Assembly: GCA_035706345.1 (NCBI GenBank)
Contig: DASSVE010000163.1
Location: 12,095-76,094, forward strand
Reading direction: 5' to 3'
Origin: Acidimicrobiia bacterium
GTDB lineage: Bacteria; Actinomycetota; Acidimicrobiia; Spongiisociales; ZC4RG35
DNA: 64,000 nt
In this document: piece by piece, positions 1 through 64,000 of the stretch
Numbering within the stretch: the stretch's first letter is position 1
Layout: each line of letters opens with the position of its first letter
Notes under the pieces: model-generated
The model's database searches: none
The model's input: only the letters and a program-made list of their open reading frames with translations
Told to the model about the DNA's origin: nothing
Program-made: the position numbers and the translations under genes

Positions 1-1921
1 CCGGCGGGAAGGCGATCTGACGCACTCGCTCCTTGGCGGCGGCGAGAGCCTCTCCGTCGTTGGAGGCGATGCGGACGATGCCGACACCGTCGGTCTCCTC
101 GATCTCGATGTTGGCCCCGGTCTGCTCCTCGAGCTCGCGGATCACGGCGCCCTTGGGGCCGATCACCTCGCCGATCTTGTCCTTGGGGATCTCGAGCGAC
201 TCGATGCGCGGCGCCCACTTGTTCATCTCGGGCCGCGGCTCGGCGATGACCTCGGCCATGGCCGCCAGGATGAACAGCCGGGCCTCACGTGCCTGGTCCA
301 GAGCCGACCGCAGCACCTCGGAGGGCAGCCCCGAGATCTTCGTGTCCAACTGGAGGGCGGTGATCATGTCGGCAGTGCCGGCGACCTTGAAGTCCATGTC
401 GCCCAGGGCATCCTCGGCGCCCAGGATGTCGGTGAGGGTGACGAAGTCATCCCCCTCTTTGATCAAACCCATGGCGATGCCTGCCACCGGAGCCGCGATG
501 GGGACACCGGCGTCCATGAGGGACAGGGTCGAGCCGCACACCGAGGCCATCGAGGACGACCCGTTGGAGGCGAGCACTTCCGAGACCAGACGCAAGGCGT
601 ACGGGAACTCCTCGGAGGTGGGGATCACCGGAAGCAGGGCCTTCTCGGCGAGTGCGCCATGACCGATCTCCCGTCGCTTCGGGCCACGCATGAACCCTGC
701 CTCGCCCGTGGAGAAGGGCGGGAAGTTGTAGTGGTGCATGTAGCGCTTGGCCTCGGCGATGTCGAGCGTGTCGAGCATCTGCTCCATCTTGAGCATGCCG
801 AGGGTGGTGATGTTGAGCACCTGGGTCTCGCCACGCTGGAACAGAGCCGATCCGTGGGTTCTCTCCACGGTGCCGACCTCGATGCTCAGGGGACGGATGT
901 CGGCGGGGCCTCGGCCGTCGAGACGAACACCCTCTGCGACGACGCGCTTGCGGGCCATCTTCTTGAAGACCGACCGGAAGGCGTTCTTCACCTGGAGCAG
1001 TGTCTCCAAGTCGTCCTCGGGGACGCCCAACTCCGTGATCACCGCCTCGAGCGCCTCAGCCTCGGCATCCTGACGGGCGTGCTTGCCGGGGATCTCGAGA
1101 ACGTCGGCGATCCGGCTGGAGGCGGCTGCCTCGACCCGGGAGTAGATCTCCTCGCTGTAGTCGACCGCGGGAGTCCACTTGAACTCTTTGGGCTCGACCT
1201 TGGCGGCCAGTTCCTTCTGCAGGTCGATGAGAGCCGCAATGTGCGGCTTGGACTCCTCGATGCCGTCGGCGACCGCCTGCTCGTCGGAGGGCTGGTCACC
1301 GGAGGCCACGAGACGTACCCCGTCCTCGGTGGCGCCGGCTTCGACCATCACGATGTCGATCTGGCCCTCTTCGTTCCGACGACCGACGACCACCATCTCG
1401 AAAACGGACTCGTCCAGCTCTGCCTCGGTCGGGAAAGCGATCCACTCGCCCTTCTTCAGGGCGACTCGGACCCCGCCGATCGGTCCCTCGAAGGGCAGAC
1501 CGCTGATGGTGAGGGCAGCGGAGGCGCCGTTGAGGGCGACCACGTCGAACGGGTTCTCCTGGTCGACCGAGAGCGAGGTGACCACGATGTGGGTCTCGTT
1601 GCGATACCCGTCGGCGAATGACGGCCTGAGGGGACGGTCGATGAGACGGGAGGTGAGGATGGCTCGCTCCGAGGGGCGGCCCTCACGACGGAAGAACGAC
1701 CCCGGGATCCGGCCCACGGAGTACATCCGCTCCTCGAAGTCCACGGTCAGCGGGAAGAAGTCGACCCCTTCCCGGGGACGGTCGTTTGCGGTGGCGGTGA
1801 CCAGCATCTCGGTCCCGCCGATCTTGGCGACTACGGCGCCATTTGCTTGTGGGGCGAGTTTGCCGGTGCTCAGCACCAGCTCCTTGCCGCCGATGGTTCC
1901 TCTAACAGAGGTCTCGGGCAC
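1..1921 (-). CDS. pnp: Polynucleotide phosphorylase (PNPase). The 3' end is truncated by the window edge; probable GTG start near 1921.
   Basis: Reverse-strand translation gives the PNPase N-terminus (GGKELVLSTGKLAPQANGAVVAKIGGTEMLVTATA...FFPLTVDFEERMYSVGRIPGSFFRREGRPSE) and the C-terminal KH/S1 region (IGEVIGPKGAVIRELEEQTGANIEIEE) running off position 1. It sits downstream of rpsO as in most bacteria. It is not in the ORF track because it is open at the window edge. Confidence 0.85.
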   Translation of the reverse strand, partial: MPETSVRGTIGGKELVLSTGKLAPQANGAVVAKIGGTEMLVTATANDRPREGVDFFPLTVDFEERMYSVGRIPGSFFRREGRPSERAILTSRLIDRPLRPSFADGYRNETHIVVTSLSVDQENPFDVVALNGASAALTISGLPFEGPIGGVRVALKKGEWIAFPTEAELDESVFEMVVVGRRNEEGQIDIVMVEAGATEDGVRLVASGDQPSDEQAVADGIEESKPHIAALIDLQKELAAKVEPKEFKWTPAVDYSEEIYSRVEAAASSRIADVLEIPGKHARQDAEAEALEAVITELGVPEDDLETLLQVKNAFRSVFKKMARKRVVAEGVRLDGRGPADIRPLSIEVGTVERTHGSALFQRGETQVLNITTLGMLKMEQMLDTLDIAEAKRYMHHYNFPPFSTGEAGFMRGPKRREIGHGALAEKALLPVIPTSEEFPYALRLVSEVLASNGSSSMASVCGSTLSLMDAGVPIAAPVAGIAMGLIKEGDDFVTLTDILGAEDALGDMDFKVAGTADMITALQLDTKISGLPSEVLRSALDQAREARLFILAAMAEVIAEPRPEMNKWAPRIESLEIPKDKIGEVIGPKGAVIRELEEQTGANIEIEETDGVGIVRIASNDGEALAAAKERVRQIAFPP

Positions 1922-2077
1922 TATGTGCTCCTTCTTGTCTGGAGCCTGCGCCCGTTGGCAGTGATGATGTCTCGGATGACCGAGCCATCACCACTGACAA
2001 CCGACGTGGCTCTCTTTCTCTCGGCCCGCTCACGGGCCCATATACATGTGAGGAGCGGTCGAACCGCTCCTCTTCCG

Positions 2078-2335
2078 TCAGCGCCGCAGGCCCAACTTGG
2101 CGATGAGGCTCCTGTAGCGCTCCACGTCTTGACGACGCAGGTAGTCGAGGAGTCTCCGGCGCTTACCGACCATCAGCAACAGACCACGACGGCTGTGGTG
2201 GTCGTGCTTGTGGTCTCGAAGATGCTCGGTCAGATGGTTGATCCGCTCGGTGAGCAGAGCCACCTGAACCTCCGGTGAGCCTGTGTCGCTCCCGTGAGTG
2301 CCGAACTCTTCGACGATTTCAGTGGTTGTCTTCAT
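2078..2335 (-). CDS. rpsO: 30S ribosomal protein S15
   Basis: 85 aa with the S15 signature ([39 protein letters not shown]). Classic rpsO-pnp arrangement. Confidence 0.95.
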
Positions 2336-2399
2336 TGCGCGTAAAACCCGAAGTGATGTGGGGAATCGAGACCAACTCTAACAGCATCGGAATGCAATC

Positions 2400-3326
2400 T
2401 CATATTCCCGACCGGACCTGATCGAGACTGGCCCGGGTGTCGACAACATCCTGTTCCATCCGGGCCACGAGGTCCTCGACCCCGCTGAACTCGAGCTCCG
2501 GTCTCAGGTATTGGACGAACTCGATGCTCAGATCGTTCCCGTAGATGTCCTCGTCGAAGTCGAGGATGAAGGCCTCGACCAGGAGCTCCCCTCCTCCGAA
2601 GGTGGGGCGCACACCGACGTTGACCGCGGCGTCGTGCACCTCGCCGGCCACGGTTGCGAAACAGGCGTAAACGCCACGTGCCGGGATGACCTTCCGGGCG
2701 GGAGGGCGGAGATTGGCGGTCGGGAAACCGATCTGACGTCCTCGTTTGTCGCCGTCGACGACCACATTGGTGATGGTGAACCACGAGTCGAGCAGCTCGG
2801 ACGCCCCTGAGACGTCGCCCGACTCGATCAGCTCCCGGATGCGGCTCGAGGAGACCGGAATTTCGTCCCGGGTGACCAGCGGGGTGGTCTCCACGACGAA
2901 GCCCAGCTCCGTGCCCATCCTCTCCAGGAGCGCCACGTCCCCGGTGCGGTCCTTCCCGAACCTGAAGTCCTCGCCGACCACCAGGTGTGCCAGTCGCATC
3001 CGGTCGACCAGGATTCCCTTCACGAAGTCCTCGGGTGAGAGCTCCTTGATCTCGCTGAGGTCGAGCACGCCCACGCAGTCGATCCCGGCGCTCTCCAGGA
3101 GAGCCAGACGCTCCTCGAGGCTGGTGATGAGACGGGGTGGTGTCCCGGGACGGAGCACTTCGACGGGATGGGGCTCGAAGGTGAGGACGGTGGCTTCCGC
3201 ACCCCGGTCGAGACGGGAGAGCAGGGCACGATGCCCGATGTGGACCCCGTCCATGACGCCGATGGCCATCGAGGTGGGCCCGGTCACGACCGGCCAGGTC
3301 TGCCACGGGCCACGGAGGACGATCAT
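2400..3326 (-). CDS. ribF: Bifunctional riboflavin kinase / FAD synthetase
   Basis: MAIGVMDGVHIGH FAD-synthetase N-terminal motif; C-terminal riboflavin-kinase region (GFPTANL...GVYA). A start at the internal Met (about 3269) is possible. The start overlaps the truB stop. Confidence 0.9.
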   Translation of the reverse strand: MIVLRGPWQTWPVVTGPTSMAIGVMDGVHIGHRALLSRLDRGAEATVLTFEPHPVEVLRPGTPPRLITSLEERLALLESAGIDCVGVLDLSEIKELSPEDFVKGILVDRMRLAHLVVGEDFRFGKDRTGDVALLERMGTELGFVVETTPLVTRDEIPVSSSRIRELIESGDVSGASELLDSWFTITNVVVDGDKRGRQIGFPTANLRPPARKVIPARGVYACFATVAGEVHDAAVNVGVRPTFGGGELLVEAFILDFDEDIYGNDLSIEFVQYLRPELEFSGVEDLVARMEQDVVDTRASLDQVRSGI

Positions 3327-4198
3327 GCTGGGAGAACCACTTCGGGGACGGCGCTGTCACCGCTGCGCCGGTAGACCGCGATCAGATCCCCTCCCTCGTC
3401 CAACAGGGCGTAGGGCTCGTCTTCGGGACCGGTCACCGCCGGCCCTCCGACGAAACGCATGCCGTTGCGGGCCGCCTGGGCGGTCTCGGCGTCGACGGTG
3501 ACCGCCCGCAGGTGTGCCAATGCTCGGGCCGGGCTCATCAGATAGGACTCCCAGTCGGCCAAATCGTCGATGGTGATGCTGTCGCCGATCCCGAAGGCGC
3601 CGATGCGGGTGCGGCGAAGGGCGGTGAGGTGGGCCTCGCCACCGAGCATCGCCGCCATGTCGTCGGCGAGGGACCGGACGTACGTTCCCTTGCCACACAC
3701 GACCCGGAACTCGACTTCCGGGTAAGGCGGCGCCCCCACCGAGAGGATCTCCATCTCATGGACCTCGACCAGTCTGGCCTCCCGCTCCACGATCTGACCC
3801 TCGCGGGCCAGGGCGTAGAGCCGCCGCCCGTCCTTCTTGAGGGCGGAGACCATCGGCGGGACCTGGCTGATGGTCCCGATGAACCTGGGCACGATGGCCT
3901 CGAGGTCCTCCTCGGTGAAGTCCATCGGCTCCCGGGACAGGACCGCCCCGTCGGCGTCGAGGGTGTCCGTGGACACTCCGAACTGGGCGGTGGCGTAGTA
4001 CTCCTTGGGCTGGTCCTGGATGTAGCGGATGAGCCGGGTCACCTTCCCGATGGCGAGCACCATGACCCCGGTGGCCATCGGGTCGAGAGTGCCGGCGTGG
4101 CCGATCTTCTTGATCCCGGTCGCCCGCTTGACCTCCCCGACCACCTGGTTCGAGGTGATGCCTCGGGGTTTGTCCACCACCAGGAAGCCCCTGGTCAT
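3323..4198 (-). CDS. truB: tRNA pseudouridine(55) synthase TruB (291 aa). The ORF-track entry 3323..4702 carries a spurious Arg-rich N-terminal extension.
   Basis: MTRGFLVVDKPRGITSNQVV...GHAGTLDPMATGVMVLAIGKVTRL TruB catalytic-Asp motif. Start placed at the Met preceding the conserved VDKP motif. Confidence 0.9.
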   Translation of the reverse strand: MTRGFLVVDKPRGITSNQVVGEVKRATGIKKIGHAGTLDPMATGVMVLAIGKVTRLIRYIQDQPKEYYATAQFGVSTDTLDADGAVLSREPMDFTEEDLEAIVPRFIGTISQVPPMVSALKKDGRRLYALAREGQIVEREARLVEVHEMEILSVGAPPYPEVEFRVVCGKGTYVRSLADDMAAMLGGEAHLTALRRTRIGAFGIGDSITIDDLADWESYLMSPARALAHLRAVTVDAETAQAARNGMRFVGGPAVTGPEDEPYALLDEGGDLIAVYRRSGDSAVPEVVLPA

Positions 4199-5166
4199 CG
4201 ATAGGACTCCACCAGCGCGAATACCTTGGAGAGAACCTCTTCGACATCTCCCTCGACGGTGAAACCGGCGGCGAGACGGTGCCCGCCTCCCCCCATCTCC
4301 TGAGCGAGACCTCCGACGTCGGTGCCACCGCGGGAACGGAGGCTCACCTTGACCCGGCCGTCCTCGTGGACCTTGGCCAGCACGGCGGTGTCGGCCTCCA
4401 TGGCCAGACGAAGCACGTCGATGAGGTTGTCGGTGTCGCTCCAGTCGATGCCGGCAGCCTCGAGGTCCTCGTCGCTGATGTGGGTGGCCACCACACCGAG
4501 ATCCGCGTCGAGCCGGGCCCGGTCCATGGCGATCGCAAGGGCCTTGAGATAGCCGAAGGGGGCCTCCTCGTAAACATGGCGGCCGATGACACTCGGCTCG
4601 GCACCGGCTTCGACCAGCTCGGCGGCGATGCGCAACGTCTCGGGCTTGGTGTTCGAGTAGCTGAAACGGCCGGTGTCGGTGACCAGGGCGGTGTGGAGAC
4701 ACATCGCGATGGCGGGTGTGATCTCACAGCCAATGGCTCTCAGGACCTGGTACACCAGCTCGCCGGTGGCCGCCGCGGTCGGGTCGACCAGGGAGATGTC
4801 GCCGAACCCCTCGTTGGTGACGTGATGGTCGATCACGATCAGGGTCCCGGCCCTGGTGGCGTTGGCGGCCAGCTCCCCGATCCGGTCCGCCGAGCCGGTG
4901 TCGAGGACGACCATCAGCTCAGGGGCTTCGGGGAAGTCGCCCGGGGGGACCAGGTGGTCGATGGGGAGGAAGGCGAGATTGGGCGGGATCGCGAACGGCG
5001 ACCCGAAGCTGGCCACGACCTCCTTCCCGGCGTTCTCCATGGCCAGGGCGAGGGCCAGCATCGACCCGAGGGCGTCACCGTCGGGCCCGACATGGCAGGC
5101 CAGCGCCACCCGATCGGCGTTGGCCAGGGCGGTGGCCGCCTTCTCGACAGTGTCCGCGGTGCTCAC
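4195..5166 (-). CDS. nrnA: DHH/DHHA1 phosphoesterase (NrnA-like oligoribonuclease / pAp phosphatase)
   Basis: DHH motif (IVIDHHV), GGGH motif (EMGGGGHRLAAG). Conserved position between truB and rbfA in actinobacteria. Confidence 0.85.
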   Translation of the reverse strand: MSTADTVEKAATALANADRVALACHVGPDGDALGSMLALALAMENAGKEVVASFGSPFAIPPNLAFLPIDHLVPPGDFPEAPELMVVLDTGSADRIGELAANATRAGTLIVIDHHVTNEGFGDISLVDPTAAATGELVYQVLRAIGCEITPAIAMCLHTALVTDTGRFSYSNTKPETLRIAAELVEAGAEPSVIGRHVYEEAPFGYLKALAIAMDRARLDADLGVVATHISDEDLEAAGIDWSDTDNLIDVLRLAMEADTAVLAKVHEDGRVKVSLRSRGGTDVGGLAQEMGGGGHRLAAGFTVEGDVEEVLSKVFALVESYR

Positions 5167-5513
5167 TCTTCCTCTGCCTGCTCGGCTTTGAGGTCGCGCA
5201 GGATCTGCTCGATGCGCTCGCCGCCGGTGATGCCGGGGTCGATCTGGAACTCCAGGGTGGGCACGTACTTCATCCGGACCTGTCGCCCGATGCTCGATTG
5301 GAGACGGCGCGCCGCTCCCCGGAGTGCCTCGAGGGCGGTCTCGCGCTCCTCCACCCCGAGTACGTCGATGTACACCACGGCGCTGCGGAGATTGGGCGCG
5401 GTGTCCACCGCGGTGACCGAGACCAACTCGAGACGGGCATCACTCATCCTCTCGATCTCTTCGGCGAGCACCTCACGAATGGTCGAGTTGACCCGCAGCA
5501 TGCGGTCGCTCAT
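5163..5513 (-). CDS. rbfA: Ribosome-binding factor A
   Basis: 116 aa with an RbfA-like sequence (RVNSTIREVLAEEIER...VSVTAVDTAPNLRSAVVYI). Lies immediately downstream of infB. Confidence 0.9.
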   Translation of the reverse strand: MSDRMLRVNSTIREVLAEEIERMSDARLELVSVTAVDTAPNLRSAVVYIDVLGVEERETALEALRGAARRLQSSIGRQVRMKYVPTLEFQIDPGITGGERIEQILRDLKAEQAEEE

Positions 5514-5558
5514 GGTGTCCGGTCTGGCTGACCTCGGCGAACGTTAACGGTCACTGCA

Positions 5559-7574
5559 CTAGGTGCGGGCGACTTCCCGGACCGCGTAGACCTCGATCAG
5601 ATCCCCATCCTTGATGTCGTCGTAGTTCTCGAAGCCGATACCACACTCGAACCCGGACTGCACCTCGCGGACGTCGTCCTTGAAGCGTTTCAGCGATCCG
5701 ATCGTGCCGTCGTGGATCACGACGCCGTCGCGGAGCAGACGGGCCTTCGCACCCCTCTGCACCACGCCTTCGACCACGTAGCAGCCGGCGACGGTGCCGG
5801 TACGGGGCACCCGGAAGGTGGCTCTGACCTCGGCAGTCCCCAGCACCACCTCTTCCTCCTCGGGTGCCAGCTGGCCGACGAGGAGCTGCTCGATCTCGTC
5901 GAGTAGTTCGTAGATGATGCCGTAGGTGCGGATCTCGACCCCGGCCTCCTCGGCGGCGCGCCGGGCCTTGGGCTCGGGTCGGACGTTGAATCCGATGATC
6001 ACCGCATCGGTGACCTCGGCCAGGGTGACGTCGTTCTCGTTGATCCCGCCCACCGCGGTGTGCACGATCTGGATCCGCCCACCCTCACGCTCGATCTTCC
6101 CGATCGAGTCGCGCAGGGCCTCGAGTGACCCCTGGGCGTCTGCCTTGACGATCAGGTTGAGCTGGGCGTCCTCGCTGCGCAATTGCTCCAGGAGACCCTG
6201 GAGACGGTCCCGGGCCGAAGGAGCCACATTGGCCTCGGCTCGCATCGCCTCCTGACGCTCCTGGGCGATGCGACGGGCCTCGCGGTCGTTGGCGTGGACT
6301 TCGAAGAAGTCACCGGCGTTGGGGACGTCGTCCCAACCCATGATCTGCACCGGGGTGGAGGGCCCGGCGGAATCGAGACGCCGGCCGTTCTCGTCCATGA
6401 GGGCGCGGGCCCGCCCGGCGACCGGGCCTGCGGTGAAGGCATCTCCCTGGTGGAGCGTGCCCCGCTTGATGATGACCGTGGCCACGGGGCCGCGTCCCAC
6501 TTCGAGCTGCGCTTCGACGACCACGCCGCTGGCCGGCGCCTTGGCGTTGGCCTTGTAGTCCTCGAGCTGGGCGATGAGATCGATGACTTCGAGCAGCTCG
6601 TCGACCCCGTCGCCTTTCAGGGCCGAGACCTCGACCGTGGGGATGTCACCACCGAGATCCTCGGTGACCACTCCGTAGTTGGTGAGCTCTGTGCGCACCC
6701 GCATCGGGTCGGCGCCGGGCAGGTCCATCTTGTTGACGGCCACGATCATCTTCACCCCGGCCGCCTTGGCATGTGAGATCGCCTCGATGGTCTGGGGCAT
6801 GACACCGTCGTCGGCCGCCACGACCAGGACCACGATGTCGGTGATGTTGGCGCCGCGGGCCCGGAGGGCGGTGAACGCCTCGTGACCGGGGGTGTCGATG
6901 AACGTGATGAGACGATCGCCCAGCTCCACCTGGTAGGCGCCGATGTGCTGTGTGATCCCACCCTCTTCGCCCTCGACCACATTGGCCCTGCGAATGGTGT
7001 CGAGCAACGTGGTCTTGCCGTGGTCGACATGACCCATCACGGTGACGACCGGGGGGCGTGGGGTCAGGTCGGCTTCGTCGTCCTCGAACTCGGGCTGCTC
7101 GGCCACGGCCGGGGGCGGGGCAGCCTCGACGATCTCGACCATGTACCCGAAGCTCTCCGCGACCTCCTCGATGAGCTCGGCCGGGATCGGCTGCCCGGCG
7201 CCGGCGGGCACACCACGCTCCAACAGCGCCCGGACCACCTCGCCAGTCGGCTGACCGACGGCCTCGGCGAACTGGGCCACGCTGGCGCCGGCCTCGATCG
7301 TGGCGATCTTGATCTCAGGCTCCGGCTCCGGCCGGGGCTCCGGCGCGGCAGGTGCCTCGGCTTCCGGCTCCTCGGCCTCTTCGGTCGTCCCGGTTTCCGC
7401 CTCGGTCGCTTCCCCGGTGTCCTCCTCCGGGGCGAACGCCAGCCTGAGCAGCTCGGCGACCTCGTCGTCCAGACCGGACGAGGCGGTCTTCACCTCGACC
7501 CCTAGCTCCTCGGCCTGGGCCAGGACCTCCTTCGAATCGACGCCCAGTTCACGGGCGAGCTCATAAACCCTCAT
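5559..7574 (-). CDS. infB: Translation initiation factor IF-2
   Basis: 671 aa. GTPase G1-G4 motifs ([24 protein letters not shown]) and the IF-2 C-terminal domains. Confidence 0.95.
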
Positions 7575-7581
7575 TCAACGA

Positions 7582-8742
7582 TCACTCACTCTCGCTGTCG
7601 CTATCGATGACCTCGACGAGGTCCTCGTCATCACCCGTCACGGCAGCCGTTTCCACCTCGGCCGTGTCCGTGATCTCCTCGGCGTCCGTGATCTCCTCGG
7701 CGACGGTCTCCACGACCTCTTCCTCGGCGCCCTCGGTGTCGGAGCGTATATCGACCTTGTAGCCGGACAGCCGGGCGGCGAGACGGGCGTTCTGGCCCTC
7801 CTTGCCGATGGCGAGGGAGAGCTGATGCTCGGAGACGATCACCTCGGCGGTCTTCTCTTCCTCGTTGATGCGGACTTCCTTCACCTTGGCCGGGCCCAGA
7901 GCCTCGGCGATGAACATGGCGACGTCGTCGCGCCATTGCACGACGTCGACCTTCTCACCCCTCAGCTCGTTGACGACCTGACGGACCCTGGAGCCCCGGG
8001 CACCCACGCAGGCGCCCTTGGGATCGACGTTGGGATCGTGGGAGATGACCGCGATCTTGGTGCGATGACCGGGCTCGCGGGCGATGTTGACGATCTCCAC
8101 GGTCCCGTCGGTCAGCTCGGGCACCTCCAGCTCGAGCAGACGTCGGACCAGGTCGGGATGGCTGCGGGACACGACGATCTGCGCTCCCTTGGCCTCGTTT
8201 CGGACCTCGAGGATCAGGGCCTTGACCCGATTGCCCCGGTCGAGTCTCTCGAACGGGATCCGCTCGCTGCCCGGCAGGATCGCCTCGGCGTCACCGAGAT
8301 CGAGGATCACCGAGCGATAGTCCACCTGCTGGACGATGCCGGTCACCAGGTCGCCCTCGCGCCCCTCGTACATCTCGTAGACCTTCTCCCGCTTGGCCTC
8401 CCGCAGCTTGAACTGCATGACCTGCTTGAAGGACTGTGCGGCGATCCGGCCGAACGCCTCGCCTTCGGGGGTGTCCTCCCACTCGTCGATGACGTTCCCC
8501 TCCTCGTCGAGCTCCTGGGCGTACACGGTCACCTCACCCGACTCGGGGTCGATGGTGACGCGGGCCTCTTCGGCCGCGCCAGGACTGCGCTTGTAAGCCG
8601 CCACCAGTGCGTTGGCGAACGCGTCGAGGATGGCGTCCACGGGGACACCACGCTCACGGGCCAACACCTCGATGGCCTCCATCATCGTGTCGAGCTTCAT
8701 TGGTTCTCCTTCGCCTGACCTGGCTTCGGCGCTTTCTCCCAC
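7582..8742 (-). CDS. nusA: Transcription termination/antitermination factor NusA. The start is possibly at the internal MKLD (about 8703). Acidic C-terminal tail.
   Basis: NusA N-terminal, S1 and KH domains recognisable (MEAIEVLARERGVPVD...). Only 7 nt separate it from infB, so there is no ylxR/L7Ae gene in between. Confidence 0.93.
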   Translation of the reverse strand: MGESAEARSGEGEPMKLDTMMEAIEVLARERGVPVDAILDAFANALVAAYKRSPGAAEEARVTIDPESGEVTVYAQELDEEGNVIDEWEDTPEGEAFGRIAAQSFKQVMQFKLREAKREKVYEMYEGREGDLVTGIVQQVDYRSVILDLGDAEAILPGSERIPFERLDRGNRVKALILEVRNEAKGAQIVVSRSHPDLVRRLLELEVPELTDGTVEIVNIAREPGHRTKIAVISHDPNVDPKGACVGARGSRVRQVVNELRGEKVDVVQWRDDVAMFIAEALGPAKVKEVRINEEEKTAEVIVSEHQLSLAIGKEGQNARLAARLSGYKVDIRSDTEGAEEEVVETVAEEITDAEEITDTAEVETAAVTGDDEDLVEVIDSDSESE

Positions 8743-9182
8743 CGGAACACGGTCTTGGCGCTGACTACGTCTTCATAGGACACACTCACCGGCCCCTGCT
8801 CGGATTCGACCGTGAACCGTGAATCGTCGGCGGCGGTGAGTGTCCCCCGGTAGGTGGACTTCTGGTCGGCGCGAGCCGCCTTCACCACCACCTCGCGACC
8901 GAGGGACTTCCGATAGTGCGACGGAAGCCTGAGCTTGCGCTCCAAACCCGGTGAGCTGACTTCCAGCTGGTACCGCTCCTGGAGACCGGGCTGGTCGTCG
9001 AGGAGACGGGCCACGCCGCGGGACACCTCGGCGAGACGGTCGACACCGATGTCGTCACCGTCCACCGTCACCCGGAGCACCCTTCCCGGCCCGCGTCCGG
9101 ACAGCTCGAGATCATCGAGCTCGAGCCGCTCGGCGGCGAGGTAGGGCTCCAAGACCCTCCAAATGTCTTCTAGCTGCGTCAA
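8697..9182 (-). CDS. rimP: Ribosome maturation factor RimP
   Basis: 161 aa. RimP-like N-terminal domain (LELVDLEL...RVLRVTVDGDDIGVD...YQLEVSSPGLERKLR). Lies upstream of nusA. Confidence 0.85.
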   Translation of the reverse strand: MTQLEDIWRVLEPYLAAERLELDDLELSGRGPGRVLRVTVDGDDIGVDRLAEVSRGVARLLDDQPGLQERYQLEVSSPGLERKLRLPSHYRKSLGREVVVKAARADQKSTYRGTLTAADDSRFTVESEQGPVSVSYEDVVSAKTVFRWEKAPKPGQAKENQ

Positions 9183-9282
9183 TACGTAGGTGTCTCCACA
9201 CCAAACAGGTGGGTGCCAAAGGCGCCCACCTGACCGAAAAGCGTCCTGTTGTTGTCTTCGGATTATAGGTCGAAGCCGCCGC

Positions 9283-11007
9283 TCAACCCGAAATGCCGTG
9301 CCGGGCGGAGAAGACCCGTTCTGACACGGAGCTGACCACGGTGTCGAGTGGCACCTCGGCGCGCACCAGCCCCCGACGCTCCGTCACCTCGGCGACGCCC
9401 TCGGCCACGCCTTTGGGGCCGATGGTCACCCGGAAGGGGATCCCGACCAGTTCGGCGTCGGCGAATTTGACCCCGGGACGCTCCTCGCGGTCGTCGAGCA
9501 GCACCTCCACCCCGTTCTGCGAGAAGGTCTCGTAGAGCTGGTTGGCGATGGCCATGGTCGCCGTGTCGTCCACCCGGACCACCGTCAGCACCACCTCGTA
9601 GGGGGCCACCGAGACCGGCCAGACTATGCCCTTCTCGTCGTGATTGGACTCGACCACGGCCGCCACTCCCCGTTCCAGCCCGATGCCGTACGAGCCCATG
9701 ACAATGGGACGGCTCTCCCCTGCCTCGTCCTGGACATAGGCGCCGAAGGTCTCCGAGTACTTCGTGCCCAGCTTGAAGATGTGGCCGACCTCGATCGCCT
9801 TCCACAGCTCGAGCTTGCCCCCGTCCTGGACACAGAGGTCGCCGTCCACGACCTCGCGCAGATCGGTCCACGTGGTGACGGCGATGTCACGCTCGACGTC
9901 CACGCCCCGAAGATGCCAATCGTCCTCGTTGGCGCCGGTGGTCATGTTGCGACGCCCCTTCAGGGCGATGTCGGCGAAGATCGGGATGTCGGTGACCCCG
10001 ACCGCACCCAGACTGCCCGGATCGGCGCCCAGGAGCGGTCTGATCTCCTCGGGGCGAGCGGGTCTCCCCTCGGAGGCGCCGGCGGCGTCGAGCAGCTTCT
10101 GTTCCTGGAGGTCGTGGTCGCCTCTCAACAGCACCAGGACCGGCCGCTCGTCCACCAGGTAGACCAGGGTCTTGATCTGACGCTCCGGGGAGGCGATGTC
10201 GGGGAACGCCTCGGCCAGGGCGGCGATGGTCCTCAGACCCGGGGTCGGGAACCGCTCCAGGTCCTCGGTCTCGCCGTCGTCGACCGGGTCGATCGCCGAA
10301 GTGGCCCGCTCCAGGTTGGCCCGGTAGTCACAGGTGACACAGGTGACGATCCAGTCCTCACCCGCCTCGGAGCGCACAACGAACTCACGCGACTCCCGGC
10401 CCCCCATAGCTCCCGACGAAGCCTCCACGTCCACGGCGTCGAGACCCATGCGAGCGAAGATCCTCCGATAGGCCTCGTAGTGCTTGTCGAACCCTCGGTC
10501 GAGACCGGCCCGGTCGATGTCCAGGGTGTAGGAGTCCTTCATCGTGAACTCCCGGACCCGGAGCAGACCGGACTTGGGACGGGGCTCGTCGCGGAACTTG
10601 GTGTGGATCTGGTACCAGATCTGGGGCAACTGGCGATAGGAGAACAACTCGGTGGCGAGGATGGCGAAGATCTCCTCCTCGGTCATGCCGAGGACCAGTT
10701 CCACATCGCGCCGGTCGACCAGCCTGAACAGGTTGTCCCCCATGAGGTCGTAGCGGCCCGACTTCCTCCAGATCTCGGCGGGATGGAGGGTGGGCAGGAC
10801 CATCTCCTGGCCACCGATGGCGTCCATCTCCTCCCGGATGATCCCGGCGACCTTGAGACGGACACGCTGGCCGAGCGGGAGCATGGTGTAGGAGCCGGCG
10901 GCGAGCTGGCGGATGAACCCAGCCCGGACCAGGAGCTTGTGACTCACGGCCTCGGCGTCGGCGGGAGCCTCGCGGAGGGTTGGTATGAATGCCTGTGACC
11001 AGCGCAT
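9283..11007 (-). CDS. proS: Proline--tRNA ligase
   Basis: 574 aa. Class II aaRS motifs of the bacterial-type ProRS (FRDEPRPKSGLLRVREFTMKDSY...). Confidence 0.93.
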   Translation of the reverse strand: MRWSQAFIPTLREAPADAEAVSHKLLVRAGFIRQLAAGSYTMLPLGQRVRLKVAGIIREEMDAIGGQEMVLPTLHPAEIWRKSGRYDLMGDNLFRLVDRRDVELVLGMTEEEIFAILATELFSYRQLPQIWYQIHTKFRDEPRPKSGLLRVREFTMKDSYTLDIDRAGLDRGFDKHYEAYRRIFARMGLDAVDVEASSGAMGGRESREFVVRSEAGEDWIVTCVTCDYRANLERATSAIDPVDDGETEDLERFPTPGLRTIAALAEAFPDIASPERQIKTLVYLVDERPVLVLLRGDHDLQEQKLLDAAGASEGRPARPEEIRPLLGADPGSLGAVGVTDIPIFADIALKGRRNMTTGANEDDWHLRGVDVERDIAVTTWTDLREVVDGDLCVQDGGKLELWKAIEVGHIFKLGTKYSETFGAYVQDEAGESRPIVMGSYGIGLERGVAAVVESNHDEKGIVWPVSVAPYEVVLTVVRVDDTATMAIANQLYETFSQNGVEVLLDDREERPGVKFADAELVGIPFRVTIGPKGVAEGVAEVTERRGLVRAEVPLDTVVSSVSERVFSARHGISG

Positions 11008-11031
11008 GGATGCCGACGGTAGCCAGCGTGC

Positions 11032-12258
11032 CTAGAAGTCGGGCTCCGATTTGGCCCCGGCCACCTCGGCGACGCGGGCCCGTCGCTCCTCGGCGCGGTT
11101 GGCGTCTCCGCGGATCTCGATGAGCTGCAGCCGCTCTGCCGCCGCGATCTCCTCGGCATTGGCCTCGGCGTGGGCCAGACGGGCCTCCAGGCCCTCTTCG
11201 ACCAGACGCTTGGCCTCGTCGAGCAGGGCGTCGACCATCTCCTCCTCAGGGACGACCCGCACCACCTGGCCCTTGATGAACAGATGGCCCCGGCCCCGGC
11301 CGGCGGCGATCCCGATGTCGGCTTCCCGGGCCTCTCCGGGACCGTTGACCACGCATCCCATCACGGCCACCTGGATCGGCAGATTCGCCTCCTCCAGGGC
11401 CTTCTGGGCGCGGGTGGCCACGTCGATCACGTCCACCTCGGCCCGGCCGCAGGAGGGGCAGGCGATGAGGTCGAGACCCTTGCGCTCACGCAGACCCAGG
11501 AACTCGAGGAGCTGACGACCGGCCTTGGCCTCCTCGACCGGATCGGCTGTGAGCGAGAACCTGATGGTGTCCCCGATCCCCTCGTTGAGCAGGGTCCCGA
11601 TGCCGGCCACCGACTTGATCAGACCGGCCGGCGGCGGGCCGGCCTCGGTGACACCGAGATGGAGCGGGTAGTCGACGGTGTCGGCGAGGAGACGGTACGA
11701 CTCGACCATGAGCCGGACGTTGGAGTGCTTCACCGAGATCTTGATGTCGGTGAAGTCCACCTCCTCGAGATACCTCGCCTCGATCAGGGCCGACTCGACC
11801 AGGGCCTCGGGCACCGGCGACCCGTACTTGTCGAGGAGGTCCTTGTCGAGGGATCCGGCGTTGACCCCGATCCTGATCGGCAGACCCCGGTCACGGGCCT
11901 CCCGGGCCACCGTCTTGATCTGGTCCTCCTTGCGGATGTTGCCCGGGTTGAGCCGCAGACCGTGGACCCCTGCCTCGATGGCGGCGAGGGCCAGCCGGTA
12001 CTGGTAATGGATGTCGGCGATGATGGGGACCGGGCTGCGGGGGACGATCTCGGCGAGACCCTGCGCTGCCTCCACCTCGTTGCAGGTGATGCGGACGATG
12101 TCGGCCCCGGCGCCCGCCAGCGCGTACACCTGGGCCAGGGTGCCGTCGACGTCGGCAGTCTTGGTGGTGGTCATCGACTGCACGGTCACGGGCGCACCCC
12201 CGCCGACGGGCACGGTTCCGACGTTGAGTTGGCGGGTGGGCCGTCTCTCGATGCTCAC
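11032..12258 (-). CDS. ispG: 4-hydroxy-3-methylbut-2-enyl diphosphate synthase (IspG/GcpE), with a roughly 55-aa C-terminal extension
   Basis: TIM-barrel N-domain (VQSMTTTKTADV...IVRITCNEVEAA) and 4Fe-4S C-domain (CPSCGRAEVDV). Confidence 0.93.
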   Translation of the reverse strand: MSIERRPTRQLNVGTVPVGGGAPVTVQSMTTTKTADVDGTLAQVYALAGAGADIVRITCNEVEAAQGLAEIVPRSPVPIIADIHYQYRLALAAIEAGVHGLRLNPGNIRKEDQIKTVAREARDRGLPIRIGVNAGSLDKDLLDKYGSPVPEALVESALIEARYLEEVDFTDIKISVKHSNVRLMVESYRLLADTVDYPLHLGVTEAGPPPAGLIKSVAGIGTLLNEGIGDTIRFSLTADPVEEAKAGRQLLEFLGLRERKGLDLIACPSCGRAEVDVIDVATRAQKALEEANLPIQVAVMGCVVNGPGEAREADIGIAAGRGRGHLFIKGQVVRVVPEEEMVDALLDEAKRLVEEGLEARLAHAEANAEEIAAAERLQLIEIRGDANRAEERRARVAEVAGAKSEPDF

Positions 12259-12283
12259 TTGTCCAACGGTAGGGGCTGGAGGG

Positions 12284-13366
12284 CTATCCGAAACGGATCG
12301 GATTGGTGATGTCGAGGATTATCGCCACGAAACCCAGGAAGAACAACGTCCCCATCACGGCTGCGGCCACCGGCATCAGCTTGCGCACGTTGGCCTGGCG
12401 CCCGGTGATCTTCTCGTAGAGGGCGACCGCGAAGTGCCCGCCGTCGAGCGGGAACAGGGGCAGCAGGTTGATGGTGGCCAGGATCACGTTGATATAGGCC
12501 ATGATGCTGAGGAACCCGGCCACGCTCCCGGCTTGGTTGCCTATGGAGACGATCCCGATGGGGCTCACCGGCCTGATCTCGTCGGGGACGTCGGTGTCGC
12601 CGCCGAACACGGCGAAGTAGTGCGCCAGGCTCGAGGGTCGGAACATCTGGTACAGCGAGTAGAAGGTGTCCTGGATGCCCTGCCACACCGCCTCGCCTGC
12701 CATCCCGATGGCCTCGAAGAAGCCCACCGGAACGTTCTGCACGACCGGCACGAACCCGATGTAGCCGGAGCCGGGGACGGTCTCGCTCTCGGTGAGGGTC
12801 ACTTCGAGGGTCACCGTCTCCCCGTCCCGCTCGACGACGACGGTGGTCGGGCCGGGGCCCACCTCTGCCAGGGCATTGGTGGCGTCCTCCCAGGTGACCA
12901 CCTCGTGCTCGCCGATGGTGACGATGGTGTCCCCGGGCTGCAGACCGGCCTCGGCGCCCGGCGAGTCCTCGGCCAGCCTGTCGACCGTGGGAAGGAGCTC
13001 GTTGACACCCGTGGACATGAACACACCGCAGAACAGGATGAAGGCGATGAGGAAGTTGGTCCCGACTCCCGCCAGCACCACCACCGACTTCTCCCAGAAC
13101 TTCTTCTCGCGGTAGGTGCGCCCCAGATCCTCCGGGGCCACCTCCTCGAGCGGGTTCATCCCGATGATGCGGACGTACCCCCCGAGCGGGAACAGCTTGA
13201 CCCCGTACTCGGTCTCGCCGCGACGTGTCGACCAGATGCGCGGGCCGAACCCGAAGAAGAACTCGGTGGCCTTCATCCCGGTCGCCTTTGCCGCGAGGAA
13301 ATGCCCTGCCTCGTGTGCGGTGACGAAGAGCAGGATGGCAACGGCGGCGGCGATACCCCCGATCAT
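12284..13366 (-). CDS. rseP: Site-2 protease family zinc metalloprotease (RseP/Rip1-like) with a PDZ domain
   Basis: HEAGHFLAAK HExxH motif in a TM helix. PDZ segment. LDGG motif (LPLFPLDGGH). Confidence 0.88.
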   Translation of the reverse strand: MIGGIAAAVAILLFVTAHEAGHFLAAKATGMKATEFFFGFGPRIWSTRRGETEYGVKLFPLGGYVRIIGMNPLEEVAPEDLGRTYREKKFWEKSVVVLAGVGTNFLIAFILFCGVFMSTGVNELLPTVDRLAEDSPGAEAGLQPGDTIVTIGEHEVVTWEDATNALAEVGPGPTTVVVERDGETVTLEVTLTESETVPGSGYIGFVPVVQNVPVGFFEAIGMAGEAVWQGIQDTFYSLYQMFRPSSLAHYFAVFGGDTDVPDEIRPVSPIGIVSIGNQAGSVAGFLSIMAYINVILATINLLPLFPLDGGHFAVALYEKITGRQANVRKLMPVAAAVMGTLFFLGFVAIILDITNPIRFG

Positions 13367-13395
13367 CCGCAGAGGTTACCGGGCGACCGGTCCTA

Positions 13396-14541
13396 TCAAC
13401 AGACCCCCGCGATCAGGCTGGAGGCCACCGCCCGGGCCTCGGCGTCGACCGCGAGGACGTCCTCGATCGTCTTCAGCTCACGCCATTCGACCTCTTCGAT
13501 CGTCCTCGCCACCACGTCGGTTATGCCCAGGAACCCCAGCCGGCCCTGGAGGAACGCCCCCACCGCCATCTCGTCGGCGGCGTTCATGACCGCCGGCGCC
13601 GAACCCCCGGCCCGCCCGGCGGCATAGGCGATGTCGATGGCCGGGAACAGGGCGCGGTCCGGCTCCTCGAATCTGAGGTCCAGACCGGCGAGATCGAACC
13701 TGTCACCGGGGGCGGGCCCTCTCTCGGGAGCGGTGAGCGCGTACTGAATGGGAATCCGCATGTCGGGATGGCCGAACTGCCCTTTCCAGGACCCGTCGAC
13801 GAACTCCACGGCCGAGTGCAGGATCGACTGGGGATGTACCACCACCTCGATGTGGTCGTAGCCGACACCGAACAGGTAGTGGGCCTCGACGATCTCCAGC
13901 CCCTTGTTGAACATGGTGGCCGAGTCGATGGTGATCCGCTTCCCCATGTCCCAGTTCGGGTGTCGCAGCGCCTCGTCGGGGGTCACCGCGGCCAGGGACT
14001 CCCGGTCCCGGCCCCGGAAAGGGCCCCCGGAGGCAGTCAGGATCAACCGCGAGATCGACGCCGGGGACTCTCCGACCAGGCACTGGTAGAGCGCCGAGTG
14101 CTCCGAGTCCACCGGGATCAGCTCCCCGCCATGGGACTCCAACGCCGCGATGACCACCGGGCCACCGGCCACCAGGCTCTCCTTGTTGGCCAGCGCCACC
14201 CGGTTGCCTGCTTCGAGACCGGCGATCGTGGCCCGGAGACCGGCGGCGCCCACGATCCCGTTGACCACGATGCGGTCACTGGTCGCGGCCACCTCGATGA
14301 CCGCCTCCGACCCGTACCGGGCGGGACGGCGGAGTTGCCGCTCGAACTCGGCCCGTTCCTCGGAACTGCCCCCGGCCACCACGATCTCGGCGTCGGGATG
14401 CATCCGGCCCAATTCGGCTAGAGCCGGAGAAGGGCGATTGGCGGCGAGGGCGCTCACCTCGAGCCCGAGACCGGCGGCGACCTCGAGGGTCTGGGTGCCG
14501 ATCGATCCGGTCGCCCCGAGGACGACCAAGGGAGCGGTCAC
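13396..14541 (-). CDS. dxr: 1-deoxy-D-xylulose 5-phosphate reductoisomerase (381 aa; GTG start overlapping the cdsA stop as GTGA)
   Basis: VTAPLVVLGATGSIGTQTLEV NADPH-binding N-terminus and later Dxr motifs (NKESLV, PVDSEHSA). The ORF-track entry 13396..14760 is over-extended. Confidence 0.92.
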   Translation of the reverse strand: MTAPLVVLGATGSIGTQTLEVAAGLGLEVSALAANRPSPALAELGRMHPDAEIVVAGGSSEERAEFERQLRRPARYGSEAVIEVAATSDRIVVNGIVGAAGLRATIAGLEAGNRVALANKESLVAGGPVVIAALESHGGELIPVDSEHSALYQCLVGESPASISRLILTASGGPFRGRDRESLAAVTPDEALRHPNWDMGKRITIDSATMFNKGLEIVEAHYLFGVGYDHIEVVVHPQSILHSAVEFVDGSWKGQFGHPDMRIPIQYALTAPERGPAPGDRFDLAGLDLRFEEPDRALFPAIDIAYAAGRAGGSAPAVMNAADEMAVGAFLQGRLGFLGITDVVARTIEEVEWRELKTIEDVLAVDAEARAVASSLIAGVC

Positions 14542-15716
14542 AGAAGCCCGAAACCCCGGAACAGGATGTAGAGGGCCGGTGCCGCGAACAGGAAGCCGTC
14601 GATGCGGTCCAGCATGCCTCCATGACCGGGGAGGACCGATCCCATGTCCTTGACGTTGAGGGAGCGCTTCACCATCGACTCGGCGAGATCCCCGATCGGG
14701 GTGAGGATGCCGACCAGACCCGCGGCCACCAGGGCCTCGGTGATCTCGATGCCGGCCCATGGCGGGAACACGACCAGGATGGCGGCCACGATCAGACCGA
14801 GGAGGAACCCGCCGATGAGGCCTTCCACCGTCTTCGACCCCGACAGCACAGGCGCCAGGGGCCGCCGCCCGAAGGAGCGCCCGACGAAGTACGCCCCGAT
14901 GTCGTTGCTGGCCACCAGGATCACCAGGAAGAAGATGTGGGACACCGGGTGGGGGCCGCCCGCGATGAGGACGGCGAAGGCGAGCATCCCGACCCAGCTC
15001 AGACCGAGGATCGTCACCGAGGTGTTGGCCAGGGCGTAGGGCCGGGCAGCCAGGGAGAAGAAGAGGATGGTGACCGCGGCCATGGCGATGGCCCAGCCTG
15101 CGATGGCCATCGGCCCGGCGTTGTGGGCGCCGACGCCCATCAGGATGGCCCCGAGCAGGCCGAACAGGGCCAGCGGCCGGTAACCCCGGGTTCGCAGGGT
15201 GGCGTACAGCTCACCAACCGACACCACCATCACCAGGATGACGAACAGTGTGAACCACCAGCCGCCCAGCAGGAGACTCCCCAGGAACAGGCCGAACACG
15301 GCAAGTGCGGAGCCGATCCGCATGGTGAGGTCGGAGCTCGCCGCCTGCTCGACCGCCTCGTAGGACTCCTCGGACTCGGACACCGTTCCGGCGACGTCGT
15401 CGAAGCCGACCAGGCCGGTCTCGACGCCGGGGATGCTGGCGGCCACCGCCTGCAGCTCCCACTCCTCGGCAGAGGCCTTCTCGACCTCCTCGGCCAGACC
15501 CTGATACTCCTGAGTGGTCCCCTTCACGTACTCGGAGGTGAACTCCTCGATCTCGGAGGGGTCGGCCGCCATGGCCGACCAGTCAGGCCCGCCGTCGTCG
15601 ACTTCTACCGGCTCCTGTTCCTCATCCGACTCGTCGTCTGAGAAAGGCAGTTCCTCCTCGGCAGGAGCCTCGTTGGTCTCCTCCCCGGGGTCGGCGGGTT
15701 GGTCTCTATCGGTCAC
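14538..15716 (-). CDS. cdsA: Phosphatidate cytidylyltransferase, with an unusual highly acidic N-terminal extension of about 130 aa
   Basis: The C-terminal 260 aa is a canonical CdsA (multi-TM; SGSKTVEG...GHGGMLDRIDG). The N-terminal 130 aa is Asp/Glu-rich and GC3-rich, hence coding, and is in frame with no stop. Confidence 0.85.
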   Translation of the reverse strand: MTDRDQPADPGEETNEAPAEEELPFSDDESDEEQEPVEVDDGGPDWSAMAADPSEIEEFTSEYVKGTTQEYQGLAEEVEKASAEEWELQAVAASIPGVETGLVGFDDVAGTVSESEESYEAVEQAASSDLTMRIGSALAVFGLFLGSLLLGGWWFTLFVILVMVVSVGELYATLRTRGYRPLALFGLLGAILMGVGAHNAGPMAIAGWAIAMAAVTILFFSLAARPYALANTSVTILGLSWVGMLAFAVLIAGGPHPVSHIFFLVILVASNDIGAYFVGRSFGRRPLAPVLSGSKTVEGLIGGFLLGLIVAAILVVFPPWAGIEITEALVAAGLVGILTPIGDLAESMVKRSLNVKDMGSVLPGHGGMLDRIDGFLFAAPALYILFRGFGLL

Positions 15717-16268
15717 TCAAACCTCGAGGAGCTCTTCTTCTTTGTTGGCGAGCAGCTTGTCGATCCGCTCGGTGTAGCGATCGGTAAGCTTCTGCAGCTC
15801 CTCCTCACCACGTCGGATGTCGTCGTCGGAGATCTCCCCGTGCAAGTGCTCCATGTCCGCCTTGGCGGCGCGGCGGACGTTGCGCACCGAGACCCGCCCC
15901 TCCTCGGCCATGTGCCTGACCAGCTTGATCAGGTCCTTGCGGCGCTCCTCGGTGAGCGGGGGGAAGGCGATCCGGATCACCGAGCCGTCGTTGGTCGGGT
16001 TGAGACCGAGGTCGGCCTGCTGGATGGCCTTCTCGATGTCGTTGATCACGCTCTTGTCGTAGGGCTGGACCACGAGGAGGCGGGGCTCGGGCACCGAGAT
16101 CGAGGCCAGTTGCTGCAATGGGGTCGGCGATCCGTAATACGGGACGGTGATGCGATGGAGGAGCTGGGGGTTGGCCCGGCCCGTGCGCACGGTGCCGAAC
16201 TCGGAGGCGACGTGGTCCACTGCCATCTCCATCTTCTGTTCGGCTTCCGTCAAGAGATCACGGATCAT
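15717..16268 (-). CDS. frr: Ribosome recycling factor
   Basis: 183 aa RRF (MIRDLLTEAEQKMEMAVDHVASEFGTVRTGRANP...). Confidence 0.95.
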   Translation of the reverse strand: MIRDLLTEAEQKMEMAVDHVASEFGTVRTGRANPQLLHRITVPYYGSPTPLQQLASISVPEPRLLVVQPYDKSVINDIEKAIQQADLGLNPTNDGSVIRIAFPPLTEERRKDLIKLVRHMAEEGRVSVRNVRRAAKADMEHLHGEISDDDIRRGEEELQKLTDRYTERIDKLLANKEEELLEV

Positions 16269-16278
16269 CGAGGCCTCC

Positions 16279-16995
<717 letters not shown>

Positions 16996-17004
16996 GTGGT
17001 CTCC

Positions 17005-17616
17005 CTAACCGCCGACGGCGAGCCGCGCCATCCTCCGCACCGAGATGTTCTCACCCATCTTGGTGGCGAGTGCGCTGACCATATCGCCAACCGTGCCGTC
17101 GAAGCGCTCCGGGTTGACGAATTTCTGGTCGTACAAGACGTTCTCGGCGTACCAGGTCTCCAGCTTGCCTTCGACGATCCGGTCGATGACCTCGGCGGGC
17201 TTTCCCTCGGCCTCCGCCTGTTTGGCGATTATCCGCTTCTCCTCCTCCACGGCATCGGGATCCACCTGGTCGCGGGTGATCCACGTCGGGTTGGCCCAGC
17301 TGATGTGGAGGGCGATGTCGTTGGCGGTCCGCACGAACTCCTCGCTCTTGGCGACGAAGTCCGTTTCACAGGCCAGTTCGACGAGCACGCCCAGCACGGG
17401 CCGCTCGTTCTGGATGTGGATGTAGCTCCCGATGACGCCCTCATTGGCCTCGCGGTCGGCCCGCTTCGCCATCTTGGCCAGACCCCGCTCCCTCAGCAGC
17501 TCGAAGGCCTTGTCCATGTCGCCGCCGGCGTCGGTGAGCGCCTTCTTGGCGTCCATCATCCCCACCCCGGCAGCGACCCGGAGCTTCTGGATGTCCTGGG
17601 CCGTGATCTCACTCAT
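17005..17616 (-). CDS. tsf: Elongation factor Ts (203 aa; ATG at 17616, overlapping the rpsB stop by 8 nt)
   Basis: [48 protein letters not shown]-like N-domain. The ORF-track start at 17679 is over-extended. Confidence 0.93.
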
Positions 17617-18412
17617 CGTCGGCTCTCTCCCCGACGCCTTCGTCGTCGGCGCCGACTGCCACCGGGACTGGCTCCCCATCGGCCGTTGCCGGCTCGGTCT
17701 CCTCGGCGGGCTGGGGGCGCTTCTTGGCCGCGATCTCCTTGCCCTCGATGATGGCGTCGGCGAGGGCGCCGGCGATCAGATCGGCGGCGCGGATGGCGTC
17801 GTCGTTGCCGGGGATCACGAAGTCGACCGGATCGGGGTCGGAGTTGGTGTCGACCAGGGCGATCACGGGGATGCCGAGACGGTCGGCCTCCTTGACCGCG
17901 GTCTCCTCGGTGTTGACGTCGATCACGAACACCGCGTCGGGGAGCCGGGTCATCGTGGAGACTCCCCCGAGGTTCTTCTCCAGCTTCTCCAGCTCACGAC
18001 GCAGCTTGAGCCGCTCCTTCTTGGGGCGATCGTTCATCTCGCCCGTCTGCTCGAGCCGCTGCAGCTCTTTCATGTAGTAGACCCGCTTCTGGATGGTCGA
18101 GAAGTTGGTGAGCATCCCGCCCAGCCAGCGGTAGTTGACATAGGGCATGCCGGCGCGCCGAGCGGCCTCGGCGACCGCGGCCTGGGCCTGCTTCTTGGTG
18201 CCGACGAACAGCACCGTGCCCCCATCGATGGCGATCTGCTTGACGAAATCCATCGCCTCGGCGACCTGGCTGACGGTCTGCCGCAGGTCGATGATGTGGA
18301 TCCCGTTTCTCTCCCCGTAGATGTACGGGCGCATCTTGGGGTTCCAGCGACGGGTCTGATGACCGAAATGGACGCCGGCCTCCAAGAGCTGCTTCATGGT
18401 GACTTCAGCCAC
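17609..18412 (-). CDS. rpsB: 30S ribosomal protein S2, with an acidic C-terminal tail
   Basis: [44 protein letters not shown]2 N-terminus. Confidence 0.95.
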
Positions 18413-18495
18413 AACTCTTTCCTTTCTGGTTGTACCTCCGCCCGCTGGGCCAGGCCCCCGCTTCCGATGGATGCGGCCCTCTACGAATCCCGCGT

Positions 18496-19674
18496 ATGTG
18501 GAATCCGACCAGTGAGGGGTTGGCAGGCGTGCGTGATGGGCTGGATTCTACGGAGCCCCCTTACGCTTGGGTAATCGAGAGCCTGACGACGTCCGCCCTG
18601 GAGACGGTCGTCTCCGAACTGGGGGCGGCCGCTTTCGGCGTGACCACCGCCGGCCCCTTCGACCGCTCTCGCAAGACCATCGAGGAGCACCTCGCCTCGG
18701 GGATGTCGGGCCCGCTGCACTTCACCTACGAAGAGCCCGAGCGGTCCACCGACGTGACCAAGACCTTTCCGTGGGCGCGCAGCATCGTGGTCTTCGCCCA
18801 CGACTACCTGGGCACCGCCAGCACCCCCGCCTCCAGCGGCCCCGTGGTGGGGAGGTTCGCCACCAGGAACCACTACGGCGAGGTGCGGAGGATCGCCGAG
18901 GGCATCCGATCGGTCCTGACCGATGCCGGCGCCCGAGCCGAGGTGTCCGTGGACGAGAACCATCTCGTGGACCGCTCGGCGGCGGCGCGTGCCGGTGTCG
19001 GATGGCTGGGGAAGTCGACCATGCTCCTCGCCCCCGGTCACGGGCCCTGGCTGTTGCTGGGCTCGGTGATCACCGACGCGGATCTCGAGCCGACCCCTCC
19101 GATGCGTCGGACCTGCGGCATTTGTGTCGCCTGTATCCCGGCCTGTCCCACCGGCGCCATCACTCCGTCAGGTCTCGACGCCCGGCGTTGCATCTCGACC
19201 TGGCTCCAGTCCCCGGGCCCGATCCCGTTCTGGATACGCCCCCTGGTCGAGCGACGCATCTACGGGTGTGACGACTGTCTCACCTCGTGCCCGCCCGGGA
19301 GCCCGGCTCTGAACACGAACCCGGGCCGGGAGGATCCGATGTCCTTCGCCGAATTGCTCGGTCTGGGCGACGACGACCTGCTCGACCGGTTCGCCTGGTT
19401 CTACGTACCGCACCGGGACCCCCGTTTCATCCGACGCAACCTCTTGGTGGCCGCAGGCAACTCGGAGGAGGCGGAGGCGGTGGGGCCGATCCTCGACCAT
19501 TTCACCCATCGCTCGTCTCTGGTCCGGGGCCATGCCTATTGGGCCCTGGCCCGATCCCTGGGCGATCAGGCGTGGACCATCCTGCGCCGACGTCACGCCT
19601 ACGAGACCGTTCCCGATGCCATGGTCGAGCTGGAGCTGGCGCTGCTCATGGTGAGGGATCCCGTTGGCGTCTAA
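18496..19674 (+). CDS. queG: Epoxyqueuosine reductase QueG (start uncertain; ORF open from 18430)
   Basis: 4Fe-4S ferredoxin motif [14 protein letters not shown], cobalamin/HEAT-like C-terminal region, conserved [13 protein letters not shown]. Confidence 0.8.
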
Positions 19675-20149
19675 ACGTGCGCCGGTCACGCCGGCGCTGC
19701 GGGTGCTCCGGGAGGCCGGTGTCTCGTTCACCGAGCATCTCTTCGACTATCACCGGCACCCGGGCGCCGAGGAGGCGGCGGAAGCCATCCGTGTCGACCC
19801 GTTCGCCACCGCCAAGACCATCGTCTTCACCACCGACACCGGCGCCGGCGTGGTGGCCCTGATGCACGGGAACCTGGAGGTGTCGACCAAGAAGCTGGCC
19901 CGGGAGATGGGGGTGCGGTCGGTCCGGCCGGCCACCCAGCGTGAGGCGGACAGGTTCACCGGCTACCAGTTCGGCGGCACCTCGCCGCTCGGGATGCGAT
20001 CGGATCTGCCCGTGTTCGCCCAGCGGACGCTGGCCGATCTCGAGACCGTCTACGTCAACGGCGGCAGCCGGGGCTTTCTGATCGGGATCGACCCGGCGAC
20101 CTTGTTCGACCTCACCGGGGCCGTGCTCGCCGACGTGGCGGTGGAGTAG
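19664..20149 (+). CDS. ybaK: Cys-tRNA(Pro)/Cys-tRNA(Cys) deacylase (YbaK/EbsC family)
   Basis: 161 aa, YbaK-like (TAKTIVF...YVNGGSRGFLIGIDP). The start overlaps the queG stop. Confidence 0.8.
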   Translation: MASKRAPVTPALRVLREAGVSFTEHLFDYHRHPGAEEAAEAIRVDPFATAKTIVFTTDTGAGVVALMHGNLEVSTKKLAREMGVRSVRPATQREADRFTGYQFGGTSPLGMRSDLPVFAQRTLADLETVYVNGGSRGFLIGIDPATLFDLTGAVLADVAVE

Positions 20150-20152
20150 CGC

Positions 20153-20932
20153 TCAGCCCCAGGCGGGGTCGCCGAGACGGTTTCGCAGCGACATCATCGT
20201 CTTGGCGTGGATCTGGCAGACCCGTGACTCGGTCACCCCGAGGACGTCGCCGATCTCCGCCAGGGTCATCCCCTCGTAGTAGTAGAGGGTGACCACGAGT
20301 CGTTCCCGGCTGGGAAGACGGTTGATGGCGTCGAAGAGAGAGCGCCGGGTCTCCTCGGCCTGGAACTCGGTCTCCGGCGAGACGCCTCTGGGATCGGCGA
20401 TCATCTCCCCCATCGAGGTCGATGAGTCGCCGGAGACGAACTCGTCGAGGGCGGCGATTCCGGAACGCCCGATCTGGGCCAGTGCGTCGCGGAACTCCTC
20501 GATGTCCATCTCCAGGTCGTGGGCGATCTCCTCCTCGGTGGGAGGGCGCTGCAGCTTGTGCTCCAGCTCGGCGATCGAGGCCTCGATGCGACGGGCCCTG
20601 GAGCGGACCGAGCGGGGCACCCAGTCGAGGGCGCGCAACTCGTCGAGGATGGCGCCCTTGATCCGGTTGATGGCATAGGTCTCGAACTTGAACCCGCGAT
20701 CGAGGTCGAACTTGTCGATGGCGTCGATCAGCCCGAACAGCCCATAGCTGGCCAGGTCGTTCTGGTCCACGGAGCGGGGCAGACCGGTGCCCACCCTGCC
20801 GGCCACGTACTTCACGAGAGGGGAATAGTGGAGGATTAGACGCTCCCGGGCGTCTTCGTCACCATTGGCCTTGAAACGTTCCCAAAGCCCGTCGACCTGA
20901 GATTCCTCAGGCCCTGGGGTGGCTTTGGTCAT
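20153..20932 (-). CDS. whiG: RNA polymerase sigma factor, FliA/WhiG (sigma-28) family
   Basis: Region 2 (LILHYSPLVKYVAGR) and region 4 (LTLAEIGDVLGVTESRVCQIHAKTM), typical of the FliA/WhiG subfamily. No flagellar genes in the window. Confidence 0.85.
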   Translation of the reverse strand: MTKATPGPEESQVDGLWERFKANGDEDARERLILHYSPLVKYVAGRVGTGLPRSVDQNDLASYGLFGLIDAIDKFDLDRGFKFETYAINRIKGAILDELRALDWVPRSVRSRARRIEASIAELEHKLQRPPTEEEIAHDLEMDIEEFRDALAQIGRSGIAALDEFVSGDSSTSMGEMIADPRGVSPETEFQAEETRRSLFDAINRLPSRERLVVTLYYYEGMTLAEIGDVLGVTESRVCQIHAKTMMSLRNRLGDPAWG

Positions 20933-21797
20933 AGATCCCTCTCAAGTGCTTTCGGGTCACGGCAGTGTAGATCTGAGTGGTCGCCAGATCGGTATGTCCC
21001 AGCAGGTCCTGCACCGTGCGCAGATCGGCCCCTCCTTCGAGGAGATGGGTGGCGAAGCTGTGCCTGAGAGCGTGCGGGAATGTGGCCAGGTGCCGGTGCA
21101 CCACCCGCCGCAGGCTTCTCGGGCCCATGGGACCGCCCCTCGAACCAAGGAACAGGCTGTTCGTGCCCGGTCCCCGTTCGTGGAGGACCGGCCGACCCTG
21201 CGCGAGATACGCCCGGATGGCACGTTGAGCGGGTCGTCCCAGGGGAACCACCCTCATCTTGTTGCCCTTGCCCCTCACGGTGACGGTGTCCCCCTCGGTC
21301 TCCCCCACCCGCAGCGAGGCCAGCTCGGATATGCGCAATCCCGTGGCGTAGAGGGTCTCCACGATCGCCCGATCCCGCAGCCCTTCCGGTGTCGAGGTGT
21401 CGATGGTGTCGAGCGCCGCCGAAAGGCTTCGAGCCGGGAGGGCATGGGGCAGCGGCTTGTCCAGCTTGGGCGTCGCCACCCCGTCGAAGGGGTTGACCGG
21501 GGCGTGTCCCCTCAGGACGGCATCGGTGTAGAAGGTCCGGATCGAGGAGGCCTTGCGCGAGATCGTGGCCCGGGAGTAGCCCAGGGTGTCCAGAAACGCC
21601 AGGTAGCGCCGGGCGAGACGGCGGTCCACTCCGGCCACCGAGCCGACCCCGCCCCGGTCGCAGTAGTCGAAGAACTGGCAGAGATCCCGGCGGTAGGCGT
21701 CGAGCGTGTGCGCGGAGAGCCCGCGCTGATCGGCGAGACGGCTCAGATAGCCGTCGACGACAGCCCGGGACCAAACGGGTGCTGGCGGGACCTCCAC
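20907..21797 (-). CDS. xerC: Tyrosine recombinase XerC/XerD
   Basis: Catalytic R...HxxR...Y residues (ATGLRISELASL, HALRHSFATHLLEGGADLRTVQDLLGH, IYT). Conserved dprA-xerC neighbourhood. Confidence 0.9.
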   Translation of the reverse strand: MEVPPAPVWSRAVVDGYLSRLADQRGLSAHTLDAYRRDLCQFFDYCDRGGVGSVAGVDRRLARRYLAFLDTLGYSRATISRKASSIRTFYTDAVLRGHAPVNPFDGVATPKLDKPLPHALPARSLSAALDTIDTSTPEGLRDRAIVETLYATGLRISELASLRVGETEGDTVTVRGKGNKMRVVPLGRPAQRAIRAYLAQGRPVLHERGPGTNSLFLGSRGGPMGPRSLRRVVHRHLATFPHALRHSFATHLLEGGADLRTVQDLLGHTDLATTQIYTAVTRKHLRGIYDQSHPRA

Positions 21798-21839
21798 GGT
21801 CCCTGATGCTATTGCCCCGAGCCCTGGTTTCCCGGGTCT

Positions 21840-22664
21840 TCAGGTGGGGACCACGTGATCCCCTAGACGCCGGACTTTCCCCTCCAGCTCGAGACGTCCC
21901 AGTTTGACCAGCGTCTCGGTCACCGTGAGCGACCACAGGGCGGGGAGATCGTTCAACTGGACGCCCTCGGCGGGGATGCCGTGGTCGGGGTCGGTCAGTC
22001 TGGCAGGCGGGCCCATCACCAGACTCAGCTCGTCGATCAGGTCGGAGGCGCCCAGCACCGGGTGCGCCCCGTCCCGGATCAGCCGGTTGCACCCTTCCGA
22101 CATCTCCCGATCCACGTCCCCGGGAACAACGAACACCGGTCTCCCCATCTCGGCGCCGAGACGGGCGGTGATCAGGGCGCCTCCAGTCACAGCCGCCTCG
22201 ACCACCACGATGGCATCGGACATGGCGGCGATGAGCCGGTTTCGGGCCGGAAACCTCCACCGATCCGGTGGTGTCCCCGGCGGGTACTCCGAGACGATGG
22301 CGCCACGGCAGGCGAGGATCTGGTCGTAGACCGGCTGGTTCTCCCTCGGGTAGCAGTGGTCGATGCCCGATCCGAGCACCGCCACGGCGTGCCCGGTGAG
22401 GCGGAGCGTCCCCCGATGGGCCGCGGTATCGATCCCCCGCGCCAGCCCGCTGACGGTGCTCCACCCCGAGCGGGCGACGGCCGACCCGAAGGCCTCGGCG
22501 AGGTCGATGCCGTACCTGGTGCATCGTCTCGTCCCGACCACCGCCACCGCCGGGACCTCGCTGAGCGCTCCCATCACCCAGATCGGCGGCGGGTCCTCAA
22601 GGTCGTGGAGACCTGCGGGGTAGCCCTCCCCGCCCGGCTCCACCCGGAGTGGCCCGTTCACCAC
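21840..22664 (-). CDS. dprA: DNA processing protein DprA (short form, about 274 aa: Rossmann-fold DprA domain plus C-terminal winged helix, no N-terminal SAM domain). Probable GTG start overlapping the comM stop.
   Basis: VAVVGTRRCTRYGIDLAEAFGSAVARSGWSTVSGLARGIDTAAHRG...RFPARNRLIAAMSD DprA core. The ORF-track entry 21840..24278 (812 aa) is an artefactual read-through in another frame over comM. Confidence 0.85.
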   Translation of the reverse strand: MVNGPLRVEPGGEGYPAGLHDLEDPPPIWVMGALSEVPAVAVVGTRRCTRYGIDLAEAFGSAVARSGWSTVSGLARGIDTAAHRGTLRLTGHAVAVLGSGIDHCYPRENQPVYDQILACRGAIVSEYPPGTPPDRWRFPARNRLIAAMSDAIVVVEAAVTGGALITARLGAEMGRPVFVVPGDVDREMSEGCNRLIRDGAHPVLGASDLIDELSLVMGPPARLTDPDHGIPAEGVQLNDLPALWSLTVTETLVKLGRLELEGKVRRLGDHVVPT

Positions 22665-24091
22665 TCCGCCCTCAGACCGATGGCCTCGGCCACGTGCTCG
22701 TCGCCGACCCGTTCGGCACAGGCCAGGGCGGCGATGGTGACCGCCACACGTCTCACCCGCTCGACACCGCGGGCGGTGAGCAGGGCGCTCTTGAGCGCTT
22801 CCGCGAGGAGTTGGCGCGCCGCGCGATCCGGCTCGGGAGGCTCCCCGGCGAGACGCCGCCTGGCCTCGGCCACTCGCCGCCTCACCCCGGCACTGTCCTC
22901 GGGCGCCGGCTCGCCGTCTCCGGCCGTCTCGAGACGGTCCACCTTGACCACCATGTCGAAACGGTCGAGGAGCGGCCCCGACACTCTCTGGCGATAGCGG
23001 CTGACTGCGGCCGGGCGGCACTCGCAGGGTTTGCGGCGATCGCCCCGGAACCCGCAGGGGCACGGGTTGGTCCCGGCCACCAGCTGGAAGGCCGCCGGGA
23101 ATGTGGCGGTCACTCCCCTGCGACCCACGGTCACGAACCCGTCTTCGAGTGGCTGTCGCAGGGTGTCCAGGTTGGCCCGGGGGAACTCGGCCATCTCGTC
23201 CACGAACAGGACCCCGCGATGGGCGAGACTCACCTCGCCGGGCACCACGACACCGGTCCCCCCACCGACGAGCGCGGCACGCGAGGCGGTGTGATGCGGG
23301 GCACGGAACGGTCGGGACCGGCTGATCCCCACTCGCAGACCGGCGGCGGCATGTATCAGTGCCACCTCCACGGCCTCCTCGTCGCTGAGCGGGGGCAGGA
23401 TCCCCGGCAGACGTCTCGCCAGCATGGTCTTGCCGCCACCGGGTGGTCCGTGCATCAAGAGATGGTGACCACCGGCTGCGGCGACCTCGATCGCCCTCCG
23501 TGCCAGCGCCTGGCCGTGCACCTCCCGAAGATCGCCTTGGGGGATCGTCTCGACCGGAGCCCCGGCGTCGGCGGCCGGGTGGCTGTCCAGACCGCTCCGA
23601 AGCACGTCGACCGCCTCGGCCAGAGATGCGACGCCATGGACACGGGACCCGGGCACCGTCGCCACCTCGGACGCCGCTGCCGCCGCCACCAGACAGGGCT
23701 GACCTGATCGTGCGGAGAGCACTGCAGCCCCTATCGACCCCGCCCCGGTTCGAACCGACCCGTCCAGGGCCAGTTCCCCCACGACCACCGCCCGACCCGG
23801 GTGAGGGATCTCCCGGGATGCGGCCAGGACTCCCAACGCGATGGCCAGGTCGAAGTCGGTGCCGGACTTGGGGAGATGTGCCGGCGCCAGATTGACCGTG
23901 ACCGCCCGGTTGGGAAAGTCGAGCCCCGAGGACACCACCGCCGCCCGAACCCGGTCCTTCGCCTCCCGCACCGCCGTGTCGGGCAGACCGCTGAGCTTGA
24001 ACTGCTCGTTCTGCTTCCCGACGTGCACCTGGACCTCGACCGGCCGGACGTCGCCGGATACCAGGGCCACTGAGGTGGTGGCCGCATACAT
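22658..24091 (-). CDS. comM: YifB/ComM family Mg-chelatase-like AAA+ ATPase
   Basis: N-terminal Lon-like domain (MYAATTSVALVSGDVRPVEVQVHV...GLPD), Walker A GPPGGGKTMLARR, Walker B LFVDEMAEF, C4 zinc motif CPCGFRGDRRKPCEC. Confidence 0.9.
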   Translation of the reverse strand: MYAATTSVALVSGDVRPVEVQVHVGKQNEQFKLSGLPDTAVREAKDRVRAAVVSSGLDFPNRAVTVNLAPAHLPKSGTDFDLAIALGVLAASREIPHPGRAVVVGELALDGSVRTGAGSIGAAVLSARSGQPCLVAAAAASEVATVPGSRVHGVASLAEAVDVLRSGLDSHPAADAGAPVETIPQGDLREVHGQALARRAIEVAAAGGHHLLMHGPPGGGKTMLARRLPGILPPLSDEEAVEVALIHAAAGLRVGISRSRPFRAPHHTASRAALVGGGTGVVVPGEVSLAHRGVLFVDEMAEFPRANLDTLRQPLEDGFVTVGRRGVTATFPAAFQLVAGTNPCPCGFRGDRRKPCECRPAAVSRYRQRVSGPLLDRFDMVVKVDRLETAGDGEPAPEDSAGVRRRVAEARRRLAGEPPEPDRAARQLLAEALKSALLTARGVERVRRVAVTIAALACAERVGDEHVAEAIGLRAEW

Positions 24092-24159
24092 GACCCGAAC
24101 GTACGACCCGGCCTCGCCGGGTTCTAGGGGGTCGAGTAGCGTGCAACAGCATCCGAACC

Positions 24160-24603
24160 ATGGCCATCCCCGGGCTCGAAGCTGCCATCGAAGAGGCACT
24201 GATCGGGCTGGACGAGGGTGGCATCCCGATCGGCGCCACCCTCGAGATCGACGGGGAGATCGTGGGCCGCGGGCACAACCAGAGGGTTCAGAAGGGGTCG
24301 GCGATCCGGCACGGCGAGATGGACGCCCTGGAGAACGCCGGACGGCTCGATGCCCGCTCCTACCGACGCTCGATCATGTACACGACCCTGTCCCCTTGTC
24401 ACATGTGCACGGGGGCGATCCTCCTCTACGAGATCCCCAGGGTGGTAATCGGCGAGAACCGGACCTTTCTCGGCGCCGAGGACCTGCTCCGCGCCAACGG
24501 CGTGGAAGTCGAGGTGGTCGACGATCCCCGGTGCGTCGCGATGATGATGGAGTTCATCACCGCCCACCCGGACCTGTGGAGCGAGGACATCGGCGAGATC
24601 TGA
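24160..24603 (+). CDS. Zinc-dependent cytosine deaminase of the yeast FCY1 type (CDA fold)
   Basis: HGEMDALE...SPCHMCTGAILLYEIPRVVIGEN...VVDDPRC...WSEDIGE. In my recollection this is nearly collinear with the FCY1/cytosine-deaminase core (HxE, PCxxC). Confidence 0.65.
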   Translation: MAIPGLEAAIEEALIGLDEGGIPIGATLEIDGEIVGRGHNQRVQKGSAIRHGEMDALENAGRLDARSYRRSIMYTTLSPCHMCTGAILLYEIPRVVIGENRTFLGAEDLLRANGVEVEVVDDPRCVAMMMEFITAHPDLWSEDIGEI

Positions 24604-24607
24604 GCGG

Positions 24608-26860
24608 TCATCGGGAGATGGCGGCGGCGATCCGCTCGGTCAGCTCCCCGATGTCGTCGAATCCTGAGGCCCTACGGGCGACATGGAAGGTGTCCACGAC
24701 TTCCCCTCCCCGGCTGTCGATCTTGGCCAGCCGGATCTCCAAGTCGCAGCCCTCCAGGACCGACAGGATCTCGGCGAGCCTGCCGATCCGGTCGGCGCAG
24801 CGGACGGTGAGCAGCAGGTCACCGGTGGCGGGGTCGATGCTCCCCCGGGCCACCGGGGCCGACCCCGGCGTGGAGGGATAGGCGGACGCCCGACCGGCGA
24901 GCCGGGCCGTCGTGTCGAGCTCCCCGCTCAGACCTGCTTCGATCTCCGTCTTCACCCGGTCCCATTTCTCGGGCCGGACCGCTCCCCCGATACGGTCGTC
25001 GCGAGCGCGGAAGATGTCGACCAGGAGCCCGTCGGAGCGACCCAGAAGACGCGCCTCGAGCACATCGATCCCGTTGGCGGCCAGTACCTCGGCCACCTTG
25101 CGGCGGAAGCCGGGTCGCTCCCAACCGGCTACCACCACGGTCTGGGCGGGGTCTCCCCCGGTGACGCCGATGTTGGAGACGCCGTCGATGCCGGCGATGA
25201 CCTCGAGATGCCACAGGACCTCCTCGGCCTCCATCCCCCTCAGGTAGTCCCCAGGCATCCCGTCGAGATGGCTCGCAGCCGTCGCCACGACACCGGCTGC
25301 GGCGGCCAGGGCCATCACTTCCTCCCGCGTGGCGGCCGACGTCGCCGGCTCGCGACCCTCCAAACGGGCGGCGCAGCGAATGAACAGGGTGCGCAACAAG
25401 GTCTCCTTCCAGGGAGACCACATCGCGGGCCCGGTGGCCCGGGAGTCGGCCACCGTGAGCAGGTAGAGCACATGGAGAGTGCGCAGGTCACCGACCGTGG
25501 CCACGACCTCGTCGATCACGGCCGGGTCGTCCAGGTCGCGGCGGGTCGCGGTCAGTGCCAGGAGCAGATGGTGTCGCACCGTCTCCGTTATCAACCGGGT
25601 CACGTCTTCGGAAAGCCCCATCCTCCGGCAAACGGCCTCGGCGGTGTTGGCGCCGGTCTCGGAGTGATCGCCACCGTGCCCCTTGCCGATGTCGTGGAGG
25701 AATCCGGTCAGGACCAGAGTCCCGGGGTCGCCGACCTCGGCGGCGACCTGTGCGTAGTGACCACCCCCCTCCATCAACGTCATCATCTCGTCCACGGTCC
25801 GCCATAGATGGGACGCCACCGGATGCTCGTGGAATGGCGCCAGCTGAGGAAGGAACCTGACCACCTCCCACTCGGGGAGGACCTCGGCCAGAGCGCCTTC
25901 GCGCCACGAGCGGTCGAAGTCGACCCGGCCCTGCTCCCCGGAGGAGAGGAGGGCCACGAGCCGCTCGACACCGGGTCTCTCGGATCCGTTGCCGGGCCGT
26001 CGTCTCCCCGCCGGTCGGGACCAAGCTCGTCTGGGCCGGTCTTCGATCACCTCGGGCCAGCGTCTGGCCGCCAGCAGGTCCACGGTCTCCAAAGCCTCGA
26101 CCAGTCTGGTGGCCACGTCGAAGGGCTCCTCGCCGAGCCAGCGCGCCGCCTGCTCCCGATAGTCCGGCGAGAACATGTCGTGGGCCCGACCCGCCACGGC
26201 ATGGAGGGCGTTGCGGACCTGGAGGAGGGTCTCCCTGGACTCCGCCTCCTCCTTGTCGTGATCCGTCGAGAAGCGCCCGATCAGGTCCTCACGACGCCGC
26301 TCCCACTCGAAGCCCTGCAGCGTGCGCAGGCCACCCCGTCCGTTCTTGACGTCGGTGGACATGAGCAGATAGGGGCTCTTGCGACGGCGCTCCCTCTCCT
26401 CGGAGACGAGGTAGCGGCGCAAGGGACGGGCCCTGGTCACGCCGACCACCTCGCTCATGAGACGGGTGAACAGTTCCTCGTCGCCGGTCACCAGACGACC
26501 GGTCAGCAACGTGGTTTGGGTGTCGAAGCTCTCCTTGGCCGCGCCCGCCGCCTCGCGCACCGTCCGCACCGCGTGGCCGACCCGGAGCCCGGCGTCCCAG
26601 AGAGGGCGAAACACGGCCGCGGCGACGTCGGAGGGGTCGTCGAGGGCGTGGAGGACCATCAGGTCCACGTCCGAGTACAGACTGAGATCGCCGCGGCCGT
26701 AGCCGCCGATCGCGATCAGGGCGACGCCGTCGGGATGAGGAGGAGCGAGTGCCCCGACGGCGTCGTCCATGGCCCTGGTGAGTGCTTGACAGACCTCGCC
26801 GCCCCCCCGGCCGGGTCGATCCCCCCGCAACGTCTCACGCAGGTCGATGAACCGGGCTAC
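24608..26860 (-). CDS. glnD: [Protein-PII] uridylyl/adenylyl-transferase GlnD. Start approximate; the ORF-track start 26989 would overlap glnK.
   Basis: Nucleotidyltransferase motif (GGYGRGDLSLYSDVDLMVLH), HD domain (HDIGKG), two C-terminal ACT domains. Lies downstream of amt-glnK. Confidence 0.88.
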   Translation of the reverse strand, partial: VARFIDLRETLRGDRPGRGGGEVCQALTRAMDDAVGALAPPHPDGVALIAIGGYGRGDLSLYSDVDLMVLHALDDPSDVAAAVFRPLWDAGLRVGHAVRTVREAAGAAKESFDTQTTLLTGRLVTGDEELFTRLMSEVVGVTRARPLRRYLVSEERERRRKSPYLLMSTDVKNGRGGLRTLQGFEWERRREDLIGRFSTDHDKEEAESRETLLQVRNALHAVAGRAHDMFSPDYREQAARWLGEEPFDVATRLVEALETVDLLAARRWPEVIEDRPRRAWSRPAGRRRPGNGSERPGVERLVALLSSGEQGRVDFDRSWREGALAEVLPEWEVVRFLPQLAPFHEHPVASHLWRTVDEMMTLMEGGGHYAQVAAEVGDPGTLVLTGFLHDIGKGHGGDHSETGANTAEAVCRRMGLSEDVTRLITETVRHHLLLALTATRRDLDDPAVIDEVVATVGDLRTLHVLYLLTVADSRATGPAMWSPWKETLLRTLFIRCAARLEGREPATSAATREEVMALAAAAGVVATAASHLDGMPGDYLRGMEAEEVLWHLEVIAGIDGVSNIGVTGGDPAQTVVVAGWERPGFRRKVAEVLAANGIDVLEARLLGRSDGLLVDIFRARDDRIGGAVRPEKWDRVKTEIEAGLSGELDTTARLAGRASAYPSTPGSAPVARGSIDPATGDLLLTVRCADRIGRLAEILSVLEGCDLEIRLAKIDSRGGEVVDTFHVARRASGFDDIGELTERIAAAISR

Positions 26861-26873
26861 CGGCCCGGTGTGA

Positions 26874-27212
26874 TCAGATGGCGTCGGTGCCACGCTCCCC
26901 GGTGCGGATGCGCACCACCTCCTCGACGCCGATGACCCAGATCTTCCCGTCACCCACGTTGTCGCTGCGGGCGGCCTCGGCGATGGCATCTACGATCTCG
27001 GCAACCGCCGGGTCGTCACACAGGATCTCCAGCTTGGACTTGGGCACGAACTCGACGTTGTACTCGGTGCCCCGATAGATCTCGGTGTGCCCGAACTGGC
27101 GACCGAAGCCGTTCACGTCGCTCAGTGTCATGCCGAGCACACCTTTCGCCTTGAGCGCCTCCTTGACCACGTCGACCCGGCTCGGCCTCACGATTGCTGT
27201 GACGAGTTTCAT
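26874..27212 (-). CDS. glnK: Nitrogen regulatory protein P-II
   Basis: 112 aa. MKLVTAIVRPSRVDVVKEALKAKGVLGMTLSDVNGFGRQFGHTEIYRGTEY T-loop signature (Tyr51). The ORF-track entry 26874..28088 is an artefactual fusion. Confidence 0.93.
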   Translation of the reverse strand: MKLVTAIVRPSRVDVVKEALKAKGVLGMTLSDVNGFGRQFGHTEIYRGTEYNVEFVPKSKLEILCDDPAVAEIVDAIAEAARSDNVGDGKIWVIGVEEVVRIRTGERGTDAI

Positions 27213-28450
27213 CATCCCTCCGATCGTCCTGCCATGCTGAAGCTGCCGCTGCTGTAGGCCGTCTCGGCATGCTCGGGGAGGTCCAGACCCCCGACCTCCA
27301 CATCCTCGCTGACCCGCACGCCGATCGTCGCCTTGAGCACCAGCATCAACAGCGTGGTCACGACGAAGCAGTAGACGATGGTGCCGGCGTTGCCCAGGGC
27401 CTGGGCGCCCAGCAGCTCCACCCCGCCTCCGTAGAAGAGACCGGGAAGGAAGTCCAAGCCGAAGAACTCGGGGTCGGCGAACAGACCGACGGCGAGCGAT
27501 CCGACCAGGCCGCCGACGAAGTGGACCCCGACCACGTCGAGGGCGTCGTCGTAACCGACCTTGGTCTTGAGAGTCACCGCGTAGCAGCAGATGACGCCGG
27601 CGATGAGACCGATCCAGATCAGCGCCATCCCCGACACGAACCCGGCCGCCGGTGTGATCGCCACCAGACCGGCGACGATCCCCGACGCCGTCCCCAGATT
27701 GGTGAAGTGGCCGTCCCGGATCCTCTCCACCACTGCCCAGGCGAGACCGGCGGCGGCGGCGGCGAGGAAGGTGTTCATGAACGCCTGGATGGCCTGACCG
27801 TTGGCCGCCAGGGCGGACCCGGCGTTGAAGCCGAACCACCCGAACCAGAGGATGCCGGTCCCCAGCATGACCAGCGGCATCGAGTGCGGCGGGTGTCCTT
27901 CCTTCGGCCATCCCCGGCGTCTCCCCAGCACGAGGACGGCGGCGAGGGCGGCAATGCCCGCGTTGACGTGGATGGCGGTGCCCCCGGCGAAGTCGAGTGC
28001 CCCCAGATCGGAGATCCACCCTCCGTAGACCCACTTGAACACCGGGACGAAGACCAGGAGGAGCCAGAGCGGGGCGAACAACGCCCAAGCCGCGAACTTC
28101 ATTCGATCGGCGACCGCTCCGGAGATAAGTGCCGGCGTGATCACGGCGAACATGCCGAGAAACGCCACCACCGCCAGACCCAGCCCTCCGTCCTCACCGG
28201 TGATCTCGAGACCACGCAGGAACGCCACGTCGAAGTTCCCGATCCAGTTCCCGTCGCCGGACTGAGCCAGCGAGTAGCCGACCACCGCCCAGATGACCGG
28301 GATGATGAGCAGGCACCAGAAGTTCATCATCAGCATGTTGAGAACGCTCCGCGAGCGATCCATGCCTCCGTAGAACAGTGCCAGACCGGGTGTCATGAAC
28401 AGCACGAGTGCCGCTGAGGTCAGCAGCCAGGCCACATCACCGGTGTCCAT
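27212..28450 (-). CDS. amt: Ammonium transporter (Amt family)
   Basis: 412 aa, 11-TM Amt signature (DFAGGTAIHVNAGIAALA...GWFGFNAGSA). amt-glnK-glnD operon. Confidence 0.93.
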   Translation of the reverse strand: MDTGDVAWLLTSAALVLFMTPGLALFYGGMDRSRSVLNMLMMNFWCLLIIPVIWAVVGYSLAQSGDGNWIGNFDVAFLRGLEITGEDGGLGLAVVAFLGMFAVITPALISGAVADRMKFAAWALFAPLWLLLVFVPVFKWVYGGWISDLGALDFAGGTAIHVNAGIAALAAVLVLGRRRGWPKEGHPPHSMPLVMLGTGILWFGWFGFNAGSALAANGQAIQAFMNTFLAAAAAGLAWAVVERIRDGHFTNLGTASGIVAGLVAITPAAGFVSGMALIWIGLIAGVICCYAVTLKTKVGYDDALDVVGVHFVGGLVGSLAVGLFADPEFFGLDFLPGLFYGGGVELLGAQALGNAGTIVYCFVVTTLLMLVLKATIGVRVSEDVEVGGLDLPEHAETAYSSGSFSMAGRSEG

Positions 28451-28503
28451 CGATCCTCCTCCCTTGGTTGACTCGGGGACGATCGAGATCTTGGGGCGGC
28501 CGT

Positions 28504-28519
28504 GTTACGTGCGCGTTTC
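28504..28519 (-). promoter_or_regulatory. Candidate GlnR-type operator half-sites (GAAAC-n6-GTAAC) about 60-75 nt upstream of the amt start codon
   Basis: On the amt strand the upstream sequence reads ...cgattcgtttgcacGAAACgcgcacGTAACacgg... Then a GGGAGGAGG RBS 6 nt before the ATG. Pattern match only. Confidence 0.25.
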
Positions 28520-28551
28520 GTGCAAACGAATCGACGATTAACTGGGGCCGC

Positions 28552-29352
28552 TCAGCGACCTTTCCAGTTCGGGTCCCGTTTCTCCAGGAAGGCGGTCACC
28601 CCCTCCACCACGTCCTCGGTCCCGGAGAGGATGGCCTGGGACTGACCTTCCCAGCTGGTCGCCTCGGCGAACGACGAGTGAAAGGAGGCGTCGATCCCCT
28701 GTTTGGCGAACTTCTGGGCGACCGGTGCGCCGGCCAGGAAAGAGGCTGCCATCTCGCGAACCCGATCGGCCAGAGCGTCGGGGGCCACCACATCGAGGAC
28801 GAGACCGAGACGGAGCGCTTCGTCGGCGTTCACCATCCGGCCCGACAGGGCCAGTTCCTTGGCCCGTTGCAGCCCGACGATCCTGGGCAGGAGCCAGGTG
28901 CCGCCGAAGTCCACCGTCAGACCCCGGCGGACGAAGATCTCCGAGAACCGGGCCCGGTCGGTGGCGATGACGACGTCGCAGCCGAGTGCCATGTTCATAC
29001 CCGCTCCCACCGCCACCCCGTCGACGGCGGCGATGGTCGGCTTGGTGATCCGGTGCAGGGCGGTGGCCGCCCGCTCCACCACCTTCATCCGGCGGTGGCC
29101 GTCGGCCACCGACATGGCGCCCCCGAACCGTGTCAGGTCGAGATCGGCCCCGGCGCAGAACTCACCCGCGGCCCCGGTGATCACCAGCACCCGGTCGTCG
29201 CCGTTCTCGAAGTCGATGAACGCCTCGGCGAGGAGGGGCCAGCCGTCGGAGGGAATGGCGTTCTTCCGATCCGGGCGGTCGATCGTCAGCCAACGCACTT
29301 GCCCTTCGGTCTCGATGTTGAGCCAGGTCACGTCGGTGACAGTAGACACCAA
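28552..29352 (-). CDS. Enoyl-CoA hydratase/isomerase (crotonase) family protein
   Basis: 266 aa. Crotonase-fold motifs (LTIDRPDRKNAI...VITGAAGEFCAGADL). Confidence 0.85.
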   Translation of the reverse strand: MVSTVTDVTWLNIETEGQVRWLTIDRPDRKNAIPSDGWPLLAEAFIDFENGDDRVLVITGAAGEFCAGADLDLTRFGGAMSVADGHRRMKVVERAATALHRITKPTIAAVDGVAVGAGMNMALGCDVVIATDRARFSEIFVRRGLTVDFGGTWLLPRIVGLQRAKELALSGRMVNADEALRLGLVLDVVAPDALADRVREMAASFLAGAPVAQKFAKQGIDASFHSSFAEATSWEGQSQAILSGTEDVVEGVTAFLEKRDPNWKGR

Positions 29353-29467
29353 CCTGGAGCGGTTACCGTCCCGGTGTGGGTTTCAATCCGTTCCGGGAGC
29401 ATGACAAGAGCACCCTCGACATAGTGCTGGTCGTCATCGCCCTCCTCGCCATCGTGGCCGTGATCTC

Positions 29468-29686
29468 ATGGGCGATCTTCGGAGGGTGACCGTCACCCCG
29501 GTCCAGCCGTACCAGGCGGTCAAGGAGTACCTCTGCCCGGGATGTCACAGAACCATCCCGCCTGGGACCTTTCACGTGGTGGTGGTCCCCGAGGACGAAG
29601 TCGACCTGCGTCGTCACTGGCACCACGGGTGCTGGCACAAGGAGTTGCGCCGGGTCTACGGCCGGTCTCAGGCGTCGCGCCGCTGA
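29468..29686 (+). CDS. Small hypothetical CxxC...HxxCxH zinc-ribbon-like protein (72 aa)
   Basis: CPGCHRTIPPGTFHVVVVPEDE...RRHWHHGCWHKEL. GC3-rich. The 3' end overlaps the ABC-permease gene convergently. Confidence 0.45.
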   Translation: MGDLRRVTVTPVQPYQAVKEYLCPGCHRTIPPGTFHVVVVPEDEVDLRRHWHHGCWHKELRRVYGRSQASRR

Positions 29687-30432
29687 AGACCCCACCAGGT
29701 GAGCCCGAGGCCCACCAGGGTCCACCCGGCCAGGATGGCCAGTTTGTGCCCCATGCTCAGACCCATCCCGGGGATGAGGCCGCCGAGACCGCCGCCAAAG
29801 TCCACTTCGAACAACGCCGTCGACGCCGCGGTGAGGGACACGTTCTCCCAGGGGTCCCACAGGGCCAGGAAACTCTCGGCGAAGTAGATGGCGAGACCGG
29901 CGCCGATGGCGGGGCCGACCGACCTGAGGAGTGAAACGGCCGCCGTCCCGACCGAGGTCCACGCCAGACTGATCAAGGCCGTCTTCCACAGGAAGTCGAC
30001 GAAGTCCTTGAAGGTCATGAATCCGTCGCCGGGGGCGAATATGAGCGCCATGACGATCCAGACGCCAAAGGCCACGACCGCGGCCACCAGGCTCGCCAAC
30101 GCGTATGTGAGCACGCGGGCCACGATGTGACGGCCCTTGCGCGAGTCCCGGGTCAGCGCCGTGGCCCACACGGTGGTGCTCAACTCCCCCCCGAGCAGGA
30201 CCACGGCCAGGATCAGCGGGAACCAGGTCTGGGTCGCCGCCTGCTGGGCGCCCAACACGTAGACCAGTGGCTTCTCGATCCGCGGGATCTGCTCGGCCGC
30301 CTCGGGCGAGATCTGCGGGAACACCACCAGGAAGAAGGCGGCCAGACCCACGAAGACCACCAGCAGCAGGATCATGATCGGGACCAGCTTGCGGTGGGTG
30401 ATCTTGCGGAACTCGGCTCGGAGAAGATTCAC
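29668..30432 (-). CDS. ABC-2 family transporter permease
   Basis: 254 aa, six predicted TM helices. 4-nt overlap with the upstream ATPase gene. Confidence 0.8.
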   Translation of the reverse strand: MNLLRAEFRKITHRKLVPIMILLLVVFVGLAAFFLVVFPQISPEAAEQIPRIEKPLVYVLGAQQAATQTWFPLILAVVLLGGELSTTVWATALTRDSRKGRHIVARVLTYALASLVAAVVAFGVWIVMALIFAPGDGFMTFKDFVDFLWKTALISLAWTSVGTAAVSLLRSVGPAIGAGLAIYFAESFLALWDPWENVSLTAASTALFEVDFGGGLGGLIPGMGLSMGHKLAILAGWTLVGLGLTWWGLQRRDA

Positions 30433-31325
30433 TCCTGCTCGCCTCCGGTGAGCCCGAGGAACACCGACTCGAGCGAGCTTCGCTCCGGACGCACCTCTGT
30501 GGGGTATATGCCGGAACGGGCCAGGGCCTCGAGGACGGCGGAGACGTCTGTCGAGCCGACGACCAGACCCTCCTGATCGACGCTGACTTCGTATCCGGCC
30601 GTGCGCAGAACCTCGGCGGCCCGGCTGTCGTCGGTCTTGATCCGGGTGCCGCTCCCCTCGAGCAGCGACTCCAGGGGGCCCTGGACGACGAGACGGCCCT
30701 TGTCGATCACCACCACATAGTCCGCCAGCGCCTCGACGTCCGCGAGGTCGTGGCTGGAGACCACCACGGTGCGGCCTTCCTGAGCCAGGTTCTTCAGCCG
30801 GGCCCGGAAGGCGTGCTGCCCGGCGGGGTCGAGACCGTCGAGGGGCTCGTCGAGGATGAGCAGCTCAGGGTCGCCGACCATCGCAGCGGCGAGGGCAAGA
30901 CGCTGGCGCATTCCCTTCGAGTAGTCGCTCACCTTGCGATGGGCGTCGGCGCTCAGGCCTACGAATTCGATCAGCTCCTCGATGCGATCGTGCCCGAAGC
31001 CCAGGGTGTCGGCGGCGACCTCCATGTTGACCCGACCGGAGAGGGCGGGGATCAGACCGGGCTCCTCGACGATCACACCCACCTTCTTGACGATCTCCGG
31101 CAGATGGTCGGGTACCGACCGGCCGAGGACTTCGATCTCCCCGGCGTCGGGCCGGGTGAGACCGAGGATGCAGCGGAAGGTGGTGGTCTTGCCGGCGCCG
31201 TTCGGGCCCAGGAAACCGGTCAGCTGGCCGGCGGGGATCTCGAAGTCGAGACCGTCGAGAGCTTGGGTGCGCCGGTACCTCTTGTGGAGACCGCGCACAC
31301 TGATGGCAGCCGAACCGGTGGACAT
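30429..31325 (-). CDS. ABC transporter ATP-binding protein (298 aa; partner of the ABC-2 permease)
   Basis: Walker A GPNGAGKTT, signature LSGGM-like YSKGMRQRL, Walker B LLILDEP. The ORF-track N-terminal extension to 31607 is spurious (Arg-rich). Confidence 0.88.
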   Translation of the reverse strand: MSTGSAAISVRGLHKRYRRTQALDGLDFEIPAGQLTGFLGPNGAGKTTTFRCILGLTRPDAGEIEVLGRSVPDHLPEIVKKVGVIVEEPGLIPALSGRVNMEVAADTLGFGHDRIEELIEFVGLSADAHRKVSDYSKGMRQRLALAAAMVGDPELLILDEPLDGLDPAGQHAFRARLKNLAQEGRTVVVSSHDLADVEALADYVVVIDKGRLVVQGPLESLLEGSGTRIKTDDSRAAEVLRTAGYEVSVDQEGLVVGSTDVSAVLEALARSGIYPTEVRPERSSLESVFLGLTGGEQE

Positions 31326-31336
31326 CGGCTTCGAGA

Positions 31337-31609
31337 CTAACCGGGCACCCAGTGGATCTCGGCACCCCACTGGTGGAGGGAGATCCCGATGTAGTCGACT
31401 CTCGCCACCCCGAGCCGGCCGCCGAGCCGTCGGACGTGGGCTCGTTTGCCGGGCCCGACCGCGTCGATGGGGTCGCCACCGGTGCTGACCGTCCTCACCT
31501 CCACGGCAACGCGACGCCCGTGATCTGTCATGAGCAGATCGACCTCGCCCCCGGAGACCTGGAGATTCCGACCCTCGAGCCGGAGACCCTGGCCGGTCAG
31601 CCAACACAA
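31337..31609 (-). CDS. yraN: UPF0102/YraN-family endonuclease-like protein. The N-terminus is unresolved: the conserved N-terminal helix is encoded upstream of the only available start (TTG at 31609).
   Basis: GEVDLLMTDHGRRVAVEVRT...RLGGRLG...VDYIGISL matches the YraN core (GElDli...vFVEVKtR). The in-frame upstream codons (31610-31650) encode SLGAAGEDLALCWL, matching the YraN helix-1 consensus, but contain no ATG/GTG/TTG. Confidence 0.6.
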   Translation of the reverse strand: MCWLTGQGLRLEGRNLQVSGGEVDLLMTDHGRRVAVEVRTVSTGGDPIDAVGPGKRAHVRRLGGRLGVARVDYIGISLHQWGAEIHWVPG

Positions 31610-31653
31610 GGCCAGATCCTCCCCGGCGGCACCGAGGGAGACCCGGCGTCGGC

Positions 31654-31977
31654 TCAGAGCTTGAGCTCCGTCTTCTCCAGCTTCTCGACGTTGACGTCGC
31701 GGAAGGTGAGCACCTGCACCTTCTCCAGGAACCGGGCCGGGCGGAACATGTCCCAGACCCAGGCGTCGCGCATCACGACCTCGAAGTAGATCGAGCCGTT
31801 GGCGTCCTTGACCTCGACCTCTACCTCGTTGGCGAGATAGAAGCGTCTCTCCGTCTCGACGACGAACTCGAACATGGGGAGCACGTCGTGGTACTCCTTG
31901 TAGAGCTTGAGCTCAACCTCTGTCTCGTAGCGCTCCAGGTCTTCGTCCATGTTCTCCTCATCTCTCACACGACTCAC
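31654..31977 (-). CDS. Conserved actinobacterial DUF2469-like protein (Rv2901c-like)
   Basis: 107 aa: ...YETEVELKLYKEYHDVLPMFEFVVETERRFYLANEVEVE...DAWVWDMFRPARF... From memory it resembles the M. tuberculosis Rv2901c family that sits between yraN and rnhB/lepB. Confidence 0.6.
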   Translation of the reverse strand: MSRVRDEENMDEDLERYETEVELKLYKEYHDVLPMFEFVVETERRFYLANEVEVEVKDANGSIYFEVVMRDAWVWDMFRPARFLEKVQVLTFRDVNVEKLEKTELKL

Positions 31978-32056
31978 TGCATCCTGGTGAGGTGCCTCGG
32001 TCCGGCGATGTTATCCCTGACCCGGGACAACACCTATCGCATCCAGGGGACAGTTT

Positions 32057-32689
32057 CTAGAGACCGCCGAAATTGGAGAGCGGCCAGATGATCACGAAGG
32101 CCCTCCCCACCAGGTCCTCGAGGGGGATGTTCCCGAATCTGCGACTGTCGAAGCTGAACTCGCGGTTGTCCCCCATGACGAAGACCTCGTCCTCGCCGAC
32201 CTGGAACGGGCCCTCGTCGGGCATGACCACGTCCTCGTCGAGATAGGGCTCGTCGATTGCCACCCCGTCGACGTGCACCCGATTGTCCGAGATCGTGATG
32301 GTCTCGCCGGGGAGACCGACGACCCGCTTGATCAGGTCGTCCTCGCCGCGGGTGCGGATGCCCACTGCTTCGAGGACCGACCGGATCACCGCCTCGGGTA
32401 TCGACTCATCGGTGTCGGGCTCGGAAGGGTTCTCGAAGACGACGACGTCACCCCGCTGCGGCTCCCCGAACCGGTAGGCCAGCTTGTTGACCATCACCCG
32501 GTCGTTGACGTGGATCGTGTCCAGCATCGACTCGGACGGGATCCAGAACGGCTGCACCAGGAAGGTCTTGATCAGGACCGCGATGATCAGCGCGGTCACC
32601 AGGAGACCGGGCAGCTCAGCCCAGAAGGAGCGCTTCTTGGTCTTCGGGGCCGATGACTGATCCGGACGCGGCTCTTCCGGCTCGGGCAC
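32057..32689 (-). CDS. lepB: Signal peptidase I
   Basis: Catalytic Ser (IPSESMLDT) and Lys box (GDNREFSFDSR) motifs with an N-terminal TM anchor. Confidence 0.9.
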   Translation of the reverse strand: MPEPEEPRPDQSSAPKTKKRSFWAELPGLLVTALIIAVLIKTFLVQPFWIPSESMLDTIHVNDRVMVNKLAYRFGEPQRGDVVVFENPSEPDTDESIPEAVIRSVLEAVGIRTRGEDDLIKRVVGLPGETITISDNRVHVDGVAIDEPYLDEDVVMPDEGPFQVGEDEVFVMGDNREFSFDSRRFGNIPLEDLVGRAFVIIWPLSNFGGL

Positions 32690-32727
32690 CGGGTCCCCTA
32701 GGAGATGACGGCCGCGTGGTTGGTTAC

Positions 32728-33072
32728 TCAGTCGCGCAGCTCCTTGATGCGAGCCGATTTCCCGGCCCGATCACGGAGGTAATAGAGCTTGGAACGGCGG
32801 ACGTCTCCCCGACGCACCACTTCGATCTTGGAGATGATGGGCGCATGGACCGGGAAGACACGCTCGACGCCGACGCCGAAGCTCAGCTTGCGGACGGTGA
32901 ACGAGGCACGGGGGCCGGAGCCGTTGCGAGCGATGACCACGCCTTCGAAGACCTGGATGCGCTCACGGCCACCTTCGACCACGCGCACGTGGACCTTGAC
33001 CGTGTCGCCTGCGCGGAACTCCGGGATGTCATCGCGCACATGCGCGGTCTCTACAGCTTGAAGATCGTTCAT
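32728..33072 (-). CDS. rplS: 50S ribosomal protein L19
   Basis: 114 aa L19 ([33 protein letters not shown]). Confidence 0.95.
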
Positions 33073-33130
33073 GGAGGGCTCCTAGAAACAGCCGGGAGCG
33101 GTCAGTGCTGGTCCCGGAACCGGAATTGTA

Positions 33131-33817
33131 TCAGCTATCCGTTTCCTTGCCATTCGGGAAGAGATCGGGGCGTCGCTCCCTCGTCCGCCGGAGACGCTGC
33201 TCGCGGCGCCACTCCTCGATCCGTGCGTGGTCCCCGCTGAGCAGGACATCGGGCACCTCGCGCCCCTCGAAGACGGCCGGTCTCGTGTACACGGGCTCCT
33301 CCAGCAGACCGTCCCGGAACGACTCCGACCGGGTCGAGTCCGGGTTCCCAATCACTCCCGGGATGAGACGGGCAATTCCCTCGATGACCGCGGCCGCGGC
33401 CACCTCGCCGCCGGCGAGCACGTAGTCGCCGAGACTCACCTCCTCGTCGACGAACAGGTCGACGACCCTCTGGTCGACCCCCTCGAACCGACCACAGACC
33501 AGGGTCAGCTCTTCGAGATCCGCCCAGCGATCCAGCGTCTCCTGGGTCAGCGGGTCGCCACCCGGCGTGAAGAGGACCCGATGGGTGTCCGACAGGGGCT
33601 CCAGGGCGGCGGCCAGCGGCTCGACCATCATCACCATTCCCGGGCCTCCGCCAAACGGGGCGTCGTCGAGCTGGCGGTGCTTGCCCAGCCCGTACTCCCG
33701 CAGATCGATGAGGTTCACCTCGAGCAGGCCGTCGGCGATGGCCCGGCCCACGATCGACGTCTCCAGAGGGCCCGAGAAGTACCCGGGGAACATGGTGACG
33801 ACGTTGATCCTCACCAT
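33131..33817 (-). CDS. trmD: tRNA (guanine37-N1)-methyltransferase
   Basis: MVRINVVTMFPGYFSGPL...SPOUT knot (DDAPFGGGPGMVMMVEPL). Confidence 0.93.
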   Translation of the reverse strand: MVRINVVTMFPGYFSGPLETSIVGRAIADGLLEVNLIDLREYGLGKHRQLDDAPFGGGPGMVMMVEPLAAALEPLSDTHRVLFTPGGDPLTQETLDRWADLEELTLVCGRFEGVDQRVVDLFVDEEVSLGDYVLAGGEVAAAAVIEGIARLIPGVIGNPDSTRSESFRDGLLEEPVYTRPAVFEGREVPDVLLSGDHARIEEWRREQRLRRTRERRPDLFPNGKETDS

Positions 33818-33838
33818 GTTGAGGTTAGGGGTGGAGGT

Positions 33839-35032
33839 TCAGACGAGCCGCTCTACGATCATCGCCATCCCCTGGCCTCCACCGACGCACATGGTCTCCA
33901 ACCCGTATGTGGCGTCCATGGTCTGCAGGCCGTTGAGCAACGTCCCCATGATGCGGGCCCCGGTCATGCCGAAAGGATGACCCAGCGCGATGGCGCCCCC
34001 ATGGGGATTGAGCTTGTCGATGTCGATCCCCAGCTGGTCGACGCAGGCGAGCACCTGGGCCGCGAAGGCCTCGTTCAACTCGATCAGGTCGATGTCGTCG
34101 AGGGTCATCCCGGTCTGTGCCAGGACCTTGCGCACCGCCGGCACCGGGCCGAGACCCATGTACTCCGGCTCCAGACCGGCGACCGAGGAGGCGACGATCC
34201 TGGCCAGTGGCTCCACGCCGAGCTCTGCGGCCCGGTCGGCGGACATCACCAGCACCGCGGCGGCGCCGTCGTTCAACGGGCAGGAGTTCCCCGCGGTGAC
34301 CGTGCCCTCCGGGTCGAACACCGGTGGCAGCTCTGCGAGCTTCTCCAGGGTCGTGTTGGGCCTGGGCCCGTCGTCATCGGCGATCACGCGGCCGTCGGGC
34401 AGCTCGATCGGGGTGATCTCACGCTCGAAGAACCCGTTCTTCTGCGCCTCCACCGCCCGGTCCTGAGACCTCTTGGCGAACTCGTCCTGCCGCTCCCTGG
34501 TGATCCCGTGGCGTTTGGCGACGTTCTCCGCCGTGTTCCCCATGGGGATGTAGACGTAGTTGATGAAGTCGTCACGCCCGGGATCGGTGAAACGGGGATT
34601 GAAGTCCTCGGGGTCGAGGGCCCGACCGTAGGTGCGGGTCACCGACTCTGTTCCCGCCGCCACGTAGGTGTGGCCCTCCCCCCTGGTGATGGCGTGATAG
34701 GCCATGCGGATGGTCTGCAAGGAGGAGGCGCAGAAGCGATTGACCGTGGTGGCCGGGACCGTGTCGGGCATGCCCCCGAGTAGTGACGCCGGTCGGGCCA
34801 CGTTGAGGCCCTGCTCGTGATGGGTGAGCCCGCAGCCGAGCATGACGTCCTCGACCGACGCCCGGTCGACCGCCGGGACCTTCTTCATCACCGCATCGAT
34901 GGCGAAGCCGGCCAGGTCGTCGGCCCTGACGTCGACCAGAGACCCCTTGTATGCCCGACCGATGGGAGTCCGGGCGGTGGCGACGATGACGGCATCTGGC
35001 ATGGGCACCTCAATTCTTGAATACACACTCAA
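33839..35032 (-). CDS. Acetyl-CoA C-acyltransferase (thiolase)
   Basis: Thiolase active-site regions (NRFCASSLQ; NEAFAAQV; GGAIALGHPFGMTGAR; C-terminal CVGGGQG). Confidence 0.88.
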   Translation of the reverse strand: MSVYSRIEVPMPDAVIVATARTPIGRAYKGSLVDVRADDLAGFAIDAVMKKVPAVDRASVEDVMLGCGLTHHEQGLNVARPASLLGGMPDTVPATTVNRFCASSLQTIRMAYHAITRGEGHTYVAAGTESVTRTYGRALDPEDFNPRFTDPGRDDFINYVYIPMGNTAENVAKRHGITRERQDEFAKRSQDRAVEAQKNGFFEREITPIELPDGRVIADDDGPRPNTTLEKLAELPPVFDPEGTVTAGNSCPLNDGAAAVLVMSADRAAELGVEPLARIVASSVAGLEPEYMGLGPVPAVRKVLAQTGMTLDDIDLIELNEAFAAQVLACVDQLGIDIDKLNPHGGAIALGHPFGMTGARIMGTLLNGLQTMDATYGLETMCVGGGQGMAMIVERLV

Positions 35033-35060
35033 ACTTAGCCGAAGTCATACTGTCGGCGAC

Positions 35061-35909
35061 ATGAAGGCGCTGGGGCTGATCCTCATCCTGGTGGTGGCGG
35101 GCGGCTGCACGCCCGGGACCACCGCCGACAGCGGGCCGGAGTCCACGGTGCCGGCCACGACCGCGACGCCAACATCGATCCTGCCCCCGATCGTCGAGTG
35201 CCCGGGGGTCGGCGAGTTCGAGGAGGGCGGCGGCATCGCCGACATTCCGGGGGAGGGATCGGACTCCCGGCTGATCGGTCAGATGTCGTGGGAGGCGAGC
35301 GACCAATGCGAGAGCTTCCACATCGACTTCGCCACATCCGAGGGCGCACCGGCAACGGCGGTCCCCGAGATCAGAGTCGACCATCTGGAGTCGTTCCAGG
35401 TGATCAGGGTGAGCATGAATGTCGAGTCCACCGTCGTCACGGATCAGCTCGTGGAGACTGCGATGGTGAAGCGTCTCTATGTCGTGCGCTCTCTGTCGGG
35501 GGGGATGTTCCTCGACCTGCATCTGTCGGCGCCGGCGGCGGTCAGGGTCTCGGTCTCCTCCTCACCAGCCCAGCTCACACTGGACCTTCGCCCCGGGTTC
35601 GTCCCCTTCAACGGGGCGGCGACGATCGGGGAGGACGTCGTGCTCACCTCCCCGGCGCTCCGCACCGGTTTGGACCAGACCGTCCAGTTCATCGGCTACG
35701 CCCGGACCTCCGATGGGAACGTGAGCCTGGAGGCGACTCAGGACGGGACAGTGGTCGCCGAGGCCGAAGGGAGCGCGGGCTCATCCGACACGTGGGGTGA
35801 GTACCGCATCGGCGTGACGCTGCCCACGGGCCCGGTGTCTGTTGTGTTGGGCGAGCCCGACGCCGACGATGTGATTCAGGGGATCAATCTCGATCTGTCG
35901 GTGGGATGA
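35061..35909 (+). CDS. Putative lipoprotein (GerMN/Gmad2-like beta-rich secreted domain?)
   Basis: Signal peptide with lipobox MKALGLILILVVAGGC. The ORF-track entry 34824..35909 is over-extended antisense into the thiolase gene. Confidence 0.6.
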   Translation: MKALGLILILVVAGGCTPGTTADSGPESTVPATTATPTSILPPIVECPGVGEFEEGGGIADIPGEGSDSRLIGQMSWEASDQCESFHIDFATSEGAPATAVPEIRVDHLESFQVIRVSMNVESTVVTDQLVETAMVKRLYVVRSLSGGMFLDLHLSAPAAVRVSVSSSPAQLTLDLRPGFVPFNGAATIGEDVVLTSPALRTGLDQTVQFIGYARTSDGNVSLEATQDGTVVAEAEGSAGSSDTWGEYRIGVTLPTGPVSVVLGEPDADDVIQGINLDLSVG

Positions 35910-36366
35910 GCCCCTCGATCTCCACGATTTCGACGACTCCTGTCTCCAGATCGACCCTGGGGACGAATGCCTCCACGAAGGGGACCTCGAAACGGATGGC
36001 GTCCCTCTCCACCACCAGCCGGTCCTGAGCCGGGCCGAAAACGACGTCGACCACCCGCCCGCCGCCGGGGGTCACCTCGAGACCGATCAGGTCTCGAGGC
36101 CAGAACTCGTCCGCGCCGAGAGGGCGCCGCTCGGCGACATGCACATCGAGGCCCCGCAGCTCCTCCGCACCGGACCTGTCCCGGATCTCCTCGAAGGCGA
36201 CCTGTGGCCCCTTCGCGCCCTGTCGGAGAGAGCGCACGGTGTAGCTGCGGCCTTCTATGGAGACCACCGAACCGGGCTGGAGATGGACGAGGTCCGCCTC
36301 GTCGACGTAGACGCCGATGAAGCCCTCGAGACCGCTGGGCTTGCCGAGGCGGCCGATAAGGAACAC
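35884..36366 (-). CDS. rimM: Ribosome maturation factor RimM (GTG start 36366)
   Basis: VFLIGRLGKPSGLEGFIGV RimM N-terminus and PRC-barrel C-domain. Conserved rpsP-KH-rimM-trmD order. Confidence 0.88.
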   Translation of the reverse strand: MFLIGRLGKPSGLEGFIGVYVDEADLVHLQPGSVVSIEGRSYTVRSLRQGAKGPQVAFEEIRDRSGAEELRGLDVHVAERRPLGADEFWPRDLIGLEVTPGGGRVVDVVFGPAQDRLVVERDAIRFEVPFVEAFVPRVDLETGVVEIVEIEGLIPPTDRD

Positions 36367-36373
36367 GGGTCGA

Positions 36374-36625
36374 TCAGTCGAGGAACTCGACTCCGGCGCT
36401 GATGCCCTCTTCGTCGCCGGCGGCGCCGGCCACGGCGCGAATCGCCTTGGCGACACGGCCCCGGCGGCCGATCACACGGCCCATGTCGGGCTTGGCCGTC
36501 CTCACCTCGGCGACGTACTCGTCGGGGCCCTGCTCGACCATGGTCACCTGTACGGCGTCGGCATCCTCGACGATGCTCTTCACCACGTAGGTGACGACTC
36601 TCTCTACGATCTCGCCCTTGGCCAC
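36374..36625 (-). CDS. KH-domain RNA-binding protein (UPF0109 family)
   Basis: About 84 aa. VAKGEIVERVVTYVVKSIVEDADAVQV...GRVIGRRGRVAKAIRAV KH GxxG-like motif. GTG start 1 nt after the rpsP stop. Confidence 0.8.
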   Translation of the reverse strand: MAKGEIVERVVTYVVKSIVEDADAVQVTMVEQGPDEYVAEVRTAKPDMGRVIGRRGRVAKAIRAVAGAAGDEEGISAGVEFLD

Positions 36626-36626
36626 C

Positions 36627-36980
36627 TCACTCCTCCTCGGATGAGGCGGCGGCTTCTTCCGCAGGCTCCTCGACCGGAGCCGGCTTCGCCTTCTCGACAC
36701 CTACCACGTGGATGCCACCGGTCTTGATCTTCATGGTGTTCATCGCACCGGAGATGTTGAGCAGCTTCTCCACCGTCTCCGAAGGCTGAGCGCCTTTCGC
36801 CAGCCAGTCGGCGGCCCTCTCGTTGTCGATCTCGACCAGCGAGGGCTCCTGACGGGCGTCGTAACGCCCGATCTGCTCGATGTACCGGCCGTCCCGGGGG
36901 GCGCGTTGGTCCATCACGACGACGCGGTACACGGGCTGCTTGGTCTTGCCCATCCGCATCAGTCTCATTCGAACTGCCAT
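36627..36980 (-). CDS. rpsP: 30S ribosomal protein S16
   Basis: MAVRMRLMRMGKTKQPVYRVVVMDQRAPRDGRYIEQIGRYD. Confidence 0.95.
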   Translation of the reverse strand: MAVRMRLMRMGKTKQPVYRVVVMDQRAPRDGRYIEQIGRYDARQEPSLVEIDNERAADWLAKGAQPSETVEKLLNISGAMNTMKIKTGGIHVVGVEKAKPAPVEEPAEEAAASSEEE

Positions 36981-36998
36981 CTATTCACCTCTGTGACG

Positions 36999-38333
36999 TC
37001 ATCTCTTCGGACGCCGGCCGCCAGTCAGGGCCTCGAGTGACGGTAGGCCCTTCCCACCCGCCAGCGTCTTCATCATCCTTTGTGTCTCGGTGAATTGCTT
37101 GAGGACCCGATTCACGTCCTGGGGCGTTGTGCCCGACCCGGCCGCGATCCGGCGTTTACGACTACCACCGATGATCTTGGGAGCCCGGCGCTCTTCGGGG
37201 GTCATCGACTGGATGATCGCCTCGACCCTCTTGAGGTCTCGATCGTCTATTTCGACCTCGCGTAGGAGCGACCCGGACCCGGGCAGCATAGCAAGGATCT
37301 CCTGGAGAGGCCCCATCGACTTGACCGCCTGGAACTGGCCCAGGAAGTCCTCCAGGTCGAACTCGCCCTTCTGGAGACGTTTCGCTGCCTTCTCCGCCTG
37401 GGCCTGGTCGAAGACGGTCTCTGCCTTCTCGATCAGGGTGAGGACGTCCCCCATCCCCAGGATCCGGCTCGCCATCCGCTCGGGGTGGAACGGCTCGAGG
37501 TCTTCGAGACCCTCGCCGACACCGGCGAACTTGACCGGGGCGCCGGTGACCGCCCGAACCGAGATCGCAGCCCCGCCGCGGGCGTCCCCGTCCAGCTTGG
37601 AGAGGATGACGCCGGTGAGGCCGATCTGGTCTGAGAAACCCTGTGCCACGTTGACGGCGTCCTGGCCTGTCATGGCATCGACGACGAGGAGCACCTCGTC
37701 GGGTGAGACAGCCTGACGCACGGCGGCCAGCTCCTTCATCAGGGCGTCGTCGATCTGGAGCCGACCGGCGGTGTCGACGATGACGACGTCCCGTCCGGTG
37801 TCGGACGCCTTCTTACGCGCCGTCTTGGCCAGCTTGGCCGGCTTCCCCTTGCGGTCTGCGAGCACGGGGACGTCGATGCGGCGGCCCAGGGTCTCCAGCT
37901 GGTCGATGGCTGCCGGTCGCTGCAGGTCGGCGGCCACCAGCAGGGGTCGTCGACCCTGTTTCGCCAACAGCCTGGCCAGCTTGGCCGCGGTGGTGGTCTT
38001 GCCCGAGCCCTGGAGACCGACCATGAGGATCACCAGCGGGGGCGACGTCTTCACCAGACCGGTCGATTCCCGCCCCAGGGTCTCCACCAGCTCCTCGTGG
38101 ACGATCTTGATCACCTGCTGGCCGGGGGTGATCGACCTGGAAACGTCCTCGCCGAGGGCACGCTCTTTGACCCGGGCCAGGAAGTCCTTGACCACGGTGA
38201 CGTTGACGTCCGCCTCCAGCAGAGCGATGCGGACCTCGCGGAGGGCTCCGTCGATGTCCTTCTCGGAGAGCTTTCCCTTCCCTCTGAGCGCGGAGAAGAC
38301 GGTCTCGAACCTCTGGGTGAGCGTGTCGAACAT
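36999..38333 (-). CDS. ffh: Signal recognition particle protein Ffh
   Basis: N, G (GLQGSGKTTTAAKLA; DTAGR) and M domains. 444 aa. Confidence 0.95.
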   Translation of the reverse strand: MFDTLTQRFETVFSALRGKGKLSEKDIDGALREVRIALLEADVNVTVVKDFLARVKERALGEDVSRSITPGQQVIKIVHEELVETLGRESTGLVKTSPPLVILMVGLQGSGKTTTAAKLARLLAKQGRRPLLVAADLQRPAAIDQLETLGRRIDVPVLADRKGKPAKLAKTARKKASDTGRDVVIVDTAGRLQIDDALMKELAAVRQAVSPDEVLLVVDAMTGQDAVNVAQGFSDQIGLTGVILSKLDGDARGGAAISVRAVTGAPVKFAGVGEGLEDLEPFHPERMASRILGMGDVLTLIEKAETVFDQAQAEKAAKRLQKGEFDLEDFLGQFQAVKSMGPLQEILAMLPGSGSLLREVEIDDRDLKRVEAIIQSMTPEERRAPKIIGGSRKRRIAAGSGTTPQDVNRVLKQFTETQRMMKTLAGGKGLPSLEALTGGRRPKR

Positions 38334-38354
38334 GAGCGGTCTAGGTTATGTGAA

Positions 38355-38693
38355 GTGGCGCTCCAAGTAGACACGGTGTTCGTCTGGGTGACCGATCTGG
38401 AAGAGTCCCTGCCCTGGTACCAGAAGATTGGGTTCACCGCCGGGGACCGTTACGGCACATGGCAGGTCCTCGAGGTCGACGGCGAGACGAGGTTCGCCCT
38501 CCATCAGGGGATCAGGGAGGAGGGGCCGCCCACTGCGGTGGTCTCGTTCCTGGTCGACGATCTCCAGGCCACCATCGATCGGCTCGGGGAGCAGTCGATC
38601 CGCCCCATCGACCAGATCACCGACACCGGGACCACCCGATTCGTCACCTACCGCGACCCGGACGGCAACGAGATCCAGCTCCTTCAGCGCTGA
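38355..38693 (+). CDS. VOC (glyoxalase/bleomycin-resistance/dioxygenase) family protein, about 112 aa
   Basis: VFVWVTDLEESLPWYQKIGF...FLVDDLQATIDRL...YRDPDGNEIQL paired beta-alpha-beta-beta-beta VOC module. The ORF-track start 38097 is over-extended antisense into ffh. Confidence 0.7.
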   Translation: MALQVDTVFVWVTDLEESLPWYQKIGFTAGDRYGTWQVLEVDGETRFALHQGIREEGPPTAVVSFLVDDLQATIDRLGEQSIRPIDQITDTGTTRFVTYRDPDGNEIQLLQR

Positions 38694-38711
38694 TAGGTCC
38701 CGCCCGCCGGC

Positions 38712-39536
38712 TCACCTGACGCAGTGCGGGTACGCGGCCAGGACGTCTTCCTGCGGTGCAGGCAGGGTCACACTCGGCTCGGTGCCACCCACCACAGTGA
38801 AGGTCGCCGCCTCGTATCCGAACTCCTCGGCATGCCCCGTTTCGTAGACCCTCGGGGTCACTGTCCCGTCGCTGTAGCCGAACCGGGCCATGGTGACCGA
38901 CTCCGGGCCGCAGGAGAACCAATCGTCATGCGTCGCCCCTCCCCCGAACCAGATCTCGGGGACCTCGCCGTCGGCGGTGTCGACCACCGAGAGCTCGCAG
39001 TCGTCGAGCAGGAAGAAGCCGAACAGCTCGCCGGGGAGGATCCCGGCGATGGCAGCCACGATCAACTGGTCGCCGCTCATGGAGACGACCTTCTCAGGCC
39101 GGGCCAGGAGCACGTCGAAGCCCAAACCCAATTGAGCGACGTCGATCGCCGTCGTGTACCCGGAGGCGAGCTCGACGTGGAGAACGGCGCCGGTGGCCGC
39201 AGCCGGGTCCTCGGAACCGAGGAGGTAGCCGGTGATCATGTCCTCGAAGCCGTCTCCGTCCACGTCACCCGCCACAGAGGTGGCCGCCAGCGCCTCCGGG
39301 TCGACCGGGACCTGGTTCTCACCGACGCACGTCTGTGACGGGCCCGTGGTGGTGGTGAGAGCGACGCTCGTGGTGGTGGGAGCGACGCTCGTGGTGGTGG
39401 TGGCCATGGTCGTATCGGTGACCTCACTCGATGGCGCCGTGGAACCGGTGCTGGTCGACGGCGCCGAGCCCCGCTGCGAGCACGCCACGAGACCCAGCAA
39501 AAAGGTCAGAGCCAATGCTGCGCCGGCCCGGTCCAC
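38712..39536 (-). CDS. Hypothetical lipoprotein with a Thr/Ser-rich linker
   Basis: GTG start at 39536. Signal peptide and lipobox VDRAGAALALTFLLGLVACSQ, then a TTTSVAPTTTSVALTTTT low-complexity linker and a beta-rich domain. Confidence 0.6.
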   Translation of the reverse strand: MDRAGAALALTFLLGLVACSQRGSAPSTSTGSTAPSSEVTDTTMATTTTSVAPTTTSVALTTTTGPSQTCVGENQVPVDPEALAATSVAGDVDGDGFEDMITGYLLGSEDPAAATGAVLHVELASGYTTAIDVAQLGLGFDVLLARPEKVVSMSGDQLIVAAIAGILPGELFGFFLLDDCELSVVDTADGEVPEIWFGGGATHDDWFSCGPESVTMARFGYSDGTVTPRVYETGHAEEFGYEAATFTVVGGTEPSVTLPAPQEDVLAAYPHCVR

Positions 39537-39576
39537 GATCGGGCAAAGCTTATAGATTGGCCCGGGTACGGCGTCG

Positions 39577-40011
39577 ATGATGACCACCTCCAGCCTGATC
39601 ACTGCGGACGAGTTCACCCAGAGACTTGCCTCTCTCTGTCTCGGCGGCGGGCACAGCTTCCCCAGGAAGACCCGCGACCTGCACATCCTCCTGGCCGCCG
39701 CCACCCTCTGGATGGAGGCGGGTGCCGTCTACACCGAGCGTGAGGTCAACGAAGGACTGGCCGACTGGCTGGATCGGGCCTGTCCCGCTCTTCGGGTGGA
39801 TGTGGTCAGCCTGCGCCGCGAACTGGTCGACCATCTCTACCTCGACCGCGACGACTCGGGCACCCACTACTCCCCCGGCGCCGGTCCGGCTGGATGGCGT
39901 TTTGCCGACGAGGTGGCCGATGTGGACCCGGTCGACGTCCTGATGAAGGCACGCGCCGAGCGGGAGGCGCGGCGCCGGGAACACGAGGCGCGAAACCGGA
40001 AGGAGGAGTGA
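39577..40011 (+). CDS. Hypothetical protein (DUF2087-like)
   Basis: 144 aa. GC3-rich. Family assignment from memory only. Confidence 0.45.
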   Translation: MMTTSSLITADEFTQRLASLCLGGGHSFPRKTRDLHILLAAATLWMEAGAVYTEREVNEGLADWLDRACPALRVDVVSLRRELVDHLYLDRDDSGTHYSPGAGPAGWRFADEVADVDPVDVLMKARAEREARRREHEARNRKEE

Positions 40012-40382
40012 TGGAGAGGGTGACCGGGATCGGCGGGGTCTTCTTCCGGGCGGCAGACCCTTCTGCGTTGGCCGGGTGGTACGAGGAGCATCTGGGGGTG
40101 AAACGGACACCACAGTCGTACGACGAGGAGCCCTGGGTGCAGGAGGGCGGGCCCACCGTCTGGGAGCCGTTCGCCGAGGACACGGACTACTTCGATCGGT
40201 CGAAGCAGTGGATGGTCAATTTCAGAGTCGACGATCTCGACGCGATGGTGGCCCAGTTGAACGAAGCCGGCATCGAGGTCGAAGTAGCCACTCAGACGTA
40301 CCCCAACGGGCGTTTCGCCCACCTGAACGACCCGGAGGAAAACCGCATCGAGCTCTGGGAGCCTGCCGACCCCGGCGCCTGA
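40011..40382 (+). CDS. VOC/glyoxalase family protein (124 aa)
   Basis: MERVTGIGGVFFRAADPSALAGWYEEHLGV...FRVDDLDAMVAQLNEAGIEVE...LNDPEENRIELWEP. AGGAGGAG RBS. TGATG overlap with the upstream gene. Confidence 0.7.
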   Translation: MERVTGIGGVFFRAADPSALAGWYEEHLGVKRTPQSYDEEPWVQEGGPTVWEPFAEDTDYFDRSKQWMVNFRVDDLDAMVAQLNEAGIEVEVATQTYPNGRFAHLNDPEENRIELWEPADPGA

Positions 40383-40383
40383 T

Positions 40384-41007
40384 TTGACCGGCGTCCGTCG
40401 ATCCGCGGTCGTGGCATTGCTGGCCGTGTCGAGCCTGACCGGGTGCGTCTCCGATGACGCCACGACCTCTGCATCCACCATCGGCCAGGCGACCACAACT
40501 CCCACCACGGTGGCCGACATCGCGTTCGACCGGGCGCTGCACGACGAGCTGATCGAGATGGCAGAGCGTGATCAAGCCGGCCGGACGGGTGGGTCCGATC
40601 CCGAAGGCGACCCGGCCCGGACCGCCAGGCTGAAGATCGTCGACGTGTTCGGATGGCCCATATTCGACCTCGTCGGTGAGGACGGTGAGGACGCCGCCTG
40701 GTTGATCGCCCAGCACTCGGATCAGGATCCCGAGTTCCAGGCGCGCGCCGTGGAGTTGCTGAGGGAGGCCGTCGAAGCCGGTCAGGCATCTCCGGGGAAC
40801 CTGGCCTATCTAGAAGACCGGGTTCTCGTCGGAAAGGGCGAGCCACAGGTGTACGGGACCCAGATCAGATGTGGGGCCGACGGGCCGGAGCCGGCGACCC
40901 CGATCTCCGAGGAAGCCACCCTCGACGAGAGGCGAATCGCCGCCGGGTTGCAGCCTCTGTCCGTTTACTACGAGGAGCTCGCCGAGATCTGCGCCGCAGA
41001 GGGCTAG
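40384..41007 (+). CDS. Hypothetical lipoprotein
   Basis: TTG start. Signal peptide and lipobox AVVALLAVSSLTGC, then a globular domain (AWLIAQHSDQDPEFQ...LAYLEDRVLVGKGEPQVYGTQ). Confidence 0.55.
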   Translation: MTGVRRSAVVALLAVSSLTGCVSDDATTSASTIGQATTTPTTVADIAFDRALHDELIEMAERDQAGRTGGSDPEGDPARTARLKIVDVFGWPIFDLVGEDGEDAAWLIAQHSDQDPEFQARAVELLREAVEAGQASPGNLAYLEDRVLVGKGEPQVYGTQIRCGADGPEPATPISEEATLDERRIAAGLQPLSVYYEELAEICAAEG

Positions 41008-41060
41008 AGCACCTCTGCCGTCTCTGACACATCACCGACCTGCGGCTTAACCTGAAGCCT

Positions 41061-41939
41061 GTGATTCCGAGCACGATCGAAGATCTCCAGCACGCCCTGG
41101 ACAGCCGCGACTACTTCGCCGGTGAGGACCTGACCGTCGCCATCCATCTGGCTCTCCAGCTGGGCCGACCCCTGTTCCTCGAAGGGGAGGCGGGCGTGGG
41201 CAAGACCGAGGTGGCCAAGGTCCTCGCAGCCATCGCCGGCGAGGACCTGATCCGTCTCCAGTGCTACGAGGGTCTCGACGTGGGCCACGCCCTATACGAG
41301 TGGGACTACGCCCTGCAGATGATGGAGATCCGCTTGCTCGAGGCTCGGGGCGAGGGGTCCAGGGCCACCGCCCGTGACATCATGAGCCGGGACTTCCTGA
41401 TCGCACGTCCGCTCCTGCAGGCGATCGAGTCCGCCCGCGGTGGGCGCCGCCCGGTCCTGCTCATCGACGAGCTCGACCGGGCCGACGAGGAATTCGAGGC
41501 TTTCCTCCTCGAGCTTCTCTCCGACTTCCAGGTCACCATCCCCGAGATCGGGACCATCGCCGCCGAGGACCCGCCCATCGTCGTCCTGACGTCGAACCGG
41601 ACCAGGGAGATCCACGACGCCTTGAAGCGACGCTGCATCTACCACTGGATCGACTACCCATCCCCCGAGTTGGAGGCGGCGATCGTCACCCGGAAGGTGC
41701 CCGGTGTCGAGGAGGATCTGGCCACCAGCCTGGCGGCGGCGATGGGTCGTCTCCGCCAGATGGACCTGTTCAAGCCACCAGGTGTCGCCGAGACGTTGGA
41801 TTGGGCACAGTCGCTGCAACTGCTCCACGACGGCGAGCTCACCGCGGCTCTGGCAGATCGGACCCTGGGGGTCGTCCTGAAATACAAGGACGACATCGAC
41901 GCCGTGCGTCAGGCCGGTCTGGAAGCACTGGTGGGATGA
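41061..41939 (+). CDS. coxD: MoxR-family AAA+ ATPase (CoxD)
   Basis: Walker A GEAGVGKTEVAK, Walker B LLIDELDRAD, sensor motifs. Immediately followed by a VWA gene. Confidence 0.85.
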   Translation: MIPSTIEDLQHALDSRDYFAGEDLTVAIHLALQLGRPLFLEGEAGVGKTEVAKVLAAIAGEDLIRLQCYEGLDVGHALYEWDYALQMMEIRLLEARGEGSRATARDIMSRDFLIARPLLQAIESARGGRRPVLLIDELDRADEEFEAFLLELLSDFQVTIPEIGTIAAEDPPIVVLTSNRTREIHDALKRRCIYHWIDYPSPELEAAIVTRKVPGVEEDLATSLAAAMGRLRQMDLFKPPGVAETLDWAQSLQLLHDGELTAALADRTLGVVLKYKDDIDAVRQAGLEALVG

Positions 41940-43063
41940 CCGGCCCGGTCCGGGACCTGGTCACTTTCGCCCAGGAGCTGCGCGGGCGCGGCCTCACCGT
42001 CACCCCCGACCAAGTGGCGGACATGACCCGGGCCATCACCCTGGTCGACCCGGCGAGCCGGTCGGAAGTCCACGCAGCCCTCCTCGCCCTGGCAGTGACG
42101 GACCCGGCCCAGCGGCGCTCGTTCGACGAGGTCTTCAGCCGCTTCTTCGAGGGGAGGTTGGATCCCGGCGGCGTCTCCGACCAGACCGGCTTGGCCACGG
42201 CCTCCGCGGTCAAGCCGATCGTCCAACCGATCGGCGAGATGCCCAGCGAGGCCACCCAGTCGCAGGCGGGCGCCTCCGCGATGGACCGTCTGGCCACAAG
42301 GGACTTCGCCGACCTGGACGAGGACCAGCTCAACGAGGCACGCCGGATGGTGATGGCCATGATGTGGCAGCCGTCCGACGTCAGGACGCGCCGCTGGCGT
42401 GTCTCCACCACCGGCGTGAGCCCGGACCTGCGCCGCACGCTGCGTGGCTCCACCCGCCCCGAGGGGGACCTCATGCCCATCGTGTTTCGGGAGAGACGAC
42501 GCCGCCAGCGACCACTCATCGTCATCGCCGACATCTCGGGGTCGATGGAGAAGTACGCCGAGCTGTTCCTGGTCTTCGCCCACGCCGCCCTGCGCCGTCT
42601 CGACGACGTCGAGGTGTTCACCTTCTCGACGCATCTCACCCGCATCACCGAAGACCTGCGGAAGCGGGACGCACGCGTGGCGCTGGACAAGGTCTCGGTC
42701 CGGGTGCCCGACTGGTCCGGCGGCACCAAGATCGGCGATGCGCTCGCCGACTGGAACAGGCTGTGGAGCCGCAGACTCGCCCGGGGTGGCCCCATCGCCA
42801 TGATCCTCTCCGACGGTTGGGACTGCGGGGACCCCGACGTGCTGGCGGTGGAGATCGCCCGCCTCGCCCGGACCGTGCACAGCATCCTCTGGCTCAACCC
42901 GCTGGCGGCCCGGACCGACTTCCGACCCGCCACCCGCGGCATGCAGACCGTCCTGCCCCACATCGACCACCTGCTCCCTGCTGCGAGCGTGGTCGATCTG
43001 AGGGGTGTGGTCCGGCTTCTCGACTCGATGGCCATGCCGGGCCCGCGAATTCACAATCACTGA
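41936..43063 (+). CDS. coxE: VWA-domain protein (CoxE family)
   Basis: C-terminal von Willebrand A domain with MIDAS (IVIADISGSM...T...LSDGWD). Start overlaps the coxD stop (ATGA). The ORF-track start 41801 is over-extended. Confidence 0.82.
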   Translation: MTGPVRDLVTFAQELRGRGLTVTPDQVADMTRAITLVDPASRSEVHAALLALAVTDPAQRRSFDEVFSRFFEGRLDPGGVSDQTGLATASAVKPIVQPIGEMPSEATQSQAGASAMDRLATRDFADLDEDQLNEARRMVMAMMWQPSDVRTRRWRVSTTGVSPDLRRTLRGSTRPEGDLMPIVFRERRRRQRPLIVIADISGSMEKYAELFLVFAHAALRRLDDVEVFTFSTHLTRITEDLRKRDARVALDKVSVRVPDWSGGTKIGDALADWNRLWSRRLARGGPIAMILSDGWDCGDPDVLAVEIARLARTVHSILWLNPLAARTDFRPATRGMQTVLPHIDHLLPAASVVDLRGVVRLLDSMAMPGPRIHNH

Positions 43064-43149
43064 TCAATGCCCGTTTCCAGGGTCCCCACCAGCAAGGCCC
43101 GTGTAGTCTGCCGGTAAGTGACACTGTTCACCGCGACGGAGGGCAGCAG

Positions 43150-43419
43150 ATGACCGAGGAGAGATCCAGCCGGGGCAATCCTCGGCTGTACGAGTTGATC
43201 GAGCACTCGCCCAAGACCGGCAAGGGCCCGACGATCTGGGCATGGCCCCAGGTGATCGAGTACCTCAAAGTGGCCGGTCAGCCGGTCCAAGGGCCTTGGC
43301 CCCCGCATCAACTGCCGCGGCCGGACCCGACCGACGAGGCCCTCCCGGTCGCGGTCCCCGATCCGCAATCGAGCATGGGTGACCGTTCGCCCGACACGGG
43401 CAGCGACACCACGGACTGA
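43150..43419 (+). CDS. Small hypothetical protein (89 aa) between coxE and coxM
   Basis: GGAGGG RBS 7 nt upstream of the ATG. High GC3. Structured N-terminal half (RLYELIEHSPKTGKGPTIWAWPQVIEYLK) and Pro-rich tail. Confidence 0.4.
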   Translation: MTEERSSRGNPRLYELIEHSPKTGKGPTIWAWPQVIEYLKVAGQPVQGPWPPHQLPRPDPTDEALPVAVPDPQSSMGDRSPDTGSDTTD

Positions 43420-43448
43420 ACTGGGAGGCAGCCATTTACCCGTCACGT

Positions 43449-44309
43449 ATGAAGTACGACGCCCCCCGCTCTCTGGAAGAGGCCTGTTCCCTGCTCTCCG
43501 AGGGTGGTGGCGAGGCCAAGATCCTCGCCGGGGGCCAGAGCCTGGTCCCGATGCTCAAGCTGCGCTTCGCCTCACCCGAGATGCTGGTGGACATCAACGA
43601 GATCCCGGGTCTCGACTACCACGAGCGCGATCCTGACGGCGCCATCCGGGTGGGTGCCCTGTGCCGGCACGCCGACCTGGAACGGTCCGACCTCCTCGCC
43701 CGGCACCAACCGACCATGGCCGGGGCGGCACCCCTGGTCGCCGACCCGATCGTGCGCAACCGGGGCACGCTGGTCGGCTCGCTCTGCCATGCTGACCCGC
43801 AGGGCGACTGGGCATCGGTCGTGACCGCCCTGGACGGCTCGGTTGTGGCCCACAGCTCGAGAGGGCGGCGCACGATCCCGATCAGGGAATTGTTCAGCGG
43901 GCCTTTCCAGAACACGCTCGCCTACGACGAGATCGCGGTGGAGGCGGTGCTGCCGGCGCCAAAGGGCACCCCGGCCGGCGGTTACCTGAAGCTGGAGCGA
44001 CGGGTCGGCGACTACGCCACCGTCGGCGTGGCCGTGGCCGTCGATCTCGCCGCCGCCAAGGTGGCACGGGCCGGCATCGGCCTCACGGGAGTCGGTGGCT
44101 CCACCATCGCTGCCGACGAGGCGGCCGCCCTCCTCGTAGGGCAGTCGCTGTCACCCGAGCTCATCGGTGAGACCGCCGAGCTCGCCGCCCGGGCCGCCCA
44201 GCCGCACAGCGACCATCGCGGCAGCGCCGACTTCAAACGGCAACTGGTGCGGGTCTTCACAACACGTCTTCTGAACAGCATCACCAGGTCCGGAGAGGAG
44301 GCGGCCTGA
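43449..44309 (+). CDS. coxM: Carbon monoxide dehydrogenase medium subunit (FAD-binding)
   Basis: FAD-binding PCMH fold ([15 protein letters not shown]...) and CO dehydrogenase flavoprotein C-domain. Confidence 0.9.
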
Positions 44310-44310
44310 C

Positions 44311-44865
44311 ATGACCAGTCTTTTCGAGGAGATCAGCCCGGCCCCGGCCGACGACGTCCCTGTTCGCCAGGTGACCTTGACGATCAACGGGGAGCGGCGC
44401 TCCGCCATGGTCGAGCCCCGGCTCCTGCTGGTGCATCTGCTGCGGCAGGGTTTCAAGCTGACCGGCACCCACGTCGGATGTGACACGACCAACTGTGGCG
44501 CCTGCACGGTGCTGTTCGACGGCCGGCCGGTGAAGAGCTGCACGATGCTGGCCGTCCAGGCCGACGGCCACGATGTGATGACGGTGGAAGGCCTCGCCGG
44601 GCCCAGCGAGCTGCACGCCCTCCAGGAAGGGTTCAAGGAGGAGCACGGCCTCCAGTGCGGGTTCTGCACCCCGGGGATGATGATGGCGTCCAAGGCCCTG
44701 CTCGACGAGAACCCGCACCCCACCGAGGACGAGATCCGGTGGGCGCTCAGCGGGAACCTGTGCCGCTGCACGGGCTATCAGAACATCGTCAAGGCCGTCA
44801 TGTGGGCGGCGGACAAGCTCAGCCAAGGTGTTGCACCGGAGACCGATACGGAGGTGATGGCGTGA
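44311..44865 (+). CDS. coxS: Carbon monoxide dehydrogenase small subunit (2x[2Fe-2S])
   Basis: Plant-type ferredoxin cluster motif [11 protein letters not shown] and second cluster CGFCTPGM...CRCTGY. Confidence 0.92.
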
Positions 44866-47246
44866 CGGCTGTCGATGAGGTCAAGATCGGCGGTATCGGA
44901 GCCAGCCGGAAGCGGGTCGAGGACAACCGGTTCATCCGAGGCAAAGGCAACTATCTCGACGACATCACGCTGCCCGGGATGTTGCACATGGAGATCCTGC
45001 GCAGCCCCCTGGCACACGCCCGGATCAACTCCATCGACATCTCCAAGGCCATGGCCATGCCCGGTGTCCGCCTCGTGCTCACCGGGGAGATGATGGCGGC
45101 GCGCAACCTGGCGTGGATGCCGACGCTCTCCTACGACACCCAGGCAGTGCTGGCCACCGACAAGGTCAGGTTCCAGGGCCAGGAGGTCGCCTGCGTCATC
45201 GCCGACGATCCCTACATCGCCAAGGACGCCTGTCAGGCCATCGTCGTCGACTATGAGCCGCTCCCTGTCATCGTCAACCCGAACCAGGCGCTGGCCGACG
45301 GGGCGCCTCTGATCCGCGACGACAAGGAGAACCAGCCCGACAATGTGATCTACGACTGGGAGGTGGGCGACAAGGAGGGGACCGACCGCGCCTTCGCCGA
45401 GGCGGACGTCATCTCCAAGCTGGAGCTGCACTATCCCCGCTCCCACCCCTCCCCCATCGAGACCTGCGGGTCGATCGCCGACTTCAACCGGGCCACCTCG
45501 AAGCTGACCGTCTATCTGACCACTCAGGCGCCGCACATCATCCGGGCCGCGGTCGCCCTGGTCGCCGAGCTCCCCGAGCAGATGATCAGGATCGTGGCCC
45601 CTGACATCGGCGGCGGCTTCGGAAACAAGGTCCCGGTCTACCCGGGGTACGTGGCCTCCATCCTGGCCTCCATCCTCCTGGAGCGGCCGGTCAAGTGGAT
45701 CGAGGATCGGACCGGAAACCTGATCTCGACCGGTTTCGCCCGCGACGTCTACCTGAAGGGCGAGCTGGCACTTCGGCGTGACGGGAAGATCCTCGGTGTG
45801 CGGATGAACACCCTGGCCGACCATGGCGCCTTCTTCTCGGACGCCCAGCCCTCCAAATTCAAGATCGGGCTGATGCACTCGGCGTTCGCCTGTTACGACA
45901 TCCCGACCGCCCATCTGGTCGCCCGGGGCGTGTACACCAACAAAGCGCCCGGCGGGGTGGCCTACCGCTGCTCCTTCCGGATCACCGAGGCGATGTTCTT
46001 CCAGGAGCGAATGGCCCAGGCCGCCGCCGACGACCTGGGGATGGACCAGGCCGAGTTCCGCCGGATCAACTTCGTGCGCGACGACGACTTCCCGCACCGG
46101 ACCCCATTCGGGTTCCTGACCGACTCGGGTCAATACGGGAAGTGCCTGGACGTCGGTCTGGAGGCCATCGGCTACCAGGACTTCCTCCGCCAGAAGGAGG
46201 AGGCGGCCAAACGGGGCCGTCTGCTCGGGATCGGCATCTCGACCATGACCGAGCCGCTCGGCGCCGGCAACAGCCGGGAGTACGACATCCTCGGTATCAA
46301 GATGTTCGACTCCGCGGAGTTGAAGATCCACATGACCGGGAAGGCGCTCCTCCGCACTGGCGCCAAGTCCCAGGGTCAGGGGCACGAGACGACGTGGGCG
46401 CAGATCGTCGCCCACGAGCTCGGGATCCCGGCCGAGGACGTGGCCGTCGAGGAGGGCGACACGGACACGGCGCCGTTCGGCATGGGCACCTACGCATCCC
46501 GCAGCACGCCCGTGGCCGGGGCCGCCGTGGCCATGGTCTCCCGCAAGATCAGGGCCAAGGCTCGCAAGATCGCCGCCCATCTCCTCGAGATCTCCGAAGA
46601 GGACGTCGAGTGGGAGCTGGGCCGCTTCTACGTCCGGTCCAACCCCGAGCGGGGCGTGACCATCCAGGAGTGCGCGGCAGCCGCTTACTCCAACATGCCC
46701 GACGGAATGGAGCCCGGGCTGGAGAACGTGGCCTACTACGACCCGCCCAACCTCACCTGGCCCTTCGCCTGCTACATCGCCACGGTGGAGGTCGACCCCG
46801 AGACCGGGGTGTGGGATGTGCTCCGGGTGGTGGCCGTGGACGACTGCGGCGTCCGCATCAACCCGATGATCGTCGAGGGTCAGATCATGGGTGGTCTCAC
46901 CGAGGCGTACGCCATGTCCAACATGCAGTTCATCACCTTCGACGAGAACGGCAACTGCATCGGGGCCAACTTCACCGACTACCTGCTGCCCACCGCCTGG
47001 GAGACCCCGGGATTCGAGCTGCACGAGGTGGTCACGCCCTGTCCTCACCACCCAATCGGGGCCAAGGGGATCGGCGAGTGCGCCGCGGTTGGTGGCCCGG
47101 CCGCCTTCGTCAACGCGGTGATGGACGCTCTCAAGGGCACCGGGGTACGGAACATCGACATGCCCCTGTTCCCGGACCGTGTCTTTCAAGCTCTGCAGAC
47201 CGGTCGGGACGTGAGCGGCGCACCCCCGGTGAGGGTCGACGCATGA
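44862..47246 (+). CDS. coxL: Carbon monoxide dehydrogenase large subunit, form I (molybdopterin MCD cofactor, Mo-S-Cu site)
   Basis: GTG start overlapping the coxS stop. Active-site loop VAYRCSFR (form I AYXCSFR signature) and MoCo-binding GGGFGNK motif. The ORF-track start 44655 is over-extended. Confidence 0.9.
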
Positions 47247-48172
47247 GCCCGAGGTCGGGCGAGGGTTGGCGGATCCTGCAGCTGGCCGACGAGTTGGCCG
47301 CCAAGGGCGAGAAGTTTGCCCTGGCCACCGTGGTCTGGCGGCAGGCCCCTTCATCCGGCCATGAGGGCGCCCGCGCCATCGTCACCGCCGACGGGGAGAT
47401 CCACGGGTGGATAGGCGGGGCCTGCGCCGAGCCGGTCGTGATCCGTGAGGCGCAACGGGTGATGGCCGAAGGCGAACCGCAGCTGATCCTGCTCGGCGCG
47501 CCCGATGACTTCGGTCATGTTCCCGAGGGCATGCTGCAGGTCCCGATGGCGTGCCAATCGGAGGGGGCTTTGCAGGTCTACATCGAGCCGGTCCTGTCTG
47601 CACCGCGTCTGGTGGTGGTGGGCCGGTCCCCGATGGCGACCACCCTGGTCGACCTGGCATCGATCCTGGGGTGGCGGGCCGAGTTGGTCGACTCCCATGA
47701 CTTCACCGCCGACCGGGTCGAGAGGGACGCCATTGTCATCGTCGCCACCCAGGGCCACGACGACGAGGACACCCTGGAGCGGGCCGTGACCGCAGACCCC
47801 GCCTTCGTCGGCCTGGTCGCCTCCCGGAAACGGGGCGAGGCCGTCCTCGGATACCTCGCCGACCGTGGTCTCGACAGGGAGTCGCTGCAGAGGGTCCGAT
47901 TCCCTGTGGGGGTGGATCTCGGGCACACCACACACAACGAGATCGCGGTCTCGGTGCTCGCCGAGTTGGTCTCCCTCCGGGCCAAGGGCGAGCTGGAAAG
48001 AACCGCGACGGCCGTCACCGAGCCGCCGGCCACCGCCATCGACCTGGTTTGCGGGATGACCGTGCCGGCCGACGAGACCAGCCGCCCGTTCGTCTACCAA
48101 GGCACCACTTACTACTTCTGCGCTCCGGGATGCCGGACCGCGTTCGAGAAGAACCCGACTGCCTACCTCTGA
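47243..48172 (+). CDS. coxF: XdhC/CoxF-family accessory protein fused to a C-terminal YHS/TRASH-type metal-binding domain
   Basis: XdhC_CoxI N-domain (FALATVVWRQAPSSGHEGARAIVTADGEIHGWIGGACAE), Rossmann-like XdhC_C domain (PRLVVVGRSPMATTLVDLASILGW), C-terminal DLVCGMTVPADE...YYFCAPGCRTAF (YHS motif). Confidence 0.8.
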   Translation: MSPRSGEGWRILQLADELAAKGEKFALATVVWRQAPSSGHEGARAIVTADGEIHGWIGGACAEPVVIREAQRVMAEGEPQLILLGAPDDFGHVPEGMLQVPMACQSEGALQVYIEPVLSAPRLVVVGRSPMATTLVDLASILGWRAELVDSHDFTADRVERDAIVIVATQGHDDEDTLERAVTADPAFVGLVASRKRGEAVLGYLADRGLDRESLQRVRFPVGVDLGHTTHNEIAVSVLAELVSLRAKGELERTATAVTEPPATAIDLVCGMTVPADETSRPFVYQGTTYYFCAPGCRTAFEKNPTAYL

Positions 48173-48184
48173 GGAGAAGACAGA

Positions 48185-48769
48185 GTGCTGATCAAGAACT
48201 CGATCGAAGTCGACCAGCCGATCGACAAGGTGTGGGAGTTCTGCCAGGACGTGCCCCAGGTCGCGTCGTGTCTCCCCGGCGCCGAGCTCACCGACGAGCT
48301 GGGCCCCGACCAGTACGCCGGGAAGGTCGGTATCGCCATGGGCCCGGTCAAGATGCAGTTCGCCGGGACCGCCGACGTCAAGCAACGCGACCCCGAGACC
48401 AAGACCATCATCATCGACGCCGCCGGCGCCGACGCCAAGGGGCAGGGTCAGGCGGCCCTGGGGCTCTCCGTCCGTCTGGTCCCCACGGCCGGTGGCACCA
48501 GACTGGAGGTGGAACAGGACATACAGCTGTCCGGGGCCGCGGCCCAGTACGGGCGGGGCATGATCAGCGACGTCTCACAGGTGATGATGCGCGACTTCGC
48601 CGTCAACATGCAGGCCCGTCTCGACGCGTTCGCCCGTGGCGTCAGCCCGGCCCAGGTGCAGACGGCGCAGAGTGCAAGCGGGCTCACGATCGGTTTGAGG
48701 GCGGCGTGGATGGCCTTGAAACGGGTGGCCAGGCGCTTCTTCCTCCCCTACCAGCCAACGGGTAACTGA
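48185..48769 (+). CDS. coxG: CoxG (SRPBCC-family CO dehydrogenase subunit G)
   Basis: MLIKNSIEVDQPIDKVWEFCQDVPQVASCLPGAELTD...DAAGAD...; polyketide-cyclase-like SRPBCC fold typical of CoxG. Confidence 0.8.
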   Translation: MLIKNSIEVDQPIDKVWEFCQDVPQVASCLPGAELTDELGPDQYAGKVGIAMGPVKMQFAGTADVKQRDPETKTIIIDAAGADAKGQGQAALGLSVRLVPTAGGTRLEVEQDIQLSGAAAQYGRGMISDVSQVMMRDFAVNMQARLDAFARGVSPAQVQTAQSASGLTIGLRAAWMALKRVARRFFLPYQPTGN

Positions 48770-48779
48770 GGAGGTCGAC

Positions 48780-49034
48780 ATGACATGGTGGTGGATCGGG
48801 AACGTGATCCTGCTGGTAGCGGTGATCCCCGTGCTGATAGCCCTGCTCAACCGGGTGCTGGCGGCGCTGGAGCGGATCCGGGGAGCATCGGACCGGATAT
48901 TGGCGGGCGGTGTGCAACTGATCGGAGAGGTCGATCGGGTGCCTGAGCTGCTCGCAACGACAGACGAGACCATCGAAGACGTGTCGGTCGGCGCGGTCAG
49001 GTACGCCGGGTCGGTCGCCAAGCTGCTGGGTTGA
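48780..49034 (+). CDS. Small single-pass membrane protein, paralog 1 of 5 (84 aa)
   Basis: N-terminal TM helix (WWWIGNVILLVAVIPVLIALL) then an amphipathic helical segment. GAGGAGG RBS. GC3-rich. Confidence 0.6.
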   Translation: MTWWWIGNVILLVAVIPVLIALLNRVLAALERIRGASDRILAGGVQLIGEVDRVPELLATTDETIEDVSVGAVRYAGSVAKLLG

Positions 49035-49044
49035 GAGGAGAGTC

Positions 49045-49272
49045 ATGCCAGCTGCAGCCGTAGTCACCCTGGTGCTAGCGACGCTGATAATCGCCGCCGC
49101 GGCACTGGGCCTCATCCGGGTTATAGGCCATCTCTCGGCGATCTTGAAGACGCTGCGCGCCCTCACCGGAGGCGTCGATGTGGTCGCCGAGAAGACCAGC
49201 ACCGTTCCCGCCGTCGTCGGTTCTGTGAACGCCAACCTGAAGCCGGTCAGCGACTTCGCCGAGTCGATCTAG
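49045..49272 (+). CDS. Small single-pass membrane protein, paralog 2 of 5 (75 aa)
   Basis: TM helix (AVVTLVLATLIIAAAALGLI) plus amphipathic tail. GAGGAGAG RBS. Confidence 0.6.
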   Translation: MPAAAVVTLVLATLIIAAAALGLIRVIGHLSAILKTLRALTGGVDVVAEKTSTVPAVVGSVNANLKPVSDFAESI

Positions 49273-49278
49273 GGGGTC

Positions 49279-49542
49279 GTGATGAGTGAATTGTTCGAGG
49301 GCAACACCGGCTGGCTGGTCGGATACATCATCGGGATCGTCGTGGTCCTGGTGGTCGTGGCGCTGGTGGTCCCGATCCTGGTCCTGGCCCGAAAGATCGG
49401 GAACGAGGCGGAGCTGATCAACGAGAGCCTGAAGCGGTCCGTGCAGAACACGGCCGCCCTGGCCGATCTGGCCACCACCAACACCATGGCGATCAACGTC
49501 ATCGAGGGCCTGAAGCGCGGTCGTCAGCGTCTGGGAGGTTGA
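49279..49542 (+). CDS. Small single-pass membrane protein, paralog 3 of 5 (87 aa)
   Basis: TM helix (WLVGYIIGIVVVLVVVALVVPILVLA) plus amphipathic tail. AGGGGG RBS. Confidence 0.6.
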   Translation: MMSELFEGNTGWLVGYIIGIVVVLVVVALVVPILVLARKIGNEAELINESLKRSVQNTAALADLATTNTMAINVIEGLKRGRQRLGG

Positions 49543-49832
49543 GGATGGTTCTAGGACTCACCGAATCGCAGGAGACCCTTTGGACCATCGCCAACTGGGC
49601 CGGGCTGGCCGTTGTCGTGGCGGTGGCCGTCCTGCTCACCATCCTGGTTCTCCTGGTGCGGCGGATCGATCACAAGGTGGTCGAGATCAAGGCGACCCTG
49701 AAAGAGGCCGAGGCCAACACCGCCAAGGCCTCCCTGCTCGACACCACGTCGGCGGGCGTCGACATGGTCCTCGCCGAGGGTCTCGAGCATCACCTCTTCC
49801 TGGGCCGGGTGCTGGGGAAGGTGCGCTCATGA
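49539..49832 (+). CDS. Small single-pass membrane protein, paralog 4 of 5 (97 aa)
   Basis: TM helix (WAGLAVVVAVAVLLTILVLLV) plus amphipathic tail. ATGA overlap with paralog 3. Confidence 0.6.
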   Translation: MRMVLGLTESQETLWTIANWAGLAVVVAVAVLLTILVLLVRRIDHKVVEIKATLKEAEANTAKASLLDTTSAGVDMVLAEGLEHHLFLGRVLGKVRS

Positions 49833-50188
49833 ACGGGCTGGTGCTGTTCACCGTGATCGACATCGTCCTGCTGATCGCCGGTCTGGCGATCTACCTCTGG
49901 ATCGTCGGCTCACAGCTCAATCGGATCGCAGCCAATTTGGAGGAGTGCGACGAGCTGGTGGCGAAGATCAACGCCAATGCCGCCACCATCGAGGGCAACC
50001 TCGAGCACGTGAACCGGACCGGCGGTGTCATCGCCGGCGCATTGCCGCTGCTGTACAGCATGGCGGAGGGCATCGTCACCGGGGCCACCTACGACCCGGA
50101 GAAGGTCCCGGAGCGTGGCCCGGCCGTGCCCGCGTCCGGTCGTCGGCGTTCCCGACTCCACGAGGCGGTCGGCTACCGGCCGGACTGA
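49829..50188 (+). CDS. Small single-pass membrane protein, paralog 5 of 5 (119 aa)
   Basis: TM helix (LVLFTVIDIVLLIAGLAIYLWIV) plus a longer amphipathic tail. ATGA overlap with paralog 4. The ORF-track start 49580 is over-extended. Confidence 0.6.
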   Translation: MNGLVLFTVIDIVLLIAGLAIYLWIVGSQLNRIAANLEECDELVAKINANAATIEGNLEHVNRTGGVIAGALPLLYSMAEGIVTGATYDPEKVPERGPAVPASGRRRSRLHEAVGYRPD

Positions 50189-50189
50189 G

Positions 50190-50633
50190 TCAGGGTCGGG
50201 ACGGGTCCCGACCCGTGGTCAGGGGGCCGGTGGTGCCGGGGGCGTCGTAGTCCCCGATCCAGTGCTCCTCCCAGGCCTGGTCGTAATGGTCGGAGTTGCA
50301 CCCGGGTTTGTAGATGGCGACCAGCTCGCGGGTGATCTGCTCCCGATGCGTCGGCAGCGCTCCCGGTGCCTCCAGATAGCAGACGTGGAGGCGGTAGCGA
50401 TCCCCTCCCACCCTGTTCAGCCAGCACCGGGCTGCGGGATGACGAAACGGGAACCCCTCCCCGCTCAGGTCGTCGCTGTGACCGACGTAGATCACTCCGT
50501 AGCGCTCGGGTTTGGCCTCAGGCTCGGGCCGATAGAGGAGGGCGTAGACACCGGCCCTCTTGGGCGGTGTCCAGCCGGCGAGGAGCCGGGGACCCTCGAA
50601 CGAGTAGCCGGCGAGGGTGCCGAGACGGATCAC
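50190..50633 (-). CDS. Hypothetical protein with a GIY-YIG-nuclease-like motif set (147 aa)
   Basis: GVYALLY...(17 aa)...YGVIYVGHSDDLSGEG...R...E...ELVAIYKPGCN resembles the GIY/YIG-R-E-N pattern of the GIY-YIG superfamily. GTG start overlapping (GTGA) the upstream acidic-protein gene. Confidence 0.45.
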   Translation of the reverse strand: MIRLGTLAGYSFEGPRLLAGWTPPKRAGVYALLYRPEPEAKPERYGVIYVGHSDDLSGEGFPFRHPAARCWLNRVGGDRYRLHVCYLEAPGALPTHREQITRELVAIYKPGCNSDHYDQAWEEHWIGDYDAPGTTGPLTTGRDPSRP

Positions 50634-50953
50634 TCGGCCTCCTCCCCGGTGACCCAGGCGTCGGGTATGTCCTGGTACCAGTCCATCTCCTCCTCGTCGG
50701 CGATGGTCTCCACGTTCACGATGGGCCACACCGGCAGACCGGCCTTCTGGACCGCCTCGCCGAACACGTCCCGGGCCAGGAGAACCGCTTGGTCGGAGTC
50801 GTCGGCCTCGACCAGGATCTGGATGCCATAGGAAGGCGTGCCCATCCCGGTGGCGATGCCACCGTGGACCGCCACGGCGTCGGCCAGCTCCACCACCTCA
50901 TCGAGGGAGATCACCCGATCGCCCTCAGCCTGCAGTGACACACTCCACATCAT
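50630..50953 (-). CDS. Hypothetical acidic protein (107 aa)
   Basis: GC3-rich; Asp/Glu-rich C-terminus (ADEEEMDWYQDIPDAWVTGEEAE). Translationally coupled to the downstream GIY-YIG-like gene. Confidence 0.45.
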   Translation of the reverse strand: MMWSVSLQAEGDRVISLDEVVELADAVAVHGGIATGMGTPSYGIQILVEADDSDQAVLLARDVFGEAVQKAGLPVWPIVNVETIADEEEMDWYQDIPDAWVTGEEAE

Positions 50954-50960
50954 GAGACGC

Positions 50961-52097
50961 TCATCTCAGGCCGGGGAGCACTTCGGCCAGCGACTCCAGC
51001 CCGGCCAGGTCGCGGCCCGACATCAGGAGGTCGATGTGTGGCTCGGCCACGATCATTCCGAGGCTGCCGGGGAGGTCTCCGACGTCCTCGCCGACATGGG
51101 GGTTGACCCACACCACCTTGTGGCAGAGCAGCGAGAGCCTCTCCATCGCCTGTTCGAGGACGGCGGGATCGCCTCGATCGAGCCCGTCGGAGCAGATGAC
51201 GACGATCGCCCCACGGCTCATCCCGCGGCGACCCCATCCCTTCACGAATGCAGTGATCGAATCGCCGATCCGGGTCCCACCCTCCCAGTCGAAGACGAGA
51301 CGGGCGGCCCGATCCAGTGCATCGTCAGGTCTCCGTCTCTCCAGGGCCGGGGTGATCCGGGTGAGACGGGTCCCGAAGCAGAACACCTCGACCTTGGTGC
51401 TGGCGCGCCGTGCCGAGTAGGCGAACTGCAGCAGGTTGCGGGAGTACTCGGCCATGGATCCGGAAACGTCCAGAAGCAGGACCAATGGCCGGATCTTGGG
51501 CCGTCGGCTGCGCCAGAACAGCTCTGTTGGCTCCCCCTGCTGACGCATGGTGGCCCGGACCGTCCTTCGCAGGTCGGGGCGACCCGATGCCGCCGGCCGG
51601 GTCCGTCGGGTTCGGCGTCGGGGCGGGATGAGCTTCATCCGGTTCATGATCCGACGCAGGGCTGCGAGCTCCTCCTCGGTGCAGAGTGCGAAGGCCTTGT
51701 TGCGCCAGATCTCGATGTCCGACGCCACCAGACCGAGGGTCGCCTCCTCCTCCCGGTCCGTGCCCTCCGGGCCCGATTCGGTGGCCGGGACCTCGATGAC
51801 CGCCTGGTTCTCGATCTCCGATCTCTTCAGGACGGCGCGCACCGGCTCGGGCAGCCGGTCGTCGTAGCCGAGGAAGTAGCGGCGGAACACCCGGTCGTAG
51901 ATGGGGATCTGCTCCCGTTTCGTCAACAGGGTGGTCCTCCCCGCCCAGTACAGGTCGAGGATGTCACCCGGCTCCAGGACCGCCATGGCGGCGCAGTAGG
52001 CGAGCACCTCGCCGGTCCCCACAGCCAGGCCCTCGTCTCTCAGCTCGGCGCCGAAGTCGGCGACCATCTCCACGAAGGGGAGACGGTCGTCAGCCAT
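50961..52097 (-). CDS. VWA-domain protein (second CoxE-like paralog)
   Basis: C-terminal VWA with MIDAS (LVLLLDVSGSM...T...CSDGLD). Start overlaps the upstream MoxR gene by 8 nt. Confidence 0.8.
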   Translation of the reverse strand: MADDRLPFVEMVADFGAELRDEGLAVGTGEVLAYCAAMAVLEPGDILDLYWAGRTTLLTKREQIPIYDRVFRRYFLGYDDRLPEPVRAVLKRSEIENQAVIEVPATESGPEGTDREEEATLGLVASDIEIWRNKAFALCTEEELAALRRIMNRMKLIPPRRRTRRTRPAASGRPDLRRTVRATMRQQGEPTELFWRSRRPKIRPLVLLLDVSGSMAEYSRNLLQFAYSARRASTKVEVFCFGTRLTRITPALERRRPDDALDRAARLVFDWEGGTRIGDSITAFVKGWGRRGMSRGAIVVICSDGLDRGDPAVLEQAMERLSLLCHKVVWVNPHVGEDVGDLPGSLGMIVAEPHIDLLMSGRDLAGLESLAEVLPGLR

Positions 52098-52959
52098 CGA
52101 CCAGCTCGTCGATCCGCTCCAGGACCATCTCGAGGTCGTCCCGCTCCTTGACCACGGCACCCAGAGTCTCGGAGGCGGTGACCTTGTCGAGATCGGGCTC
52201 GCCCAGGACCTGGAGAGTGCTGACCCAGTCGATGGTCTCGGCGACGCCGGGCGGCTTGGCCAGGTCGAGCTGGCGCAGACGGTTCACCGCCGCCACCACT
52301 TTGCGGGCGATCTCCTCGGTGGCGCCAGGTGCCCGCACCAGGACGATCTCGACCTCCCGCTCGGCGGACGGGTACGGGACCCAGTGGTACAGACAGCGCC
52401 GTTTCAACGCGTCGTGCAGCTCGCGGGTCCGGTTCGAGGTCAGGATCACCAACGGCGGCGAGTCGGCGCTGATGGTCCCGATCTCGGGGATGGTGATCTG
52501 GAAGTCGGAGAGCAGCTCGAGCAGGAAAGCCTCGAACTCGTCGTCGGCGCGATCGATCTCGTCGATCAGCAACACCGCTGTCGACCCGGCGCGGACGGCG
52601 GTGAGAAGCGGTCGCTCCAGGAGGAACTTGGGGCCGAAGAGCTGGTCCACCTGGGTCTCGTCGGCGAGCTGCGCCTCGGAGAGGGCGCGGATCTGCAGCA
52701 TCTGACGGGCGTAGTCCCACTCGTACAGGGCCTGGTTGGTGTCGATGCCCTCGTAGCACTGGAGACGGATCAGACGACGATCGAATACCGAGGCCAGCGC
52801 CTTGGCCAACTCGGTCTTGCCCACCCCGACCTCACCTTCGAGCAACAGGGGCCGACCCAGCTCCATGGCCACGTAGACCGCCGTGGCCAGACCGCGGTCA
52901 GCAAGGTACCCGCCCTCGGCGAGACGCTCGGTCAGGGTGGCGACGTCGGTGGGGGCCAT
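52090..52959 (-). CDS. MoxR-family AAA+ ATPase (second CoxD-like paralog)
   Basis: Walker A GEVGVGKTELAK, Walker B LLIDEIDRAD. Roughly 55% identical to coxD at 41061 by eye. Confidence 0.85.
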   Translation of the reverse strand: MAPTDVATLTERLAEGGYLADRGLATAVYVAMELGRPLLLEGEVGVGKTELAKALASVFDRRLIRLQCYEGIDTNQALYEWDYARQMLQIRALSEAQLADETQVDQLFGPKFLLERPLLTAVRAGSTAVLLIDEIDRADDEFEAFLLELLSDFQITIPEIGTISADSPPLVILTSNRTRELHDALKRRCLYHWVPYPSAEREVEIVLVRAPGATEEIARKVVAAVNRLRQLDLAKPPGVAETIDWVSTLQVLGEPDLDKVTASETLGAVVKERDDLEMVLERIDELVDG

Positions 52960-52975
52960 GCCCGGCCCCTCCCCG

Positions 52976-53230
52976 CTACTGATCGTTCCGGCCAAGGACG
53001 AGGTCGCGGATCGAGCCGCCGTCGGTGCTCAGCTTCCCCTCACGCTCCAATCGGGCCCGCCAGGCGGCGCCGATGTCGGTGCCGGGCTCGGCGAGCCCGT
53101 CGAAGGACACTCCCCGCATGTTCCGGCACGGCTTGGAGGGGCTGCAGTCCTCGTCTAGGTCGAAATGATCGTGACTCACCATCCAGACCGACTGGAGGAC
53201 ATCGGCGCTGGTGTCTTCCTGGGCATTCAT
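52976..53230 (-). CDS. Small hypothetical protein (84 aa), translationally coupled (ATGA) to the upstream XdhC gene
   Basis: GC3 about 85%. Start overlaps the xdhC stop. No recognisable motif. Confidence 0.4.
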   Translation of the reverse strand: MNAQEDTSADVLQSVWMVSHDHFDLDEDCSPSKPCRNMRGVSFDGLAEPGTDIGAAWRARLEREGKLSTDGGSIRDLVLGRNDQ

Positions 53231-54147
53231 CGCTCGACCAGTCTACCGGCGGAGGCCCGCTCGGCTATCGCCTCGGCCACGATCGAGACCGCGATCTCCT
53301 CCGGTGAGTCGGCCCCGATGTCGAGCCCTGCAGGGCCCCGTACCCTGCTCAGGTCGGTCTTGCCCCGGTATGCCAGCCAGTCGGCCCGATCGCCCTGCAT
53401 CTTGTGACTCCCCACCGAGCCGATGTACCCGGCACCACTGTCCAGGGCGGCGGCGAGAGCCGACCCGGCCAGCTCCAGGTCGTGCGCAGCCACCACCACC
53501 ATGTCGTTGGCCGACGTGGTCGCGATCAGACCGGTGGCTTCGGCGGTGCTCGTGCTGAGACGCGACTGCCAGCCCAGGTAGGCGCCCAGCGAGACCAACG
53601 CCTCGGCAATCGGCCCGCCGCCAACGACGATCAGTTGGGGGACGGCGGAGAACACCGAGACCACCCGATTCTCGGCGATGGTCGAACCCGGTGGCCCTTG
53701 GAACGCCTCCCGAATCACATCGTCGGCGTCGGCGACATTCTCCTCCCAGTAGACCTCGCCGGCAACCACGGTGTCGTCGGCCAGCCGGACGTCGAGACAG
53801 AACTTGCGGCGCTCCAGAGCCAGGTCCCATACCCCTCCGGGAATCGTCTCGGCAGGAATCACCAGACATGTGGCGCGGCCACCGGATGCCAGACCGGCGA
53901 TCAGGGCGTCGACCTCGGAGACCTCGAGCTCTACGAGCCTGCCCTCGGCGAGTCTCCCGACGTGATCGGCGAGCTTCCCGTCGAGTGCGCCGCCGGCGAC
54001 ACCACCGATCCGGCCCCCACCCGGTGTGAACACGACGGCATCGGAAGGGTCGGAGACCGCCAGTCCCTCCGAGGCCACTATCCAGGCCACATCAGCCCTG
54101 GTGCCCGCCTGGAGACACGCCGCAACGGTGAGCGCGATGCTGTACAT
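53227..54147 (-). CDS. XdhC/CoxI-family molybdoenzyme maturation factor (306 aa)
   Basis: N-domain (AWIVASEGLAVSDPSDAVVFTPGG...GGALDG) and Rossmann-like C-domain (PQLIVVGGGPIAEALVSLGAYLGW). ATG at 54147. The ORF-track start 54429 is over-extended. Confidence 0.78.
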   Translation of the reverse strand: MYSIALTVAACLQAGTRADVAWIVASEGLAVSDPSDAVVFTPGGGRIGGVAGGALDGKLADHVGRLAEGRLVELEVSEVDALIAGLASGGRATCLVIPAETIPGGVWDLALERRKFCLDVRLADDTVVAGEVYWEENVADADDVIREAFQGPPGSTIAENRVVSVFSAVPQLIVVGGGPIAEALVSLGAYLGWQSRLSTSTAEATGLIATTSANDMVVVAAHDLELAGSALAAALDSGAGYIGSVGSHKMQGDRADWLAYRGKTDLSRVRGPAGLDIGADSPEEIAVSIVAEAIAERASAGRLVER

Positions 54148-54196
54148 GACGGGGACTCTACGTCCAGGTCCTGAATGAGAGTCGACGGCTACCGTT

Positions 54197-54511
54197 GTGC
54201 GCATGAGAAGCCAATTGGCACTCCGTGACAAGTGGGTCAGCGAGGGCAAGAAGGTGGCCGTGGCCACGGTGATCAAGGTCCACGGCAGCGCCCCCCGACC
54301 GGAAGGGTCCAAGTTCCTCGTCTCGTCCGACGGTGACATGGAGGGCTCGGTGAGCGGGGGTTGTGTGGAGAACGACGTCTTTCTCCATGCCCAGGAGGTC
54401 ATCGAGACCGGGAAGCCCAAGAAGGTCACCTACGGCATCGCCGACGAGGACGCCTTCGAGGTCGGCATGTCCTGCGGCGGCACCATCGACGTCTTCATCG
54501 AGCCCTGGTGA
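54197..54511 (+). CDS. Stand-alone XdhC_CoxI N-terminal-domain protein (104 aa)
   Basis: [41 protein letters not shown]...[10 protein letters not shown], the canonical XdhC N-domain including the GGC motif. Confidence 0.65.
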
Positions 54512-55281
54512 GCGATCTGAATCAGGCCATCCAGAGCCTGCTCGACGCCGAGGTCTTCGGCTCGGTCGCCACCGTCGTCGAGGGCCCGGACACGGGGGCC
54601 AAGGCGGTGATCGACGGCGCCGGCGTGATACTCGCCGGTGAGCTCCCGGCGGCCATCGTCGACGACGTCGTCGCCGACGCCCGGACACTGATGAGTCACG
54701 AGCAGCATCGAACCCTCGACTACGGCGAGCACTCCGTCTTCATCGAGACCCTGGCCCCGCCCCCCGATCTCCTCATCTTCGGTGCGGTGCACATCGGCCA
54801 GGCCCTGGCTTCCTTCGCCACCCAGATGGGTTATCGGGTCACGGTCGTGGACTCGAGGGCCCCCTTCGTCACCGAGGCCCGGTTCCCGACGGCCCATCGT
54901 CTCCTGGTGGGCTGGCCCCGGGATCTCATGGACCAGCTCCAGTTCGACCGCCGCACCTGGGTGGTCGTGCTGTCCCACGACCCGCGGCACGAGACCCCTC
55001 CGCTGGAGGCCGCGCTCAAGTCGGAGGCCCGCTACATCGGGGCCATGGGATCGAGACGCACCCACGATCTGAGGGCTGCCCGGCTGAAGGAGCTCGGGTT
55101 CGACGACGAGGACCTGGCCAGGATCCACTCCCCCGTCGGCCTCGACATCGGCGCCGAGACCCCGCAGGAGGTCGCGGTGTCGATCCTGGCCGAGATGACG
55201 TTGGTCCGGTACGGAGCCGGCTCGGGGATCTCGCTGCGCGGGGTCGAGGGCCGGGTCCACAAGCAACGCGGAGACGAGTGA
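54508..55281 (+). CDS. XdhC-family protein (second XdhC_CoxI-like segment plus Rossmann-like XdhC_C domain). GTG start overlaps the preceding stop (GTGA) in a different frame, so this may be a split or frameshifted gene.
   Basis: [28 protein letters not shown]...[28 protein letters not shown]...IGAMGSRRT. Confidence 0.65.
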
Positions 55282-55955
55282 CCGACCACGACCTGGCCGC
55301 CCTGGTCATGTCGGCGGAGCGCCGCTGGATGGACAGCTGGGTGGCCGGGCCGACCTACGAGGGGACACCGATACGCCGCGGCGGGCTAGCGCCCGACCTG
55401 GAACTGACCGACGAGAGCGGGGAACGGGTCAAGCTGAGCGGGTTCTGGGAGAACGGTCCCGCCCTGGTCATGATGTGGCGTCACCTCGGGTGCGGGTGCG
55501 GTCTGAAGCGGATCGACCGGCTCTCGGAGGAGTACCAGCGCTATCTCGACGCCGGGCTCGAGGTCGTCGTGGTGGCCCCCGGGGAGAGGGAGCGGGTCCT
55601 CGCCTACAAGGAGAAGTACGGGCTGTTGCCGCCGGCGCTCGCCGACCCCGAGTACCGGGCTCATCGCGCCTTCGGCCTGTCTCATTGGTCGAGAGAGCAG
55701 GTGTTGTACGGCCAGCCCGACGAGTACTGCTCGCTGACCACCGAGATGGGCGAGAGATACCAGGCGGAACGTCGCGCCGAGGGGCGCAGCCTGGTCGACG
55801 ACGCCTGGATGCAGTCCGCCGAGTTCGTGGTCGATCAGACCGGCACGATCAAGGTGGCCTACTACTACAACTACTGCGAGGACTACCCGGATCCACGCAT
55901 CTTCGAGACCGCGGCTCGTCTCGCCGTCTCCGACCTTCCCACAGATCGGCACTGA
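55278..55955 (+). CDS. Thioredoxin-fold (AhpC/TSA/redoxin-like) protein with a CGC motif
   Basis: 225 aa. [21 protein letters not shown] in the position of the peroxiredoxin/redoxin active site. GTG start overlapping the upstream stop. Confidence 0.5.
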
Positions 55956-55986
55956 GGGCGCCAGCCCCGTTCTCTACTCTCCCCCC

Positions 55987-58578
55987 ATGCTGTTGCTGGA
56001 GCGGGAGGCCCTGGTTGCTGCTCTCGACGAGCGTCTGACCGCGGCGGCATCGGGGTCAGGGTCACTGGTGCTGATCGCAGGTGAGGCCGGGGCGGGCAAG
56101 ACCTCGCTGATGCGCTCCTTCGTCTCCTCGGCGGGCGAGCGGGTGCTGGTGATCGAGGGCGCCTGCGACCCGCTCACAACCCCCCGGCCAATGAGCCCGC
56201 TGCTCGACTTCGCAGCCGATCCCGACTCGGGGCTAACGGGCATCGTTTCCGAAGGTCGGACCGGAATCGACGTGTTCGCCGAAGTCCTCGACCGGCTGAG
56301 GAACTCGATCCGTCCCATAGTGCTGTTCATAGAGGACATCCATTGGGCCGACGACGGCACGCTCGACTTCCTTCGCTACATCGGGCGACGTATCACTCAG
56401 ACCAAGTCGGTCATGGCCTGCACCTACCGGGACGACGAAGTGGGTGTGGATCACCCGCTTCGCTCGGTTCTCGGCCAACTGGTGCCACTCCCCTCCACGC
56501 ATCGCCTGACCGTTCCGCCGCTGACCCTCGATGCGGTCGCCCTCCTCGCCAAGGACCAGGCCCTGGATCCAGAGGAGCTGCTCGACCTCACCGGGGGCAA
56601 CGCCTTCTTCGTCACCGAGGTGCTGGCGACCGGCTCGGACCTGCCGGCCACGGTCCAGGATGCCGTCCTGACCCGGGTGGCAGGGCTCGGTCCCGAGACG
56701 CGCAGGGTGGTCGAATCGGTCTCGATCGCCCCCCGCTCTCTCGAGATCGACCGGGCTGCGGCACTGGCGAAGACCAGCGTCGAGAGCGCCGACGAGGCGG
56801 TCGGCGCCGGTGTGCTGCGCAGCGACGGTGTCAGCCTGGGCTTCAGGCACGAGATCGCCCGCGCCGCCGTCGAGGCGGCCATCCCGCCGGCCCGTCGTCT
56901 CCAGATGCATCGGTCGATGATCGCTCTCCTCGAGGAGGAGGGGATTCGGGACGCGGCCCGCATGGCCCATCACGCTCGTGAGGCACAAGAGCCGCATCTC
57001 ATCGCCCTCTACGCGCCCGAGGCAGGAGAGCGCGCCCTCGCCAATGGCGCGAGACGGGAGGCGGTCGAGTTCTACCGAACGGCCCTGGACCACGGAACCG
57101 GGATGGACGAGGATGCAGCCGCCGACCTCAGGGTGAAGCTGGGGAGCCAGCTCCGGATCATCGATCGGCCCGAGGAGTCGATCGAGCATCTCGACCTGGC
57201 CATAGCCCGCTACCGGGAGACGGGCGCCACCGAGAAGCTGGCCGACGCATTGGGTCTCCTCCAGGGGGCGTTGTGGAACCTGCGCCGCTTCGCGGGAGGT
57301 CAGGCTGCGATCGACGAGGCCATCGCCGCATTGGAGCCCCTCGGTCCTTCCGAGGCATTGGGCATGGCCCTCTACCGCGACGCCCACCACCAGATGCTGG
57401 CCCGCCACGCCCGCCCGGCCTTCGCGCAGATCGAACGCGCCGCCGCGATCGCCGATCGGGTCGGGTCGGAGCGGGTGGGATGGCTGGCGCAGATGATGAC
57501 TGGCACCATCCACATCGTGGTCGGCGATGCCGAAGAGGGGGCACGTCTGCTGGAACACTCGGCGCAGAGGGCCGAAGACATGGAGGACAGCCACTTCCTC
57601 TCCATTGCCCTTGGGATGTTGGGCAGTGGCGGCGGCGAGGCTCGTCTGTATCCAATCGCCATCGACGCCCTGGAGCGGGGTGTCGAACAAGGCATAGCCA
57701 CCGACGAGGACTACGGGGTCGCCTACAACCGGTCCTGGCTGGCACGAATCGCCTTCGAGCAGGGCCGGTGGGACGAGGTCTCCGAGATGACGGAGCTGGT
57801 CTACAGGAGCACCGCCCAGCGAGAAGGGATCGCCTTGCTGACGGCGATGAGCGCCCTGGGAAGGGTCAGGGTGCGACGGGGCGACCCGGGTGGGCTCTCG
57901 CTTCTCGAGGAGATGGTGGAGTTGGGAAGGGACCACGAGCTGCAGCACGCCTGGACCGCCATCTGCGGCAGGGCGGAGTATCACTGGCTCACCGGCGCCC
58001 CCGAGAAGGGTCTCGACGCCCTCGGACCGGCCTACGAGCGCGCCCTGGACACGGACAGCTCCTGGGCCCGCGGGGAGATCGGGTTCTGGATGTGGCGGGC
58101 CGGGGCCATCGACCGGCCCCCTCCTGGCGCCGCCGAGCCGTTCGCTTTGCAGATGTCCGGTGATTGGCGTGCCGCCGCCGACACCTGGAGGGCGATCGGC
58201 TGCCCCTACGAGGTGGCGATGGCGCTCGCCGACGGGGAGGTGGAGGACCAGCTGGAGGCGCTGGAGATCCTGGACGTCTTGGCGGCCCGCCCCCTTGCCG
58301 ATCGGATCAGGGCCTCGCTTCGCGACCGGGGCCATCCGGCGGTGCCGAGGGGACCAAACCGCGACACCATGTCCAACCCGGCGGGCCTGACCAACCGTCA
58401 ACTCGAGGTAGTCCGGCTCATAGCCGAAGGGCTCAGCAACGACGAGATCGCCGCCAGGCTGTTCCTGTCGAAGAAGACAGTCGAGCACCACGTCTCCGCC
58501 ATCTACTCCAAGCTGGGTGTCGAGACGCGCGCCAAAGCGGTCAAGGCCGCCGCCGAAGTCGGGGCGTTGCAGAGATAG
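55987..58578 (+). CDS. LuxR-family (LAL/MalT-like) transcriptional regulator: N-terminal AAA/NACHT-like ATPase, TPR-like middle, C-terminal LuxR HTH
   Basis: Walker A GEAGAGKTSLMR. C-terminal LTNRQLEVVRLIAEGLSNDEIAARLFLSKKTVEHHVSAIYSKLGV (LuxR/FixJ HTH). Confidence 0.85.
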   Translation: MLLLEREALVAALDERLTAAASGSGSLVLIAGEAGAGKTSLMRSFVSSAGERVLVIEGACDPLTTPRPMSPLLDFAADPDSGLTGIVSEGRTGIDVFAEVLDRLRNSIRPIVLFIEDIHWADDGTLDFLRYIGRRITQTKSVMACTYRDDEVGVDHPLRSVLGQLVPLPSTHRLTVPPLTLDAVALLAKDQALDPEELLDLTGGNAFFVTEVLATGSDLPATVQDAVLTRVAGLGPETRRVVESVSIAPRSLEIDRAAALAKTSVESADEAVGAGVLRSDGVSLGFRHEIARAAVEAAIPPARRLQMHRSMIALLEEEGIRDAARMAHHAREAQEPHLIALYAPEAGERALANGARREAVEFYRTALDHGTGMDEDAAADLRVKLGSQLRIIDRPEESIEHLDLAIARYRETGATEKLADALGLLQGALWNLRRFAGGQAAIDEAIAALEPLGPSEALGMALYRDAHHQMLARHARPAFAQIERAAAIADRVGSERVGWLAQMMTGTIHIVVGDAEEGARLLEHSAQRAEDMEDSHFLSIALGMLGSGGGEARLYPIAIDALERGVEQGIATDEDYGVAYNRSWLARIAFEQGRWDEVSEMTELVYRSTAQREGIALLTAMSALGRVRVRRGDPGGLSLLEEMVELGRDHELQHAWTAICGRAEYHWLTGAPEKGLDALGPAYERALDTDSSWARGEIGFWMWRAGAIDRPPPGAAEPFALQMSGDWRAAADTWRAIGCPYEVAMALADGEVEDQLEALEILDVLAARPLADRIRASLRDRGHPAVPRGPNRDTMSNPAGLTNRQLEVVRLIAEGLSNDEIAARLFLSKKTVEHHVSAIYSKLGVETRAKAVKAAAEVGALQR

Positions 58579-58683
58579 GGGCGGCTCCCCTCCGACATAG
58601 GGGTGCGCCCCGATGATCCGCTCCCCTTCTCTCCATACCTTCGCCCCCAGGCCGGAGATGCCGGCAGCGAAAGGAGAGAGGAA

Positions 58684-58974
58684 ATGCCTCGATACATGGT
58701 GGAAAGGGACTTCTCGCAGGGTCTGGAGATCCCGACCGATGCCGACGGGCTCAGGACATGTCTCGCCGTGGTGAACAACAACGCCACCGAGCAGGTGACC
58801 TGGATCCAGTCGTTCGTGACCGACGACCATCTGAAGACCTTCTGCATCTACGACGGCCCCTCGCCGGAGGCGATCCGCAAGGTCGCCGGGCTCAACGACC
58901 TCCCGGTGGACAAGATCTCCCAGATCAGCGTCCTCGACCCCTACTTCTACGTCAGCGCCGGGAGCCCGTCATGA
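58684..58974 (+). CDS. DUF4242-like small protein (96 aa)
   Basis: MPRYMVERDF...FCIYDGPSPEAIRKV...; GAAAGGAGAGAGG RBS. Family call from memory. Confidence 0.5.
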   Translation: MPRYMVERDFSQGLEIPTDADGLRTCLAVVNNNATEQVTWIQSFVTDDHLKTFCIYDGPSPEAIRKVAGLNDLPVDKISQISVLDPYFYVSAGSPS

Positions 58975-59543
58975 GGAGACGACTGATGGCGGCGTTGGCG
59001 GCCACCCTCCTGCTGGCAGCCTGTGCCGCCGAGGGTGAGGGCACGTCGCCGACTGTCGAAACGGGCAGCCACGGCGCCGATGCCCAAGTCGACTCGTCGA
59101 AGATCGCCGCCGCCAGTCTGGCCACCGCAGCGTTCCAGGATGTCGCGGCGGCGGAGTCGGCCGGCTACGGCTCCACGATCGACGCCCTGGGTTGTTTCGA
59201 GAGCTCCGAGGAAGGGGGGATGGGTCTCCACTATCTGAACGAGGGTCTCATGGACGACCAGGTGGACGTGACCCAGCCCGAGGCGCTGGTTTACGAGATG
59301 AACGCCGACGGCGAAATAGCCGGTCTCGTGGCGCACGAGTACATCGTCCCCGTGGACGCATGGACTTCGGAGGAGCCACCGAGCCTCTTCGGCCTCGAGT
59401 TCCACCAGCACCCGGTGCTCCCGCTGTGGGTGCTGCACGCCTGGATCTGGAAGGACAACCCGGCGGGCATGTTCAACGACTGGAACCCGAAGGTGCGCAT
59501 GTGCCCCGAGGGCGCGCCGGTGTTCGGGGTGGATCTGCCCTGA
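58971..59543 (+). CDS. Hypothetical lipoprotein (190 aa)
   Basis: MRRRLMAALAATLLLAACAAEG lipobox; ATGA coupling with the preceding gene. Confidence 0.55.
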   Translation: MRRRLMAALAATLLLAACAAEGEGTSPTVETGSHGADAQVDSSKIAAASLATAAFQDVAAAESAGYGSTIDALGCFESSEEGGMGLHYLNEGLMDDQVDVTQPEALVYEMNADGEIAGLVAHEYIVPVDAWTSEEPPSLFGLEFHQHPVLPLWVLHAWIWKDNPAGMFNDWNPKVRMCPEGAPVFGVDLP

Positions 59544-59582
59544 CCGGGGAAACCAACCGCTTGCGCACATCGTTGGGATGGT

Positions 59583-60995
59583 GTGCGCAAGCGGACACCC
59601 TCCTCTTTCGGGGCGGCCATGCGCTCCACCGTCCTCCCGGGGTGGGGTCAGATCGTCTCCGACCGCTTGCTGATCGGGAAGACCCTGGTCTTCGTCACCG
59701 GCCTGCTCGGGATCGCTCTCCTTACCGTGTTCCTGTTCGTGGAGCCCATCGAGTGGGCCGCCTGGCTGGCCGACCCCGATGTGCTCCTGCTGGTGGTGGC
59801 GGGCAACGTCGCCCTGGCCGCCATGCGCCTTTTCGCCGCCGGTCATGCCTGGGTGGTGAACGGAGGGCGGCGATGGTTCGCCGCCCTGTTCCTGGTCACG
59901 ATCGTGGCGACACCCCATGCCGCCGTCGCCTGGGTCGGGCTGGAGACGAGGGACTCCTTGATAAAGGTGTTCCCCGGGCCCGCCATCCCCGTCGCCGCCG
60001 CCGCCGGCACCACGACCACGACCACTACGGCCCCAACGACGACCACGACCCGTCTCGAGCTGGTGACCGTGGAGACGGCGCCCGGCGAGTACGGGGACGA
60101 CGAGATCGACCCGGGTGAGTTCGCGCTCTGGCGGCCGTTTGGCGATGAACGGCTCAACCTCCTGGTGTTGGGTGGTGATGCCGGGCCCCGTCGCTCCGGT
60201 CTGAGGACGGACACCATCATGGTGGCCTCGGTCGACCCGGTCAGCGGCCGAGCCGCCCTCATCGGTCTCCCCCGCAACTTCGGAGGAGTGTCCCTCACGG
60301 ACGGGACCGTGGTGCCGGTGGAGCTGCTGAACGCCGTGTACGGGTGGGGCCAGAAGCACCCGGAGCTCTTCGCCGGCCCCGATCCCGGAGCGGCGGCGAC
60401 CCGCAACGTCGTGGAGAACATCACCGGTCTCCAGATCGACTACTACATGCTGGTGGACCTCACCGGGTTCGGTGACCTGGTAGACGCCTTCGGCGGCGTC
60501 CAGCTCGAGGTGGCCAAGCCCGTGGAGGGACCGCTCTACGACCCCGAGACCGGTGGGTACGAGATGACCCGGATCGAGACGGGGAGCCAGCATCTGGACG
60601 GCGATCATGCCCTGGCGTATGCCCGGGCCCGTTACGGCTCCTCCGACTATGCGCGGATGGGTCGTCAGCGCTGCATCCTCGCCTCGATGGCCCGTCACGC
60701 CGATCCCCTGCAGCTCCTGAGAAGTCTCCCGGACCTGCTCTCTGTCATCGAGGCCAACATGAGCACCGACCTTCCCGTCGAGCTCCTCCCCGAGCTGATC
60801 AGGCTCGCCCCACGTGTCGACCCGGGGTCCGTCTCAGTGATCGGGTTCGACTCCAAATGGGGTGCAGGCCGAACCCAGGACGGCGCGGTGATCCCCGACG
60901 TGGAGCGGATCAGGGCCGCGGTCGTCTCCATGATCGAAGATCCAGGATCGGCCGAGACGTTCGGCGCCGCCACGGCGGAGGCGGCCTGCGGCTGA
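59583..60995 (+). CDS. LytR-CpsA-Psr (LCP) family cell-wall polymer transferase
   Basis: N-terminal TM region, Thr-rich linker (TTTTTTTAPTTTTT), LCP core (LNLLVLGGDAGPRRSGLRTDTIMVASVDP...YYMLVDLTGF...GDHALAYARARY). Confidence 0.82.
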   Translation: MRKRTPSSFGAAMRSTVLPGWGQIVSDRLLIGKTLVFVTGLLGIALLTVFLFVEPIEWAAWLADPDVLLLVVAGNVALAAMRLFAAGHAWVVNGGRRWFAALFLVTIVATPHAAVAWVGLETRDSLIKVFPGPAIPVAAAAGTTTTTTTAPTTTTTRLELVTVETAPGEYGDDEIDPGEFALWRPFGDERLNLLVLGGDAGPRRSGLRTDTIMVASVDPVSGRAALIGLPRNFGGVSLTDGTVVPVELLNAVYGWGQKHPELFAGPDPGAAATRNVVENITGLQIDYYMLVDLTGFGDLVDAFGGVQLEVAKPVEGPLYDPETGGYEMTRIETGSQHLDGDHALAYARARYGSSDYARMGRQRCILASMARHADPLQLLRSLPDLLSVIEANMSTDLPVELLPELIRLAPRVDPGSVSVIGFDSKWGAGRTQDGAVIPDVERIRAAVVSMIEDPGSAETFGAATAEAACG

Positions 60996-61010
60996 CCTAG
61001 CCTCCCGCCC

Positions 61011-63716
61011 GTGACCAAGACCGACGAGGCCCTACGAGCCGACATCCGACGACTGGGGAATCAGCTCGGAGAGGCCCTGGTGCGTCAGCACGGGCCGGAG
61101 CTCCTCGAATTGGTCGAAGAGGTCCGCTCGCTGGGCAAGTCGGCGCGTCGTGGCGGCAGCGCCACCGCCGCCCGCGAGCTCAACGAACGTCTGTCGGGAC
61201 TGGGCACCGGTGACGTGATCCCGGTGGTGCGGGCGTTCACCACCTACTTCTACCTGGCCAACGTGGCCGAGCAGGTGCACCGTGTCGAGGAGCTGGCGAC
61301 CGACGACCGGTATCTCCGCCAGACGGTCGACAGGGTCGTCGCCTCGGGTCTCGACCAGAAGCTCCTCGACGAGGTCCTGTCCCGCTTCGAGGTGCGGCCG
61401 GTGTTCACCGCACATCCCACCGAGGCCGCCCGCCGCAGCATCCTCACCAAACGGGGCGAGATCACAAAGCTCCTGAGCCGAAGGGCCAGCACCGAGGACG
61501 CGGACCGGATCGAGCTGATCGACCGCCGCTCCGCGGAGCTGATCGACCAGATCTGGCAGACCGACGAACTGCGCACGGAGCGCCCCACGGTGGTCGACGA
61601 GGCCCGCTCGGCTCTCTATTACCTGGTCGGGCTGGCCAACGACGTACTCCCTGAGCTCTCCGAGGTGGTGGAGACCCAGCTGCGTCGTCTCTCCCCCAGA
61701 GTGGGCACCCCGCTCCGCTTCGGTACCTGGGTCGGCGGCGACCGCGACGGCAACCCGAGCGTCACCCCGGCCACGACCATGGAGACTCTGGCCCTCCAGC
61801 ACGACCGCGGCCTGACGCTGCTGATCGCCGCCATAGAGGGCCTCAGCGAGGAGCTGTCGATGTCGGGGGAGCTCACCCACCCGAGCGACGAGTTGATGGC
61901 GTCGCTGGAGGATCATCGCAAGTCCCTTCCCGAGGTCTGGCAGCGGGAGGAGCGGCGCACCGCGGGAGCGCCCTACCGGCTGATGTGCTCCTACATCCAC
62001 GCCAAGCTCATCAACACCAGGACGCGGATCAAGAGCGGAGCGCTCCACACGCCCGGCCAGGACTATGCCCGTCCCCAGCAGCTGGCCGCCGATCTCGACC
62101 TGATGGCCGACTCGCTCAGACGGTCACGGGGAGAGCTGATCGCCGACGGTGCGGTGCGGCGGGTCCGCCGGGCCGTGGACATGCTCGGTTTTCAGATGGC
62201 GGTGCTCGACATCCGTCAGCACTCGGCCAAGCACACCGCCGCCATCACCGAGCTCTTCGACAAGGTCGGTGTGGATCTCGCCGGCGCCAACGAGGAAGAC
62301 CGGGCCAAGACACTCTCCCTCGAGCTGGTCAGCCCCCGGCCCCTCTCCGGGCCGACCACGACCCTGAGCGATGAGGCCGAGGAGACGATGGCCACCTTCA
62401 GATCGATAAGGGAGGCGCATCTCCGATACGGCAAGCAGGTGATCGAGAGCTATGTGGTGTCCATGACCGAGTCCCCGGCACACGTTCTGGAGACGGCGGT
62501 GCTGGCCCGGGAAGCGGGTCTGATCCACCTCGGCCAGGGGATCGCCGACATCGGCCTGGTGCCGCTGGTGGAGACGATCGAGGACCTACGGGGCTCGGGC
62601 GAGTTGCTCGATGCCCTGCTGGGCGATCCCCAGTACCGGAAGCTGGTCGCCCTCCGTGGCGACCATCAGGAGGTGATGCTGGGCTACTCGGACTCGAACA
62701 AGCTGGGTGGGATCACCGCCTCGCAGTGGGAGATCTACAAGGCGCAGCGGGTCATGCGCACGGTGGCCGAGCGTCACGGTGTCAGGCTGACCCTCTTCCA
62801 CGGGCGGGGCGGGACCATCGGCCGGGGGGGAGGGCCGACCCATGCAGCCATCCTGGCCCAGCCGTACGGGACCGTGGACGGCACCATCAAGATCACCGAG
62901 CAAGGTGAGGTGATCTCGGAGAAGTACGGCAACCCCGAGATCGCCGCCCGCAACCTGGAGCTGATGATCGCCTCGGTGCTGGAGAGCTCGCTGCTCCACC
63001 GCCAGTCGCGTCGCCCCAAGGAGACCCTCGACCAATGGACCGAGGCCATGGAGCTCTTTGCCTCCGCCTCCTACCGGCGGTACCGCGACTTCGTGGAAGA
63101 CCCCCGGCTGGTCCCCTACTTCCTGTCCTCCACACCGGTGGAGGAACTGGGGAAGATGAACATCGGGAGCCGGCCCTCGCGTCGTCCCGGTGGGGTCGGG
63201 GGGATCGAAGACCTGAGAGCGATTCCCTGGGTGTTCGGATGGACCCAGACCCGCCAGATCGTCCCGGGCTGGTTCGGCGTCGGGTCCGGGCTGCGACAGG
63301 CCCGGGAGGAGGGGTTCGGCGGGCTGCTCGAGGAGATGGCCGCCGAGTGGAGTTTCATGCGCACCTTCATCTCCAACGTGGAGATGACCCTCTTCAAGAC
63401 CGACCTCGACATCTCGGCCGCCTACGTCGAGGAGCTGGTCGATCCGGCCGACCGCGGCCTGCTCGATGTGATCCGGCAGGAGTACGAGACCACGATCGCC
63501 GAGGTGCTGGCCCTGCGGGGGTCGTCCGAGCTTCTGGAGGACTCCCCGATCCTCCGCCGGACGCTCTCCGTTCGCAATGTCTACCTGGACCCGATCAACT
63601 ACCTCCAGGTGTCCCTGCTCGCCCGTAGCCGTCGCGGTGAGGAGTCACCCGAGCTGGATCGAGCCCTGCTGCTGACGGTCAACGGGATCGCCGCCGGCAT
63701 GCGCAACACCGGCTGA
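61011..63716 (+). CDS. ppc: Phosphoenolpyruvate carboxylase
   Basis: 901 aa. VFTAHPTEAARRS and FHGRGGTIGRGGGP signature motifs. C-terminal ...NTG. Confidence 0.95.
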   Translation: MTKTDEALRADIRRLGNQLGEALVRQHGPELLELVEEVRSLGKSARRGGSATAARELNERLSGLGTGDVIPVVRAFTTYFYLANVAEQVHRVEELATDDRYLRQTVDRVVASGLDQKLLDEVLSRFEVRPVFTAHPTEAARRSILTKRGEITKLLSRRASTEDADRIELIDRRSAELIDQIWQTDELRTERPTVVDEARSALYYLVGLANDVLPELSEVVETQLRRLSPRVGTPLRFGTWVGGDRDGNPSVTPATTMETLALQHDRGLTLLIAAIEGLSEELSMSGELTHPSDELMASLEDHRKSLPEVWQREERRTAGAPYRLMCSYIHAKLINTRTRIKSGALHTPGQDYARPQQLAADLDLMADSLRRSRGELIADGAVRRVRRAVDMLGFQMAVLDIRQHSAKHTAAITELFDKVGVDLAGANEEDRAKTLSLELVSPRPLSGPTTTLSDEAEETMATFRSIREAHLRYGKQVIESYVVSMTESPAHVLETAVLAREAGLIHLGQGIADIGLVPLVETIEDLRGSGELLDALLGDPQYRKLVALRGDHQEVMLGYSDSNKLGGITASQWEIYKAQRVMRTVAERHGVRLTLFHGRGGTIGRGGGPTHAAILAQPYGTVDGTIKITEQGEVISEKYGNPEIAARNLELMIASVLESSLLHRQSRRPKETLDQWTEAMELFASASYRRYRDFVEDPRLVPYFLSSTPVEELGKMNIGSRPSRRPGGVGGIEDLRAIPWVFGWTQTRQIVPGWFGVGSGLRQAREEGFGGLLEEMAAEWSFMRTFISNVEMTLFKTDLDISAAYVEELVDPADRGLLDVIRQEYETTIAEVLALRGSSELLEDSPILRRTLSVRNVYLDPINYLQVSLLARSRRGEESPELDRALLLTVNGIAAGMRNTG

Positions 63717-63720
63717 AGGT

Positions 63721-64000
63721 TCAACCGAAGAGGTCGAGGGCGACGCTCCGATGGGTGTCGACCGCCTCCACCAGATACCAGAGGTAGGCGATTCCGAACA
63801 TGGCGCGTTGCCACAGACCGGCGTAGCCAGTGGTCATGGTCATGCCGATGGGGACCGCGACCGTTGCGACAAGGGCGAGGAAGTCGATCGGCTTCCACCC
63901 CGATACCCGCCGCCACCCGACCACGAGCACACCCAAGGCGAAGGCGAAACCCATCGCCGTGGCTGCGATCGAGTGCAGCGTGTCCTCCACCTGGTCGAAC
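63721..64000 (-). CDS. Hypothetical integral membrane protein, 5' end running off the window
   Basis: Three predicted TM helices; the frame stays open beyond position 64000. Confidence 0.4.
   Translation of the reverse strand, partial: FDQVEDTLHSIAATAMGFAFALGVLVVGWRRVSGWKPIDFLALVATVAVPIGMTMTTGYAGLWQRAMFGIAYLWYLVEAVDTHRSVALDLFG

Follow-up and report, generated by a model that had tools for sequence, protein, structure and literature searches.

The window analysed here is a 64-kb stretch of DNA (64,000 nucleotides) from an Acidimicrobiia bacterium. It contains a CO dehydrogenase (CODH) gene cluster and genes of the MoxR, VWA and XdhC families, which we group into module 1 and module 2. The features are as follows, with coordinates and strand.

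41061-41939, plus strand: MoxR1, the paralogous MoxR ATPase of module 1 (Pfam AAA_5)
41936-43063, plus strand: VWA1, the paralogous VWA protein, with an ATGA overlap with MoxR1
43383-47246, plus strand: coxM, coxS and coxL, a form-I Mo-Cu CO dehydrogenase by its Pfam domains; coxL from GTG 44862
47243-48172, plus strand: XdhC-YHS, a CoxF-like XdhC with a fused metal-binding domain of the YHS/TRASH type (Pfam XdhC_CoxI, XdhC_C and YHS)
48185-48769, plus strand: CoxG (SRPBCC; Pfam COXG, E 4.7e-17)
48780-50188, plus strand: five small single-pass membrane ORFs, each with one N-terminal hydrophobic segment
50190-50633, minus strand: protein of predicted GIY-YIG fold, 147 aa, last gene of module 2, with a GTGA overlap with the acidic protein gene
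50630-50953, minus strand: acidic protein, 107 aa, without family assignment
50961-52097, minus strand: VWA2, CoxE-like VWA protein, 378 aa, with an 8-nt overlap with MoxR2
52090-52959, minus strand: MoxR2, CoxD-like MoxR AAA+ ATPase, 289 aa
52976-53230, minus strand: orf84, with a 4-nt ATGA overlap with XdhC2
53227-54147, minus strand: XdhC2, a divergent member of the XdhC family, 306 aa, and the first module-2 gene
54203-54511, plus strand: XdhC_N, N-terminal half of a canonical Moco chaperone, 102 aa (Pfam XdhC_CoxI, E 2.3e-26)
54508-55281, plus strand: XdhC_C, C-terminal half of the same chaperone type, 257 aa, with a GTGA overlap (Pfam XdhC_C, E 3.9e-45)
55278-55955, plus strand: AhpC/TSA-type redoxin, coupled to XdhC_C (Pfam AhpC-TSA, E 2.4e-13)

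Exactly one CoxM/S/L set was found in the window by tblastn, as the sequence-only reading that preceded this analysis had stated in noting no second catalytic subunit. Its CoxL carries the active-site loop AYRCSFR (form-I AYXCSFR) and is 54% identical to CoxL of Afipia (Oligotropha) carboxidovorans OM5. XdhC-YHS, whose closest match is OM5 CoxF (33%), has conserved Cys residues at 61, 104, 270, 293 and 297; C61 is the invariant motif Cys, and the YHS domain also bears conserved Cys. Only 1 nt separates the end of the five membrane ORFs from the module-2 operon's stop codon, and two of the loci compared, L001 and L003, also have five ORFs with matching sizes. The estimate of three to four XdhC-family proteins in that reading agrees with our count of three XdhC equivalents in four genes within the window, and the two MoxR-VWA pairs that it counted for one visible CODH are likewise present, the second at 41061-43063.

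Module 2 is a tightly coupled six-gene operon on the minus strand (50190-54147), in the order XdhC2, orf84, MoxR2, VWA2, acidic protein, GIY-YIG-fold protein, with start and stop codons overlapping or close throughout. This order (XdhC, 84-aa ORF, MoxR, VWA, acidic, GIY-YIG-like) had been read correctly from the sequence, and every gene in that inventory exists; the span given for it began at 50961, however, and the operon reaches further, to 50190. The module-2 reading frames are backed as coding by GC3 frame analysis. Since all six proteins are kept in relatives at a mean column identity of 75-84%, the ORFs are genes rather than chance ORFs. MoxR2 starts at an ATG with GGAGAAGGG before it, and a TTG at 52995 was ruled out as the start. 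A GTG at 52160 was ruled out for VWA2 by the chosen start, which gives the 8-nt overlap with MoxR2.

MoxR2 matches Pfam AAA_5 (E 2.3e-14) and AAA, has Walker A (GEVGVGKT) and Walker B (LLIDEID) motifs that are intact in 104/104 homologs, and is 53% identical over 283 aa to the characterised CoxD of OM5. VWA2 matches Pfam VWA_CoxE (PF05762) with E 6.6e-55 (186 bits against a cut-off of 26.4), and its MIDAS motif DxSxS, present as DVSGS, is intact in all 99 homologs. Identity of VWA2 is 32% to CoxE, 37% to the VWA protein of plasmid pAO1 and 34% to VWA1. Against solved structures, MoxR2 matched by sequence the AAA domains of midasin only, and VWA2 matched none. The NCBIfam equivalogs MadB (ATPase; MoxR2 290 and MoxR1 285 against a cut-off of 475) and MadC (VWA; VWA2 73 and VWA1 57 against 600) were hit below cut-off. 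By domain, motif, similarity and context, MoxR2 is CoxD-like, with a putative role in sulfurating the Mo site, and by domain and motif VWA2 is CoxE-like. Genes for the outgroups nearest to VWA2 (46-49% identity) adjoin Cu-free catabolic hydroxylases or aromatic-degradation genes, so this type of MoxR-VWA pair is not intrinsically specific to CODH.

The other four genes of module 2 are less conventional. XdhC2 has the C-terminal Rossmann domain of XdhC (Pfam XdhC_C, PF13478, E 7.9e-25), while the N-terminal XdhC_CoxI domain scores below threshold (17.2 bits against the Pfam cut-off of 24.3) and the match to PDB 2we7 is restricted to the C-terminal half; its closest relative is XdhC_C (32%). The Cys of the family motif (S/G)GGC(x)E, present in CoxI, CoxF, pAO1 XdhC, XdhC_N and XdhC-YHS, is missing from XdhC2, where GGC.E is replaced by GGALD (consensus GGALDG over 65 sequences); the sole conserved Cys is C11 (65 loci). 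The small protein encoded by orf84 has the invariant motif CxPxKxC[RK]NM, within a core (W16, D26-E27, C29, P31, K33, C35, N37-M38) at least 95% conserved in 107 sequences; 2,906 homologous clusters were found, and its AF2 model is poor (pLDDT 57). The acidic protein (23 D+E against 3 K+R) is kept in 102 loci, including an N-terminal SV....GDR motif. None of orf84, the acidic protein and the GIY-YIG-fold protein matched any Pfam or NCBIfam model, in the last case no Pfam model even at E<=5.

The last gene of module 2 (1,963 homologous clusters) has, according to its AF2 model (core pLDDT ~90), a GIY-YIG alpha/beta fold. Its 19 best Foldseek PDB matches are all GIY-YIG domains (UvrC, R.Eco29kI; probability 0.87-1.0), headed by the UvrC N-domain (1yd6) and R.Eco29kI (3mx4), with a best E of 4.5e-3 at probability 1.0 and TM-scores, normalised to the target, of up to 0.63. 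The putative counterparts of the catalytic Arg, Glu and Asn (R74, E103, N113) do not vary among 56 sequences; of the two putative catalytic Tyr positions, Y49 (YIG) keeps Tyr in 47, whereas at Y30 (GIY) 30 sequences have Tyr and 26 have Phe. Nothing in the analysis accounts for the part that a nuclease-fold protein might play in metal-centre assembly.

Among species-level loci with room for it, the full six-gene module was found in 56/59. In all 53 loci with at least 9.2 kb of downstream sequence, module 2 is convergent to coxMSL-XdhC/YHS-coxG, as counted by CoxG or XdhC-YHS within 10 kb (46 of these loci also have coxL in that range), and linked CoxL proteins that cover the loop read AYRCSFR in 46/46. 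The reverse scan gave module 2 in 24/26 CODH clusters of the XdhC-YHS type; the other two (L107 and L131) are without it within 8-9 kb. These associations rest on synteny in MAGs annotated by tblastn, and each scan started from a part of the cluster (orf84 motifs in one, close relatives of XdhC-YHS in the other), so that they sample clusters having one or the other. Module 2 is the only MoxR-VWA pair in 15 of the 18 loci that cover the whole island, although these 15 come from only about four lineages and roughly 11 are Ca. Planktophila-like. In the island of these streamlined genomes, module 2 has Mo-uptake and Moco-synthesis genes around it: it is flanked by coxMSL on one side and ModA/ModB/MoaC/MoaA on the other, and MoeA and a MocA-like gene are there too.

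We conclude that module 2 is a variant of the known CoxDEF-type maturation system, one that includes three conserved proteins without family assignment, and that it is probably an operon dedicated to maturing the adjacent form-I Mo-Cu CODH and the lineage's constant CoxD/CoxE equivalent. The orphan status assigned to it in the sequence-only reading is contradicted by the linkage to CODH (53/53 loci with enough flank) and the recurrence of the full module (56/59).

The likeness to OM5 plasmid pHCG3 lies in MoxR, VWA_CoxE and XdhC-family genes beside form-I coxMSL and coxG. It differs in that module 2 is separate and convergent, whereas the order in pHCG3 is coxMSLDEFG, and in that the window has two MoxR-VWA pairs, a YHS domain on the CoxF homolog and an extra, Cys-less XdhC2; by BLAST, pHCG3 has no counterpart of orf84, the acidic protein or the GIY-YIG-fold protein. 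Mycobacterium smegmatis offers an actinobacterial likeness, the pair MSMEG_0748 (MoxR) and MSMEG_0751 (VWA) beside a form-I CODH, for which ATPase activity and physical interaction of MoxR and VWA have been shown; for mycobacteria a single pair is described, immediately downstream of the CODH genes (PMC12657314). The closest annotated relatives in the plasmid collection are the MoxR-VWA-XdhC trios of pAO1 (Paenarthrobacter nicotinovorans, nicotine catabolism) and Embleya, 52-58% identical to MoxR2 and 37-41% to VWA2; these differ in serving Cu-free molybdenum hydroxylases, in having a single fused XdhC with the canonical Cys, and in being without orf84, acidic or GIY-like genes. The relationship to BchI-BchD, NorQ-NorD, CbbQ-CbbO and RavA-ViaA is at superfamily level only.

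In MoxR-VWA remodelling pairs, an AAA+ ring and a MIDAS-bearing VWA adaptor act on a folded metalloenzyme (PMC12657314, PMC4240915), and Oligotropha mutants tie CoxD, CoxE and CoxF to sulfuration and Cu insertion (PMC4240915). On the model of those mutant studies we infer each biochemical step of the following scheme. The canonical XdhC (here the split XdhC_N and XdhC_C) would hold the MCD cofactor and insert it into apo-CoxL. The MoxR2 ring, docked through VWA2 with its MIDAS, would then open the folded enzyme with ATP for Mo sulfuration, after which XdhC-YHS, encoded right after coxL, would deliver Cu(I). Cys-less XdhC2 and orf84, with its CxPxKxC[RK]NM motif, may be components peculiar to this lineage, acting as adaptor and as relay of sulfur or Cu(I), and MoxR1-VWA1 may be an older paralogous, auxiliary pair retained by only some lineages. 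A bolder version is possible but doubtful: that orf84, the acidic protein, the GIY-YIG-fold protein and Cys-less XdhC2 are unrecognised obligatory factors for CuSMoO2 assembly in actinobacterial CODH, with orf84 relaying sulfur or Cu(I) and the nuclease fold put to some non-nuclease use, and that organisms with two pairs split sulfuration from Cu insertion between them.

The two MoxR-VWA pairs are old paralogs, MoxR1 and MoxR2 being 56% identical and VWA1 and VWA2 34%, with each paralog monophyletic. MoxR1-VWA1 is directly upstream of coxM in the window, MoxR1 is 57% identical to CoxD, and the VWA1 MIDAS is present in 23/23 homologs. A rival reading is an obligate division of labour, under which the two pairs of a two-pair genome would act on CoxL at different steps: MoxR1-VWA1 and canonical XdhC might, for instance, see to Moco insertion and sulfuration, and MoxR2-VWA2, XdhC2 and orf84 to Cu insertion. 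Consistent with it are the age and monophyly of the paralogs, the intact catalytic motifs of both pairs, the genetic separability of sulfuration and Cu insertion in Oligotropha, and a different XdhC type with each pair (MoxR1-VWA1-XdhC_N-XdhC_C as against XdhC2-orf84-MoxR2-VWA2 in L001, L003 and 17 other loci). Yet module 2 stands alone in 15/18 fully covered islands, and Oligotropha and Mycobacterium have a single pair, so that one pair can do everything. Moreover, MoxR1 varies in position between genomes, is absent near coxMSL in 18/18 fully covered metagenomic islands, and in some genomes a generic pAO1-like pair stands in place of module 1. We regard an obligate division as unlikely. The earlier proposal that both modules act on CoxL may hold in two-pair genomes; it is not the general rule, because one pair evidently suffices in many lineages. 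If either pair is extra, it is module 1, the optional one, module 2 being constant.

Far less probable is the other proposal of the sequence-only reading, that module 2 is an orphan set maturing some other molybdenum hydroxylase, with its genes elsewhere in the genome. Cu-free enzymes are indeed served by MoxR-VWA-XdhC trios (in the pAO1 nicotine pathway, Embleya and locus L085), and VWA2 is nearer to that generic type than VWA1 is. Against this, linkage to form-I coxL clusters is strict in the 53 loci despite rearrangements all around, module 2 is the sole pair in the compact Mo/Moco/CODH islands of streamlined genomes, and no second CoxL was found in the window or in the 21-kb loci L001 and L003 (10 kb on either side of VWA2). 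A narrower doubt concerns the acidic and GIY-YIG-fold genes, which might form an independent cassette, such as a nuclease with an acidic inhibitor, unrelated to CODH maturation. The very acidic small protein encoded just upstream, with its GTGA overlap, recalls nuclease-inhibitor or immunity pairs, and the fold search returned GIY-YIG nucleases only. But the gene pair keeps its position in 56/59 loci, in Nanopelagicales as well as Acidimicrobiia and including streamlined genomes, the GIY Tyr is Phe in about half of the homologs, which argues against conserved nuclease activity, and no homolog outside a CODH setting was seen among those whose context was examined. We consider such a cassette quite improbable.

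Much atmospheric CO is consumed by aerobic Mo-Cu CO dehydrogenase, and Acidimicrobiia and freshwater acI actinobacteria are abundant environmental lineages. A constant set of five or six accessory genes accompanies their CODH (24/26 clusters), three of them from large families without annotation (about 2,000-2,900 clusters each for the two families searched). These accessory genes form a candidate list for missing components of sulfur or copper delivery, and genomes with one pair and with two offer a natural experiment. Construction of the Mo-S-Cu site is known in outline only, from mutants of one proteobacterium (PMC4240915), and CODH has been made at native levels rather than overexpressed, the stated reason being a need for several assembly factors (PMC12202499). 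In annotation, a separate MoxR-VWA-XdhC operon of this kind should be assigned to the cox cluster; calling it an orphan is a likely error.

On the divergent side, XdhC_N (50% identical to pAO1 XdhC, 36% to CoxI) has the motif GSAPRPEG...SGGCVE with an invariant Cys54, and XdhC_C is 41% identical to pAO1 XdhC. The XdhC described earlier as split is indeed two genes, but not a broken one: the halves are conserved and translationally coupled, XdhC_C directly follows XdhC_N in L001 and L003, and a single fused gene is found in Ca. Planktophila-like loci (L108). With the start ATG that relatives share, XdhC_N is separated from XdhC2 by a 55-bp spacer (54148-54202); the 49 bp first reported holds only with a GTG at 54197. 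A scan for the sigma-70 consensus found nothing in the spacer. Its alignment with five relatives shows, at a distance of 7-9 nt from either start codon, conserved -10-like hexamers of the TANNNT type (plus strand TACCGT, minus strand TAGAGT), which makes the suggested shared regulation plausible locally; the divergent partner varies among genomes, so across the system such regulation is not conserved. The redoxin gene follows XdhC_C also in L008, and the ORF downstream of it in the window (55987-58578) encodes a LuxR-type regulator, not a catalytic subunit.

Real frames in the window, whose G+C content is 65-72%, were told from shadow ORFs by codon-position GC, and their products were then scanned with Pfam and NCBIfam models. 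We refer to the MoxR-VWA pair upstream of coxM as module 1 and to the minus-strand operon at 50190-54147 as module 2; the form-I Mo-Cu CO dehydrogenase encoded by coxMSL is termed CODH.

Genes of the CODH region (window coordinates, strand, description)
40327-41007, plus, DUF6624 gene, just upstream of MoxR1
41061-41939, plus, MoxR1
41936-43063, plus, VWA1, ATGA overlap with MoxR1
43383-44309, plus, coxM
44275-44865, plus, coxS
44862-47246, plus, coxL, GTG start, form-I loop AYRCSFR
47243-48172, plus, XdhC fused to a YHS/TRASH domain (XdhC-YHS), directly after coxL
48185-48769, plus, CoxG
48780-50188, plus, five small single-pass membrane ORFs, between coxG and module 2
50190-50633, minus, GIY-YIG-fold protein, 147 aa
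50630-50953, minus, acidic protein, 107 aa
50961-52097, minus, VWA2
52090-52959, minus, MoxR2
52976-53230, minus, orf84
53227-54147, minus, XdhC2
54203-54511, plus, XdhC_N, 102 aa, divergent from XdhC2
54508-55281, plus, XdhC_C, 257 aa, GTGA overlap with XdhC_N
55278-55955, plus, AhpC/TSA-type redoxin, translationally coupled to XdhC_C
55987-58578, plus, LuxR-family regulator, 863 aa, with AAA_16, TPR and GerE domains, just downstream of the redoxin

Genes for an SCO4226-like protein, a LytR_cpsA_psr protein and PEP carboxylase lie beyond the LuxR-type regulator. The starts and stops within module 2 overlap or are at most 16 nt apart throughout, and the operon is convergent to the cox operon, whose CoxL is 54% identical to the Oligotropha enzyme. 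The sequence-only reading had the gene inventory right, apart from some start codons that shift and an operon end that reaches 50190, and also the lack of a second catalytic subunit: tblastn of the 64 kb found one CoxM/S/L set only. The ORF at 55987-58578 was considered as such a subunit and ruled out, since it encodes the LuxR/AAA_16 regulator. The redoxin gene also follows XdhC_C in a related locus (L008), and its product might conceivably act as a thiol reductant when the cofactor is handled. The five small ORFs are consecutive and 75-119 aa long; each has a single hydrophobic helix at its N-terminus, and none is assigned to a family. They may be paralogous to one another, and the same position is filled by five ORFs of the same size in three related loci (L001, L003 and L108).

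Module 2 had been read as an orphan, a view that falls once other genomes are considered. VWA2 relatives at 70-80% identity are named as Acidimicrobiia MAGs, and two megabase-scale contigs (L001, L003) have the same six-gene order, convergent to coxMSL, XdhC-YHS, CoxG and the five small ORFs. A forward scan with the orf84 alignment as query, taking one genome per species and annotating loci by tblastn, gave 77 loci, nearly all from Acidimicrobiia, with a few labelled Nitriliruptoraceae or Nanopelagicales. All six module 2 genes are present in 56 of the 59 loci with room for them. CoxG or XdhC-YHS is convergent to the operon in every one of the 53 loci whose downstream flank spans 9.2 kb or more, 46 of which also reach coxL, and the AYRCSFR loop occurs in all 46 CoxL hits that cover it; the gap between the two operons has a median of 1.5 kb. 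The reverse test, in which metagenomic contigs were sampled via XdhC-YHS, covered 26 clusters whose downstream sequence extends for 8 kb or more and found module 2 in 24, the other two having glyoxalase and transporter genes there instead.

In three loci (L107, 1309-5300; L118, 1972-5700; L120, 183-3000) coxM is immediately preceded by another xanthine-oxidase-family operon, divergently oriented, whose CoxL-like protein is 37-54% identical to the CoxL of the window; in L118 and L120 module 2 is nonetheless at the CODH end. Many MAGs among the orf84-scan loci (L013, L015, L016 and others) are titled "uncultured Acidobacteriota", and these titles are probably mislabelled, judging from proteins that are 65-75% identical to Acidimicrobiia homologs.

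The two modules differ in how constantly they accompany CODH. Among the orf84-scan loci the position of module 1 varies: it is divergent in 17 loci and co-directional in 5, while 4 have XdhC_N/C alone in the divergent position, the arrangement of the window, and in 27 the upstream flank is without module 1. We also defined a full-island set, 18 loci whose sequence reaches 4 kb or more upstream of coxM and 2 kb or more past orf84. The MoxR-VWA pair of module 2 is the sole one in 15 of these 18, although these 15 stem from only about four lineages and are not independent observations; an additional generic pair is present in the other three, and MoxR1 was found in none of the 18. One compact island of 47% GC (L108), whose proteins are named Candidatus Planktophila by exact-sequence lookup, runs TerC, an XdhC2-like gene, MoeA, a fused XdhC, a MocA-like gene, coxMSL, XdhC-YHS, CoxG and small ORFs, followed by the convergent GIY-like, acidic, VWA2, MoxR2 and orf84 genes and then ModA, ModB, MoaC and MoaA. 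Candidatus Planktophila belongs to the Nanopelagicales, class Actinomycetes, and its members are genome-streamlined freshwater bacteria. Module 2 spans at least two classes and is retained where little else is; it is therefore the constant element and module 1 the optional one.

Recent duplication of the pairs is ruled out by their identity (56% between MoxR1 and MoxR2, 34% between VWA1 and VWA2) together with the monophyly of each paralog in neighbor-joining (NJ) trees. These trees, which are without bootstrap support and arbitrarily rooted on the Oligotropha proteins, have three separate groups, namely module 1, module 2 and a pAO1/Embleya-type clade, with VWA2 beside this generic type. The VWA of nicotine plasmid pAO1 is 37% identical to VWA2 versus 31% to VWA1. 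Both pairs are about equally distant from OM5 CoxD/CoxE, and the orthology signal favours neither: Oligotropha CoxD is 57% identical to MoxR1 and 53% to MoxR2, and CoxE identity is 31-32% for both VWA proteins. An exhaustive search of 1.84 billion representatives found a compact VWA2 clade and then a continuum at 40-45% identity. The nearest outgroups among those named or with context are a bare MoxR-VWA pair in an aromatic-degradation cluster of Nocardioides marmotae and a protein whose gene adjoins a CoxMSL-like catabolic cluster. Walker A/B and MIDAS motifs are kept by both pairs in every homolog examined. A MadB/MadC identity from NCBIfam was rejected for the pairs, all scores being below cut-off.

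A generic pAO1/Embleya-type pair is divergent from orf84 in five loci, lying upstream of orf84 in L050 and L072, where XdhC2 was not detected in its normal position, and beyond orf84 in L142, L151 and L160, where an XdhC2-like gene is instead upstream of coxM. The second MoxR-VWA pair therefore appears interchangeable between lineages.

The differences between the three XdhC equivalents are clear. XdhC_N/XdhC_C, in which the SGGCVE cysteine is retained, is similar to pAO1 XdhC and CoxI. XdhC-YHS is CoxF-like, keeps the GGAC cysteine and has three conserved cysteines (C270, C293, C297) in its YHS domain, which would fit a part in copper delivery; this fusion recurs in 55 related loci. In XdhC2 the motif cysteine is gone (GGALD), and the N-terminal domain scores under the Pfam threshold. 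The split XdhC is not a pseudogene, since the two-gene arrangement with its GTGA overlap is conserved, also in L001 and L003, and it is therefore best read as a conserved two-gene chaperone. On both of these contigs MoxR1-VWA1-XdhC_N-XdhC_C forms a single operon; one genome has it divergent from XdhC2, and the other has it upstream of coxM. Canonical XdhC is encoded by two translationally coupled genes in Acidimicrobiia and by one fused gene in the Ca. Planktophila-like island (L108, 4093-5415, minus strand).

The orf84, acidic and GIY-like proteins matched no Pfam or NCBIfam model, even at permissive thresholds. For orf84, 2,906 homologous clusters were found, and its universally conserved core consists of DE-C-x-P-x-K-x-C-[RK]-N-M together with AW...L.R.GKL; its predicted structure is of low confidence (pLDDT 57). 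A His-based metal site (SHDH motif) was dropped in favour of this Cys/Met core because the His pair is conserved in close relatives only. The acidic protein is conserved over 102 loci. The last protein of the operon (1,963 clusters), guessed from sequence to be GIY-YIG-like, bears that out at the level of predicted fold: its core is confidently predicted, and the only meaningful structural matches are GIY-YIG nuclease domains. Of 56 homologs, 26 have phenylalanine in place of the first catalytic tyrosine, whereas one Arg, one Glu and one Asn are invariant; nuclease activity is therefore uncertain.

The CODH made by Oligotropha coxD mutants has a MoO3 site, and in coxE and coxF mutants the block comes later, at copper-related steps (PMC4240915). 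The CODH-linked MoxR of M. smegmatis is an active ATPase that binds the neighbouring VWA protein (PMC12657314). What the analysis shows is the linkage, the motifs and the conservation; arguing by analogy with these systems throughout, we infer that canonical XdhC would load the cofactor, MoxR2-VWA2 would remodel the folded enzyme for sulfuration, XdhC-YHS would then supply Cu(I), and XdhC2 with orf84 would act as adaptor and relay. The literature searched, of which coverage was incomplete, reports one MoxR-VWA pair for each cox cluster and contains no description of dual pairs, the small proteins or a Cys-less XdhC in cox clusters. We class module 2 as a variant of the CoxDEF-type maturation system already described; the analysis is most useful for the defined list of candidate assembly factors for CODH that it yields.

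XdhC2 and XdhC_N are separated by a spacer of 55 bp, counted from the conserved ATG. The spacer alignment with five relatives has TANNNT hexamers conserved 7-9 nt from each start codon, which suggests back-to-back promoters with leaderless or near-leaderless transcripts. A scan for consensus sigma-70 promoters and terminators gave no matches, as expected for 67% GC actinobacterial DNA. The short spacer had been taken to imply shared regulation; other genomes have a different operon as the divergent partner, or have XdhC2 relocated, so any such regulation is local and does not extend across genomes. At the other end of module 2, 1 nt separates the stop codons of the two convergent operons (50186-50192) and no terminator-like structure was found there; the opposite-strand transcripts may therefore overlap.
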